Part shown: positions 1 through 64,000 of the stretch, piece after piece
Layout: each line of letters begins with the position of its first letter
How positions within the stretch are numbered: position 1 is the first letter of the stretch
DNA from: Octopus sinensis
Lineage: Eukaryota
Reading direction: 5' to 3'
NCBI RefSeq assembly: GCF_006345805.1
Contig: NC_043005.1
Span: 51,026,001-51,090,000, forward strand
Length of the DNA: 64,000 nt
Made by a program: the position numbers and the translations under genes
Notes under the pieces: model-generated
What the model saw: the letters and a program-made list of their open reading frames with translations, nothing else
Told to the model about the DNA's origin: nothing
The model's database searches: none

Positions 1-267
1 TTCAGGCCTTATACCTATAGAAGAAAGGATTATTATGCCCTTTTCGGGAGCGTTAGTACACCGGACAAAATGCTTAGGACATTTCGTCTGTTGTTTAAGC
101 TCTGAGTTTAAATTCCACTGAGGTCGACTTTGCCTTTCATTCTGTCGGGGTCGATGATAAAATAAGTACCCATTGAGAACTGGGGTCGAGATAAATGACT
201 TACCCCACCCCTATAATTACTAGGCTTGTGCGAAAATTTAAAGCCCTTACTACTGTGCCTTTTTAAG

Positions 268-475
268 GAGGCGAGCTGGCAGGGTCGTTAGCGCACTGGA
301 AATAAAGGTTTTGCGGCTTTTCGTCTGTCATTAATCTCAATCTCCACTGATGCTGACTTTGCATTTTATCTTTTCGGGATCAACAAAATAAGTACCAGTC
401 AACTACTGGGATCGATGTAATCGACTAACCCCTCCCCTCAGAAACTTCTGGCCCTGTGCCAAAATTTGAAACCAT
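268..475 (+). mobile_element. SINE family A copy (head ggcgagctggcag..., core gtcgactttgcctttcat...gtcgat); a second copy lies immediately upstream at about 30-240
   Basis: Matches more than ten other copies in the window (e.g. 2505-2715, 6484-6695, 21071-21290, 44352-44560 on +; 10839-11052, 15975-16203, 32954-33184, 50420-50635, 56820-57030 on -). Confidence 0.8.
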
Positions 476-534
476 TACTACTATGCCTTTTGCAAGCATT
501 TTATAATATTCCAGTTGTATTACTGTAGTAGCAG

Positions 535-880
535 ATGGCGCATAGCTCAGTGGTTTGAGCGTCGGGCTCACTATCATGAGGTAGTGAGTTCAGTTCCCGG
601 ATCAGGCTGTGTGTTGTCTTCTTGAGCAAGACATTTTATTTCACGTTGCTGCAGTTCACCCAGCTGTAGAAACGAGTTGCAACGTCACTGATGCCAAACT
701 GTATCGGCTTTTACCTTTCCCTTGGATAACATCGGTGTTGCGTAGAAGGGAGGCGGGTACATATGGCAACTGTTGCTCTTCCATAAACAACCTTGTCCGG
801 ACTTGTGCCTCGGAGGGTTACTTTCTAGATGCAATCCATGGTCATTCCCCAAGGAGGTCTTTAACCTGTATTTTGGGGAG
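535..880 (+). mobile_element. tRNA-headed SINE family D copy
   Basis: A-box-like tagctcagtggt and B-box-like gagttcagttccc, then ttgagcaagaca core; similar copies at 25335-25672, 63062-63330 and 9720-9890. Confidence 0.75.
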
Positions 881-1373
881 TAGTCGTGGAGTATTGTACA
901 CTCCCGTGTCAGCCTTGATCTGGCAAATCATAGATCGTACCCATCCTGTCATTATTCATATACAGTGTGAATGTCTAACTAGTCCTACTATACCCAATGT
1001 GCCCTTCAGGTTTTAAGAAGATTGGGCATGATTTCAGAAAAGTTGGACTGCTATTTTTCGTCGGCCGAGCGATTACATTTTGGAAGTCATTGACGATTTT
1101 GCTAGTATCACTGAAATTGTTGTTGTTGTTGTTGTTGTTGTCATTACTGCCTACTGTCATTGTTTTATCTTTTATCTTTAATCTTTCACTTGTTTCAGTT
1201 ATTGGAGTGCGGCCATGCTGGGGCACCACCTTGAAGGATTTTAGCCGAACAAATCAACCCCAGTACTTCTTAACTTTTAAGCCTGGCACTAATTTTATCG
1301 GCTCTCTTTTTTCCGAACCGCTAAGTCACAACACTGGTTGTCAAACGGCGGTGCGAGACAAACACTGACACAG

Positions 1374-1413
<40 letters not shown>

Positions 1414-2799
1414 CACAGGAATCGACCCATGGTAAATTGTGATATGGCTATTGTTCACAACAGAACATATGCAATATGTGGAAAGGTGTGCCTTTCATTT
1501 GGAGGATTGAAAAGGCATGACGAAAGAATTCATACTGTGGCACCTGTTTCTTCTGCCAGCCTGCACAGCCGAGCATTATGTAATAGAATGGGAAAAAACT
1601 TTCGCTGGGCTCAAGAGTCATACAAGAACCTCACATTGCATCAACATTGACTCAGTTCAATGATTCTTTCTAGTAATGACTCTAAAACACTTAAAAAGTT
1701 AAGTAAGAAATGATTAGAACATTTGGCTTCTGACAATACGGAAAAGTTAAGTAACATTTATATAACTCAGACAAAGGTCCTTTTATCAGAAGTCAAAGGG
1801 TTAAAGAAATGTAATGTCATATGGATTACCATACGGGGTAGTTTATGTAAATCTATATTTCTCTACGCGATTCACATTTGATGATGGGTCTTATAAAATG
1901 AAAATGAAAGTTACTTAATTTTCCCTTTTCGAACTGTCAGAAGCTTTCCGTCTTCAATATTAATTTTTCACTTCTGTATCACAACGCTTCAAGCAAGCCA
2001 CGAAGCTCTTCCACCGATGATGTTAGCAGTCCTGCAAAGTCTACAAAATACTACAAAACACTCACACCACATATCCAAACAATTTATTTGCCAACACTTC
2101 AGAAAAATACACATCTTTAACAGTAAAAAACAACAAAAATAATGATAGCATGATAACGTTTCAAACATGAACTACTGTTGCTATCTTCCTCGCCAAAGTC
2201 ACTAGTATACGTACATCAAATATTTAAAAATAAACGCTTTACACACAAAAATAAACTATAAATGTGATGTAAAACATTTTTATATTTTATATAATGGAGT
2301 CATGAACGGTATAAAATAACTCTTATAGAATTAATAAATTTCACCGTCACACACGATATTCATGTAACAATATTTCAGTAACCATTCTCATTAGAAGAAT
2401 CCAGTTTATACTTAAATAAGACAGAGCTTTTTACTGTGGAGGTTGCCTTATCACAACATACATAAAAATAACAGTACTATTCGTTTATATACTAACATTT
2501 ATAAGGCGGCGAGATGCAGAATCGTTAGAACGATGGGCAAAAACTTTGGCGGCACTTCACTCGTCTTCACGATCTGAGTTCAAATTCCACTGAGGTCGGA
2601 TTTGCCTTTCATCGTTTCGGGGTCGATAAAATAAGTACCAGTTGAGCATTGAGGTCAGTGGGATTGACTTACTCCCTACCCCGAAATTACTAGCCGTGTG
2701 CTAAAATTTGAAGCCAATATATCAACATTCGTAACAAGTAGGGAACGGCACATATCGTGAAATGTCAGCTTTTTAGAGAAAAATCTAGCAACATTCAGC

Positions 2800-3178
2800 A
2801 TAATAAAATAATAAACACATACATGCATTATGGCTGCTCCTCGTTATCGCGTATGGCCATTGCACGAAGCTTAGCTGTTACTGGTGCTGTGATCGAATGT
2901 GACTTTTTAGCCCAGCTAAGGATCTACAATGTTTTGTACAAAATTGGCAACTGAAACCTTTACTGGTAATAGCCGGCTGTAGTTGTAACTGGGCTTCATG
3001 TACCTTTGCATGTCGTTTAAGTCCTCCTGCCGAATTACACTCTCTTCCACATGCCCGACAGATATAATTAGTATGGTGTGTAACACCACCACCAGTGGCC
3101 AGGTTGTCACTCATCTGCCTCGTTTTATGACTACGAAGATGACTCTTGAGTCCAGCTTTACTGAGGCAGGGTCTTGCA
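2800..3178 (-). mobile_element. 5'-truncated LINE 3' end (RTE-like) encoding three C2H2 zinc fingers
   Basis: CARPCLSKAGLKSHLRSH, CRACGRECNSAGGLKRHAKVH, CQFCTKHCRSLAGLKSHIRSQH, followed by a short 3' end (tggccatacgcgataacgaggagcagccataat); no splice acceptor, and the 5' side runs into (TATG)n. Confidence 0.6.
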
Positions 3179-3262
3179 CATACATACATACATACATACA
3201 TACATACATACATACATACATACATACATACATACATACATACATACATACATACATACATG
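3179..3262. repeat. (TACA)n microsatellite
   Basis: Directly visible. Confidence 0.97.
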
Positions 3263-3287
3263 CATGCATGAAACCGTAACTACATAA

Positions 3288-3780
3288 CACATTTTTCTTG
3301 AAGTTATGAACTGAATACTGATTTATTTAACTGTTGTAAAAGAGTGAAAGAAAACCCCGCTCTTGGATATACATCAACCGAAGCAACAAGTCGCGTATTT
3401 GGTATGGGAGACTATTTATCGTAAATACAATGAACACTCTCTCCAGCTTTGAAACCACAACTATCAGCCGTGTTAAATAACTGGTTAATCTTGAGAGGAA
3501 TTAACTTAGGGAGACTTTTATTCACGATCGTAGTGATTTTCGACTGAAACTTGACTTTACTATGCATATAGTTACTACCAAAAACAAGGCTGGACACATC
3601 AGCAACAACACAGCTGGGGAACAGAATGAAAACAACAGCTCAACAGGTAAACAAATTCTTCCTAGTCGTCGTTATACAAGAGCTGTAACCTCAAAGCACA
3701 CTTTTCTTGGAGTTATGAATTGAATATTGATTTATTTGTTATAAAAGAGCGAAACGAAACCCCGCAGTCGGATATATGAA
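3288..3780 (-). mobile_element. Possible PLE remnant with an ~85-bp diverged direct repeat (3288-3375 / 3697-3780)
   Basis: The repeat is visible; minus ORF 3412-3597 loosely resembles the region preceding a GIY-YIG domain. Confidence 0.4.
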
Positions 3781-3989
3781 TAGATTGAAATCATACTGGA
3801 ACGATCGGCACCCAAAACTAAATCATTTTACTGCGAAACAATTACGTCAACAGGTAACAATTGTGGAACATAGGAAAACAGTTAGTGAATGTAACTTTAT
3901 AGAAAAAAAAGATCTGAAATTAACCTTCTCCCAAACAGTATAAACGAAAACATGAATGATATTAGAACACGACGTGATTTAACAGTAAA

Positions 3990-5035
3990 CGTCATTCCAA
4001 CAGATATTATACTGCTTGCCAGCCAAACTACATTACAGGCTAAAATAACTGACTACTGTTCCTCTACTACAAGTATAGTAAATAGCAGGCACAACAGCAA
4101 CGTTCATTGTAGTTTTAGTGGTTGAGGTTATATGTTGGTGAAATATGCCCTTAGTAAATGTTTTCATGACAAAGCAACTTTGGTTTTGAAGTACTCTTTC
4201 TTCGAAAGAATATTCTCTACAGAAATAATCAAAAGACCAGAGGCTGATAACATTATGAGACATGGAAGGCAGCTCCGTGAGCAGCGATTTTTGTCTGATA
4301 ACCTTGAATACATGCCCAAAGAAGACGCACAATTCTACTGCAACGTATCATCAGATGAAAGGACGAGAGCATATATCAGCAGATGTCCATGCATGGATAT
4401 GTTAGCAGAAAGCTCCGGAATGATACTAATATTGATCAGCAAAGTAGTCTATCGTGGCCCAACAACCGGATTACTAACTCCCACTTTGAAGGTTATGCTT
4501 TTGCAATCCAGGAACAGGAAATATCAAGCAAATACCTAATACACAAAAGGGACAGAGACGCAGGAAAAGCACCACAGTGTGATAACCAATGCAGACTTTG
4601 TGTGGCTAACACCGAAGATGTCACCCGCATCATAAGCATTTGTTCTAAAATTTCATCACGGTATCATCTATCGAAGAGACATGATGTTGTAGCTAAAACA
4701 CTGTATAACGAGATCCATCGAAAGATAACTTTGAGGCTAAAGAATTAAGAACCCACAGTATGGTAGAAGCCATAGCTACTCATAATATAAAGGAGTACTG
4801 GTGGAGTATCTCAGTGAAAACCTCAATACAGTGTAAACATAATAAACCTGACATAGTGAATTGAAACGGAGAAGAGATGCTGTATACAGTTGTGGAGGTC
4901 AGCTGCCCAGCAGATGTTAACATAAAGCTAAAGATCAGCGAGAAAGGAAATAGCTACGTTGAACTATTGAGAAATCTACACTTATTCTATCCAGATTACA
5001 AATTCAGATTTATACCTGTAATTATTAAATCCATG
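3990..5035 (+). mobile_element. Degenerate R4/Dong-type (RLE-endonuclease) LINE ORF fragment
   Basis: EGYAFAIQEQEI, CRLCVANTEDVTRIISIC zinc knuckle, RHD motif and downstream KPDIV-type endonuclease motif; frameshifted. Confidence 0.8.
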
Positions 5036-5639
5036 TAGAAGTTGAACAGAGAACATCATACGGATATCTGCGCGTTTGTCATTTGGGGCCCTGTCATAAC
5101 CCACTGATCTAAGAATGTAAGTACGAATAATCTTAACTTTCCCATTTTTATCCTGTTTGTAATATAATAATACATTTTAACTAAAATTATGAGAAAAAAA
5201 TCTTAATTAATTAAATTCATTACCTATCGTTTCCGTTTTCTGAAGTGGCTGAAAAAAAAAATCAATCAAGATAAGTGTATTGTTATTGTGGGTGTAATAG
5301 TATGTGTGCTGTGATTGTGGCCCTTTGATAATATGCAAATGGCTTCTTTATTATTATTACATTAAAAAAATATTAAACTTTAATTTTTAAATACAATTTA
5401 AGAACAACGCATTCACCAGATTCCAAAGATTATACCAGAACAATAATTTTCTTTTTAACAAAAAAAAAATTAAGAAAGAAATTCAATTATAATTGTTACG
5501 CATGGAAAATGTTTTCTTCCGTTAAAAAGAATTAAAGAAAAAACCAATTACCTTAACTAAATGAAATAAAGTAATAGAAGCACTCGAATATTTGCGACAA
5601 TATTAATTACTTTTATCCCTAATTTACAGATGGTGAAGC

Positions 5640-6265
5640 GAGGCTGTATGGACATATTTTTTATCAAGCCGAGACATCCGGTTGCTGAAGGCAATACTGA
5701 AACAAGACGGCGATGTGAATGAAACCGAAGTATTGCCGACAAAAGGAATTCTTACTAGCTTCACTCGGAAATATGACTCCTCATACATTCAATTTGCTTT
5801 TGTAGCCACGAATGATGGGGGAGTGCAAAAACCGCAGTTTGTTATTTGTGGAGATGTGTTGGCTAAGGACTCAATGAAGCCATCAAATTTCAAGAGACAT
5901 TTAAATACAAAACATAAAGAAATGAGTTCAAAGCCGAAAGTGTTCTTTGAAGGAAAGCATGTTGATTTAAAAGGCCGTCAGAAACAGATTTTTGAAGTAT
6001 CACACATAAATAATTGTGCTTTGAGAGCTTCTTATAAAAAGCCATACACAATCGGTGAGACGCTAGTGATAGGCTGTTTTCAAGATGTCTGCATGGAAAT
6101 GCTAGGCGAGCCGGCGGCAAAGAAAGTGGATCAGGTGCCACTTTCAAACGACACTATACCTCAGTGAATTCATGATCTGACTCACGATATGGAAGATCAG
6201 CTCATAGACAGATTAAATTAGCTAAGTACTTTTCTTTGCAGCTTGATGAATGTATAGCCTTTGTT
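5640..6265 (+). mobile_element. hAT (Charlie/Buster, ZBED5/FAM200-like) transposase N-terminal fragment
   Basis: KPQFVICGDVLAKDSMKPSNFKRHLNTKH BED finger, KKPYTIGETLV and VPLSNDTI motifs; stop at 6167. Confidence 0.85.
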
Positions 6266-6886
6266 AATCAGACATTTCTGATGGTGTACATTTGCTAAAA
6301 AGTGGGGAAATGTAGCGAAAATGGTCCGTGTGAGTGGACCTACTCTAAAAATGCGTCTGTAGGCTAGTGAATTTAAGAGAGAGAAAGGTGTCCCTCCCAG
6401 GTGCCCTCAAAGTCCCCACTGACCATATCTACTGGTGGCCAATAAATGAAGTTATTATTATTACTAATAATATTACTATCAGGACGGCGAGCTTGCAGAA
6501 TCGTTAGCGTGCCGGGCAAAATACTTAGCAGTATTCCACCATGTCTACGTTCTGAGCGCAAATTCGGCCGAAGTCGATTTTGCCTTTCATCCTCTCGAGG
6601 TCGATAAAATAAGTAGCAGCTGAACACTAGAGTCGCTGCAATTGACTCATCCTCACTTCCCTCAAGATGCCCTTGTTGCCAAAATCTGAAATAATAATCC
6701 TTGTTATTATTCATTTTGTTCCTCGCGAAGTACGTGTGCATTCATCTTTACTATATTTTTTAAAATTCAATTTTAGAATGATTGAAGCATGTGTTTGAAA
6801 ATTACGAAACATATTGAACTTATTTAGCGTGTGACTTTGGCCTACCCGGTGTACACACACACACACACAGATATATATAAATAGAC

Positions 6887-6961
<75 letters not shown>

Positions 6962-7440
6962 ATGTGTATTTTTAAACGCTTGCAGGTGCGGTAATTTTTC
7001 TAAGGGAGATCCCTTTAAAAACGAACAGTGTTAAAAAAAAAAAACACCATACTTCAAAGTTTGGCGAAATGAATGGGAACGACATACATCGATATTTTGC
7101 AGGGTTTATATTTTCTTTGTTGTTTTGTTTTGTTCTGTATTTCTTGCTCATTAGTGTCGTACACTCGCCTCACTTCCAAACGAATCCGAATTGGTAGCCT
7201 GAAAGAGAAGAACAAACGTATGTAAATAGTCGTATGTGCATAATTTGACTTCACTAACCTTCCACCGAATTACACAGTCAAAATACGAGATGTATATTCT
7301 CTCACAAATTATATTATTGAATGAGACTTCAAACCGCTCGAATACTGCTGTATTACGAGCATTTTTTCCCGGAATAGTAGATACAAAGAGCAATATTAAC
7401 ACCATGATTAATGTATGTATGCATGTATGTATATATGTAT

Positions 7441-7848
7441 AGGTGCAGGAGTGGCTGTGTGGTAAGTAGTTTGCTTACCAACCACATGGTTCCGTATTCA
7501 GTCCCACTGTGTGGCACCTTGGGCAAGTATCTTCTACTATAGTCTCGGGCCAACCAAAGCCTTGTGAGTGGATTTGGTAGACGGAAACTGAAAGAAGTCC
7601 GTCGTATATATGTGTATGTATATGAATGCGTGTGTGTGTTTGTGTGTCTGTGTTTGTCCCCCAACATCGCTTGACAACCGATACTGGTGTGTTTACGTCC
7701 CCGTAACTTAGCGGTTCGGCAAAATAGACCGATAGAATAAGTACTAGGCTTACAAAGAATAAGTCCTGGGATCGATTTGCTCGACTAAAGGCGGTGCTCC
7801 AGCATGGCCGCAGTCAAATGATTGACACAAGTAAAGAGAGTAAGAGAA
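7441..7848 (+). mobile_element. tRNA-headed SINE family B copy
   Basis: gtggctgtgtggtaagt head, internal (TA/TG)n, and gccgcagtcaaatgactgaaacaagtaaaagag tail; other copies at 12120-12335, 20562-20940, 28038-28560, 29360-29782, 31021-31565 (+) and 21555-22050, 25793-26234, 27292-27700, 31590-32185, 59300-59730 (-). Confidence 0.85.
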
Positions 7849-8119
7849 AACTATCCACACCAACACACATGTACAGCAAGGCCTAACTAGGCGCCACCTG
7901 CTTCCCAGAGCAATAGCCAAAAAATTTCCCAACTTCCCTCGAACTTAAGTCGTTTTTTTTAAAAAACTTTTTACTTGTTGAAGTTATTGAACTGTGACCA
8001 TGCTGAAGGGTTTTATCGATCGAACAAATCGACCCCAGGACTTATTTCTTAAAGTCTGGTACTTATTCTATCAGTCTCTGCTTCTAAATTGTCAAGTGAT
8101 GCTGGGGACAAAGGTAAAC

Positions 8120-8159
8120 ATATACATACATACATATATATACACATACATACATACAT

Positions 8160-8192
<33 letters not shown>

Positions 8193-8476
8193 TACATACA
8201 TACACACATACATACATACATACAAACATACATACATACATACATGCATACATACATACATACATACATGCATACATACATACATACATACAAACATACA
8301 ACATACATACATACATACAAACATACATACATACATACATACAAACATACAAACATACATACATACATACATACATACATACATACATACAAACATACAT
8401 ACATACATACATACATACATACAAACATACAAACATACATACATACAAACATACATACATACAACATACATACATA
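8120..8476. repeat. Long compound (TACA)n/(AACA) microsatellite
   Basis: Directly visible; source of the MYVC/HTYI artefact ORFs. Confidence 0.97.
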
Positions 8477-9200
8477 TGTACGGCGGGGTTCTTCCGGTTT
8501 CCGCCAAACAAATCTACTCACAACGCTGTGGTCGGCTCGAGTCAGTAGTAAAAGACACTTGGTCAAGATGCTTTGTGGTTGATACGCAAACGTCTTACAA
8601 CACAGCCACACTACCTAACAACTGTTCTCATAACAGACACTCGCGTACGTACGCACGCATGGCCGTGCGTACACGCACGCATACACACATATACACACAT
8701 ACACACAACCAAGCAAACAAATAATAAAGAAAACAACTTGCCTTAGAAGCTTCAAAAAATAAATCAAACAAAATCGAACGAGTCCTATCAAAAAACGGAA
8801 TCGGGGTTTTTCAGAATTCGACATTAACAGCAGCCAGCAACCTTGGACACTGGCACTACAGCACATACACTCAGCAAAATAGTTATAGACGAATCTGAAA
8901 GCATATTTCACAATGCAACATTAAAAGAATATGACCCCAATTACACATCAGAAATAGCCGGCCTCATTTCAGAACAGAGTTATCCTTGAATAAAGTACAT
9001 CAAAGCCATACACAAGCTCAATAAAATGCATCAAGCAACTAAACAAAGACATAAATAAATAAATAAATAAATAAATCATTGTAAAACATGAAACTACCAA
9101 ATATTTGCATTCAACATAAACCATAAAACGTTATACAGTATTAAAGCATTATGAAAAATATTCGGCAGCAGTAGTAATAGCAGCGACAGCAGCTGCAGTG

Positions 9201-9706
9201 GAGACGCAATGGTCCAGTGGTTAGGGCAACGGACTCGCGGTCGTAAGAACGCGGTTTCGATTCCCAGACCGAGCATTGTGAGTGCTTATTGAGCAAAAAT
9301 ACCTAAGGTCCACAAGGCTCCGGCCGCGGCGAGGAGTGAACCATGCTATACTTTTTCACCACAACTTTCTCTCACTCTTTCTTCATACTTCTGCCACAAA
9401 GCAGAGGAACCATGGTGTAACCCACTATGGTGTGGTAAACTTCCAGACCCTAGTGTAGATTGCGAATCCTCTGTACCACAGGATGGTTCAGCTCTCCACC
9501 TATTAAAAAGCGACCGTTTACGGAATGAGGATAATAGCGTAGCTTTCGCGCCCGTGCAACCACCAGTCTATCGCGTGTGGTGGGTGGATCTTCGAGTTGC
9601 CACACGCATTCTAAGTAGCTTAGAGTAGGCTCGAATTAGAGATTATTCTTTGTGGCTAATGACGTGAGTCCTGATTGAAAGAAGAAGAAGAAGAAGAAGA
9701 AGAAGA
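9201..9706 (+). mobile_element. SINE family C: tRNA head, LINE-like 3' part, (AAG)n tail
   Basis: gcaatggtccagtggttagg A-box and ggtttcgattccc B-box; a reverse copy at 36313-36845 ends in (TTC)n; head-only copy at 18269-18530. Confidence 0.8.
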
Positions 9707-10034
9707 AGACAGCAGCCATGTCACAAAAATCATAATCGCGTAGCCTAGTAGTTAAACTGTTGCACTCACGATCGCAAGATCTTGGTTTCGATTCCCAGAC
9801 CGGCCGTGCGTTGTGTTCTTGAGAGCAAAACACTTCATTTCATGTTACTCTGACTCAGTTGTAAATGATAACTCTGCAACGGCCTGACATTCCGATAAGG
9901 TAGAATGTTAGCCTGTCCGCCCAGCCAGCGAAGTGGCATCGTGCGAAAGCTACGACAATGAGGTCAAACACACTATGACAAGCCCAGCAGTGTATAGTAA
10001 AATCCGATTGCCTGGTCGATGCAGTGTTAAAGCG

Positions 10035-10100
<66 letters not shown>

Positions 10101-10116
10101 TATATATATAATAATA

Positions 10117-10192
<76 letters not shown>

Positions 10193-10267
10193 ATATATAT
10201 TAGGGAATAAATCCAAATTTACAAGGAAAAATCAGATTAAAATTGAATCCAACTTATAGTAAAATAT

Positions 10268-10424
10268 TATATTATAATAAATTAGAGACAAAACCACTAT
10301 TATGCAAATCAAACAAAGAAAGACTTAAGCCAATACATAAAATATTTTATTTTATGTATTGGCTTAAGTCTTTCTTTATTTGATTTGCATAATAGTGGTT
10401 TTGTCTCTAATTTATTATAATATA
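10268..10424. repeat. Near-perfect palindrome, 76-bp arms, 5-nt loop
   Basis: 10268-10343 is the reverse complement of 10349-10424 with one mismatch. Confidence 0.95.
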
Positions 10425-10659
10425 TATATATCACCCATTCCCTTCTGGTCATTTCAAAATGTAACTACATGCGGATCGTTGCCGATTTTTTCTTCCGCCT
10501 TCCTTTAATCTCTGTCTCCCTTTTCTGAAGATGACCTTTGCCCGAAACGTAAAACTACTTTTCTTTCCTTCCCTGAGCGTCTGCTAATAATTTTCATGTA
10601 CCACGTCCTCACGTTGTTGTTTTTTTCTCATTGGATTAACTGTGTGTGTGTGTGTGTGT

Positions 10660-10702
<43 letters not shown>

Positions 10703-11335
10703 ATAAACAAATTAGATATAAAAGTTTGGCTATGAAATACGAAATATGCATATATGTATACATGCAAAACGTGAGAAAGCAAAAGGTAGAGACTTTCAAA
10801 AAAGGAATATTTAAGTGTAAATATACAGATATTTACATTGGTTTCAAATTTTGGCTCTAGGCCAGTGATTTTAGGGAAGGGGGCAAGTCGATTACATCGA
10901 CCCCAGTGCTCAACTGGTGCTTATTTTATCGACCCCGAAAGATGAATAGCAAAGTAGACCTCGGCGGAATTTGGACTCAGAACGTAAAGCCGGACGAAAT
11001 AACGCTAAACATTTTACCCAGCGTATTAACTATTCTGGCAGCTCGCTGCCTTATATATAGATATCTATGTTAATAGATCCAACTTATACGGAGCACAAAT
11101 GACTAAGAAATGTAAAGGGGTGGATGAAAGGTGTTATAAGTCCAACAGCTGCTTCCGGGTGCTCGGAGATTTATCATTATGTTGGTATAAGTAGTCCATC
11201 ACAATGTTCGCCGTAATGGAAGGAGTCACATTGGATAAATCGAGCCTCTGTCATCAGGGTATAAAAGATCTTACATATCAGGTCATAATACACAGAAGTT
11301 CAAAGGTGGAATATATATACAGTGTAGTAATACAG

Positions 11336-11373
<38 letters not shown>

Positions 11374-11382
11374 TATATATAT

Positions 11383-12034
11383 ATACATAAATATTAGAGA
11401 GTGACCACTATGTGGTTCACTCTAGTGCTAAAAATAGCTCCGCTAATGGTATAGCCACTAAAAGTTGTTTCCAAGAAGAAATACCACTACATTTAACGTA
11501 AGGTAAGTGAAACACAACGAAAAAATAGATTAACCCTGAACAATTGTTTCATTATTAATGTAATATGCAATTTTACTTACACAACATCCATAAATCTTCA
11601 GCAGAGGTTTGTCTTAAATACAATTTATTAAGTCGCAGCGAGCGTCAAATACACGTGCGGTTTAATCGATTGTATTCGTAGTTATGATTCAAATTTCCCC
11701 GCCAAAAGAGCGATAAGACTTACTGGAAACGAGTATTGCATAAAATATTTACTGCAGTATAATTAAACTTATAAATGAGGGTGAAAAATTTGATAATCTA
11801 TTTTTTCGTTGTGTTTCACTTACCTTACGTTAAATGTAGTGGTATTTCTTCTTGGAAACAACTTTTAGTGGCTATACCATTAGCGGAGCTATTTTTAGCA
11901 CTAGAGTGAACCACATAGTGGTCACTCTCTAATATTTATGTATAAATTTGTATTTTTCCCTGGGTTTTTATGTGCTAAGCCACTTGGTGTTAAATTGATG
12001 GTATTATTAAATTAATATCAAATTTTTCACCCTC

Positions 12035-12041
<7 letters not shown>
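11383..12041. repeat. Interleaved inverted repeats: 150-bp arms (11383-11532 / 11794-11943) plus 26-bp arms (11770-11795 / 12016-12041)
   Basis: Arms read as exact reverse complements; the block is flanked by (TA)n on both sides. Confidence 0.93.
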
Positions 12042-12123
<82 letters not shown>

Positions 12124-12670
12124 TTGTGTGTCTGTGTTTGTCCCCCCCCCAACATCGCTTACAACCGATGCTGGTGTGTTTACGTCCCCTTAACATAGCT
12201 GTTCGGCAAAAGAGACCGATAGATTTGTACTAGGCTTACAAAGAATAAGTCCTGGGGTCGATTTGCTCGGTTAAAGGCGGTGCTCCAGCATGGCCACAGT
12301 CAAAAATGACTGAAACAAGTAAAAGACTAAAAGAATAATTGCGAATAATTCTGCAAATTAATGAAATAAATACAGAAAATTGCTATACTCTTCATGTTGA
12401 GTCATATTTGTATTTAATCAGTTCTGTTATACACTTAAAGGGGAGAGAAAGAGAGCGGCACACAGACGACCAGCCAGACAGACAGACAGGAGTTGATGCA
12501 TTCTATAATAAAGTGCTCCCTCACGAAGCACAGAGAAACAAGAGTCATATTCGGTCTCACAAACAAGATCTTAACTTTGATGTGTTTACTGTTTAGAGCT
12601 CCGCCGCAACATTTCTATTGATCTTAAATACAGAACAGAATACTATTAAGTTCCTGCTACAAAGAAAGAT

Positions 12671-12781
<111 letters not shown>

Positions 12782-12795
12782 CATACATACATACA

Positions 12796-12839
<44 letters not shown>

Positions 12840-13403
12840 TGAAGGCAGGTACAGATATATTTCTTCGATATCCCTTCCAGCTAATCCCCTTCTGAACAGA
12901 ATAAAGGCTAAATGTATAGATGGTGAGCGTTTCCCAGTGCATCGCTAGCGCATCATTGTTTTTCAAAGGTTTCTGACATTTACAAACTTTACAGACCAAA
13001 TATACTTTGCATTCGAAATGCTATTTGGAGTTTTAGAGTTATCATGAAAGGGATATCCAGTGCGATAGCGCAGCCATGATTTCACATAACATACGGTAGG
13101 CATCACAGCGAACACAATAACAAAGCCTCGGAGACTTGTTCATAAATTGGAGAGAAGTACTATTTTTTATATATAGTTTAGAAATGGTGAATGAAAAGAG
13201 AGGTAACTTACAATTTTCTCATTCTCCCGCTCTAATTCTTTCCCTCTCTCCCCCTCTTTCTGAACAGGGATTTTTGTATGTATGTATGTATGTATGTATG
13301 TATGTATGTATGTATGTACGTATGTATGTATGCATGTATGTATGTATGTATGTATGTATCTAGCTATCTATCTATCCAGCCATCCATTCATCTATCTATC
13401 CAC

Positions 13404-13457
<54 letters not shown>

Positions 13458-13474
13458 GTCTGTCTGTCTGTCTG

Positions 13475-13511
<37 letters not shown>

Positions 13512-13524
13512 ATCTATCTATCTA

Positions 13525-13556
<32 letters not shown>

Positions 13557-13639
13557 ATCTGCCTTTGCGTGCATATTTATGTTTTGTTTGATGTATGTGT
13601 TCTTATGCATATAGTTGCATATCTAGACATGCTCATATA

Positions 13640-13985
13640 TACTTAAATGATAAATTTCTGGCAAGTTTTACAGAATTTTACTGCTCCAGTGGTGGCTTAG
13701 ATCTGTAGTCTTCCCATCAGCTTTCTCCTTTCTGATTTTGAGAAGCCTAATTTCCTAAAACTGGTACTTAGGCGGTGTGCTACATATCCCAGTGCCCCAA
13801 TAATTACAGGTATAAACCTGAACTTGTGATACAGAGTGAGTAACTGTAGATTCCTCAATAGTTCAGCGTAGGTATTTTCTTTTTCGTTGATCTTTAGCTT
13901 TAGCAGATTTCTACAACTGTATACAGTTTCTCTTCTCTATCCCAAATCCCTATGCCAGGTCTATCATGTTTACATAAAGGACCTG
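13640..13985 (-). mobile_element. R4/Dong-type LINE 3' fragment (endonuclease end)
   Basis: Reverse complement resembles 4830-5030 (aagctaaagatc...tacgctgaactattgag...ttcaggtttatacctgtaattatt). Confidence 0.7.
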
Positions 13986-15032
13986 TATGTATATATGTAC
14001 GTATATGTGTAGGCCTACCGAGCTACGAGCTTGGTAACGTAGACGCTCTTGTCTACCAGTGCGATGTCCAGCATGCTCTCTCATGCACCTTGTGAAGCAG
14101 AGTGTGTTGGTTGACATTGTAGGTCCCAACGTCTAAATGGCCGGGCTGCTGCCGCAGGAGAGCTGATATGTTATCAGTGTGGAATGGCCTCTCAGTCCCT
14201 TGCATGCTTTAGTTACCTTCCGGTTTCCCGGTTTCTTTAGTGTGTAAATTCCCCTGCAGGATGAGACGCCGATCCGTCGCAGGATTACTCATTTTGCCAG
14301 CTGAGTGAACTGGAGCAACATGAGATGAAATGTTTTGCTCAAAAACACAACGCATCACCTGGTTCAGGAATTGAAACCGCAAGTTATAATCATGAGTCTA
14401 ACACCCTAACCACCAAGCCACGCACCTTCATTTGCATGCTTTGGGAGCCCTATGAGACATCATCAGCAATGGAGATACCAGAAGAGAAATGTTGTCTTAG
14501 AGGAAAATATGTTTAGGAAGTTATCTTACTCGATCACAGATCGACTTCCATGTATGATCTGGGTCACTCTTAGTGCTACTGGTAACATGTAAGCTGTTCT
14601 ATAGTCGGGTTGTCGGCAACTAAAATGGCAACCCAGCTAAGCCCTGTTCGTAAGGAGGATGGTTTTCGTTGTATACTCTGCAGGATGAAAAATAAAACAT
14701 GTCAAAGAGCAGATGCACTCAGTAAAGTCAACAACAGCTGGCAATGAGAAATTCCTTGGATTTTCTTTACACCTCTCTCTAGAAAAAGAAAATTTCGAAA
14801 TAACACCCGCTACATTGCGAAGCCGGAGATCTTGCTCTTGTTTGTTTCTGGATTATTTGGTTTTGTAGGTGAGAGTCTTAGCGGTAGTGTGCAAGCTGTT
14901 ATTGACTTCGAGTGTCAGCATGAGCATCGCTAACAACTACTGCTTGTCACATCTAAGGTACGATATTTTGTTAGTGATGGTCATATTCATCTACTGGTTG
15001 AAAGCGGTCATATATATATATACATATATATA

Positions 15033-15093
<61 letters not shown>

Positions 15094-15099
15094 AATAAA

Positions 15100-15440
15100 T
15101 GAAATAAAACATATGCATATATATAAACATATATGTACGTACCTACCTCTACATGTACATATACACGCATATATGAGTACAGGACACCAAAGGGACGTCG
15201 AACACAAAGAGAAACGAAAACATAGACACAAACCAAAGGAACAGGACATTTTTTTTAAACCAACAAAAAATGGAGTACAGGACAATTAACACAACGAAAA
15301 AACCCCTTCTTCAGTCGCTAAGGTTTCATCTACTCTACGTTTCGAAGGATAAAAGCGAGACGTATCTTCGACAAGAAACTTTCCTTCCTGCGAAAAGCAA
15401 ATCAATTAAAATTCTGAGATCTTTTCGCAGAGGGGTAAAA
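15100..15440 (-). repeat. Dispersed repeat of PLE-terminal-repeat type (cgaaacg...ctgaagaaggg motifs)
   Basis: Related segments at 28870-29350, 30220-30740, 32230-32480 and 57800-58050; the PLE assignment is inferred. Confidence 0.5.
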
Positions 15441-18129
15441 AATGGTAAAAAAATGGTAAAAAAACAGACAGTAACGACAGTACAAAAATATAAACAGTAA
15501 AAAAACAGTAAAAAAAATATATAAACAGTAAAAAAATATATATAACAGTAAAAGACAGGACAGGGAAAACAAGATATATATATATATATATATACTTACG
15601 CTTCGAGTTAAACATAAACCCTTTGGCTATTTTCCAACTAGCAAGGCATTAGAATCGGATGGTATTCTCCCAGAGGTCATCAATAATGCGAAGAGCATTC
15701 TGTTGTGTCACATATAGAAACTGCTTTTCTAGTGCTGGAAAAAAGGACATGAAAGACTGCAATATTGTTACGCTGTACATGAACATGGGCATCTGAAATG
15801 AAATCATAGACCGTAATACGCTGGAAGGTTATCTTCATTAAAACCTAAAGTAAAAACTGTCTATGAACTACCTTCTTCACAAAACACAGAAATCATTTGC
15901 TGGTAACAAATGTAGGCTGTGCAAAGCCAAAACATCGTCTGTAACATTGAGAAAATATCAGCTAACTACCTGTTTTTTTACTACCCACAAGGGGCTAAAC
16001 ACAGAGGAGACGAACAAGGACAAACAAACTGATTAAGTCGATTATATCGACCCCAGTGCGTAACTGGTACTTATTTAATCGACCCAAAAAGGATGAAAGG
16101 CAAAGCCGACCTCGGCGGAACTTGAACTCAGAACGTAGCGGCAGACGAAATACCGCTAAGCATTTCGCCCGGCGTGCTAACTTTTTTGCCAGCTCGCCGC
16201 CTTAATATCAGCTAGGTACCACCATTGCATAAGACATGATGTGGTAGACAAAGAAATCCGGAATAGAGAGAGAAAGAAAAATGTTGTAGAAAAAAGGTAG
16301 ACACGCTGAGACTAACGGATCGAAAGAATATTGATGGAACCTAAAGCTAAAAACAGCAATGAAATTTTAGCACAACCGAGCTAGATTGCGAGGAAACTGG
16401 TGGTGGTCTGCGTCAACAGAATTTAATGTTGGAAAGTCCATACATCAAAATTTAAAAAATAAATACATGAATAAAAAAGCAAGAACTAACTAACTAAATA
16501 AATAATGGGGTTAATTTTCTGTGAGCTGCGAAAAATATGCTTCAAACAATTGTCTCTAAAAGGTAAATGACTTTTAAGCAATCAAGTATTGAATTCTGGA
16601 TTCTTTCTCTCTGAATAAAGTTCAAGTGCCCGAAAAGTTAGATTTTTCATTCTCATATAGGAAACGAACTCATTGTCAGTTATGTTTACTTTGCGACGGG
16701 ATATAGAATAAGACAGTTGCCCATTTTACCTTAGTATGATAAGAAAATATCTATGCTCCAATAACAAAAGAAGTTTGCAAATTCACTTCCAAAATACACA
16801 TTCGATTATAGTTATTTTAATGTGTTTTTTCTCTATTTTTTCTTCTTGTGTGTGTGAGTGGCTGAATTCAGGTTCTCCAAGAAGATGATAGATCCCTGAT
16901 TCGGTCATAAAAGATGAACTTGATATCTAGGACCATAAAAATCTGCTGAGATCTTAAATTTGAAAAGGTCAATGATTATGGAAAAGATGAATAAGAGTCC
17001 AAGAGATTTTTTTTTAATAAATTTTCTTCACAGGTTTGTAACAGCATAAGAGGTCAATCAAAATAATTCTAAATCAGATTTAACGATTACATAGGCACCG
17101 CATTGGCTCATCGTTGTAGCTGCTGCTTAGCACCAGCACAGTCCTGAACGAGATACTCTTAAATGGACAACATCTCAAATGTGGTTTTCAGTTATAATAC
17201 ATCTAGGACACCGTCGTCTAATAAGCATTTTCATAATTTGGCTTTTTCAGGCAGTTGAGTGATGGATTTTGATAGATATATATTTTGCCATTTATCTTTT
17301 ACTTGTTTCACTCATTAGACTGAGGCCATGCTGGAGCAGTGCCTTGAAGAAATTTTCGCCGAATGAATCAACCCCCAAAAATTACTTTTTAAACCCGATT
17401 CTTAGTCTATCGGTTTCGTTTGCTGATGACAAGGACGTAAACACATCAACGCCGATTAGCAACCGGTGGAGGGTGGTGTACAACCAGCATATATATATAT
17501 ATATATATATATATAAGACGGCTTCTTTCAGTCTCCGTCGACCAAATCCACTTCCAAGATGTCACGGAGTGAGACTGAACCCGGTACCATGTGGTTGGGA
17601 AGCAAGCTTTCTAACACACAGTTGGGCCTGTTCCTATAGACCACACAGCAACGCCTGCACCTTGTTATTTCTAGCAGGCCGTTCCACCTCATTGAGGCAT
17701 TGTGATTTCTTCGAGTAAAGTGTTTAAATACAGATAGCATGATAAAAGGATCGATGCATTTAGAGAAGCTAGTTCAAAATCGATTAACACAATGCAGTCA
17801 AACGCAATAAATGGCATCGCCTTTGTTTCTCAAAGTAATTCGATTAGCTGAATTTATTGAAGTTTTATTCGAGCCGTTGGTTGTTTTTAGATGATAAATG
17901 CCTCTAGGGAGAGTTTTTGTCTACTAATTGCCTGGATAATCTCAGATATAACCGAGGTTTTTCAACTCAGTATATTACACATGTGATACTACTGTATACG
18001 TCGAACATCATATGCACGACGTTCTACTGAGGTAATCTTCCCTCAAAAAAATTGCTGATATTCAGAATCAATACTGCTACATTCTCCCTCTCTCTCTTTC
18101 CCCTCCTCTCTCTCTCTCTCCCTGATAAC

Positions 18130-18212
<83 letters not shown>

Positions 18213-18220
18213 TGTGTGTG

Positions 18221-18265
<45 letters not shown>

Positions 18266-18861
18266 TGTGACGCAATGGCCCAGTGGTTAGGGCAGCGGAC
18301 TCGCGGTCGGAGGATCGCGGCTTCGATTCCCAAACCGGGCGTTGTGTGTGTTTATTGAGCGAAAACACCTAAAGCTCCACAAGGCTCCGGCAGGGGGTGG
18401 CGGCGACCCCTGTTGTATTCTTTCGCCCCAACTTTCCCTCATTATTTCTTCCTGTTTCTTGAGTATCACTGCGATGGACTGGCGTCCCGTCCAGCTGGGG
18501 GGAAGACATACGCCATAGAAACCGGACCCATATATTGGGGATATACATATATATATAATATTTTGGACTAATAGGTATACGCCGATTAGTGTGTTGAAGT
18601 GTTTAGTAGAGCAGTGGCACAGTTTGGGCTACCTGGTGTCATCCCCGGTCGGGATATATTTCCGTTGGATCTACTTCACGAATTCCACAGTGTTAGTTGA
18701 GATAATAATAATAATAACTTCTTAAGTAATGCCTTAAGTATGTACCACCTATAAGGTACAATAGCAGGATGGATCGAAACGACCATTGTACAAAATAAAG
18801 ATTTATTACCAAACCCATCTTCTGGTTACTTAAGAAATTATTATTATTATTATTATTATTA

Positions 18862-18940
<79 letters not shown>

Positions 18941-19465
18941 CGAGTGAGAGAGAAGTGCATGCCATCAAACTGACACTGGGGTAAGATATACGAAGCCCAG
19001 TATACCCATCATGACTACCCGTCTGATAAGGTACACTAGGCACATGCATCACAACCATATCTGCGCGACATGGTGATCTCATATCAAGATAAACAGCACA
19101 TGACCTTGCAGGTGGGACCCAGTAAGAATTTCCTTCTGGTCGAGTAGCCCATCCCGCTCAAAAGGTCCCTGAATAAGGGTTGTTTAAGGATGTTGAACGA
19201 ACCACCTATGTTTCCAGAGGTGAATTATTCAAAACTCAAATAATCCCTCTCAACACATGACTACTTCTGCTCGTGATCAGTGATGCCCATATCGTAAGCC
19301 ACTAAGGGACATGCTCAACTGGTTATGGTCAAACAACTGACAAGCAAATCAGTGGTATTGAGCAGAATATTTGCTGTAGCCCATCTTTTATACCAAGACA
19401 AAACAATGTACATGATAACACTTCCAGTCAGTTAAGATCAGAAGCCACGAGAGCCACTGCCTTGT
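18941..19465. mobile_element. ~530-bp non-coding repeat (family E) embedded in (ATT)n
   Basis: Highly similar copy at 61088-61640, also flanked by (ATT)n on both sides. Confidence 0.85.
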
Positions 19466-19471
19466 ACACTA

Positions 19472-19520
<49 letters not shown>

Positions 19521-19575
19521 CATCATCGTCGTCGTCATCATCATCATTATCATCATCATCATCATCGTAATTATT

Positions 19576-19630
<55 letters not shown>

Positions 19631-19682
19631 TGTGTGTAAGGAAATAAGAATATAAACGATATTCTCATGAACTTCATCTGCT

Positions 19683-19909
19683 GACGGCTGCCTCTGCTTA
19701 TAAGTTACAGTGGACTCATAGTTGAGTGCTTGCGTAACACCTTATAACCTCGTCGGAGCTTCGAATTTGAGGCGCAGTTTATTTGGGAAAAATTACATTT
19801 TCCCCCAAATAAACGTCACTTCATTTTCGAGGTTCTCATGACGCTCTAAGGTGTTACTCAAGTACTCAACTATGAGCCCGTTGCATCTTATAGCAGAAAC
19901 AGCTGTAAG
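19683..19909. mobile_element. Diverged fold-back (fully palindromic) MITE-like element
   Basis: ctcatagttgagtgcttgcgtaacacctta pairs with taaggtgttactcaagtactcaactatgag; gtttatttggg pairs with cccaaataaac around a short loop. Confidence 0.7.
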
Positions 19910-19935
19910 CTAAGGGAGTTCATCAAATAATCGTT

Positions 19936-20455
19936 TACCGTAAATCATCGAGTATAATCCGCCCTTGAGTATAATAATAGGCAGTGGACTTTTAGGGGTC
20001 TGTACCTCTGAAAAACCTAAACCTTGTGTATGATACACATCCCTTCTCTAACTTGAGTCAAGGAGGTCTATATAACGTCTTTGGTTTGTAAAAATGTATA
20101 CGGTAACGTCCTTTATTATCATTGTATATATAACATAATGCAAACGACGTGTGCCTTTTGTGCATTTTGCTTGCAGAAAATAAAGAAATAACAGTAATAA
20201 CGTTTAATAAATGTTGCTTACAGCAAGTTATAGATGATTCTTTTATGACTTCATTGCTTTCAGGCTTAGCTGAAGGTATTTTCGCGCCCGACATCACAAA
20301 ATGCGTCTGAATAAACATTGCCGGACAGCAAATAGAGACTTGGACATTGCTTAGAAAATAATTTTCATTTTTAACCTCGTATATAGTACGCACTAGGGAT
20401 TTTGACCTTTAAATTTTGGGAAAAAAATACGGATTATACTGGAGGATTTACGGTA
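19936..20455. mobile_element. pogo/Tc1-type MITE with 26-bp TIRs (TA ends)
   Basis: taccgtaaatcatcgagtataatccg versus cggattatactggaggatttacggta (2 mismatches). Confidence 0.8.
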
Positions 20456-20715
20456 TTTTTTTATTCCCTTGTCATCCTATTTCGTATTACTGCTCTGTAT
20501 TCAACAAACTATTCGTTCTGAAGCATATGTATATTGAGTTCTACACTTGGTTATATATATACAGGCGTGAATGTGTGGTAAGAAGCTTGCTTCCCAACCG
20601 CATGGTCCAGGATTCAATCTGCGTGGCAACTTGGGCAAGTGTTTTCTACGATAGCCTCGGGCCGACCGAAGCCTTGTGAGTGGATTTAGTAGACGGAAAC
20701 TGAAAAATACCCGTC

Positions 20716-20746
<31 letters not shown>

Positions 20747-21329
20747 CATGTCTTTGTGTCTGATTGCATGCCACCACCACCACTTGACAACCGGTGTTGG
20801 TGTGTTTACGTCCCCGTAACATGGCAGTTCGGCAATAGGATAAGTTCCAGGATTTAAAAACTAAGTCTTGAAGTCGATTTGTTCGACTAAAAACCGGTGC
20901 TGCAGCATGGTCGCAGTCAAGTGATTGAAACAAGTAAAAGGTAACAGATAAAAGATAAATTTGTGTGTGTGTGTATGTGTGTGTGTGTGTATGTGTGTGT
21001 ATGTGTAGGTGTGTGTGTGTGTGTGTGTATGTGTGTGTGTGTGCGTGCGTGTGTGTGTGTGTGTGTCTGTGCGGCGAGCTCGTAGAATTATTAGCACGCC
21101 GGGCAAAATGCTTATCGGCATTTCGTCCGCCTTACATTCTGAGTTCAAATTCCGCTGAGGTCGACTTTTCTTCCATCCTTTCGGGGTCGATAAATTAAGT
21201 ACCGGTTGAAAGCTGAGATCAAGGAGATCGACTAGTCCCCCCCACCCAATATTTCAGACCTTGTGCCTTTCTTAGAAAGGATTATTTAAAACAGTTTGAA
21301 TCAACTCCTTTGATATGAAGTTTCGTAAG

Positions 21330-22320
<991 letters not shown>

Positions 22321-22419
22321 GTGTCACCTTAGTCTGCTAGCTGTGGACAGCCGATACTTTCTATCATATCCCACAAAATAAGATGAGAGTTTTCATCATG
22401 AGCGAAATAAGGAAGACTG

Positions 22420-23462
22420 GCAAGAAAATCCGTAAGCTGCTGACTTGCAATAAGATGCACCACCAAAAGCAGACACAGATCGTTTTTACCTACACAGAGC
22501 TCTTACAAAACCACCACAATTGAACTAGCAAAATATCTTGAAATATCTAACGACTGTATGCTAAAGCTCGTTGAAAACCATGAAAGACATAAGAAGCTTC
22601 ATTCTGTTATGAAAGAGAGCAAAAAAATTTCAAGTGAGTTTATGCAGGTTGAACAGCATGATGGAAGTGTTTGCAACTGTAGTTGCAAGGAAGGTGAAGT
22701 CAATATCCAAGCAAGATGCGTTTGAACAATTGGGAACAAAAACCTCTGCTTGGCAAATATGTGGCCCGTAGCAAACAAGCTGATGTAGACCAGAAGCACA
22801 ACCGTCAGTGGCTACGGAGCTCAGGACTAAAGGCAGAGTGTGAAGGCTTTATATTGGCTGCTCAAGATCCGAGCTTATTGACCCGGAACTATCAAGCCAA
22901 TGTCATGAAAATTGGTGTAGACCCAAAGTGCCGATACTACAACGAAGGGATTGAGACAGTGGACCACCAAATCTCTGAGAGTAAGGTTTTTAGCGCCTGT
23001 GGAGTACAAATCAAGACATGACAGAGTTGGCCAATATCTACATTGGATAATCTGTCGGCATTATAATATCAAAAATGATGACAAATGCAAGCGCCACCCT
23101 GAGGCTGTAACTCAAGGAGAAAATGTAACGATTTTTGGGACCTTCCCGTATGTACAGACCGTATCATCAAATAAACCAGATATCGTTGTGAAAGACCAAC
23201 ACAATAAAGTTTATTTATTGATTGACATGAGGATACCATGTGACCATAATATCTCGGCAAAAGAATTTGATAAGATCGAAATTGAAAAGATGTGGCATCT
23301 CAAGACGATTACAAAACCAGTGACTGTAGGAACATTTGGAATAATCAAAAGAGGAACTGAAAATTATTTAAGAATGATCCCTGACTTACCATCCATACAG
23401 GAAGTGCAAGTGATTGTTTTAACTGGTACATCACACGTACTGAAAAGAGAATTGTCGCTGTG
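22420..23462 (+). mobile_element. R4/Dong-type LINE 3' half (RT thumb, zinc knuckle, RLE endonuclease)
   Basis: EGFILAAQDPSLLTRNY, RHDRVGQYLHW, NKPDIVVKD...LLID, VTVGTFG motifs; frameshifted. Confidence 0.88.
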
Positions 23463-23732
23463 AATTTTCATTCCTTTTTTCCCCTTTATTTACTTTGTTC
23501 ACTTTTTTTATTTTTTTATTTTTTATTTTTTTCATTTTTCTCTCTATCTTTCTTCTCCGTTTACTCTAAGGTGTGACTTTGTAAATGAACAATCTGGTGT
23601 GTTTATTTTAATGGCTTGCCAATGTATGCAGTGCTTTTCTCTGCCCTAAGTGACAGGAAGACACTCAGCGAGAAATGGAAACAGAATTGAAAGAAGCTGA
23701 TAATGAAAGTACTACTACTACTAATAATAATA

Positions 23733-23767
<35 letters not shown>

Positions 23768-26700
23768 AGTAGTAATAATAGTAATAGCTAGGATACTTAG
23801 GAGTGTTCTTGGCATCTAAGGTTACTTGTTGTAGCCCGATGTTAGGATTTTTTTTTCCAACATTCTAATCGGTTGTGTGTATTTGAAAATAATAATGATG
23901 ATGATGATAACACACACACACATAATATATATATATATATAATCAAGGAATACCAAAAATGGGACAAGAACGCAAAACATCCAGACACTTAGATGATACA
24001 AAAAAGGAACAACAAAACATCCAGACAGACGATACAAAGAAACAAGGACGAGTCATTCGGAGTTTTCTTTCTTCAGTCGAGTTCCAGATTATCCTTGTAA
24101 TTTTGGCTGGTTATACTCGAGATTGATCCAATCTGGCCAGGCCCAAGGTAAAACTGACCTAAGAGCACTAGATTCCTTGGAATAAAGCAGCAAATGTATA
24201 TGAAAACAAGGATGGAAAAACGGAGAAATGGTACACAAATACAAATGCAAATAAAAGACATTAATTACAGCTATCTTTCGTCTAAGGACGAATTAAATTA
24301 AGTTGGCGTGTGTGGAAGTGAAGCCTAACGGCAGGGACATAAGGGATGACAAGCATAGGGAGGAATATAGATGTTGTACGGATGGTAGTCGAACGAAGAA
24401 AGAAGACTAAAACCGTGGCGGTTTACTTTTTCTCTACAGCACTACCCTAAACACAGCATGGTCAAATGGTTAACAAGTTCACTTGCAAATCGGGCGTCCG
24501 GGATCGGTGGATCCCCAAGGAATTTTCTTTTGATAGTAATTTGGGTCACATGTAGTGTTGCAAGTGAAAGTGAAAAGATGGAAACCGCATGGAAGCTAGT
24601 CGGTGTATTGTATCTGTAATTCAATAGTCAGACCTTGTCACATAGAATTTTACGCTCGGTATAAAATGCTTTCTAATACTCCGCCACTTGTGCCCTAAAT
24701 CAATGAGCAAATATAGTAATGGCTCGATATACGAGTTAAATTGTTTACAGAGATCGTTCGTAAAACGGAAATCCTAATGCAGAGCAATAAGCTCCCGTAG
24801 TAGTAATGTTATAAATCATAATTCATTCCCAGAAAAATATTTCACCTATAAAATTTATAACACTCGTAAATAAATGGCAATAAAACAACTGTAGAATGTA
24901 AAGAATATTTTATGTAAAGTAAAAGGAATGTCACGATCATTTATAATTTAAAAAATAACGATTATTACTATAATCGTTTTCTGAATCCCTTTTACTTGCA
25001 CTAGACTCGTGCACACCATCAATTGTAGACGCGGTCGCGGATTCACAAGCACTCGTAGACGGACTTGTAAATTTCTTTTTAAGAATCAAGTCTAGAGCTG
25101 TTTGCTTAGAAGAAGCATTTTTTTTTTTTTTTTCGCTTTCAATAAATTTCTCGGCAACAAACAGAAGTATTTATTATGGTAACAGAAACTTTTGTACTTC
25201 GTTCAAACTTGAGAGCTTGTGCTGGGAAAAATTATACTCGTAAACCTAGGGTCTCGCAAAGCGGGACCTCGTAAAATGGGGGTGTAACTGTAGTTCAATT
25301 TACTGAACAAGAAAATAAACATCGTTTGTAACGTTGGTTAGAGCTCAGTGGTTAGAGCGTCAGGCTCACAATCATGAAGCAGTGAGTTCGATTCTAGGAT
25401 CGGGCTGTGTGTTGTGTTCTTGAGCAAAACAATTTATTTCACGTTGCTCCTGGTTCACTCAGCTGTAGAAATGAGTTGCGACATCCCTGATGCCAAGCTG
25501 TATTGGCGTTTGCCTTTCCCTTGGATAACATCTGTGGCGAGGATAGAGGAGGCTGGTATACATGGGCGACAGCTGGTCTTCCATAAACAACCTTCCCCGG
25601 ACTTATGTCTAGGAGGGGAACTTTCTAGGTGCATCCTATGGTCATTCATGACTCAAGGAGGACTTTACCCTTTACTGCCACTGGCTTGATGAATATCAAA
25701 TTTAGTAAATCTAAGTTTTACTTCATCAGTTTGTCATACGTTCAATGAGCTTATAGAGAAAAGGCAGGCATGAGGTTGAAAACGTCAAGGTATACTCTAC
25801 TCTTTTACTCTTTTACTTGTTTCAGTCATTTGACTGCGGCCATGCTGGAGCACAGCCTTTAGTCGAACACATCGACCCCAGGACCTATTCTTTGTAAGCC
25901 TAGTACTTAATCTATCGGTTTCTCTTTTGCCGAACCGCTAAGTTACGGGGACGCAAACACACCAGCATCGGTTGTCAAGCGATGTTGGAAGGACAAACAC
26001 AGAAACACAAACATATACACACACATACATATATATATATACATAAAGAGAAACCGATAGATTAAGTACTAGGCTTACAAAGAATAGGTCCTGGGGTTTC
26101 CGTCTACCAAATCCACTCACAAGGCTTTGGTCGGCCCGAGGCTATAGTAGAAGACACTTGCCCAAGGTGCCACGCAGTGGTACTGAACCCGAAACCATGT
26201 GGTTCGTAAGCAAGCTACTTACCACACAGCCACTGACACTTTCTCTCTCAAATCTCTCTCCCTCTCTCTCTTTCACTCTCTCTCTGTGTTCTTTGCTCGT
26301 CTCTTCTCTAACTCTAAGTCATACTTTATATCATACCTTGATACTATGTGGATTGGGTTCCTCGCTGATATAAAATAAAGTATTGGACACTTACGCTATC
26401 AAATTACTAGCCCCAGTTTCTGAAGCTGCTGGTTTTACTGACAATATAAACGATTTGGCTGCTCATTTCTCTAGGACTACTTGGATTGATGTAGATACTT
26501 CTAATGAAGCCATGATAAAGATCGAAAATCAATTAAATCTGGTTAGCCACCCCTATTTTTTGCCTCAATCTACAGAGAAATAGTTAGATTGTCAGTTTCC
26601 GAAGTGGGTTGATATGTAAATGGTAATTATGCCTGAAAGAGTTATTTCCCTCTAGCTTCGGTTTATCATTTATTTCCCTTGGATTTTATTAGCAGCCGGC

Positions 26701-28208
26701 TGTATTGTGTTGTTAATTTAAAGTTTATGATTCAACAGTAAAGCAGTCTCAATAGAAATTCAATATCAAACTGCGAGAAAAACAAATATCTTTGAATGTT
26801 TCGTACTAAGTAAATATTGATTTCTAACATGGAAGAAGATTAGTTTTTGTCCGTTGACGAAAAAGGAATGATATTTGAATTGATACTTTTCATCGATCCA
26901 GGAGGAATAACAGATAAAATCAAAGTTGATAGAATTGCAACTGACAACTTAGGGAATTAGAGGATCAGAAGTTCTTTTATTCTTTAGACGATCTTCTAAG
27001 AAGGTCACCTCTCCCATCTGAATAAATTCATTTTGGGTATGTAGAGAAGATCTATGTGCTGCAGTTCTACGTGCTAAAAGTAGCGGCCAAATCTCTTTCA
27101 AATCGCAGTAGACACTCTAAAAAGGAAAATGGAATGGGTATTGCTTTGATTGTCAATCTGTTCGATAACGGCTGACCCGAATTTAAATTGTATCTATATC
27201 GTATACAGTGGTCTCTCTCAGCACAGTAGAATGTTGCTTAATCTCGATTTAAAAAAGCATGAAGAGTTATCTCCCTTATATATATATATAGTCTTTTACT
27301 CTTTTACTTGCTTCAGTCGTTTGACTGCGGCCATGCTGGAGCACCGCCTTTAGTCGAGCAAATCGGCCCCAGGACTTATTCTTTGTAAGCCTAGTACTTA
27401 TTATATTGGTCTTTTTTGCTGAACTGCTAAGTTACAGGGAAGTAAACACACCAGCATCGGTTGTCAAGCGATGTTGGGGGGACAAACACAGACACACAGA
27501 CACACAGACGCACACACATATATGTATACAAATACATATATACGACGGGCTTTTTTGCGTTTCCGTTTACCAAATCCACTCACAAGGCTTTGGTCAGCCC
27601 GAGTCTATAGTAGAAGACACTTGCTGAAGGTGCCACGCAGTGGGACTGAACCCGGAACCATGTGGTTGGTAAGCAAGCTACTTACCACACAGCCACTCCT
27701 ATATATATAGGGGATTAGCTGGAAGGGATATCGAAGAAATATATCTGTACCTGCCTTCATGCATATATATATATATATGTACATGGATTTAGATGCTATA
27801 TACACTTGGAAGGATAATCTTAGCTAACGGAAGATTTTTAACTCACTATAATCTATATAAGTTGATTACATCGACCCAGTATTTAACTGGTACTTATTTT
27901 ATCGACCCCGTGAGGGGAAGAAAGGTTAAGTCGACCTCGCGGACTTTGAACTAAGATTGTAAAGACACACGAAATGCCGCTAAGCTCGGCGTGTTAACGA
28001 TTCTGCCAGTTGCCACCTTATTTCATTATATTACAGTAGGCGTAGGAGTGGCCGTGTGGTGGGTGGCTTGCTTACGAACCACATGTTTCCGGGTTCAGTC
28101 CAACTGCGTGGCACCTTGGGCAAGTGTCTTCTTCTATAGCCGGGGCCTTATGAGTGGATTTGGTAGACGGAAACTGAAAGAAGCCCGTCGTATATATGTG
28201 TGTGTATG

Positions 28209-28278
<70 letters not shown>

Positions 28279-28774
28279 TATGTATGTATGTATGTATGGA
28301 TGTATGTATGTATGTATTGTAGTATGTATGATGTATGTATGTATGTATGTATGTGTGTGTGTATATGTTGTGTGTTCTGTGTTTGTCTCCTCCCCCCCCC
28401 CCGACATCGTATTAGACCCACGAAGAATAAGTCCCGGAGTCGATTTGCTCGACTAAAGGTGGTGATCCAGCATAGCCGCAGTCAAATGGCTGAAACATAT
28501 AAAAGAATCAGTTTTGGTCATTTAGGGCTTTTCTCGGTCCGGGCTATACTAGAAGACACCTGCCCAAAGTGCAATGCAGTGACACTGAATCCGAAACCAC
28601 AATCTTCTCACCTTCCCGGGTGTTGAACTACTACACCTGTTTTTGTTTATACACTTGGCTTCGTCTTTTGTTTCTCTGTAAATTCCAACTATGTATATAT
28701 TATAGATATATATATATTATATATATATATATAATATAATATATATATAATATATATATATATATACATATATG

Positions 28775-28805
<31 letters not shown>

Positions 28806-29516
28806 ATATTATATATTATATAGATATATATATATATATATATATAATATATTATATATATATATATATTATATATGCATATATGGGTACAGGACGTGGA
28901 CCAACTGTAAACAACAGGAAGCACGAATACAAATAAGTTAAATACGCAAACAACGAGAGAAAACAATGGAAAACAGCCTTCATCAAGTCTCCACCGTCTG
29001 TCTCCTCCTCATTTAGAGCATTCAACGACAATATGAGTGTTCGAAGACAGTTGCACCATAAATTCCAAAATAAAATGTTGGCTTTATGGAGGGTCAAAGT
29101 TGGGAACGAAAACAGGACAGTGGAGCTATACAAGGGGTCCGAACGGAAACAAACATGGAGGGTCGTTAGACCAGGACGAGGGGGAAATAGCGAACGCTGA
29201 GAGAAATATCTTCTTTGAAAAGAGAAAACATAGAAGAGTGAGTTAGAAGACGTCCAGTTCTTAAGACGTCGTGGAGGAAAAGAAAGATGGGCGATGGTCA
29301 CGTGTGAGCAACGAAAGAGAGAGAAAAAAGAGAAAGGCGGTAGAGAGAGTGCGCGAGAGTGGTAAGTTGCTTGCTTACCAATCACACGGTTCTGGGTTCA
29401 GTCCCACTGCGTGGCACTTTCTGAAAGTGTCTTCTACTATAGCCTCGGGCTGACCAAAGCCTTATGAGTGGATTTGGTAGATGGAAATTGAAAGAAGCCC
29501 GTCGTATATATGTATG

Positions 29517-29571
<55 letters not shown>

Positions 29572-29813
29572 TCGTTTGTGTGTCTGTGTTTGTCCTCCCA
29601 ACATCGCTTGACAATCGATGCTGGTGTGTTTACGAACCCGTAACTTAGCGGCTCGGCAGAAGAGACCGATAGAATAAGTACTAGGCTTACAAAGAATAAG
29701 TCCCGGGGGCGATTTGCTCGACTAAAGGCGGTACTCCAGCATGGCCACAGTCAAATGACTGCCACAAATAAAAGAGTAAAAGAGTATGTGTATATAAATA
29801 TATACATATATAT

Positions 29814-29857
<44 letters not shown>

Positions 29858-31925
29858 GTGTGTGTGTGTGTGTGTTGTGGTGTGTGTGTGTGTGTGTGTG
29901 TGCATATTTGTACATATAGATGCGTGCCGTTCAATAAATAATATATATATAATAATAAATAAATATGCATATGTATATATATATATATATGTATGCATGT
30001 ATGTAAGTATGTATGTATGTATGTATGTATGTATGTATGCATCGCAATCATTAACATTTATGTATTAACTTTGTTGGGTACTTCACTAGCAGTATATTGG
30101 ATATATGTTATCCCATAGAGGGTTGCAATTACAACCCCGATCTCAATTTGTATATATATATATCTATATATCCCCTCGTTCTCTAAAACCCCTTTTCTCC
30201 CCTTCACCGTTTTCTATCTGTCTCCCTCTCCCACTTTCTCTTTCTCTCACTCTCGTTGCTCACACGTGACCATCGTCCATCTTTCTTTTCCTCACCTGAC
30301 GATCTTTCTTTTCTTTAACGACGTCCTAAAGACTGGATGTCTTCTATCTCTCTCTTCCATCTTTTCTCTTTTCGAAGAAAATATTCCTCCCAGCGTTCAC
30401 TGTTTACCTCTCGTTCTGGTCAAACGACTCCTCCCCCCCTGTTTGTTTTCGTTCGGTTCCCTTGTATGTCTTCGCTGTCCTGTTTTTGTTCCCGACTTTG
30501 ACCTTCCATAAATCCAAAATTTTATTTTGGAATTTATGGGAGCAAGTGTCTTCGAAGACTCATATTGTCATTGAATGCTCGAAATGAGTAGATAGACAGC
30601 CGACAACTGATGAAGGGTCGTTCTCCGTGTTACTTGCCCTGTTTTCCATTTTTTCCCCGTTGGTTGCGTATTTAACTCGTTTTTTATCGTACTTCATGTT
30701 TTTTACACAGTTGGTCAAGTCCTGTACCCATATATGCATACATACATACATACATAATACATACATTCATACATACTTACATACATGCATACATATATAT
30801 ATATATATATATATTATTTAATTGAACGGCACGCATCTATATGTACAAATATGCACACATACACACACACACACACACACAGAGCAAAATACGTTCGTTC
30901 TTTTAAGCGTCACGTGAGAAAAAGAAAGATGAACGATAGGAGGAGGGAGGAGGAGAAAAAGGTAATTAAAGAAGGATGGAACAAGAAAACAGTATAGAGT
31001 AGAAGTTGTATAAAAAATATGGCGCAGGAGTGGCTGTGTGGTAAGTAGCTTGTTTACCAACCACATGGTTCCGGGTTCAGTCCCACTGCATGGCACCTTG
31101 AGCAAGTGTCTTCTACTATTGCTTCGGGCCGACCAAAGCCTTGTGAGTGGATTTGGTAGACGAAAACTGAAAGAAGCCCGTCGTAGATTGAATTAATATA
31201 TATGTTCCATTCTAGCAAAAAGGTCTGATGAACGGCAACGAGAAATCAGAGTAACAGATTTTGTTGAATTTTCTGCGCTGCTTAAAATAAAGTATATTAT
31301 ATATATATATTATATATATATATATAATATATCATATATATATATATGCGTGTGTGTGTTTGTGTGTCTGTGTCCCCCTAGCATTGCTTGACAACCGATA
31401 CTGGTGTGTTATGTCCCCGTTACTACTTAGCGGTTCGGCAAAAGAGACCGATAGAATAAGTACTAGGCTTACAAAAGAATAAGTCCCGGGGTCGAGTTGT
31501 TCGACTAAAGGCGGTGCTCCAGCATGGCCGCAGTCAAATGACTGAAACAAGTAAAAGAGTAAAAGAGTATATATATATAATATACTCTTTTTTCACTCTT
31601 TCACTTGTTTCAGTGATTTGACAGCAGCCATGCTGGATTACCGCCTTTAATCAAATAAGTTGACCACCTAGGTCTTATTCTTTGTAAGCCTAGCACTTAT
31701 TCTATCGGGCGTTTTTCCGAACCGCTAAGTTACGGAGACGTAAATACACCAACATCAGTTATCAATCGACGGTAGAGGAATAAACACCGACACACAAATA
31801 CATACATATATATATATATGTGTGGGGGTGTTGTGTGTGTGCGTGTGTGTGTATACGACGGGCTTCTTTCAGATTCCGTCTACCAAATCCACTCACAAGG
31901 CTTTAGTCGCCCCGAGGCAATAGTA

Positions 31926-32098
31926 TAGGGTTTTGCAACCAGGGATGCGAGATAGCATTCTAGGGGGTGCCAGCAGGGCCGGATTTATACTGTATCAAAG
32001 TAGGTAATTGCCCCGGGCACCTTTATTACTCTAAGGGGTGCGAGAACATATTAAAATATTTTAGAGGTACGGGGCATAAAAAAGGTTGGGAATCATTG
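31926..32098. mobile_element. hAT-type MITE inserted into a SINE B copy
   Basis: Degenerate TIRs (tagggttttgcaacc / ggttgggaatcattg); 8-bp TSD caatagta/ctatagta inside the SINE gctatagtagaagac motif. Confidence 0.7.
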
Positions 32099-33399
32099 CT
32101 ATAGTAGAAGACACTCGCCCAAAGTGCTACATGTGGGACTGAACTCGGAAACATGTGGTTGGGAAGCAAGCTTCTCACCACACATATGATATATATATAT
32201 ATATATATATCACCCTCCGCAAAAAATCCCAAATTTTATTTAATTTGCTTTGCGGGAAGGACTGTTTCAATGAAGTCGCGTCTTGTCCTTACCTTCGAGC
32301 GCGGAGTAGATAAAACGGAGGACAACTGATGAATGGGAATATTCTTTATGTTGTATGTCTCGTTTCTCCGTTTGTTTGGGGTTTTTTTGTGTTCGAAAAA
32401 GTTCGTTTCTATGTTTTTGTTTTTATGTTTTCGTTTCTCATTGTGTTCAACGTTTTTTTTGATGACCTGTACCCATATATACATGTATATATACATACAT
32501 ATGTAGGTATGTATATATATGTATGTATATATGCATATATTAATATAATATTTATATTATATATGTGTGTGTGTATAAATGTGTATGCGTGTGCGTGCCT
32601 GTGTATTGTAGTATTTCTGTACGTGTGTGTTTGTATATATGTGAGGGATGTCTGTGTAAGGGTGTGAGTCAACGAGCTGGTGTTCGATTCGATCGAGAGA
32701 AGCGACAGACGCGGTGAAAAGTGTGTGGGTTGCTGTGTGTGCGAATTTTTCGTTCAGGGCAAGGTTATAAGAGAAATGGAGGTAGTAATTGCGATTAATA
32801 AAGACTTCATATAAATATATTTACATGGAGCACGAAAAATATATAGCAGAAGTACAGAATAAAATGTGAAGAAAATAATATGTAAGTATTAAATTCGATA
32901 TTGACTTCAAATTTTGTCACAAGACCAGAAAGTCCGTGTCAGTGGAGTAAGCCTATTTCTTTACTACCCACAAGGGGCTAAACACAGAGAGGACAAACAA
33001 GGACAGACAAACGGATTAAGTCGATTGTATCGACCCCAGGGCGTAACTGGTACTTATTTAATCGACCCCGAAAGGATGAACGGCAAAGTCGACCTCAGCG
33101 GAGTTTGAACTCAGAACGTAACGGCAGTCGAAATACGGCTACGCATTCGCCCAGCGTGCTAACGTTTCTGCCAGCTCGCCGCCGTCAGTGGAGTAAGCCG
33201 ATTACATCGACCTCTAAGCTCAACTGGTACTCATCGACCTTGAAAGGAGTGACAGGCAAAGTCGGCCTCAGCGGAATTTGAACTCAAAACTCAAGAGAGG
33301 AACGAAATGCAATATGCAGAGGCTGTACGAAGTGTATCTGTTGAACAACAGTCTCTTTTTTTTCTCTTTTACATGGCCGAGAAGACAGTACAGTAACTG

Positions 33400-34275
33400 C
33401 AAACTCAATGCACACGACTGCCTCAGGTGACGGACCCACTAATACCATTAACACCTACCCAAATACACTCATATTCCTATTGAACACAGGTCTACTGCAA
33501 CAGAGGTAAAATTCTCTGTCTAAAAGAGCTTTTTGCACGCAATCAAACAATATGCAAGGCACTTATAGAAATGTATCTAACCTCTAATTTGACAGAATTG
33601 GAAATACACATACCAGGACATGCGGTGTTTCGTACAGACAGAAGAGAAAGAAGTTACGGATGAGTTGCTATGTACATCCGCAAATATATCACACCACTTG
33701 TAGTGTTGTCAGATTCAAACTCAGTTTGCGACCCCTTAATAATACATATAAAGAAGTTGATGTAGCCGTATGCTCAACATATTGTCTGCCAAATATCACA
33801 AATGATGACAAATTTGAGGATAGCCACAGACACATAGAAGAGGTATTGACATACCTAGATCAGCACATTAATATGCTCCTCCTGGGTGACCTCAACTTCC
33901 CAAATGTTAAATGGCCTGAAGGCCACATCTTCTCAGGGATGTCACTGCAGGAATAAAAGCATGTAGAGTCATTAATTGAACAATCTGCTAAGTTGTTCAT
34001 GGAACAAATGATACTCAAGTGAACCAGAAGCTTCGCAAATAATGTGGTCCTTTTCCATGTGAAGGTGACGCGAATACCACGCTCAGACCACAACATTGTT
34101 GAACAAACTATGTTTGGTCTTAAGCAAACTGTTGATATCTACCTCATCAGGAGGACTCAAGCCATATCCAACTTTAATTTCAATAAACCAAAATGAGAAT
34201 CAATCTGCAAAGAGAGCCACAAACGAAACTGGTCCAACATTTTATGTATACAAGACATTGACTTGAAATTCTGTC
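33400..34275 (+). mobile_element. Degenerate CR1/Jockey-like APE endonuclease fragment
   Basis: GHAVFRTDRR...G*VAMYI and LLLGDLNFPNVKW motifs, SDHN-like motif; many stops. Confidence 0.7.
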
Positions 34276-35094
34276 GCTTCTTGTTCTGCTTATTCCACAC
34301 ACGCACACACACACACATTGTAAATGTATATGTGCGTCTGTGTGCGCGTGTGTATGTATAGGTATGTATGTAGGTAGGTATGTATATATGTATGTACGTA
34401 CGTAAGTATGTATAATATATAAACGACGGACTTGTTTCGGTTTCCACCTACCAAATCCACTCACAAGCCTTTGGTTGTCGCAAGGCTATATTAGAAAATA
34501 CTTACCCAAGTTGCCTGCAATCGAATTGTTTCTACGGTTTAGATAGATGTAGGACAGTTCCCATAGCTAGTACAGAGAGATGTGACAGGGTGACGGGTAG
34601 TCGGATGTTGAGGACATGTTATGCTAAAAGAAGTAAAGTTGAGCTAGGAGGAAAGAATGAACGGGTAGGAGGAGGTAATAGTTGGGGGAAGAATGTAGCG
34701 GTTTATCGATGTGGAAACCAAGGCGAAAGATGGTAGAATAGAGCAATGAAGAGAAAACCGTGGAGAACTGACGAAGTGAAAAATTGGGAAATTGAAAAAT
34801 GAAGAATGCAAAACGAAAAACGTAAAGAGAAAAAAAATATTTTTTAAATATTTTAAAATATTTAAGAATATTAAGAAATTAAAATTAAATTTTTAAGAGA
34901 CTATCTAAAATAGAGAAATTGAGATATTGATATAAATATATATATATTTGAACTGTGAACAGGGAGGTCTTTGGAAATCTTCATTTCAGAAAACCCGGAT
35001 ATTTTTGGATTTTTTTTCCTCGAATTTTCCAAGTTCAAAGATTCAAAAGTTTCAAAGGTTTAGAAAGATTAAGAGTTTGACAGGTTTAGTGGTT

Positions 35095-35141
<47 letters not shown>

Positions 35142-35144
35142 TAG

Positions 35145-35235
<91 letters not shown>

Positions 35236-35279
35236 GGAGACCTATTGTTGGCGTGTGGTCTGTGTGTAGTCTTGTTGCT

Positions 35280-36015
35280 AGTTCTTGGGTTATTGGGCTA
35301 AGTGAGCACTTTCGGATCTATAATTTTTTCATCAGACTTTACATTTTACACGGTTGTTGCTGCAGGCGTAGGTTAGAAGCTGCATTAGTTAGAATTTCCA
35401 GAGGCAGTAAATAAATTTCCACCCGCCAAGCTCGTTCCGGCGGTTGAAGCTGGGCGCTTTCTTCCTGATGAAATGAGCCTCCTTTATTCAGAGTTTAACT
35501 ACATCTGTTCCCCTGGCCAGTATCCGGGTGAAGAATTCTCCATCGCAGTGCTGGTGGTATTGGAATATGGCACTGGGTGTTGTGGCCTTATGAAGATGTT
35601 CTTTTACTCTGACATGGGACTGTCGTTTGGTCGATCCAATAGATTTATCTCCGTAAGTACAGGTCACTGTTCCCCTGGCCAGTATCCGGGTGAAGAATTC
35701 TCCATCGCAGTGCTGGTGGTATTGGAATATGGCGCTGGGTGTTGTGGCCTTATGAAGATGTTCTTTTACTCTGACATGGGACTGTCGTTTGGTCGATCCA
35801 ATAGATTTATCTCCGTAAGTACAGGTCACTTCATGTATTATATTTGTTTGAAAACATAACCTGGTACTGTTCGTTGGTTGTCTGGCCCTGATGGGGCATT
35901 AGTTCTAGCACTATGCGTTCTGCATGTTGTTGTTGTGGGAGAGATATTATCTTAGGGTGTGGCCTCGCCTCGTGATTCTGAGAGGGAGGCCAGACTTTCT
36001 GGCGACGTTCCTTAG
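35280..36015 (-). mobile_element. PLE GIY-YIG endonuclease fragment with an in-frame 162-bp tandem duplication
   Basis: IGSTKRQSHVRVKEHL motif present twice (35505-35666 and 35667-35828), then IKEAHFIRKKAPSFNR-type C-terminus. Confidence 0.8.
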
Positions 36016-36075
36016 TTGGTTTTCAACCCTTTTTCCATAGTACAGAAAGTTTATATATGTCCATCTGATATCTTT

Positions 36076-36134
<59 letters not shown>

Positions 36135-38059
36135 ACTTCCTCTTTGTCTACTTTCTTTTTTTCCTTCCATCGTTGTATCTGTTGTATCCGTTGGAGTCTT
36201 TGTTGCTGTTTTTGTTGTATCTGTTGTTATTGTTATTGTTGTTAATGCCATTAACGTCATCGATGCGTCAGTCGTCGTTGTTGTTGCCGTTGCTTCCGTT
36301 GCTACCGTTGCTTCTTCTTCTTCTTCTTCTTCTTCTTCTTCTTCTTCTTCTTCTTCTTCTTCTTCTTCTCTTCTTCTTCCAATCAGGACTCACGCCATTA
36401 GCCACAAAGCACAATCTCTAATTCGAGCCTGCTCTAAGCTACTAAGAATGCGTGTGGCAACTTGAAGATCCACCCACCACACTCGAAAGACTGGTGGTTG
36501 CACGGGCACAAAAGCTACGTCGTTATCCTCATTCCGTAAACGGTGGCTTTTAACGGGTAGAGAGCTGAACCATCCTGGGGTACAGAGGATTCGCAATCTA
36601 GACTAGGGTCCGAAAGTTTACCACACCATAGTGGGTTACACCATGGTTCCTCTTCTTTGTGGCAGAAGTAGGAAGAAAGAGTGAGGGAAAGTTACAATGA
36701 AAGAGTACAGCAGGGTTCACCACCATCACCCCGCCGGAGCCTAGTGGAGCTTAGGTGTTTTCGCTCAATAAACACTCACAATGCCCGGTCTGGGAATCAA
36801 AACCGCGTTCTTACGACTGCGAGTCCGCTGCCCTAACCACTGATGCTACTGCTGAAGTTGTTGCTGCCGCCGTTGTTGTTGGTGGTGATGGTTTTGTCGT
36901 GGAACCTTAGTGTTTGTCTGTTACGCACTTTCTCACACACTCTCTTTATGAGAGTAAAGGAATCCACAGTGGCTGACGTGTTTTCGCCGCTCCTGACCTG
37001 TCAGCGGCCGAAGACACAGAAGACACAGAATAACAAATACAACCCAGCAGGATTACTGATAAACAACTGTAATTACTGGAAAATCTACTACTTTCTGTGA
37101 GTAATTTGAATTTCCCTCAAAATAAGTTAAAGAATTCCAAACCTACAGTTTGGGACAAAAATTTTTAGAATCATAAATATCTCCATTTTTTGTGTGAACA
37201 TTTTGCCGTCACCTCTTCCTTGAGTATCAGATTATGTAAAATGCCTTTATTGTAACAACACAATTAAATGCACGCTAAAAGTATGACACCACAATTAAAT
37301 GCACGCTAAAAGTATGGACGTAAACACCAGCTAACCTTTATCTTCTTCTTGACATACCTTTTATTGCAATTGCATTATTAAACACGCGGAGAATAAGAAG
37401 AAAAAAAAGAAAAAGAAAAGAAAAAATGCTATTTATAGTTTCGCTCTGCTCGTACATGACTCTATTCACAAGTACTGTTTATAGTCGGCCCCTCCTTTGA
37501 TTTTTTCTCAAAGTCAAGGTCACTGTTTCACAAGTTCCATCAACACTGTTGCGGTCAATTTGAACTCTATTTGACCGACCGTTCTTCATCTCACTTTATG
37601 AGCTATTTACTACTGCTGCTATCAGAATTTACTGCAGTTACTACTATCGCTACAATTAGAAACATTCAAGTTGACGATGACACCGAAATATCTTCCTCCG
37701 TGTCTGAATTATACCGGTGGCACCAACGAAAAATCCCTTTCTTTCTCTGAGCTGGGAGAAAAGAGAATTTACTATAAAAACAAACCCCCAGCCCTCCCTC
37801 CAACGTATAATTTACTTTAAAAGAAATACTTTAAAAGGGAAAAACGTGAGAAAAAAAGAAAAATTAATAATCTAATTTAACAATAGGCAAAAAACATGTG
37901 CCTTCTCGCACATAAACACAGTATTCACACATATACAAACATGCGCAGATGCAATTATTGAAGTACTAAATGGCACGTCAAATGATATTTAATCGTGTGG
38001 AACATGTTACATGCATATCAATATTCTAAAGTTTGGACATACTATCCCTCATCCTAAAG

Positions 38060-41000
38060 CTGCTTCAGACAATTAGGAGGGTTCCCGACTCGTTGCACAC
38101 CGTCTGCTTTCATCTTGGATTGTGATTCGTCTCAGCCCAAACTCTCTCAGTTTTTGTCTGCTGTTGCCTACTCCTACAAGGATTGCAACTTGTTTTTTGT
38201 TCCTGATTTAACCCCGATTTGTCCTAGAGCCCATAGAAGATTGTTTTTAGTCAACCATCCATCATGTCAGCTACCTACGCATCGAAACTGAGATCTGCAA
38301 GTAGGGCTTCTCATCAATATGATGGTCCTACCAATAGTCAGCTCAACGAACAGTTGCTGTTGCTCAAACAAGAGGTTGAGCACCTAAAGTCTGTTGTTGC
38401 TCTCTTACTGAATAAACAGTCTCCTGTTGACGCAGAGTCACCCTTGATTTCTTCCCTGGAGACGTCCAAACCGAAGGGAACAAAATCGAGGCGGCCAAAG
38501 AAGGCGAAGGAACCGGCGGTCGTTTCTGCACATGATCGTTCCCGTGCGGATTCTTCTTCCTCATCTGCCTTTTCGGTCCCGGAGGTTCCCCACCTAATTT
38601 GAGGAGCGTAGACTCAAACCCACCTGAAGACCGTTTTTCTCCCCCAAAGAAGAAACGTCGTCAAAACTCCAGTGGGGCGGATTTAGCTATGAACCTGACC
38701 ACGATAAACGGTCTCCTGTTGACGCAGAGTCACCCTTGATTTCTTCCCTGGAGACGTCCAAACCGAAGGGAACAAAATCGAAGCGGCCAAAGAGGCGAAG
38801 GAACCGGCGGTCGTTCCTGCACATGATCGTTCCTGTGCGGATTCTTCCTCATCTGCCTTTTCGGTCCGGAGGTTCCCCAACCTAGTTCGAGGAGCGTAGA
38901 CCTCAAACCCACCTGAAGACCGTTGTTCTCCCCAAAAGAAGAAACGTAGTCAAAAACTCCAGAGGGGCAGATTTGGCTATGAAACCTGATCACGATAAAA
39001 TCTGTTTGGATTATCCTTCACTTGTCCTTCCCATTAATGCCATTGCTCAACCAATTCTGAACGATCTCGATGTGGGTTCATCTGGGGAGTGGTGCTCCCC
39101 CAAACCGAAGAAGAGGCAGTGCATTTCCAGTTCCAAACCAGGCGGGAAATTATGACCACTAAATCCATTCCGATCGACCCCACAGCCGCCGACATAAGTC
39201 CGATGGCTATGAAACCACCTTTCGAAATCCTCCAATGAAGAATCGAATACCGCAGCTCATAGTAGAGAACTTTTTGCCCACTCAAGATCGGCAATAATAT
39301 ATGGCAAAGCTGAATCCACCTGTGATACAGGCATAAACCGCCTAAAAGATGACATTAATTTTGTTTCCATTTTGGTTGGGAAATTGTTCTCTGTGAACGA
39401 AAATGTCAGTGTTCTTAAGGTCGCTCGGCTAGAAGATTCCAAGCGAACCCAACCGCAGATACTAGACCACGCCCAATAAGGGTAATCTTTTCTTCTGATC
39501 GGGAGGCTTCAGTCTTTCTGAACAGAGCTCAGACGCATGCCTGGGAGGACCCCAATATGGGTTTTCGCGAGGAATACTCACTAAGAGAGAGAATTCGCCG
39601 GAGGAACCTGATATCCGAGCTAAAGATGAGGAAACAAATGGGAGAGAAGGGTTTACGAATCCAAGATGGACAGATAATCAAGTCCTACCTCTGGTCCCAT
39701 GCTGTAGTGCTGACAGGGAAAGTGATGTGAGGGCAAATCGAAGTGAAGTTGATACCCCCCGTCAACGATGCTATCTCTGATGCCCTTTATTCTGCTTGTT
39801 CCCCAACAACTCCCGCCCCTCAGACTTCACAGCTCAGCATCGTCTACACCAACTCGTGCTCCTTATTCCCAAAGTTCAGTGAACTATTTACACTGGCCCT
39901 ACGCGACTCCCCTGATGTGATAGCTATCACCGAGACTTGGCTGACTCCAGCAGTAAAGGACTCAGAGATCCACCTGTAGGGCTACGTCCTTTTCAGATGT
40001 GACAGAGGAAAAAGGCGAGGTGGAGGTGTTGCTGTGTATGTTAAGTCTGAGCACAAACCGTCCTGCGGTATTCTACCCACAAATGCTCAACCTACAACCA
40101 ATTCGATGCGTCTATTGCAAGCTGAGCCTATCTGAGTTTTGCCTGCCCGTGTTGGCTGTCTACAGGCCGCCTCTAGCCGACCCCCAGGACGATGCTCATC
40201 TACTCGAAGCGATAAGATTCGTTTCAGCTTCGCATGACTGCTTGGTACTAGGCGACTTCAACGCTCCCACGATCGATTGGCCCGCATCAATTTGTACAAC
40301 ATCTTCCCGGTTCGGCCAGGCCCTTCTTGACGTGGCTGAAGATTGTTTTCCTCTCGCAACATGTTGAATATCCGACAAGGCATCGTCTGGGCAGCAGCCA
40401 TCTATGCTAGATCTGGTATTCTCCCGCTATCCAAGATCAGTGTAAGACGTATCTGTGTGCGCCCCTCTTGCCAAGAGTGATCATGCGGTCCTGAAGTTCG
40501 TCATGCACACAACTTTTTCCACGCCCACGATTACTCGCTGCCACGTAGAGTCTTCTCTGCAATTAATCTTGAAATTCTAACCGAGGCTCCCGCTTCTGGA
40601 CTGGCGGTTCCCTGATGACGTTGTCCTCAGTTGACGAACTATGGTCATCCCTCAAAGCATATGTAATCTGTTTGACTGACCAGGCAGTTCCGTTGGACTT
40701 CCCAAGAGGAAGAACACAAGCCCTGGGTGACGAAGAAGGTTAAACGAGAACGTCGACTCAGAGATATTGCTTGGGCTGAATTCAAAAATCTGGATTCGAC
40801 TGCCAGCTTTGAGGTGTACAAAACTCAACGAGACCGAGCCGTGAAATTGAAAAGAAGACGCTTCAGTTATGATACAAAATCGCGGCAAATGCCAGTAGCA
40901 ATCCAAAAACCTTCTTGCCCATGTCCAGCGAAATTCCCGCTTGAACAACCAGATTGCATTGGTAGGCTCAACAGGCGTATCGATTGAGGACCCTTATCAA

Positions 41001-42694
41001 CAGAGTCAATTATTTGCCGAGGCTTTTTCAACTATTTTCAAACAAGATGATGGTCGTGAACCCCCTCCATTTGATAGATCGGTACCTCCAATGCTTCGAT
41101 TGATCATCACGCGGGACCAAGTCAAACGTGTTATTCGAGGCCTCGATGTCAACAAGGGTCACGGCCCCGACGGCATACACCCACGGGTTATCAAAGCGTT
41201 GGCTCCGGTCATCTGCGAGCCCTTAACACGACTATTCAATATGTCATTGGCGACGGGTGTTATACCTGCAGACTGGAGAACAGCGATAATCTGCCCAATT
41301 TTCAAGAAAGGGAGCCGCGAAGACCCGCTAAACTACCGACCGGTTTCCCTTACATCAATAATCAGCAAGATGTTCGAAACCATCCTTAAGAAAAGTATGA
41401 TGCTCCACCTCCTAAACACAGCCTCGATCACTGATTCCCAACACGGCTTCGTGCCGAAGAGATCATGCTGACCAACTTACTAGTAATGAAGAATTGGTGA
41501 CGCGCATCCTCGATGATAGTGATGCTGTTGACATCGTTTTATTGGACTTTGCCAAAGCTTTTGACTCGGTAAACCACCGCCTACTACTTGTCAAGCTTCA
41601 AGCATATAGTTTCCATCCGGATATTGTACGATGGGTTGGTGCCTTCCTCTCAGATCGCTCCTTCCAAGTTCAAGTTAATGGTTCGCGGTCCGACGTCTCC
41701 AGTGCGAGCAGTGGCGTGCCTCAAGGTTCAGTGCTTGGGCCCTTGTTGTTCTTAGTCTTCATAAATGACTTGCCCGACGACCTCACGCAACACACCCTTC
41801 TATTTGCCGACGATATCAAACTGGTCGCTCCTCGCGGTAGTATAGAGGATCTTCGTCGATGCCTCCACCAAATTTGGAAGTGGTCTAACGATTGGGACCT
41901 GTGTCTGAACGTGTCAAAGTGCTGTCATCTGCCTGTCGGCTCTACTCCTGCAACTCAACTTGATTTCGAGCCGGGTCGTCTGCTGCTGGAGAGGACCGAT
42001 CAGGTAAAGGACCTAGGTATCTTAGTGGATTCCTCCTTTTCGCCTTCGGCCCAGTGCGTCCATGCTGCCAACAAAGCGCGCGGAATTCTGTTTTTGATTC
42101 GACGGTCATTCGGAATGCTCACAGCAGCCATATTCCTGCCACTCTATGTCACGCTGGTGAGACCCATATTGGAGTATGGGATTCAAGCCTCTTCTCCTTA
42201 TCTCCTCAAAGACATACAGCACCTCGAAAGAGTCCAGAGGCTGGCTACCCGCATGGTTCATGGTCTCAAAACTTTGTCCTACGAAGAAAGGCTGAGGACG
42301 CTCGACCTTTGTTCTCTTGAAAAACGCCGCCGCCGTGGTGATCTCATTCTCGCCCACAACATCATAAGCGAGATCTCATTCTCATTCTCGCCCACAACAT
42401 CATGTTCTTCACTCCTGCTCCGGAGCGTCGGCTGCGGGGTCATTCCGAAAAGCTCTACCTGCGACGATTTCATCTCAATCGAAGGAGAGGAACTTTCTCC
42501 GTCCGGGTTGCGGATCCGTGGAACAAGCTGCCAGACGAGATGGTGAAGATGCCGACGACCGCTTTGTTCAAAGCCTCCCTGGACCTCAAGTGGCCTGAAC
42601 TCTTTACATGAACACCACCCTGTACTTAACTCCATGTCCCCCTACATGGCCTTGCTATTTGCTTGTGAGCCAAATTAACTAACTAACTAACTAA
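38060..42694 (+). mobile_element. Near full-length, inactivated CR1-type LINE (ORF1, APE-RT ORF2, (CTAA)n tail)
   Basis: ORF1 from 38264 with RSAIIYG...ELKMRKQMGEKGLRIQDG; APE ITETWL and LGDFNAP; RT GPDGI, YRPVSL, QHGF, DFAKAFD, GVPQGSVLGP, FADD; tail 42675-42694; several stops and frameshifts. Confidence 0.93.
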
Positions 42695-43560
42695 CATGAA
42701 CCTGGGTCTGTATCCTCTACAGTACAGCACTCTGATGAAATTTTTCCTCACGTTGTCTTTTACACCAGCTTCGTCTCAACTATTTATGCGGTGGTCGAGC
42801 TCATTAAGGGCTACATTATGTTTCAATGTCTATGGGTACGCTGAATCCGAATGGAGGAAGTTGTCTTTCTTCGCCTCATTCTCGAAGAAGAGGATTGTGG
42901 CATGTCCCGATGTGAAGGATACGTTGAAGTCTAAGAAGCTCAGCGAGTCATTTGCGGTTGAGTGTTCAATATCGAATTGGATGTTATGGTGAAGGTTGTT
43001 AAAGACATTATGGATCTTGATCTCCTCATCCCTGGATTTGGCAAAGACGAAGGCATCATTGATGTATCTCCGGTATAGGGTGATGTGTCGTCTTGCGTAG
43101 AATGCTTGGCGCTCCGGTTTGTCCAGGGTAAAGGTGGCCAGGATGCCACTGAGTTTGGATCCCATTTGGAGGCTGTTGCGTTGTCAGTACGTGGTGTTTT
43201 TGTACCGGAAGTATGTGTTAGCAGTGCAGAAATCCAGGATGAATTTGAGACCTGCTTGTGGAAAGGCAGTGGCTAGCTTGTGGCTTCACTCTGGTCTCTC
43301 TTGGGTTGTTAGTATAGCCTCAACCGGTGGTATGCTGGTGCACATAGACCGTACGTCATAGGCTGAAGGGGTAGTTGTTGTCCGAGACGGTTCTGCGCGG
43401 GAGCTTACGAAGTAGCTCGATGAGTTGCCAGCTGCCCTCAAAGTGTGCTGGTATGTGTGCCAACAGTGACTTGAGGAGTCATTCTACAATTCATTCCATC
43501 TTCCGAAGAGGAGATTTGTGCCGGCAACGATCGGAAGTAATTTGAGTTGCCTCGGGTCGT
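42695..43560 (-). mobile_element. PLE reverse transcriptase fragment
   Basis: MGSKLSGILA, LYRRYIND, LSFLD, FLHSDSAYP motifs characteristic of PLE RT. Confidence 0.85.
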
Positions 43561-43599
43561 TGGTTTCCTTGTGCGTTTATATTTGGCAATAGAACAGTG

Positions 43600-44060
43600 A
43601 AAAAAAAAACTTTCCGTGTTTTCTCAAACGAGGAATACCAAAGACCTCCTCACTCTTCAGTGTTCATATGAATATATTTATATTAATACCTCAGGTTCTC
43701 ATCATCTTTAAGATGGTTTTTTATTTATCTTCTTTTCTTTTTTAAATATTTTTTTCTCTTTACGTTTTTCGTTTTTCATTCTTCATTCTTCATTTTTCAG
43801 TTTCCCAAGTTTTCATTGTGTCAGTTCTCTACAGTTTTCTCTTCATTGCTCTATTCTACCATCTTTCACCCTTAGCCCTTGGTTTTCCCATCGATAAACC
43901 GCTACCCCCTCCCCAAGTATCACCTCCTCCTTCTACCTGTTCATTCTTTCCTCCTAGCTCAACTTTACTTCTCTTATCATCGTACCCACTATCACTATCC
44001 TACTATAGCATCACCCTGTCACATCTCTCAGTACTAGATCACGACCCTGTTGCCTGAGAT
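43600..44060. repeat. Dispersed repeat; diverged inverted copy at about 34550-35000
   Basis: Reverse-complement similarity seen along about 400 bp. Confidence 0.7.
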
Positions 44061-44993
44061 ACACCAATATCTTTTAACTTCTATGACACTTTTCATGCTC
44101 TTGCAAGAATGGTGTAGTGTGAAGATAAACAGCAACCACAACTCATAGGATTATTTTGAAGGTCACAAGTTTTGTCCGATACTTGCAATACAGTGGACTC
44201 AAGTGACAATATTAAATCACGAAAGCATTAAATCCATCTCTGCAACAAAGAATGTTAACAAATAGGTGAACGGTAAGAAACTGAGCTCAAATCACTGAAT
44301 TAATGCTGCTAGCCATTACACAATAACAGTACTTTTTATTGTTAATATAAAAGCGGTGAGCTGGCAAAATCGTTAGAACCGCCGGCCAAAATATTTAGCA
44401 GCATTTCCACCGGCTTAACGTTCTGAGCTCGAATTCTGCCGTGGTCGACTTTGCCTCTCATTCTATCGGAGTCGATAAAAACATGTAGCAGTTGAATAGT
44501 TGGATGGATGTAACTGACTAAACCACCATCGAAATTTCAGGCCTTCAGCTTATAGTAGAATAGCTTGCACAATATGCCTTATGTTGTTTAATTTAGGTTC
44601 CTTACCTTCTGAGTTCAAGTTTCGATGTGATTATCTGCGTCATTCATCCCACAGAGCTTGACAAAATAATATGCAGTCAAGTATTTGGGTCGTTTATATC
44701 TGCTATATACTCGACCCCAAATTTTTCTTTTTTTTTTTTTTATTAGGCAAATATTAGAAGTCAGGAATTATGAAGGTGAACTTGCCAGACAAGCAATTTA
44801 ATTTAGGACAGTGTGTTGAAACTAATTCCACGATTGCAGCGTGGAAGGCACGTGTTAGCCATTCAGAAACATAGTGGTGACTTCAGTTAAACATTTATTG
44901 TTTGTATTGTGGTATCAAAAGTTCTATCACTCGAAACCGCAACCCTGTCACTGACAATGTTATGCTGCACCTAATCATATCTAGAATCTTGCA

Positions 44994-45034
<41 letters not shown>

Positions 45035-45046
45035 AGAATCTCGCAA

Positions 45047-45088
<42 letters not shown>

Positions 45089-45687
45089 CGACCACACAAT
45101 ATACATCGCTGGTCACAATGCCTTTTTGCATCGTTTTAGCTTTCGAATAATGCTCTACTTTGCTGGCTAGGCAAGCAGGCCAATGTTCCTCCCGATCAGA
45201 TCAGAAGGCTACTTTGTTATAGGGTTACCCATTTACAGCTAGGTGGACAGGAGCAAAGTCAACGCGCCGCCCGCTCCGGGAATCGAACCCACGATCTAGC
45301 CACAAAAGCCCACAAATTTGATGCAGTGTTGATTAATGAGTAGTTCGCTGTTTTGAGTGACGAACATTTTGGTACCATATTGCAAACAATAAATGTTTAT
45401 GTGAAGCTAACAGTCTGGGTTTCTTTATGGTTACACTTGCATTCCACGCTACAGTGGTTTCAGAAGTCAATATTACAATTGAATATTTTCTCGACACTAA
45501 GTTTATTGATTTCCATACGAAGTCAAAAACTTCTCTCACATTCTTGGGGGTTTGAAAATTCCTCAAAAATGTAATTCATTTCTTTTTTTATTATCATTTT
45601 AACATTTTATTTTATTTTGCTTTTCACTTTCTTTCAGATAGGAACGTGCGTAAGAATGTATGTATGAATGTATGTATAGTATGTACA

Positions 45688-45736
<49 letters not shown>

Positions 45737-45768
45737 TGCATGTATGTAAGAATGCATATATGTATATA

Positions 45769-45815
<47 letters not shown>

Positions 45816-46010
45816 CTATTTATTTATAAATAATGTTCTCTTTTATATATATATTTATATATAATATATAATATATATGTATCGTTAGATAGATAGATAT
45901 ATTCTCATACGTACGTATACATCTACATAATATGTGTATGCTGATGTGTATGTTGTGTGTTGTGTGTGCGTGTGTGTATGTGTGTGTATGTGTGTGTGTG
46001 TATGTGTTTT

Positions 46011-46046
<36 letters not shown>

Positions 46047-46314
46047 TGTATGTGTGTCTATGTGCGCTCGTTGACCTTTTCATTCTGACAGTTGGTTCCA
46101 TTGTGCATTCGTTTCGCTTCCTTAAATATTGGGGTTCAAGCTAAATATTCAAATTATTGTATGAAACTATTGCAACTTGTGCATTTTCCTGATATACATA
46201 CAAACAAGCACACCTTCATACGTACATACATACATACATACATACATACATACATACATACATACATACACATATATAAATATATACATATATTAATGTG
46301 TATGTGTACGTGTG

Positions 46315-46350
<36 letters not shown>

Positions 46351-46473
46351 ATGCATGTGTATATTTATGTATATATATACATACATGTATACATATATTT
46401 ATATATACATATGTGTATGTATGTATATAAGAGTAAATATACTTACACATGCACACACACATACAAACGTGTC

Positions 46474-46506
<33 letters not shown>

Positions 46507-46714
46507 CTATGCCCGTGCTTGTGTGTATGTGTCTGTGTTTGTGCTTATACTAATGTTTATGCAAGCTTATATGTACAGAGAGGGAGAGAAAGAGATAGGC
46601 GGAGAAAGAGAGAGAGAGAGGAATATTAATGGTTCTAGTGGACTTCAGTGTTTCCCTCGCTTTGTTTTTTTTTTATAAGACTCTACAATTGTTTCAAAGT
46701 AATATATGATGATG

Positions 46715-46717
46715 ATG

Positions 46718-46769
<52 letters not shown>

Positions 46770-46840
46770 TAATAATAGTTTCAAATTTTGCACATGAGCA
46801 AGACTTTTGGGCAAGGGGATGAGTCGATTACATCGACCCC

Positions 46841-46896
<56 letters not shown>

Positions 46897-46925
46897 TAAT
46901 AATAATAATATAATAATAATAATTT
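46715..46925. repeat. (AAT)n microsatellite interrupted by a SINE A fragment
   Basis: Directly visible. Confidence 0.93.
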
Positions 46926-47329
46926 GTAGTAGTAGTAGATTATTTTGTTGTTGTTGTTCTTGTTTGTCTCGTGATATTATTAAGTGGAGTATGTGTATTA
47001 CTTCGCCTTTTCTTTCTTTTTTTTTTTATTTTTTCAAGCCAAAGGGTTAACCGAAACCACCTCTCGAGAGAGAAAGAGAAGAAGATGAAAAGAAAAAAAA
47101 ACAAGAAAGAAAGCAGGGAAGAACCGAAATGATTCTTCAAGTATTGAGCTGCTACAGAAAGAGAGTGAATTATAAGCATAATCGAATGTCTGGAGGCCAC
47201 GTTTGAATATTCTGAGATATTGATTGAACGGGGATGATGTCTTTTTGCTTCGTTTTCTTTTCTTTTTTCTTTTTTTTTTTTTAACATGGTGGCTTTTGCA
47301 TGGAACGATAATTCAAATGTGATCGTAAG

Positions 47330-50199
47330 TTAGTTTTTAGAAAGCCGTGATCTTAATTCCTTCTTTAGCAGTTTCATTAAGAACATGATAAAGTCATCAT
47401 CATCATCATAGACACTTTTCAGTTGTTTGATGAATGAATCTATTTCTGAAGGATTAAATTCTTTTTCGATACCTTCACCATCTCCTTGCGCAGAAGTGTC
47501 CTTTTGTTTAGAAATATTCATTGTTATTTTTAGTGGTGGCTTTTCGCCTACTATTTTATAAGAAGCCAGAGGAGATGGCGACTTTGTGCTTTGCGGCTTG
47601 CTATCGTCTGTCTTTGTACTTTCTGCTGATTCATTGCTATCATCATTTCCTAATGTATTTCTCAAGCCAGCCGAGGAATTTGTAATAGTTATGTTGGTCA
47701 TGAAGAGTGATTTCATCATATCAGGTGCATCTTTATCATACTCAGTGAATTTTTCGCCCAAATCATCGGGGTCATCTTTCTTTGACATTTTAGTTGTTAT
47801 GTTCAAATGTATTCCATGCTTATGGTTATGCCTTTTGCTATGGGATTTCGTCTTTGGCGCTTTTTGTTTGATTGAAACGCGATGTTTATTCCCCTTTTTT
47901 GCATGAGTCACCTTAATGGTCACGGATTTCTTTTTCTGCGCTTTCGGCTTCGTTTTTTTACGAGCAAACCAAGTACCTCTTTTATCTTTTCCCATTTCTA
48001 TATGTTTTTTAATATCTGCCATAATCAACTTTTCAGCTCCATTGTCATTATCGTCTTCATCCTGGTCGGAGACTGTGGGCAAGCTTATATCGCCATCAGA
48101 AGTACAGATTAGTTTGGTGCCAGATTTTATTTTAATTGTTTTACATTTATTATCACCATTATTATTGTCACCGTCACTATCCTCCCCTTCATCCTCATCC
48201 TCATCGTCGTCATCTTCATCGTCATTGTCTTCCTCGCCATTTTCATCATCACCATTTTCTTCATCATCACTGTCATCACCATTATCCTCTTCATCATTAT
48301 CACCATTACCATTCTCTTCATCACTATCATCATCCTCATCACCGTTATCGTCATCTCCATTAAAGCTCTCCTCGCCCTCCCCCTCCTCCTCGTTCTCCTC
48401 GCTCTCTTCCGCCTCTTTCCCATTCATTCCTTTGCCATTTTTTATTTTCACGGAAAATTTTATTTTCTTGCCTTTTGATTTCGATTTTCCTGCTTTACCA
48501 TTATGTCCATTTAGTTTCGCTTTTATTTTAATTTTGTGTACTCCGCCGCGAGATTTTTCACCATTTTTGCTATCTTTCACATCCGTGGACTTCGCAGACG
48601 CAGACTTCTGTCCTTGTCTACCATTATTGCGCAAACGAATAGTCACAGTTGTTGCATTTTTCCTTACCTTCAATTCCTTCAGTGCTCCCTCTTCCTCCTC
48701 TTCATCTTCCTCTTGTTCGCTCTCGTCATCGTCTTCTTCCTCTTCATCATCACCATTATCATCATCAATTTCACCACCATCATCATCACCGTTGCCATTC
48801 CCAATTTCATCATCGTCATCATCATCACTATCAGAACCACCAGTATCTTCATTTTTATTACCGTTATAGCCACCAGTATCCTTATTTTTATTACCGTTAC
48901 AGCCATCTTCAAAATTACCATTAACACAATTATTATTACCATTACCATTGCCATTATTCCCATCATCATCGTCATCATCATCTTCCTCGGAATCGCTGTC
49001 ACTGCTATTAGAACCGTTGTTATCTTCTCCTTCTTCATCAACGACACCCATACCTAGCTCTGGTTCTCCTAATTTCATTTGCATCAGGTCGTCTTCATCA
49101 TCATCATCTTCTTCTTCTGTTTCTTCATCACTCTCCTCTTCTCCGCTCTCATTCGCACTTTCAGCCGCCTTCTTTCCTGTTTCTTCCTCTCTCTCCAACG
49201 ATTCTTTACTTTCTTTACTTTCCTCTTCTCCACCATCCTCATCGTCCTCAGAATCGTCATCCTCATTTTCATCTTCTTTGGTAGCTTCGTCGCTTACGAT
49301 TTTACTTCCTGCTTCACTCGACGCTTCAGCACCGCTTTGACTGGCCTTGCTATCCGCGTCCTCACTATCTTCTCCATCATCATCATTACCGAATCCTTGA
49401 GACAAATCACTATCATCAATAAGGAATTTTGATTGTCCTCGACTTTCACGCAAGTTACCAATATCTTTCACATTAATATCCATGAAGTTGTCGCTATGTC
49501 CCTTCGTTATACTACTATGCTCAGTATTAGTCCTAATTCTTTTAGGAATTGGAGTATCAAGCAATGTATCTCTATATGGATCTTCAACGCCTACCGGATC
49601 TGCTTTCGATAAAATACTGCCATATTTAATCTCATCAAGTAGTCCTTTCAAAACTTTATTTCCGTTATCAAACGACTGACTCATATGAAAAACGTTACCA
49701 GGTCCGATATTTTCAAAACTTTTGGTAATATCACTCTTGAACGGTAATGAGAATATTCTTTCTGTAAGTATTTTTCCATTCTCGGTTATGTTCTTAACGT
49801 TCTGTTTACTGTCTAGCCTGTCGTGGGTATCAATATCTGATACCAGGTTGCTATCAGGTCCTATATCTTTTATCATGAAAACCTTAAAGGAATTTTTGCC
49901 GTTGAGATAAGCGTTCTTTTTTTCTATAAGATAGTTGATCTTCTGGTCAAATCTCTCGCCTTCCTCGAAGAGTTTATTCATGGTCCTCATACCAAGTTTG
50001 TAATCGTTTGTCCAGTGTGAAGAGCCGACGTTTGGCGTGAACATCTGTCCGCGATGTGGTTCATAGCTGACCTCGTTTCTGATTGTCGCCTTGGTTTCTA
50101 AGTCATTAAACATGTGAGTTGCTGGAACTCGCGGATGACCCATACTGAACTTGTCGTTTTCAGATATCTCAGATGATGAACTTGAATCGGTTTCGTCGT
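47330..50199 (-). CDS. Terminal coding exon of an Asp/Glu-rich, Lys-block, low-complexity protein (~955 aa in this exon), probably secreted
   Basis: 2.87-kb stop-free frame in AT-rich DNA with mixed synonymous codons (not a microsatellite). T-rich acceptor ttatttatttag at 50200-50212 gives phase 1 (xAC GAC GAA ACC... = DETDSSSSEISENDKFS, then the track's Met at 50143). About 10 N-x-S/T sequons and many S-x-E sites. Confidence 0.9.
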
Positions 50200-51006
50200 C
50201 TAAATAAATAAATAAATAAAATTATTAATAATCATCACTGGTTTAATTTCATATCATTTATAGCAGAAAAGAAAAGCATTGTGATGGGAGAATAGTTAGA
50301 TAGACGTAGAAAATTCTTTTGGGGTACTTAGAAAATTCAACCTCTGCGGTATTTGAACTCAGAACGTAGAGACAGATAAAATACCGCTAAGCATTTTCCC
50401 CGGTCTTCTAACGATTATTGATTTCAAAATTTTGGCACAAGGCTAGCAATTTCGGGGCAGAGGATAAGTATATTACAATGACCCCAATACCCAACTGGTA
50501 CTTATTTTATCGACCCCACAATGATAAAAGGCAAAGTCGACCTCGGCAGAATTTGAACTCAGAACGTGAAGACGGACGAAAGGCTGCTAAGCACTTTGAC
50601 CGACGTGCTAACGATTCTGCCAGCTTACCGGCTTAGTTATTTTATGTGTAACAGATACCTCACTTAAGGTTATCAATTCAAAGCTTAAACTTAGTTTACA
50701 TTATTTGCGCTATTATTTTCACGTCTTTGTTCTTGTGTGGCAGTCTTATTAACTCATATCTCACCCTATGAAATGCCAAGGCCTGCTTCTTGAGTGTTTT
50801 TACTTGAGTTCACGCTGTTGCAAATATTCCCGATTTTCTATCTAAAGAAAGCTTCCCAACTATCTTCCACAAACCCCGGATGCCATGTAAAGAGTCATAG
50901 TGTTATATTCCTTATTATGTTAGATTATTATAACGCCCACTTCGGTATACAGTGTACTTAGTAAAACCAGTAAAGACACGACTATCTCTGACCGCCTGCT
51001 ACGTAC

Positions 51007-51472
51007 ATATTCCTTATTAAGCACTCAAGCTTTTACACAGAGGGGACAGCACAAGGAGAGACAGAACACCACAGTGGGAACAAAAACATGAAAGGAAAGA
51101 AAATGGGGAAAATGTTATTTAATAAATGAAAATGAATGACTACATGAGCTCCACTCTCATGCAGTACCATTTGAACGTTCTTACAGACAGTTTATAATCT
51201 TTATTTCCTTTTCCTTTTTTCCATAAGCATCGTTTTTTTAAAAAGAAATTTTACTTACTCTTGTTTTTTAAGAGTTCATATATGGTTCTAATTCTCTATA
51301 TTCCATCACTGGCGGCAGTTCGTCAAACTCCACCTCAACTCCCGGTAGATCAATATCCCTTCCAAACATTTCCTTTAACCTGTTATACCTCTCTTTATCT
51401 ATAAAAATTGCTTTCACATTTTCCGTGTAAATCTCCGTAGGCAACTTAACCATTATTATGGATTTAAACTTC
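51007..51472 (-). mobile_element. 5'-truncated copy 2 of an ORF1-only L1/Tx1-like element
   Basis: KFKSIIMVKLPTEIYTENVKAIFIDKERY...EFDELPPV is homologous to 54695-54900; 3' UTR is similar to 54415-54690. Confidence 0.75.
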
Positions 51473-51982
51473 GATTTTATCAAGATTTTCCAGTCTTTCC
51501 AGTTCTTTGTTAACCTGGTCTATTCTTGCAAACGGTACTTTCCGTTTTGGCCTAAAGACCGGTATTTAAGACTTTGTTTTACAGCGATCTTAGATTTTGT
51601 TTTTGTACAACAACCCAGTTCTTCCCCCACCAAAAAAAAAACAAAACAAAAAAAAAACATCTGGGAATAATCTTTTTTATATTTTGTTTCAGTTCTTCGG
51701 CTTCATTTGAACCTTTGACTGACTCAACTATATTTCTGCAGAGAACACATACGTGCGTATCCCACAATTCGAACAGTTCCAGCTACTCTGCACCAAATAA
51801 AATAAGTGAATCTTTTAATACAATATATCTTTGCCTTTTTAATTTGAGCACGAAATGTTACATTACATACGAGTTCACTGAAAAATATAATCTTTTTCCC
51901 GGAACACAATGTGCTACCTTTTTAGATTCAATAAACTTCGGCTTACCGATATATTTCCAAGTTTTTTTTTGGGGGGGGGGGG

Positions 51983-52397
51983 GATCTTTTCGGTTTGACC
52001 GGTAGTTTTTCCTAGCGGTGTCATATGAAATTGTCACCCATAATTATGACCCTAGTATCGATCTATTGTATTTCAATCTATTTTAGGGTTAGGGTTAGGG
52101 GTGGAGGGAAGGGTATCTTTTTTTTCTTCACAAATGTAAATAAACCCAATCTGTTTCTTAAACGAGGGACATATTCATACGGCACAGAATGTTGTTTACC
52201 TCAATGGACGTCAGTGATTGGTTGAAATTGCAGAAATTGAAGAAAAAAACAACAAATATCTTACAAACTATAGAATTTTCTCAATAAAGCCAAGAGAAAA
52301 AGATGTTTTATAAACACATTCTACCAGTATATGAAGTTTAAAATTTTTTAGTTACCTAGAAATTATGTTAAAAACTGCCGTTCAAACCGAAAAGATC
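51983..52397. mobile_element. MITE with 27-bp TIRs and internal (TTAGGG)-like repeats, inserted in the Gypsy protease
   Basis: gatcttttcggtttgaccggtagtttt versus aaaactgccgttcaaaccgaaaagatc (2 mismatches); the protease frame continues on both sides. Confidence 0.85.
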
Positions 52398-53150
52398 ATT
52401 TTTTCATTTATAATGGTGATGTCACTACCAGTGTCCAATTTTGTTTTAACACTTGTATTTCTGATTTTCACCTTCATGAATTTCATCATCATTATGCTAC
52501 CAAATATTTTCCATTACATACTATTTATTCCTTTTCCTTTGTTCTGACGTTTTATCATATTCGTTCTACAATGTGTCTTTATATGCCCTATATTTACACA
52601 ACGAAAGCACTCCGCTTTCTTAAATGAACAATTTTTCCTCAGGTGTATACCTCCACATGCAAACCATGGGTTTATTTCCTGATTTTTGTCGTGTTTTTTT
52701 AGAAAACACTTTATCTCTGCTCTATTTCTCACTTGGAAACAATCTTTACGGTCAATTCCCTCAGTGTCGTGTCTTAATCTTACTATCCTTTCACATTTTT
52801 CTGACACTTGCTGTAGGGTTACATCCTGCTTTTGTTACCGCTTTGCGAGAATTCTAGTTCTAACTTCTGCGTCCTTTTCGGCAGTAAGTCCTTGTGTAAA
52901 AATCAAGCATTTGGACATATCTGGTGCTAATTCGTCCAGCTTAAACTTTTCACATTCCCTTTTTACTCTACCAGCAAATATGATGCAGTCCTCGTCGTTG
53001 TTTTCCTCGGTGTTCAAACACTCCCAATGTGTGTTGAACAATGAGCTTTTTTCACTGAATATTTTACACTATATATCTATTGTATCAAGTTTAGGTCCTA
53101 AGGTTTTCTTGGGAATACATAATTACCGCATTGTTCATATTCTGCTACGT

Positions 53151-53934
53151 ATTTCTTTACTACCCACAAAGGGGCTAAACACAGAAGGGACAAACAAGGA
53201 CAGACAAACGGATTAAGTCGATTATATCGACCCCAGTGCGTAACTGGTACTTAATTTATCGACCCCGAAAGGATGAAAGGCAAAGTCGACCTCGGGGGAA
53301 TTTGAACTCAGAACATAAAGACAGACGAAATACCTATTTCTTTACTACCCACAAGGGGCTAAACACAGAAGGACAAACAAGGACAGACACACGTATTAAG
53401 TCGATTATATCGACCCCAGTGCGTAACTGGTACTTAATTTATCGACCCCGAAAGGATGAAAGGCAAAGTCGACCTCGGCGGAATTTGAACTCAGAACGTA
53501 ACGGCAGACGAAATACCTATTTCTTTACTACCCACAAGGGGCTAAACACAGAAGGGACAAACAAGGACAGACAAACGGATTAAGTCGATTATATCGACCC
53601 CAGTGCGTAACTGGTACTTAATTTATCGACCCCGAAAGGATGAAAGGCAAAGTCGACCTCGGGGGAATTTGAACTCAGAACATAAAGACAGACGAAATAC
53701 CTATTTCTTTACTACCCACAAGGGGCTAAACACAGAAGGGACAAACAAGGACAGACACACGTATTAAGTCGATTATATCGACCCCGGTGTGTAACTGGTA
53801 CTTAATTTATCGACCCCGAAAGGCTGAAAGGCAAAGTCGACCTCGGGGGAATTTGAACTCAGAACGTAACGGCAGACGAAATACGGCTACGCATTTCGCC
53901 CGGCGTGCCAACGTTTCTGCCAGCTCGCCGCCGC
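53151..53934 (-). mobile_element. Head-to-tail tetramer of SINE A (units 183-185 bp) inserted in Gypsy gag
   Basis: Unit starts at 53151, 53336, 53519 and 53703; only the last unit retains the 5' head. Confidence 0.92.
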
Positions 53935-54296
53935 AAGTCTTCTCAAGATTAAGCGCGTTTTCATCTCGCTGTCCCAGTATTTACATTCATTCTCGAAGAT
54001 TTGCTCATATCTTTTGTAGTATGCTTCGAAGCTAACTCCTTTTTCAGGTTCGTATTTGAACTCTGTTATGGCGAGAACACTTTTTCTGACTTTCCTGAAG
54101 ACTTCATTAATTACAACACTTGTTGCTGTAATAGTAATTGTTGTTTTTCTTTCAAATTTTGGTGGCTTTGTTGCTTCAGCTGTTGTTCTTACAATTGTAG
54201 CTGCTGCTGTTGTTCTTTCAGCTGCTGTTAATGTTGTTTTTGCAATTCGAGCTGACCGGGCAAAAATTTCTCCATAATTTTACGTGTTTATTAATT

Positions 54297-54308
54297 CCTC
54301 GTCTCCAC
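54297..54308 (-). other. Putative primer-binding site (GTGGAGACGAGG) just after a CA-ending putative LTR
   Basis: Resembles the TGGCGACGAG PBS of this Gypsy group; follows ...TACAACA and precedes gag. Confidence 0.6.
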
Positions 54309-54414
54309 TGTTGTAATCCTTAAAATGTTGGACTGTTGTAATGCCCACTTCGGTATACAGTATACTTAGTAGAACCAGTAAAGCCACGACTATCTCTGAC
54401 CGCCTACCACGTAC

Positions 54415-56324
54415 TCTTTCTTTATTTTGGTACTATGGCCATTACACAGTGGGGACAGCAGAAGGACAGACAAAACACCACAGTGGGGACAAAAAACATA
54501 CAATGAATGAAAATGATGTTATGTAATAATGGAAATGAAATGGCTGCATGAGTCCCACTCCCATGTAGTACCATTTGAACGTTCAATTACACAGCTTAGA
54601 ATCGTTCATTTTTACTTTTGTTTTTTTTTTTCTTTATGATCTTTTTTCTTCCTTTTTTGAAATTTAAACAATTTTACTTATTTTATTTTCCTTTTTAACA
54701 TTTCATTAAGGGTTCAAGATCTTTTAATTCTATCACTGGTGACAATTCATCAAATTCCACCATTACTCCTGGCGGATCAATTCCCCTTCCACACATATTT
54801 TTCAGCCTGCTGTATCTCTCCTTATCGACCACAATGGCCTTCACGTTCTCTGAGTATATTTCTATGAGCAGCTTCACCCTTATAATAGCCTTAAATTTCA
54901 TTATTTTCCACTCAGTTTCTTTATTTTTAGCATATATCACAAAATTCCATCGGTATTTTTTCGCCTTTCTTGTTTGTTTACCCTTTTCTTGCTCTACTCC
55001 TAGTACTTTTTCCTCTTCTACTCTGAATAGTTTCGCCATTTCACCCTCATACAGTTGCTCGCCTAAATCCTTTTCCTCCACTGGTGTAACCAGTGTCTTT
55101 GCTGCTGTCTCCTCCTGAAACTCCTCCTCGAGCTCCTCTTCAAGCTCCTTTTCAATCTCCTTCTCAACCATCTTCTCAGCCTCCTCCCTTCTAACTTCCT
55201 TCACAACCTCTTTCTCTACCCCCTTAATCACTTCTTTCTTTTTTCTTTTTTTTTTCTTTTCCTATCTCTCTGGCGGAGAACTTACTTTTTCACTCCTCTT
55301 TCTCTTTTTGACTACCGTGAATTCCTCCTCTGTTTTTGTCTCCTTTACCTCGACGTGTACCACTTGGTCCACATTCTCCTGATCCACAGTCTGCTCCATC
55401 TGTTGTTCCGCTTCTCTCTGGAGGCACCTCGTCTTCATATGGCCTTTTTCTCCACACAAGTAGCATATGGGAGGCAAACCCTCCACCACCACTCTCAACC
55501 TTACAGCCTCAGGCAGAACTATTTTTTCTGCAATTCTGTTGAGGTCTTCCAAACTCGCTTGTATGACCATCCCTATGCCATATCCCAATAATTCAACCTT
55601 TTGGCTCACGTTGCCTGGAGTATCTTGGCATTCTCCTCCATATTAAACATTATGGCTGCCATCAGCCATGCTTCCTTTATCTCTGGGGGTACTTTGCCAA
55701 CTCTCACCCTGGCAACATGCTTTCCACAGTACGTCGGCAAAAGTATCCATTCTTCCCTCCTTATTGCTTCTGTGGAGAGCTTAATCGCTTCGCCCTCCGT
55801 CGCGAAACGCACCTCCACTGTGCCATACCTCCTTCTACGTGTGATGAACGTGGTCAGTTTCTTGATTTCCTTCAAGCATTCCTCAATATATCTTCAATAG
55901 GTGCTATTTCAATCTTCCTTGTTGATATCTTCAATGTTTTAAAAATCACTGTCCTCTTTGTTAACACTGCTTGTGAGTTCCTCAGGCGGCGTCAATCGCA
56001 ACGTTTTTCCCTCCTTTTTCAATAGTTTCTCACATTCTTTCATCTTTTTCGGCTCCACTTTTGCTTCACGCACCTCCAAAGCTTCAACTTCTATTCCTTT
56101 ATCAGTTGCTGCCGCATAGCTGTGGCCTCTTGCTGGCACTTTCTCCATCTTTCCCACAATGGGGCGAAAACAAACAATTCAACAATAATAGTAACAGCAA
56201 TTTCAACAGTAACAATCAATAATCTTGGGTACACCCACGAGGGGAGACCTTCAACAAATATTTAACAAGGCGACTTGCGTCTGACAGCAATCAGAAAAAG
56301 CGATAAAATTAACTCCGACATGAA
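54415..56324 (-). mobile_element. ORF1-only (HAL1-like) L1/Tx1-type element with a CCHC knuckle and an unrecognised C-terminal domain
   Basis: Frameshifted ORFs 56157-54695: SYAAA, RVRVGKVPP, VVVEGLPPICYLCGEKGHMKTRC; no EN/RT; AATAAA at the 3' end; 24-bp direct repeat on both sides. Confidence 0.75.
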
Positions 56325-57210
56325 TATCTCAAACCGCCTACTACGTACTTTCGTACTTCACGTACTTCTCTTTACTTATAGTGACTATATTTTCATCACA
56401 TGGGAGGGGTGTGCCAGTATTACTAATTCCCTACAACACATAGAATTTCTGAGAAAGTTCATTTATCCCCTTCTGAGATAAACCTTGCAGTTAGTACACC
56501 TGCATTCTGCAGTCAATGAAGCCGTTCAAGAATTTGGACTTGGAGATCTCCATTTCCAGCGACTTCGAGGGCCACCTCCCAGTGGTGTCGGGCGTCAACG
56601 AAGAGCCCTCGACTACAACAAGACGACCCAAATTTTTTTTTTCTAAGGTCTGGGGTCTCCCGCCCCTAAGCCCTAGACCATCACCTAATCACGCTTACCC
56701 GTCGTGTTGCTTAACAACAACAACAACAACAGCAGCAGTCAATGAAATAAGTACTTGCTAAATACTGAGGTTAACTCAAACGCCTCAAACAACTATTCCA
56801 AAGATGTAGCCTTGTAACTATATTGATTTCAAATTTTGGCTCCAGGTCAGCAACTTCGGAGGAGGGGTAAGTCGATTACATCGAACCCAGTGATAAAATG
56901 GTACTTTATTTATCAACCACGAAAGGATGAAAGACAAAGACGATCTCGGCAAAATTTGAAATCAGAACGTAAAGACGGACAAAATGCCGCCAAGCATTTT
57001 GCCTGGCGTGCTAACGATTCGGCCGGCTCGATGACTTTAGGTTTGTAAATGCCTTTATTCTTTTACTTGTTTTCAGTCATTAAACTGGTGCCATGCTGGG
57101 GCACCGCCTAGACACACACACACACATACTTACGACGGATTTCCTTCAGTTTCCATCTATTAAATCCACACACAGTTTTGGTCGGCCCGATGCTCCCAAC
57201 CACATGGTGT

Positions 57211-57426
57211 GGGGTTCAGTCTCACTGCGTGGCACCTTGGGCATGTGTCTTCTACTATAGCTTTGAGCCAACCAAAGCCCTGTGAGTGGAAACCCGTCGT
57301 ATATATATATAATTTTATATATATATATATATATATACGACAGGTTTCCACTCACAGGGCTTTGGTCGGCTCAAAGCTATAGTAGAAGACACATGCCCAA
57401 GGTGCCACGCAGTGAGACTGAACCCC
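57211..57426. repeat. Fold-back duplication of a SINE B fragment centred on (TA)n
   Basis: ~90-bp unique arms with 2 mismatches that share private variants absent from other copies. Confidence 0.9.
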
Positions 57427-57431
57427 AAACC

Positions 57432-57466
<35 letters not shown>

Positions 57467-57467
57467 A

Positions 57468-57503
<36 letters not shown>

Positions 57504-58054
57504 CGGGAGGGAACACGTACGAATACGAATCCAACTGCTTGCTAGAAAGAGATGCTAATGTCTAAAAACTAACATATCATAAAAATAACGCGTCGTACAC
57601 GAGCAAATAAACGAAACAGATTCATGAAACGGTTCAATTACACGTCAATTGATTTCAATATTAAGAAGCAATCTCTTTTTCTATTATCAGTGTAATACAA
57701 CCAGGTGAATGCACATAACCGGGAACAAAAATACATACCTGTGGAACAGAAGAAGCTCCGAACAACATACATACATACATACATTCATATATATATATAT
57801 TTCGAAACACGCTGGAGTTGAACTAGGAACAGCTGATGAAGGGGATTTTTCCTTGTGTAGTTTGTCTTGTACTCCGTTTTTTTCGTTTAGGTCCGTTTCC
57901 ACGTTTGTTTTTACGTCTTCGTTTCTCGTTGAGTTCTACGTCTATTTGTGGTGTCCTGTACTCACGTATATATATTTATATATGCATGTATATATACATG
58001 AAGATGTAGGTACGTACATATATGTATGTATGTATGCATATATTTTATTTATTA

Positions 58055-58085
<31 letters not shown>

Positions 58086-58099
58086 CGAGTAAAACGCCC

Positions 58100-58528
58100 C
58101 CCCCCCCACCGTCCAAAGGGCGGTGCTAAGTTGTCAAACATTTAAACTAAATTTTCTCAAAACAACTTGTCCGACTGTCCCATAGGCCTCCCCTTTGAGA
58201 AACACTGATTTAACCTAAATTTGAGATACCAGCAAAAGAAGAAATAAAGATAGACTTTTTTTCTATTCCAAAGAAAAACGATTTTATTCACACAACGCGT
58301 AGTATCGAGCGCAACAGCTGATGTACTTGCGCGTACAAATGCACGTTCCCGTGGCTTTATCGATCGCATTCTCACCTGGAATCGATTTTTGAAATTTTTT
58401 CAAGACTTATAAACGTCCTGATACCGTCGGTATCTACATATCAATTTTGAGCGCAATCGGATGGAGGATGCCCGAGATCCTAGAAGACACACACACACAG
58501 ACAGACAGAACGATTTTATATAATAGAT
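58100..58528. mobile_element. Possible non-autonomous Helitron/Helentron-like element
   Basis: Ends in cacacagacagacagaacgattttatataatagat, resembling DINE/HINE-type ends; no coding evidence. Confidence 0.4.
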
Positions 58529-59523
58529 ATAGAAATAATTTTATAAGTAGAAGTAGTGAAATAGCAGAAAAGTTACCGGAATTTCTGTATCTACGCTTGA
58601 ATTTATACGTTCGGAGTTCAATCCCCGATGGAGTTCGATAAAGCAAAGTTCAGTATCAATCACATAGAGAGAGATTACGAAATTAATCGATGTTACATAT
58701 GACCTCAAGGTTGTGCCAGAGGCCATGTAGCGGAGGTGGTGGTGGTGGTTAGGGTGGATCTAAGAACCACCTAGGAGATACAACAGAGAAAATACGTTAT
58801 CAGCTTACTAACAGCAGCATCTTGAAATCGCATCCCTGTATAAGTGGCATTTCGTGCATTAATCTCAGAAACACTATTTTCTTTATTTCTCTTTTTTTTT
58901 TATATAGCTGGTAGAACCAGTGGGAGAGACTCGCTCACACACATGGAGAGAGAGGGGGGAGAGGGAGAAAGAACCACACACACACGCACATGAGCAATTA
59001 AAGAGACAGATACAGAGACAGGGCATGTCTGAAAAAAAGCATCGTCATCATCATCATTAACATTTTCGAGCAGATGTGAAGTGGTAAGAATTAAATACAC
59101 CTTTCACAAAGTGCACACTTTTCTCTCCTTTTAATCCGACCTTTTCTCGCTTCTCTCTTTCTTAGTCTTTCTTCCTATCTCTCCCTTCCACTCTCTCTCA
59201 CTCCCTTTCTCTGTCCCTCTCAGCCACTCCTTTTTTTTATTCAGTTTTTCTGTCCTTTATCTCTTAAAACTTTTGAAAGTAGTGATTCCCACAGTATGGC
59301 CACAGTCTATTCTTTTATTTACTTCAGTCATTTCACTGCAGCTATGCTAGAGCGCCGCCTTTAGTCAAGCAAATCGACCCCAGGACTTATTCTTTGTAAG
59401 CCTAGTACTTATTCTATCGGTCTCTTTTGTCGAACCACTAAGTTACGGGGACGTACACACACCAGCATCAGTTGTCAAGGGATGTTGGGGGACAAAGACA
59501 GACATACAAACATATACACACAC

Positions 59524-59556
<33 letters not shown>

Positions 59557-60618
59557 TATATATATGTATATATACGACGGGCTTCTTTCAGTTTCCGTCA
59601 ACCAAATCCACTCAGAAGGCTTTGGTTGGTCAGAGGCTATAGTAAAAGACACTTGCCCAAGGTGCCACGCGGTGGGACTGAACCTGGAACCATGTGGTTT
59701 GTAAGCAAGCTACTTACCACACAGCCACTCCGGATAATTAAATAAAACTATAACGAATAAAGCAGTGATTTTTAAAAATCTTTTTACGCCTTGAAGGGCT
59801 TAGTCGAACAAATGTGTGCATTTATAGTAGTTCACAGATCCATTAATGAGGTAGAATGTTTGCTATGTATCATACCAAGCATCCTGCCTCATTAATAAAT
59901 CTGTGACTTACCATAAATGCACGCATCATATCAACACTATCCTGCAACACGCAACACACAGTAGCGAAATGTGCATATTATAACACTGTAACGAATTATG
60001 TAATCTGATGAGGTTTCTTCTGCAATGTGAGGTGCATTCGATTCCATTATACTGTTCCCCACCCACTAGGGAGCAGTGCAGATGTAAACCAAAACGATCG
60101 TCGTATTAAACAAAGCTTACAGTATATTCTGTCTTCCATACCAATTATTTAAAATATCCTAAAAGTGCAGCGAGGAATTCTTTACGTATATCCTGCGACA
60201 AAATGCAGTATCGCGGATGACGCCTGGTAGGTAGTGAATGTGCTCTCAAAGCACACTAAATAAATAAATACATAAATGTGCCCTTTTAAAGGCTTTAGTC
60301 GAACCTGAGGCTCGACCAAAGCCTAGTGAGTGGATTTGGTAGACGTGGCATGTGTGTGTGTGTATTTGTTTGTGAAGATTATATATATATATATTCAAAA
60401 TGTAACCGCGTGTGTACCGTTGGCGATTTTTTTTCCTCCTTTTTTTCCTCCGTCTTCCCTTCTCTGGATCTTTCCTTTTCCTATGCTTCTGACGAAGAGC
60501 TCCGCTCGAAACGTAAAACCCTCCTTCTTCCCTTCCTTCCTGGGCGTCCAATAATACTATATTTGTTCCACGTCCTCGCGTTGTTGTGTTTTCTCTTTGT
60601 GTTTTCATGTTTGGATTA

Positions 60619-60675
<57 letters not shown>

Positions 60676-60968
60676 GTTGCCGTAGAAAGGGTTGTCCCGA
60701 TTTTAAAGGGTACTAAAATACAAACACATGGAGATGCATGTAAAAAAAACTTTGTATTTCTATGAAGCTCATTAAATGCCATTTCTTTCCATTTCAGGTA
60801 GTACCCACAATGGCCTGCAGTGGAGAGCATCGTGCATTTATTGTTGAAGAGTTTGTTTTTTCTTGTTTCTTCATGTGCTTGATTTTTATTAACCTTTGAA
60901 ATCAGAGCATTTCTGCCGCATTATTTACATTGTTTACATTTGATGGATATTTGTCCTCATCTCTGTTG

Positions 60969-61017
60969 CTAACACAACGTTTCGGCTGATATACCTTCCA
61001 GCCTTCATCAGGTATCT
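60969..61017 (-). ncRNA. Minimal type-I hammerhead-ribozyme-like motif in a PLE 3' repeat
   Basis: GATAC-CTGATGA-A-GGCTG(loop)CAGCC-GAAA-CGTT-GTGTT: core, 5-bp stem II, palindromic stem III, wobble-containing stem I. Confidence 0.65.
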
Positions 61018-61636
61018 TGGGAAAATTTCGAACCTAGGTTCTCATTCCTAGGGTATTTTTGATGTTGTTGTTATTATTATTATTATTGAGTGAGAGAGCA
61101 GTGCATGCCATCAAAGTGACACGGGTAAACAGTACGAAGTCCAGTATACCCATGACTACCCATTTGATTAGGGTACATTAGGTGCATGCCTCACAACCAT
61201 ATGTGCGCGACATGGTGATCTTATATCAAGATAAACAGCACATGACCTTGCAGGTGGGGCCCAGTAAGAATTTTCTTCTGATCGAGTAACCCATCCTGCT
61301 CAATAGGTCCCTGAATAAGGATTGTTTATGAAGGTTGAACAAAACACCCATGTTTCCAGAAGTGAATTATTCAAACCCCAAAAGTTCCTCTCAACACATG
61401 GCTATGATGCTCCCCCACTACTTCTGCTCGTGATCAGAGATGCACATATCGTCAGCCACTAAGGGACATGCTCAACTGGTTAAGGTCAAACAACTGACAA
61501 GCAAATCTGTGGTATTGAGCAGAATATTTGCTGTAGCCCATCTTTTATACCAAGACAAAACAATGTACATGATAACACTTCCAATTAGTTAAGATCAGAA
61601 GCCACGCGAGCCACTGCCTCGTACTGCATCAGGGCA

Positions 61637-61815
<179 letters not shown>

Positions 61816-61829
61816 CAGGTCACTACCTG

Positions 61830-62524
61830 GAATCGAACTCAGAATCTTTTATTTTTCGTATTTTCCAGTGGTGTTCTCTGTCTATTATTTTAACTTCATC
61901 CCACAGGAAGGGGGTCTCTATTTTTTCCATACATGATCAGCTATACCGGATTTATCAATATCTCCTCGTGTCACAGCTTTGCGATGTTCGTCTACCCTTA
62001 TTTTGAGGGGGCGGAATGTTTCGCCTTTGTATAACCTACTACAGCTGTATGGGATGGAGTACACGCAGTTCTTAGGCATATTCTCTACTATTGGTGGTTT
62101 TACTCGAAGGAGATATTTGCGAAGTGTTCTGTTACTCTTGAATACTGTCCTGATGTCATATGGGCTGCATATCATTTGTATCTTTTCGGAGAGGCCTTTC
62201 ACATATGGTAGACAGGCTGTGGACAGTTTATTGGTTTCATCCTCTCTTTTCTTCATAATTGGATTGGATAATATGTTTTGGGGATAGTTGTTGCTTAATA
62301 GATTGTTACTGAGCTTGATCATTTCTTCATGGTAGGTATTACGATCGCTACTTATATTCTTTGCTCGATGTTTTTTGAACGCCCCCGCACTAGATCTTAT
62401 CACTTCCTCCCTGGGGGTGGTACCGACCACCTTGCTAACCACCGATTTAATGTATCTAACGTCCGATCAATCGCACAACTAACGTTTCATCGACTTAACC
62501 AACGGAGGATTTATCACTTACTCA
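61830..62524 (-). mobile_element. PLE RT-thumb/GIY-YIG fragment
   Basis: CLPYVKGLSEKI...CVYSIPYSCSRLYKGETFRPLKIRVDEH...SGIADHVW, then WDEVKIIDREHHWKIRKIK. Confidence 0.88.
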
Positions 62525-62596
62525 TACATGCACACACACACATACACACACACATACACATATATATACGTGTGAGTGTGTGTGTGTATGTGCGTC

Positions 62597-62638
<42 letters not shown>

Positions 62639-62835
62639 TGTATGTGTGTATGTGTCTGTGTGTGTATGGGTCAGTGAGTGATAAATCCTCCATTGATTAA
62701 GACGATGAAACGGTAGTTGTTCGATTGATCGAACTTCAGATCCATTCAAACTGTGGTTAGCAGGATGGTCGGTACCGCCCCCATGGGAACACCAATAAGA
62801 TCTAGTGCGGGTGTTTAAAAATCGATCTGTAAAAA
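62365..62835. repeat. Diverged inverted repeat (~160-bp PLE-derived arms) around a (CA)n-(TA)-(TG)n spacer
   Basis: 62365-62524 resembles the reverse complement of 62672-62835. Confidence 0.85.
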
Positions 62836-63457
62836 CATTGCTTGAACTTGGTTGTCTCCTCAAAACAAGTACAAAGAAGAAAGATAAAATAAAATAAAAT
62901 AAAAACCCGAAAAGTATATTGACAAAGCTGATTATGAAATTCCCAACAAAGATATATATTAAACAAAAGCAGCGTTAACAACGCTAACGACAAATGTATC
63001 AGCAACAACAGAATAAAAATTACATACATACGCGCGCGCGTGTGTGTGTGCGTGAATTCGCGTGGGTTAGTAGTTAGGGTATTAGGCGCTCGATCTAACG
63101 ATCATGAGTTCAGTTCCCGGTAACGCATTGTGTCCTTGAGCAAATCACTTTATTTCACGCTGCTCCAGTCCACTCAGCTGGCAAAAAGGAATAGTGCCTT
63201 GTATTTCAAAGGGCCAGCTCTGTCAAACTCTGTGTTACGCTGAATTTCCCTGAGGACTTACGTTAAGGGTACACATGTCTGATTGGATCAACTAGAAGCC
63301 TCGTCATTGTAGCCGATGGAGTGCCACATATGTGTGTATATATATATATATATCCTGGACAAACACTCCCTCTGGCAGGTGCCGCAAATGTAGCGAAGAC
63401 TGTTCCTGGCTGGTTGTAATGTCATAGTTTCTTGTTGACGTCTTTTTTGTCTTTCCA

Positions 63458-63518
<61 letters not shown>

Positions 63519-63662
63519 ACTCCTTTGTGTTCCCTCTTTTGTTTGTCCAGGATAGGACTACACAGCCACAGCAGGAGATGTATTAGGACATGAAATGAAA
63601 AAACCGGGCTAGACTATTTTATGTGCAACTCCATTGTCTCCCGAGACAAAAAGGATGCCAAC

Positions 63663-63699
<37 letters not shown>

Positions 63700-64000
63700 T
63701 AGCAGAAGTACCAGGCATTGCTCGGGGTTCAAATACTACAACGTTGTTGATACTTAGTAAATTTCCTATGTCATAAAGAACGTTAACGCCAAATTGTGAC
63801 AAAACTGGTCGCCGGGTACCGCTAAATCCAAGGAGTAACTGTTTGATATGATGTCCTGAGAAATGCTTTAATGCGTTCGAAGATGGTTTGACAATCACGA
63901 GTAAAGTAGCACTGAAAAAGGCTTTTTTGTCATTCTCACATCGGTAACAATTTGACAAGAATCCCTGAAAAGGTCTATGTGTTCTCAGGTGGTGTATCAA

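What the first reader, a model, noticed from the sequence alone, without database searches (positions are those of the whole stretch)
47330..50199. Giant acidic/basic block-copolymer exon: candidate secreted mineral-binding or matrix protein
Seen: a single ~955-codon exon. It has a non-repetitive N-terminal third, long D/E/N/G/S tracts (about 49390-48690 and 48420-48160), Lys-rich blocks, and a helical-looking C-terminal cap (IDSFIKQLKSVY...FLMKLLKKELRSRL). There are only four Cys, in two close pairs, about 10 N-glycosylation sequons, and many S-x-E motifs. Established: phase-1 introns commonly follow signal-peptide exons, S-x-E is the Fam20C secretory kinase motif, and D-rich disordered proteins (aspein/Asprich, Starmaker, SIBLINGs) control CaCO3/CaP mineralisation. 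Inference: a lineage-specific Ca-binding matrix protein (statolith, stylet, beak or egg case) in an apparently shell-less cephalopod.
Basis: partly seen in the sequence, partly recalled or inferred. Interest (0 to 1): 0.75.

Follow-up and report, generated by a model that had tools for sequence, protein, structure and literature searches.

The report
Octopus-only secreted acidic/basic block protein
This is the large last coding exon of an Octopus-only gene (already auto-annotated as "dentin sialophosphoprotein-like") for a secreted, disordered protein of alternating strongly acidic and Lys-rich blocks. It probably binds calcium and condenses into some extracellular material, but no evidence here links it to mineral.

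Summary
The window is Octopus sinensis (100% identical to GCA_006345805.1). The exon belongs to RefSeq XP_036361564.1, "dentin sialophosphoprotein-like".

A 109-nt first exon encodes a classical signal peptide (MITTSKVILLSAFLLSVVTQLWC|APIPII). It lies 26.3 kb upstream, outside the window, and joins through a GTGAGT donor and a phase-1 intron to the acceptor at 50200.

O. vulgaris and O. bimaculoides have the same signal exon, splice sites and uninterrupted 963-codon frame, and a 992-aa protein. No relative was found outside Octopus, and there are no Pfam or PDB matches.

Between O. sinensis and O. bimaculoides, residues turn over fast (dN/dS about 0.7). The reading frame, the net charge of each block and nine sequence islands are conserved.

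The N-glycosylation sequons and S-x-E motifs occur at chance frequency, so they are not evidence. Secretion is well supported. Calcium or mineral binding, and the tissue, remain inference.

The O. sinensis RefSeq model splices out an in-frame 717 nt of this exon, whereas the O. bimaculoides models keep it.

The parts
47330..50199 (-). Large terminal coding exon (955 codons plus TAA) of the gene for XP_036361564.1; precursor residues 37-992.
   Evidence: ORF. (identity with the RefSeq model and with GCA_006345805.1). (the same 963-codon open frame in O. vulgaris and O. bimaculoides).
50200..50235 (-). 3' end of intron 1: T-rich tract (ttttatttatttatttattt) plus AG acceptor; phase 1.
   Evidence: The acceptor is conserved in all three species and completes the split codon G|AC (Asp) or G|CC (Ala in O. 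bimaculoides).
50236..64000 (-). The 3' 13.8 kb of the 26,345-nt intron 1, rich in transposon remnants. The signal-peptide exon lies beyond the window, at L001 10001-10109 (equivalent to 'window' 76653-76545).
   Evidence: gag-like and CCHC ORFs. (exon 1, GTGAGT donor, intron length).
49388..50199 (-). Non-repetitive N-terminal region (exon residues 1-270). It starts with an acidic Ser cluster, DDETDSSSSSEISEND. It holds 89% amino-acid identity to O. bimaculoides, with long 100%-conserved islands.
   Evidence: The single-sequence AF2 model was uninformative (pLDDT 37.5).
48683..49387 (-). Acidic tract A1 (exon residues 271-505): D/E/N/G/S-rich, net charge -96. It contains the first Cys pair and a conserved island, DEDDLMQMKLGEPELGMGVVDEEGED.
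   Evidence: (net -96 in O. sinensis against -98 in O. bimaculoides despite 235 against 219 residues).
48398..48682 (-). Lys-rich block B1 (exon residues 506-600), net +20, with amphipathic strand-like motifs TVTIRLR, KIKIKAKL and KIKFSVKIK, each followed by an NG/GK turn.
48152..48397 (-). Acidic tract A2 (exon residues 601-682): D/E/N/G, net -52, with no basic residue.
47768..48151 (-). Conserved Cys loop KCKTIKIKSGTKLIC plus Lys/His-rich block B2 (exon residues 683-810), net +20. Motifs are TIKVTH, RVSIKQK and IHLNITTK.
47333..47767 (-). C-terminal region (exon residues 811-955). The last 40 residues (47452-47333) form two amphipathic helices, IDSFIKQLKSVY and FIMFLMKLLKKELRSRL, that are nearly invariant between species.
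   Evidence: helices, pLDDT 54-60; helical moment 0.66-0.73; conserved island, precursor residues 945-977.
48073..48789 (-). In-frame 717-nt segment (exon residues 470-708) that the O. sinensis RefSeq model removes as a GT-AG intron. It is open and conserved as coding in all three species. The O. vulgaris model uses the same acceptor with a donor at 49053 (981 nt).
47025..47030 (-). The only AATAAA or ATTAAA in the 730 nt after the stop; a candidate polyadenylation signal about 300 nt downstream.
   Evidence: sequence only; use not shown.

Best explanation
The exon encodes almost all of a 992-residue secretory precursor (about 109 kDa, pI 4.4) that was found only in the genus Octopus.

Shown:
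- A 109-nt first exon supplies a classical signal peptide: n-region MITTSK, h-region VILLSAFLLSVV, c-region TQLWC.
- A phase-1 intron of 16-27 kb joins it to this exon.
- The rest of the protein has no other hydrophobic segment.
- It is a charge-segregated polyampholyte: a conserved N-terminal region, an acidic tract (net -96), a Lys block (+20), an acidic tract (-52), a Cys loop plus Lys/His block (+20), and a conserved amphipathic helical C-terminus.
- Selection preserves the reading frame, the net charge of each block, the Lys residues, the strand-like hydrophobic-Lys motifs and the two ends. Most other residues drift.

Inferred:
- The signal peptide is cut after Cys23. This would expose APIPII, a hydrophobic-Pro-hydrophobic N-terminus of the ER-ESCAPE type, which speeds aggregation-prone, calcium-binding cargo out of the ER.
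- The protein is exported.
- Its D/E/N/G tracts bind Ca2+ with high capacity and low affinity.
- Its Lys-rich amphipathic strands pair electrostatically with those tracts, in the same or in neighbouring chains, or with an anionic polysaccharide. The protein would then condense (self-coacervate) in response to Ca2+, pH or ionic strength and become part of an extracellular material.
- Whether that material is mineralised (statolith, stylet) or not (egg stalk, spermatophore, mucus, adhesive) is open. I put the mineral sub-case at about 0.25 in absolute terms.
For: Gene structure and secretion:
- the RefSeq model, exon 1, and the GTGAGT donor in phase 1.
- the signal exon is 105/109 nt identical in O. 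bimaculoides and 109/109 in O. vulgaris, against 87-93% for flanking intron. Donor, acceptor and phase are conserved.
- the identical 992-aa O. bimaculoides protein is on record under both RefSeq (XP_014785381.1) and UniProt (A0A0L8G0Z6) accessions.
- the signal sequence is the only hydrophobic stretch.

Real, selected coding sequence:
- stops are absent only in the coding frame.
- 279 random substitutions leave the frame open in only 0.0002 of 20,000 simulations.
- all 18 indels between O. sinensis and O. bimaculoides are in frame.

Charge architecture is the selected trait:
- SCD z = -10, blob asymmetry z = +17, the same in O. bimaculoides.
- per-block net charge is -7/-7, -96/-98, +20/+18, -52/-62, +20/+22 and -6/-5, despite 81% identity and length changes.
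- Lys is the best-conserved abundant residue (0.90).

Strand-like motifs:
- 9 observed against 1.7 expected, 0 of 5000 shuffles.
- the highest beta-moments in the protein.
- largely conserved between species.
- AF2 places strands there, at low confidence.

Background:
- PMC11557686: secreted calcium-binding proteins have strong ER-ESCAPE motifs that are exposed by signal-peptide cleavage.
- PMC8217771: acidic shell proteins arise independently without sequence similarity, and Lys-rich domains in shell proteins are proposed to anchor polyanions.
Against: - No expression, proteomic or biochemical datum was available. The tissue, secretion, calcium binding and condensation are all untested.
- SignalP could not be run, so the cleavage site (and hence the APIPII N-terminus) rests on the -3/-1 rule alone.
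- dN/dS is about 0.7 overall and reaches 1.0-1.35 in the basic blocks (small counts). The protein is weakly constrained at residue level, which is also what a reproductive, immune or otherwise fast-evolving secreted protein would show.
- The pI of 4.4 is milder than in classical acidic biomineral proteins.
- The S-x-E and sequon arguments are void.
- Both AF2 models are of low confidence.
- The strand-like motif was defined after looking at the sequence.
Confidence: 0.5

Rival explanations
1. One reading: a calcium-carbonate or phosphate biomineral matrix protein (statolith, stylet, beak or egg case) that nucleates or inhibits crystal growth through its Asp-rich tracts. This is a sub-case of the best explanation.
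For: - Signal peptide.
- Asp+Glu 26% with long D/E/N/G tracts.
- Lineage restriction and fast evolution, as is typical of shell matrix proteins (PMC8217771).
- Lys-rich domains also occur in shell matrix proteins.
- G-x-N / NG-rich stretches (11 G-x-N, 28 NG) recall the nacrein repeat (from my own knowledge).
Against: - No link to any mineralised tissue.
- pI 4.4 rather than below 3.5.
- S-x-E motifs are not enriched.
- Octopus has very little mineral (statoliths only; stylets are largely chitinous, from my own knowledge).
- No paper mentions the accessions.
Confidence: 0.25
2. A luminal protein of the secretory pathway rather than a matrix component. It would act as a granin-like, HRC-like or calsequestrin-like high-capacity Ca2+ buffer and cargo condenser in secretory granules, sorted by its conserved C-terminal amphipathic helix.
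For: - Signal peptide, acidic pI, disorder and few Cys arranged in short loops.
- A His cluster, KSHSKRHNHKHGIH.
- Five dibasic sites.
- A near-invariant charged amphipathic C-terminal helix with a hydrophobic face. This is the type of element reported to sort convertases and CPE to granules (from my own knowledge).
Against: - No Granin or Calsequestrin Pfam match even at E<=10.
- Two of the three KR sites are KK in O. bimaculoides.
- No KDEL-type ER retention signal; the C-terminus is LSKN.
- At 992 residues it is larger than known granins.
Confidence: 0.18
3. A polyprotein precursor in which the acidic tracts are neutralising pro-regions, and the Lys-rich amphipathic segments are released by proteolysis as cationic (antimicrobial or toxin-like) peptides.
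For: - Alternation of anionic and strongly cationic amphipathic segments behind a signal peptide.
- Fast evolution.
- Dibasic sites flank B2.
Against: - The cationic blocks are not repeated copies of one peptide.
- They are not consistently bracketed by KR sites or Gly-amidation signals.
- The acidic mass far exceeds what is needed to neutralise them (net -148 against +40).
- The best-conserved parts are the ends and the Cys loop.
Confidence: 0.07
4. A nuclear or nucleolar acidic/basic block protein (nucleolin/NOLC1-like histone or rRNA chaperone), with the signal-peptide exon wrongly joined by gene prediction. This was my own first hypothesis.
For: - D/E tracts alternating with K blocks.
- NLS-like clusters KRIR and RKKTKPKAQKKK.
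- 30 CK2-type S/T-x-x-D/E sites.
- The O. vulgaris model lacks the signal exon.
Against: - The signal exon, its GTGAGT donor and its phase-1 compatibility are conserved in three species.
- The exon is more conserved than its flanks.
- RefSeq models in two species join the two exons, and the same 992-aa protein is in UniProt.
- The signal exon is present, 100% identical, in the O. vulgaris genome that its annotation missed.
- CK2-type sites are below shuffle expectation (30 against 33-36).
- No nuclear-protein Pfam domain.
Confidence: 0.04
5. A young, barely functional orphan: a low-complexity sequence that expanded by slippage, is transcribed, and drifts almost neutrally.
For: - dN/dS 0.70 overall and about 1 in several regions.
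- No homologue outside Octopus.
- A recent in-frame 33-nt duplication.
- A transposon-rich setting.
Against: - Frame retention is very unlikely under neutrality (0.0002).
- All 18 indels are in frame, including those outside repeats.
- Block charges are conserved.
- There are 25-86-residue islands at >=24/25 identity.
- N-terminal dN (0.049) is below intron divergence of 7-13%.
Confidence: 0.06

Closest known systems
Molluscan acidic shell-matrix proteins (Aspein, Asprich, MSP-1/MSP-2)
   Same: - A signal peptide followed by long Asp/Glu-rich low-complexity tracts.
- Lineage-restricted, fast-evolving, and without sequence similarity between clades (PMC8217771).
- From my own recollection, MSP-1 also alternates Asp-rich with basic domains.
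   Different: - No detectable homology.
- pI 4.4 against below 3.5.
- Asp is 14.6% of residues here, against about 60% in Aspein.
- Large conserved non-repetitive N- and C-terminal regions.
- The host has no shell, and presence in mineral is untested.
Vertebrate dentin sialophosphoprotein / SIBLING family (the RefSeq name)
   Same: - Secreted, acidic, disordered.
- A large last exon.
- A predicted hydrophobic-Pro-hydrophobic mature N-terminus (API here; IPV in DSPP, from my own knowledge of Yin et al. 2018).
   Different: - No Pfam match to DMP1, osteopontin or BSP.
- No RGD.
- Only 2 DSS/SSD triplets, against hundreds in DPP.
- The tracts are D/E/N/G, not phosphoserine-based.
- The name reflects composition, not ancestry.
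Starmaker / OMM-64 otolith matrix proteins
   Same: Secreted, highly acidic, intrinsically disordered proteins in the organ analogous to the statocyst. The class is defined by composition.
   Different: - No homology.
- Starmaker depends on heavy phosphorylation, whereas S-x-E sites are not enriched here.
- No evidence of statocyst expression.
Granins, histidine-rich Ca-binding protein and calsequestrin (luminal high-capacity Ca2+ binders)
   Same: - Signal peptide, pI 4-5, disorder.
- Short disulfide-loop potential.
- Dibasic sites and a His cluster.
- A condensation-based mechanism.
   Different: - No Granin or Calsequestrin Pfam match.
- Much longer Lys-rich blocks.
- No ER-retention signal.
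Nucleolar D/E-tract plus K-block proteins (nucleolin, NOLC1) and synthetic or natural complex coacervates (e.g. sandcastle-worm cement)
   Same: The same polymer physics: segregated opposite charges in one chain or in paired chains drive condensation. Blockiness here is z = -10 / +17 against shuffles.
   Different: - Different compartment: a signal peptide is present.
- No shared domains.
- Here both charge types sit in a single secreted chain, with amphipathic strand-like Lys motifs.

Membership tests
Secretory (signal-peptide) proteins | An N-terminal n/h/c tripartite signal with small residues at -1 and -3. | tested here: met
   MITTSK / VILLSAFLLSVV / TQLWC|AP. The 9-residue Kyte-Doolittle maximum is 3.08. 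Position -1 is Cys and -3 is Leu, and Pro at +1 excludes the next site. This was judged by inspection; SignalP was not available.
Secretory (signal-peptide) proteins | No further transmembrane segment or ER-retention signal (that is, soluble and exported). | tested here: met
   The only 19-residue window with Kyte-Doolittle above 1.2 is the N-terminal signal. The C-terminus is LSKN, not K/HDEL.
Secretory (signal-peptide) proteins | A transcript really joins the signal exon to this exon. | tested here: inconclusive
   RefSeq models in two species join the two exons, and the same 992-aa O. bimaculoides protein is also in UniProt. Donor, acceptor and phase are conserved in three species. No reads could be examined.
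SIBLING / dentin sialophosphoprotein | Sequence homology (Pfam DMP1, Osteopontin, BSP_II). | tested here: not met
   No such hit at E<=10 for the exon product or at E<=0.01 for the O. bimaculoides protein.
SIBLING / dentin sialophosphoprotein | An RGD integrin-binding motif. | tested here: not met
   RGD is absent.
SIBLING / dentin sialophosphoprotein | Long (DSS)n phosphoserine repeats. | tested here: not met
   There are 2 DSS/SSD triplets and the longest Ser run is 5.
Molluscan acidic shell-matrix proteins (Aspein/Asprich/MSP-1 class) | Signal peptide and Asp+Glu above 20%. | tested here: met
   Asp+Glu is 26.3% and a signal peptide is present. The criterion comes from PMC8217771.
Molluscan acidic shell-matrix proteins (Aspein/Asprich/MSP-1 class) | Theoretical pI below 3.5. 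| tested here: not met
   pI is 4.40-4.41.
Molluscan acidic shell-matrix proteins (Aspein/Asprich/MSP-1 class) | Occluded in a biomineral, or expressed by mineralising epithelium. | not testable with these tools
   No expression or proteome data are reachable, and no paper cites the accessions.
Granins | Granin Pfam signature (PF01271). | tested here: not met
   No hit at E<=10.
Granins | Multiple conserved dibasic processing sites. | tested here: inconclusive
   There are five KR/RK sites. Of the three KR sites, one stays KR and two become KK in O. bimaculoides.
Nucleolar acidic/basic block proteins (nucleolin, NOLC1, nucleoplasmin) | Nucleo-cytoplasmic synthesis (no signal peptide) and RRM, SRP40 or nucleoplasmin domains. 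| tested here: not met
   A signal peptide is present and there are no Pfam domains.
SURF4 / ER-ESCAPE cargo | A hydrophobic-Pro-hydrophobic tripeptide at the mature N-terminus. | tested here: inconclusive
   The predicted mature N-terminus is A-P-I, conserved in all three species. This depends on cleavage after Cys23, which is only inferred. The motif definition is from my own knowledge of Yin et al. 2018, with supporting context in PMC11557686.
Fam20C substrates | Enrichment or conservation of S-x-E. | tested here: not met
   15 observed against 10.6 expected, p about 0.08. 10 of 15 are conserved, against about 0.61 expected from single-residue conservation. The sites exist but carry no signal.

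The most novel reading that the evidence does not exclude
This may be a genus-restricted, possibly de novo-derived, single-chain natural complex coacervate. Selection would act on charge per block, on Lys-faced amphipathic beta-strands and on two terminal handles rather than on sequence. In-frame alternative splicing ('exitrons' of 717 or 981 nt sharing one acceptor) would tune the acid-to-base ratio, and hence the Ca2+ or pH set-point at which the secreted protein condenses into an octopus-specific material such as statolith matrix, egg-stalk cement or sucker/spermatophore adhesive.
Probability: 0.12. Interest if true: 0.7.

Novelty: new member of a known kind. Interest (0 to 1): 0.4.

Why it matters
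If the mechanism holds, this would be a clean natural example of a secreted protein whose selected trait is its charge pattern rather than its sequence: the net charge of each block is held within a few units while about 19% of residues and 48 codons of indels changed. That makes it useful for testing polyampholyte and coacervate theory, and for bio-inspired materials. It would also add an orphan gene to the short list of candidates for how a 'shell-less' cephalopod handles calcium or builds its extracellular structures.

On the practical side, the work corrects public annotation in three ways:
- The O. vulgaris model (CAI9729108.1) lacks the signal exon that its genome carries intact.
- The O. 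sinensis model may omit 239 coding residues.
- The name 'dentin sialophosphoprotein-like' reflects composition only.

Tried and rejected
1. Word-index homologue searches with the N-terminal 271 residues and the C-terminal 273 residues returned nothing. These were false negatives. The exhaustive search with the same N-terminal piece found P0001, and the word-index search with the whole P0001 found the three Octopus proteins. I therefore do not use as evidence of absence.
2. The exact-product look-up of the 937-aa ATG-to-stop ORF found nothing, because the real product starts in another exon.
3. The nuclear/nucleolar hypothesis (acidic/basic blocks, NLS-like clusters) was my first reading. I dropped it once the conserved signal exon was found.
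4. An ab initio scan for a signal-peptide first exon in phase 1 found only translated TG/TA microsatellites inside the window. On L001 it was swamped by the same artefact and crashed on N runs in the other loci. It was uninformative; the real exon lies outside the window.
5. Single-sequence AlphaFold2 of the N-terminal third (pLDDT 37.5) and of residues 500-955 (pLDDT 43.9) was too weak to justify any fold search, so none was run.
6. These all returned nothing: Pfam, PDB sequence and profile searches and Rfam on the window.
7. Literature searches by accession and by name found no paper on this gene. A search for cephalopod statolith matrix proteomes listed no study of octopus statolith or stylet matrix among its top 15 of 173 hits.
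8. N-glycosylation sequons and S-x-E motifs as evidence for the secretory pathway were rejected after shuffling and cross-species checks.
9. A Pfam scan of the odd N-terminus of the O. vulgaris model gave no hit. I can say it is unrelated and lacks a signal peptide, but not what it is.
Full report
**1. The observation**

On the minus strand the frame is open from 50197 to 47333 (955 codons) and ends in TAA at 47332-47330. The first ATG is at 50143. The 19 codons between the acceptor and the first ATG (DDETDSSSSSEISENDKFS) look like the rest of the protein, and the frame opens right at the T-rich tract.

The stop-to-stop frame of 963 codons is 2.5 times longer than anything else in the window. 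The next longest is a 376-codon reverse-transcriptase frame. In the non-repetitive N-terminal 270 and C-terminal 265 codons, the coding frame has no stops, while the other five frames have 9-39 and 3-35.

- D 139, E 112, K 105, S 91, G 88, N 81.
- Cys at exon residues 424/433 and 685/698.
- 10 sequons and 15 S-x-E motifs.

The block layout is real and strongly non-random. Sequence charge decoration is 10 SD below shuffles, and blob charge asymmetry is 17 SD above them.

Two listed features are not above chance. Ten sequons compare with 9.6-11.2 expected from composition, and 15 S-x-E with 10.6 expected (p about 0.08).

**2. What the locus is**

An exhaustive phmmer search of the N-terminal 271 residues against 1.84 billion representatives gave exactly one hit. 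It is XP_036361564.1 / A0A7E6F1J5, "dentin sialophosphoprotein-like [Octopus sinensis]", 753 aa.

Its locus is GCA_006345805.1 CM016867.1, fetched as L001. It is identical to the window over all 26,671 shared bases, with window coordinate = 86654 minus L001 position. The window is therefore O. sinensis, and the gene is already in public annotation.

The model starts with a 109-nt exon at L001 10001-10109. That position is 12.5 kb beyond the end of the window. It encodes MITTSKVILLSAFLLSVVTQLWCAPIPIISIGNKPH plus one base, followed by GTGAGT. A 26,345-nt phase-1 intron then leads to the acceptor at 50200. The split codon G|AC gives Asp.

The N-terminus is a textbook signal peptide:
- One Lys in the n-region.
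- A 12-16-residue h-region (9-residue Kyte-Doolittle maximum 3.08).
- A polar c-region, TQLWC.
- By the -3/-1 rule, cleavage after Cys23. The next position is excluded by Pro at +1.

No other hydrophobic segment exists in the protein. There is no KDEL-type signal and no RGD.

**3. Orthologues**

Searching with the whole model found three proteins and nothing else at E<=1e-5:
- The query itself.
- CAI9729108.1 from O. vulgaris (773 aa).
- XP_014785381.1 / A0A0L8G0Z6 from O. bimaculoides (992 aa).

I fetched both loci. All three genomes share these features:
- The signal exon: 109/109 nt identical in O. vulgaris and 105/109 in O. bimaculoides.
- The GTGAGT donor and the TTTATTTAG acceptor.
- A long phase-1 intron of 26.3, 27.1 and 16.1 kb respectively.
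- One uninterrupted 963-codon frame.
- A conceptual product of exactly 992 aa.

The O. bimaculoides models encode the full 992 aa.

The O. sinensis RefSeq model removes an in-frame 717 nt (48789-48073; donor AACG|GTGATG, acceptor CCCACAG|TC). The O. vulgaris model removes 981 nt using the same acceptor. The removed segment is open in all three species. It is conserved as protein and contains three of the Lys-strand motifs. It is therefore coding in at least some transcripts. Whether it is also alternatively spliced cannot be decided here.

The O. vulgaris model has an unrelated 144-residue N-terminus without a signal peptide, taken from 21 kb further upstream. Yet the true signal exon sits intact in that genome at L003 31094-31201. 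I read this as a mis-annotation.

**4. Selection**

Comparing O. sinensis with O. bimaculoides:
- Amino-acid identity is 81%.
- Nei-Gojobori dN is 0.095 and dS is 0.136, giving dN/dS 0.70.
- Regional values run from 0.35 to 1.35, with small counts.
- Flanking non-coding DNA is 87-93% identical.

Residue-level constraint is therefore weak. Even so:
- Placing the observed 279 substitutions at random keeps the frame open in only 0.0002 of 20,000 simulations.
- All 18 indels are in frame, 24 codons each way.
- Net charge per block is nearly unchanged: N-terminus -7/-7, A1 -96/-98 (235 against 219 residues), B1 +20/+18, A2 -52/-62, B2 +20/+22, C-terminus -6/-5.
- Lys is the best-conserved abundant residue, at 0.90.
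- Nine islands of 25-86 residues are at least 24/25 identical. They include the signal peptide, precursor residues 77-162, the Cys loop KCKTIKIKSGTKLICTSDGDISLPTVSD, and the C-terminal cap EGIEKEFNPSEIDSFIKQLKSVYDDDDDFIMFL.

S-x-E sites (10/15) and sequons (8/10) are conserved only at about the rate expected from single-residue conservation.

**5.

The Lys blocks carry an alternating hydrophobic/polar-basic pattern: TVTIRLR, KIKIKAKL, KIKFSVKIK, TIKIKSGTKLIC, TIKVTH, RVSIKQK, IHLNITTK, NITITN and LKITMNIS. These are often followed by NG or GK turns.
- The pattern occurs 9 times against 1.7 expected, in 0 of 5000 shuffles.
- These segments have the highest beta-moments in the protein.
- They are largely conserved in O. 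bimaculoides.
- AF2 draws strands there and two helices at the C-terminus, all at low confidence.

The motif was defined after looking at the sequence, so the shuffle result overstates its significance somewhat.

**6. Mechanism**

What is shown is a secretory precursor that is soluble and strongly charge-segregated, with its charge pattern under selection.

What is inferred is the following chain:
- Cleavage after Cys23 exposes APIPII. This is a hydrophobic-Pro-hydrophobic N-terminus like the ER-ESCAPE motif through which SURF4 hurries aggregation-prone, calcium-binding cargo out of the ER. The motif definition is from my own knowledge of Yin et al. 2018. PMC11557686 shows that such motifs are exposed by signal-peptide cleavage and are stronger in calcium-binding secreted proteins.
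- The D/E/N/G tracts bind Ca2+ with low affinity and high capacity.
- The Lys strands pair with the acidic tracts or with anionic polysaccharide, so the protein condenses outside the cell.

The target material is unknown.

**7. Comparison with known families**

The RefSeq name is compositional. There is no Pfam match of any kind, no RGD and no DSS repeats.

Against the class of molluscan acidic shell proteins, this protein meets the signal-peptide and Asp+Glu>20% criteria but not pI<3.5 (criteria from PMC8217771). Occlusion in mineral is untestable here. Granin and calsequestrin signatures are absent. Nuclear acidic/basic proteins share the polymer physics but not the compartment.

It is best filed as a new, orphan member of the composition-defined class of secreted acidic disordered proteins. 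Its unusual features are an acid/base block architecture and conserved terminal regions.

**8. Verdict**

The 'mineral-binding matrix protein' part remains one plausible sub-case among several. Two of the arguments offered for it, the sequons and the S-x-E motifs, are void.

The gene is already annotated but uncharacterised, and no paper mentions it. Interest is moderate.

Noticed in passing
window 48073-48789 and 48073-49053 (minus strand): Two annotation pipelines remove different in-frame pieces (717 nt in the O. sinensis RefSeq model, 981 nt in the O. vulgaris model). Both use the same weak-looking acceptor, CCCACAG|TC. The O. bimaculoides models keep everything. This could be exitron-type alternative splicing that changes the acid-to-base ratio, or it could be a prediction artefact.
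   Followed up: partly
L001, L002 and L003 coding sequences: The conceptual protein is exactly 992 aa in all three species. Yet O. sinensis and O. bimaculoides differ by 18 indels that add 24 codons and remove 24 codons. This may be coincidence or a length constraint.
   Followed up: no
L003 10001-10432 against L003 31094-31201: The O. vulgaris model CAI9729108.1 starts with an unrelated 144-residue N-terminus that has no Pfam hit and no signal peptide. The true signal-peptide exon, 109/109 nt identical to O. sinensis and with the same GTGAGT donor, lies unannotated 27 kb upstream of the big exon. This is a likely mis-annotation.
   Followed up: partly
window 48837-48905: A 33-nt tandem duplication (TRF 2.1 copies, 91% match) encodes NGNKNKDTGGY/NGNKNEDTGGS. 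It is present in O. sinensis and O. vulgaris but is single-copy in O. bimaculoides, so it is a recent in-frame expansion inside acidic tract A1.
   Followed up: partly
window 51268-51483 and 54695-55231 (minus); 55262-55609 and 52514-52807 (minus): Inside intron 1, two ORFs share a roughly 65-residue C-terminal segment (KFK.II.VKL..EIY.ENVKAI..DKERY.RLK.M.GR.ID.PGV.VEFDEL.PV). The neighbouring ORFs carry CCHC zinc knuckles (Pfam zf-CCHC, E 0.0011). These look like remnants of a gag-bearing retroelement in two diverged copies.
   Followed up: partly
window 53236-54035 (+); also 50418-50636, 56836-57048 and L001 19879-20226: A short unit whose translation reads ..NWYLIYRPRKDERQSRPRGNLNSE.. recurs four times in tandem and again elsewhere in the intron. 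It is probably a SINE-like or satellite repeat family.
   Followed up: no
window 40941-42546 (+); L001 13651-15128 (-): Reverse-transcriptase ORFs (Pfam RVT_1, E 6.5e-23 and 1.9e-14) lie downstream of the gene and inside intron 1. GC content rises to 46-49% across 38-44 kb, against about 38% elsewhere in the window.
   Followed up: partly
window 45000-46930: About 2 kb of nearly continuous TA, TG, ATAC and ATA/TAA microsatellite lies 0.4-2.3 kb downstream of the stop codon. It produces many spurious Cys/Tyr/Ile-rich ORFs on both strands.
   Followed up: no
tool behaviour: The word-index protein search missed a 100%-identical database protein when queried with 271- and 273-residue pieces. It found that protein when queried with the whole protein. 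Negative results from partial queries should not be read as absence.
   Followed up: yes
window 5682-6167 (+): A 161-residue ORF has only a weak, sub-threshold match to a C2H2-type zinc-finger family (Pfam zf-C2H2_12, E 0.009). It may be a transposase-derived fragment and is unrelated to the finding.
   Followed up: no
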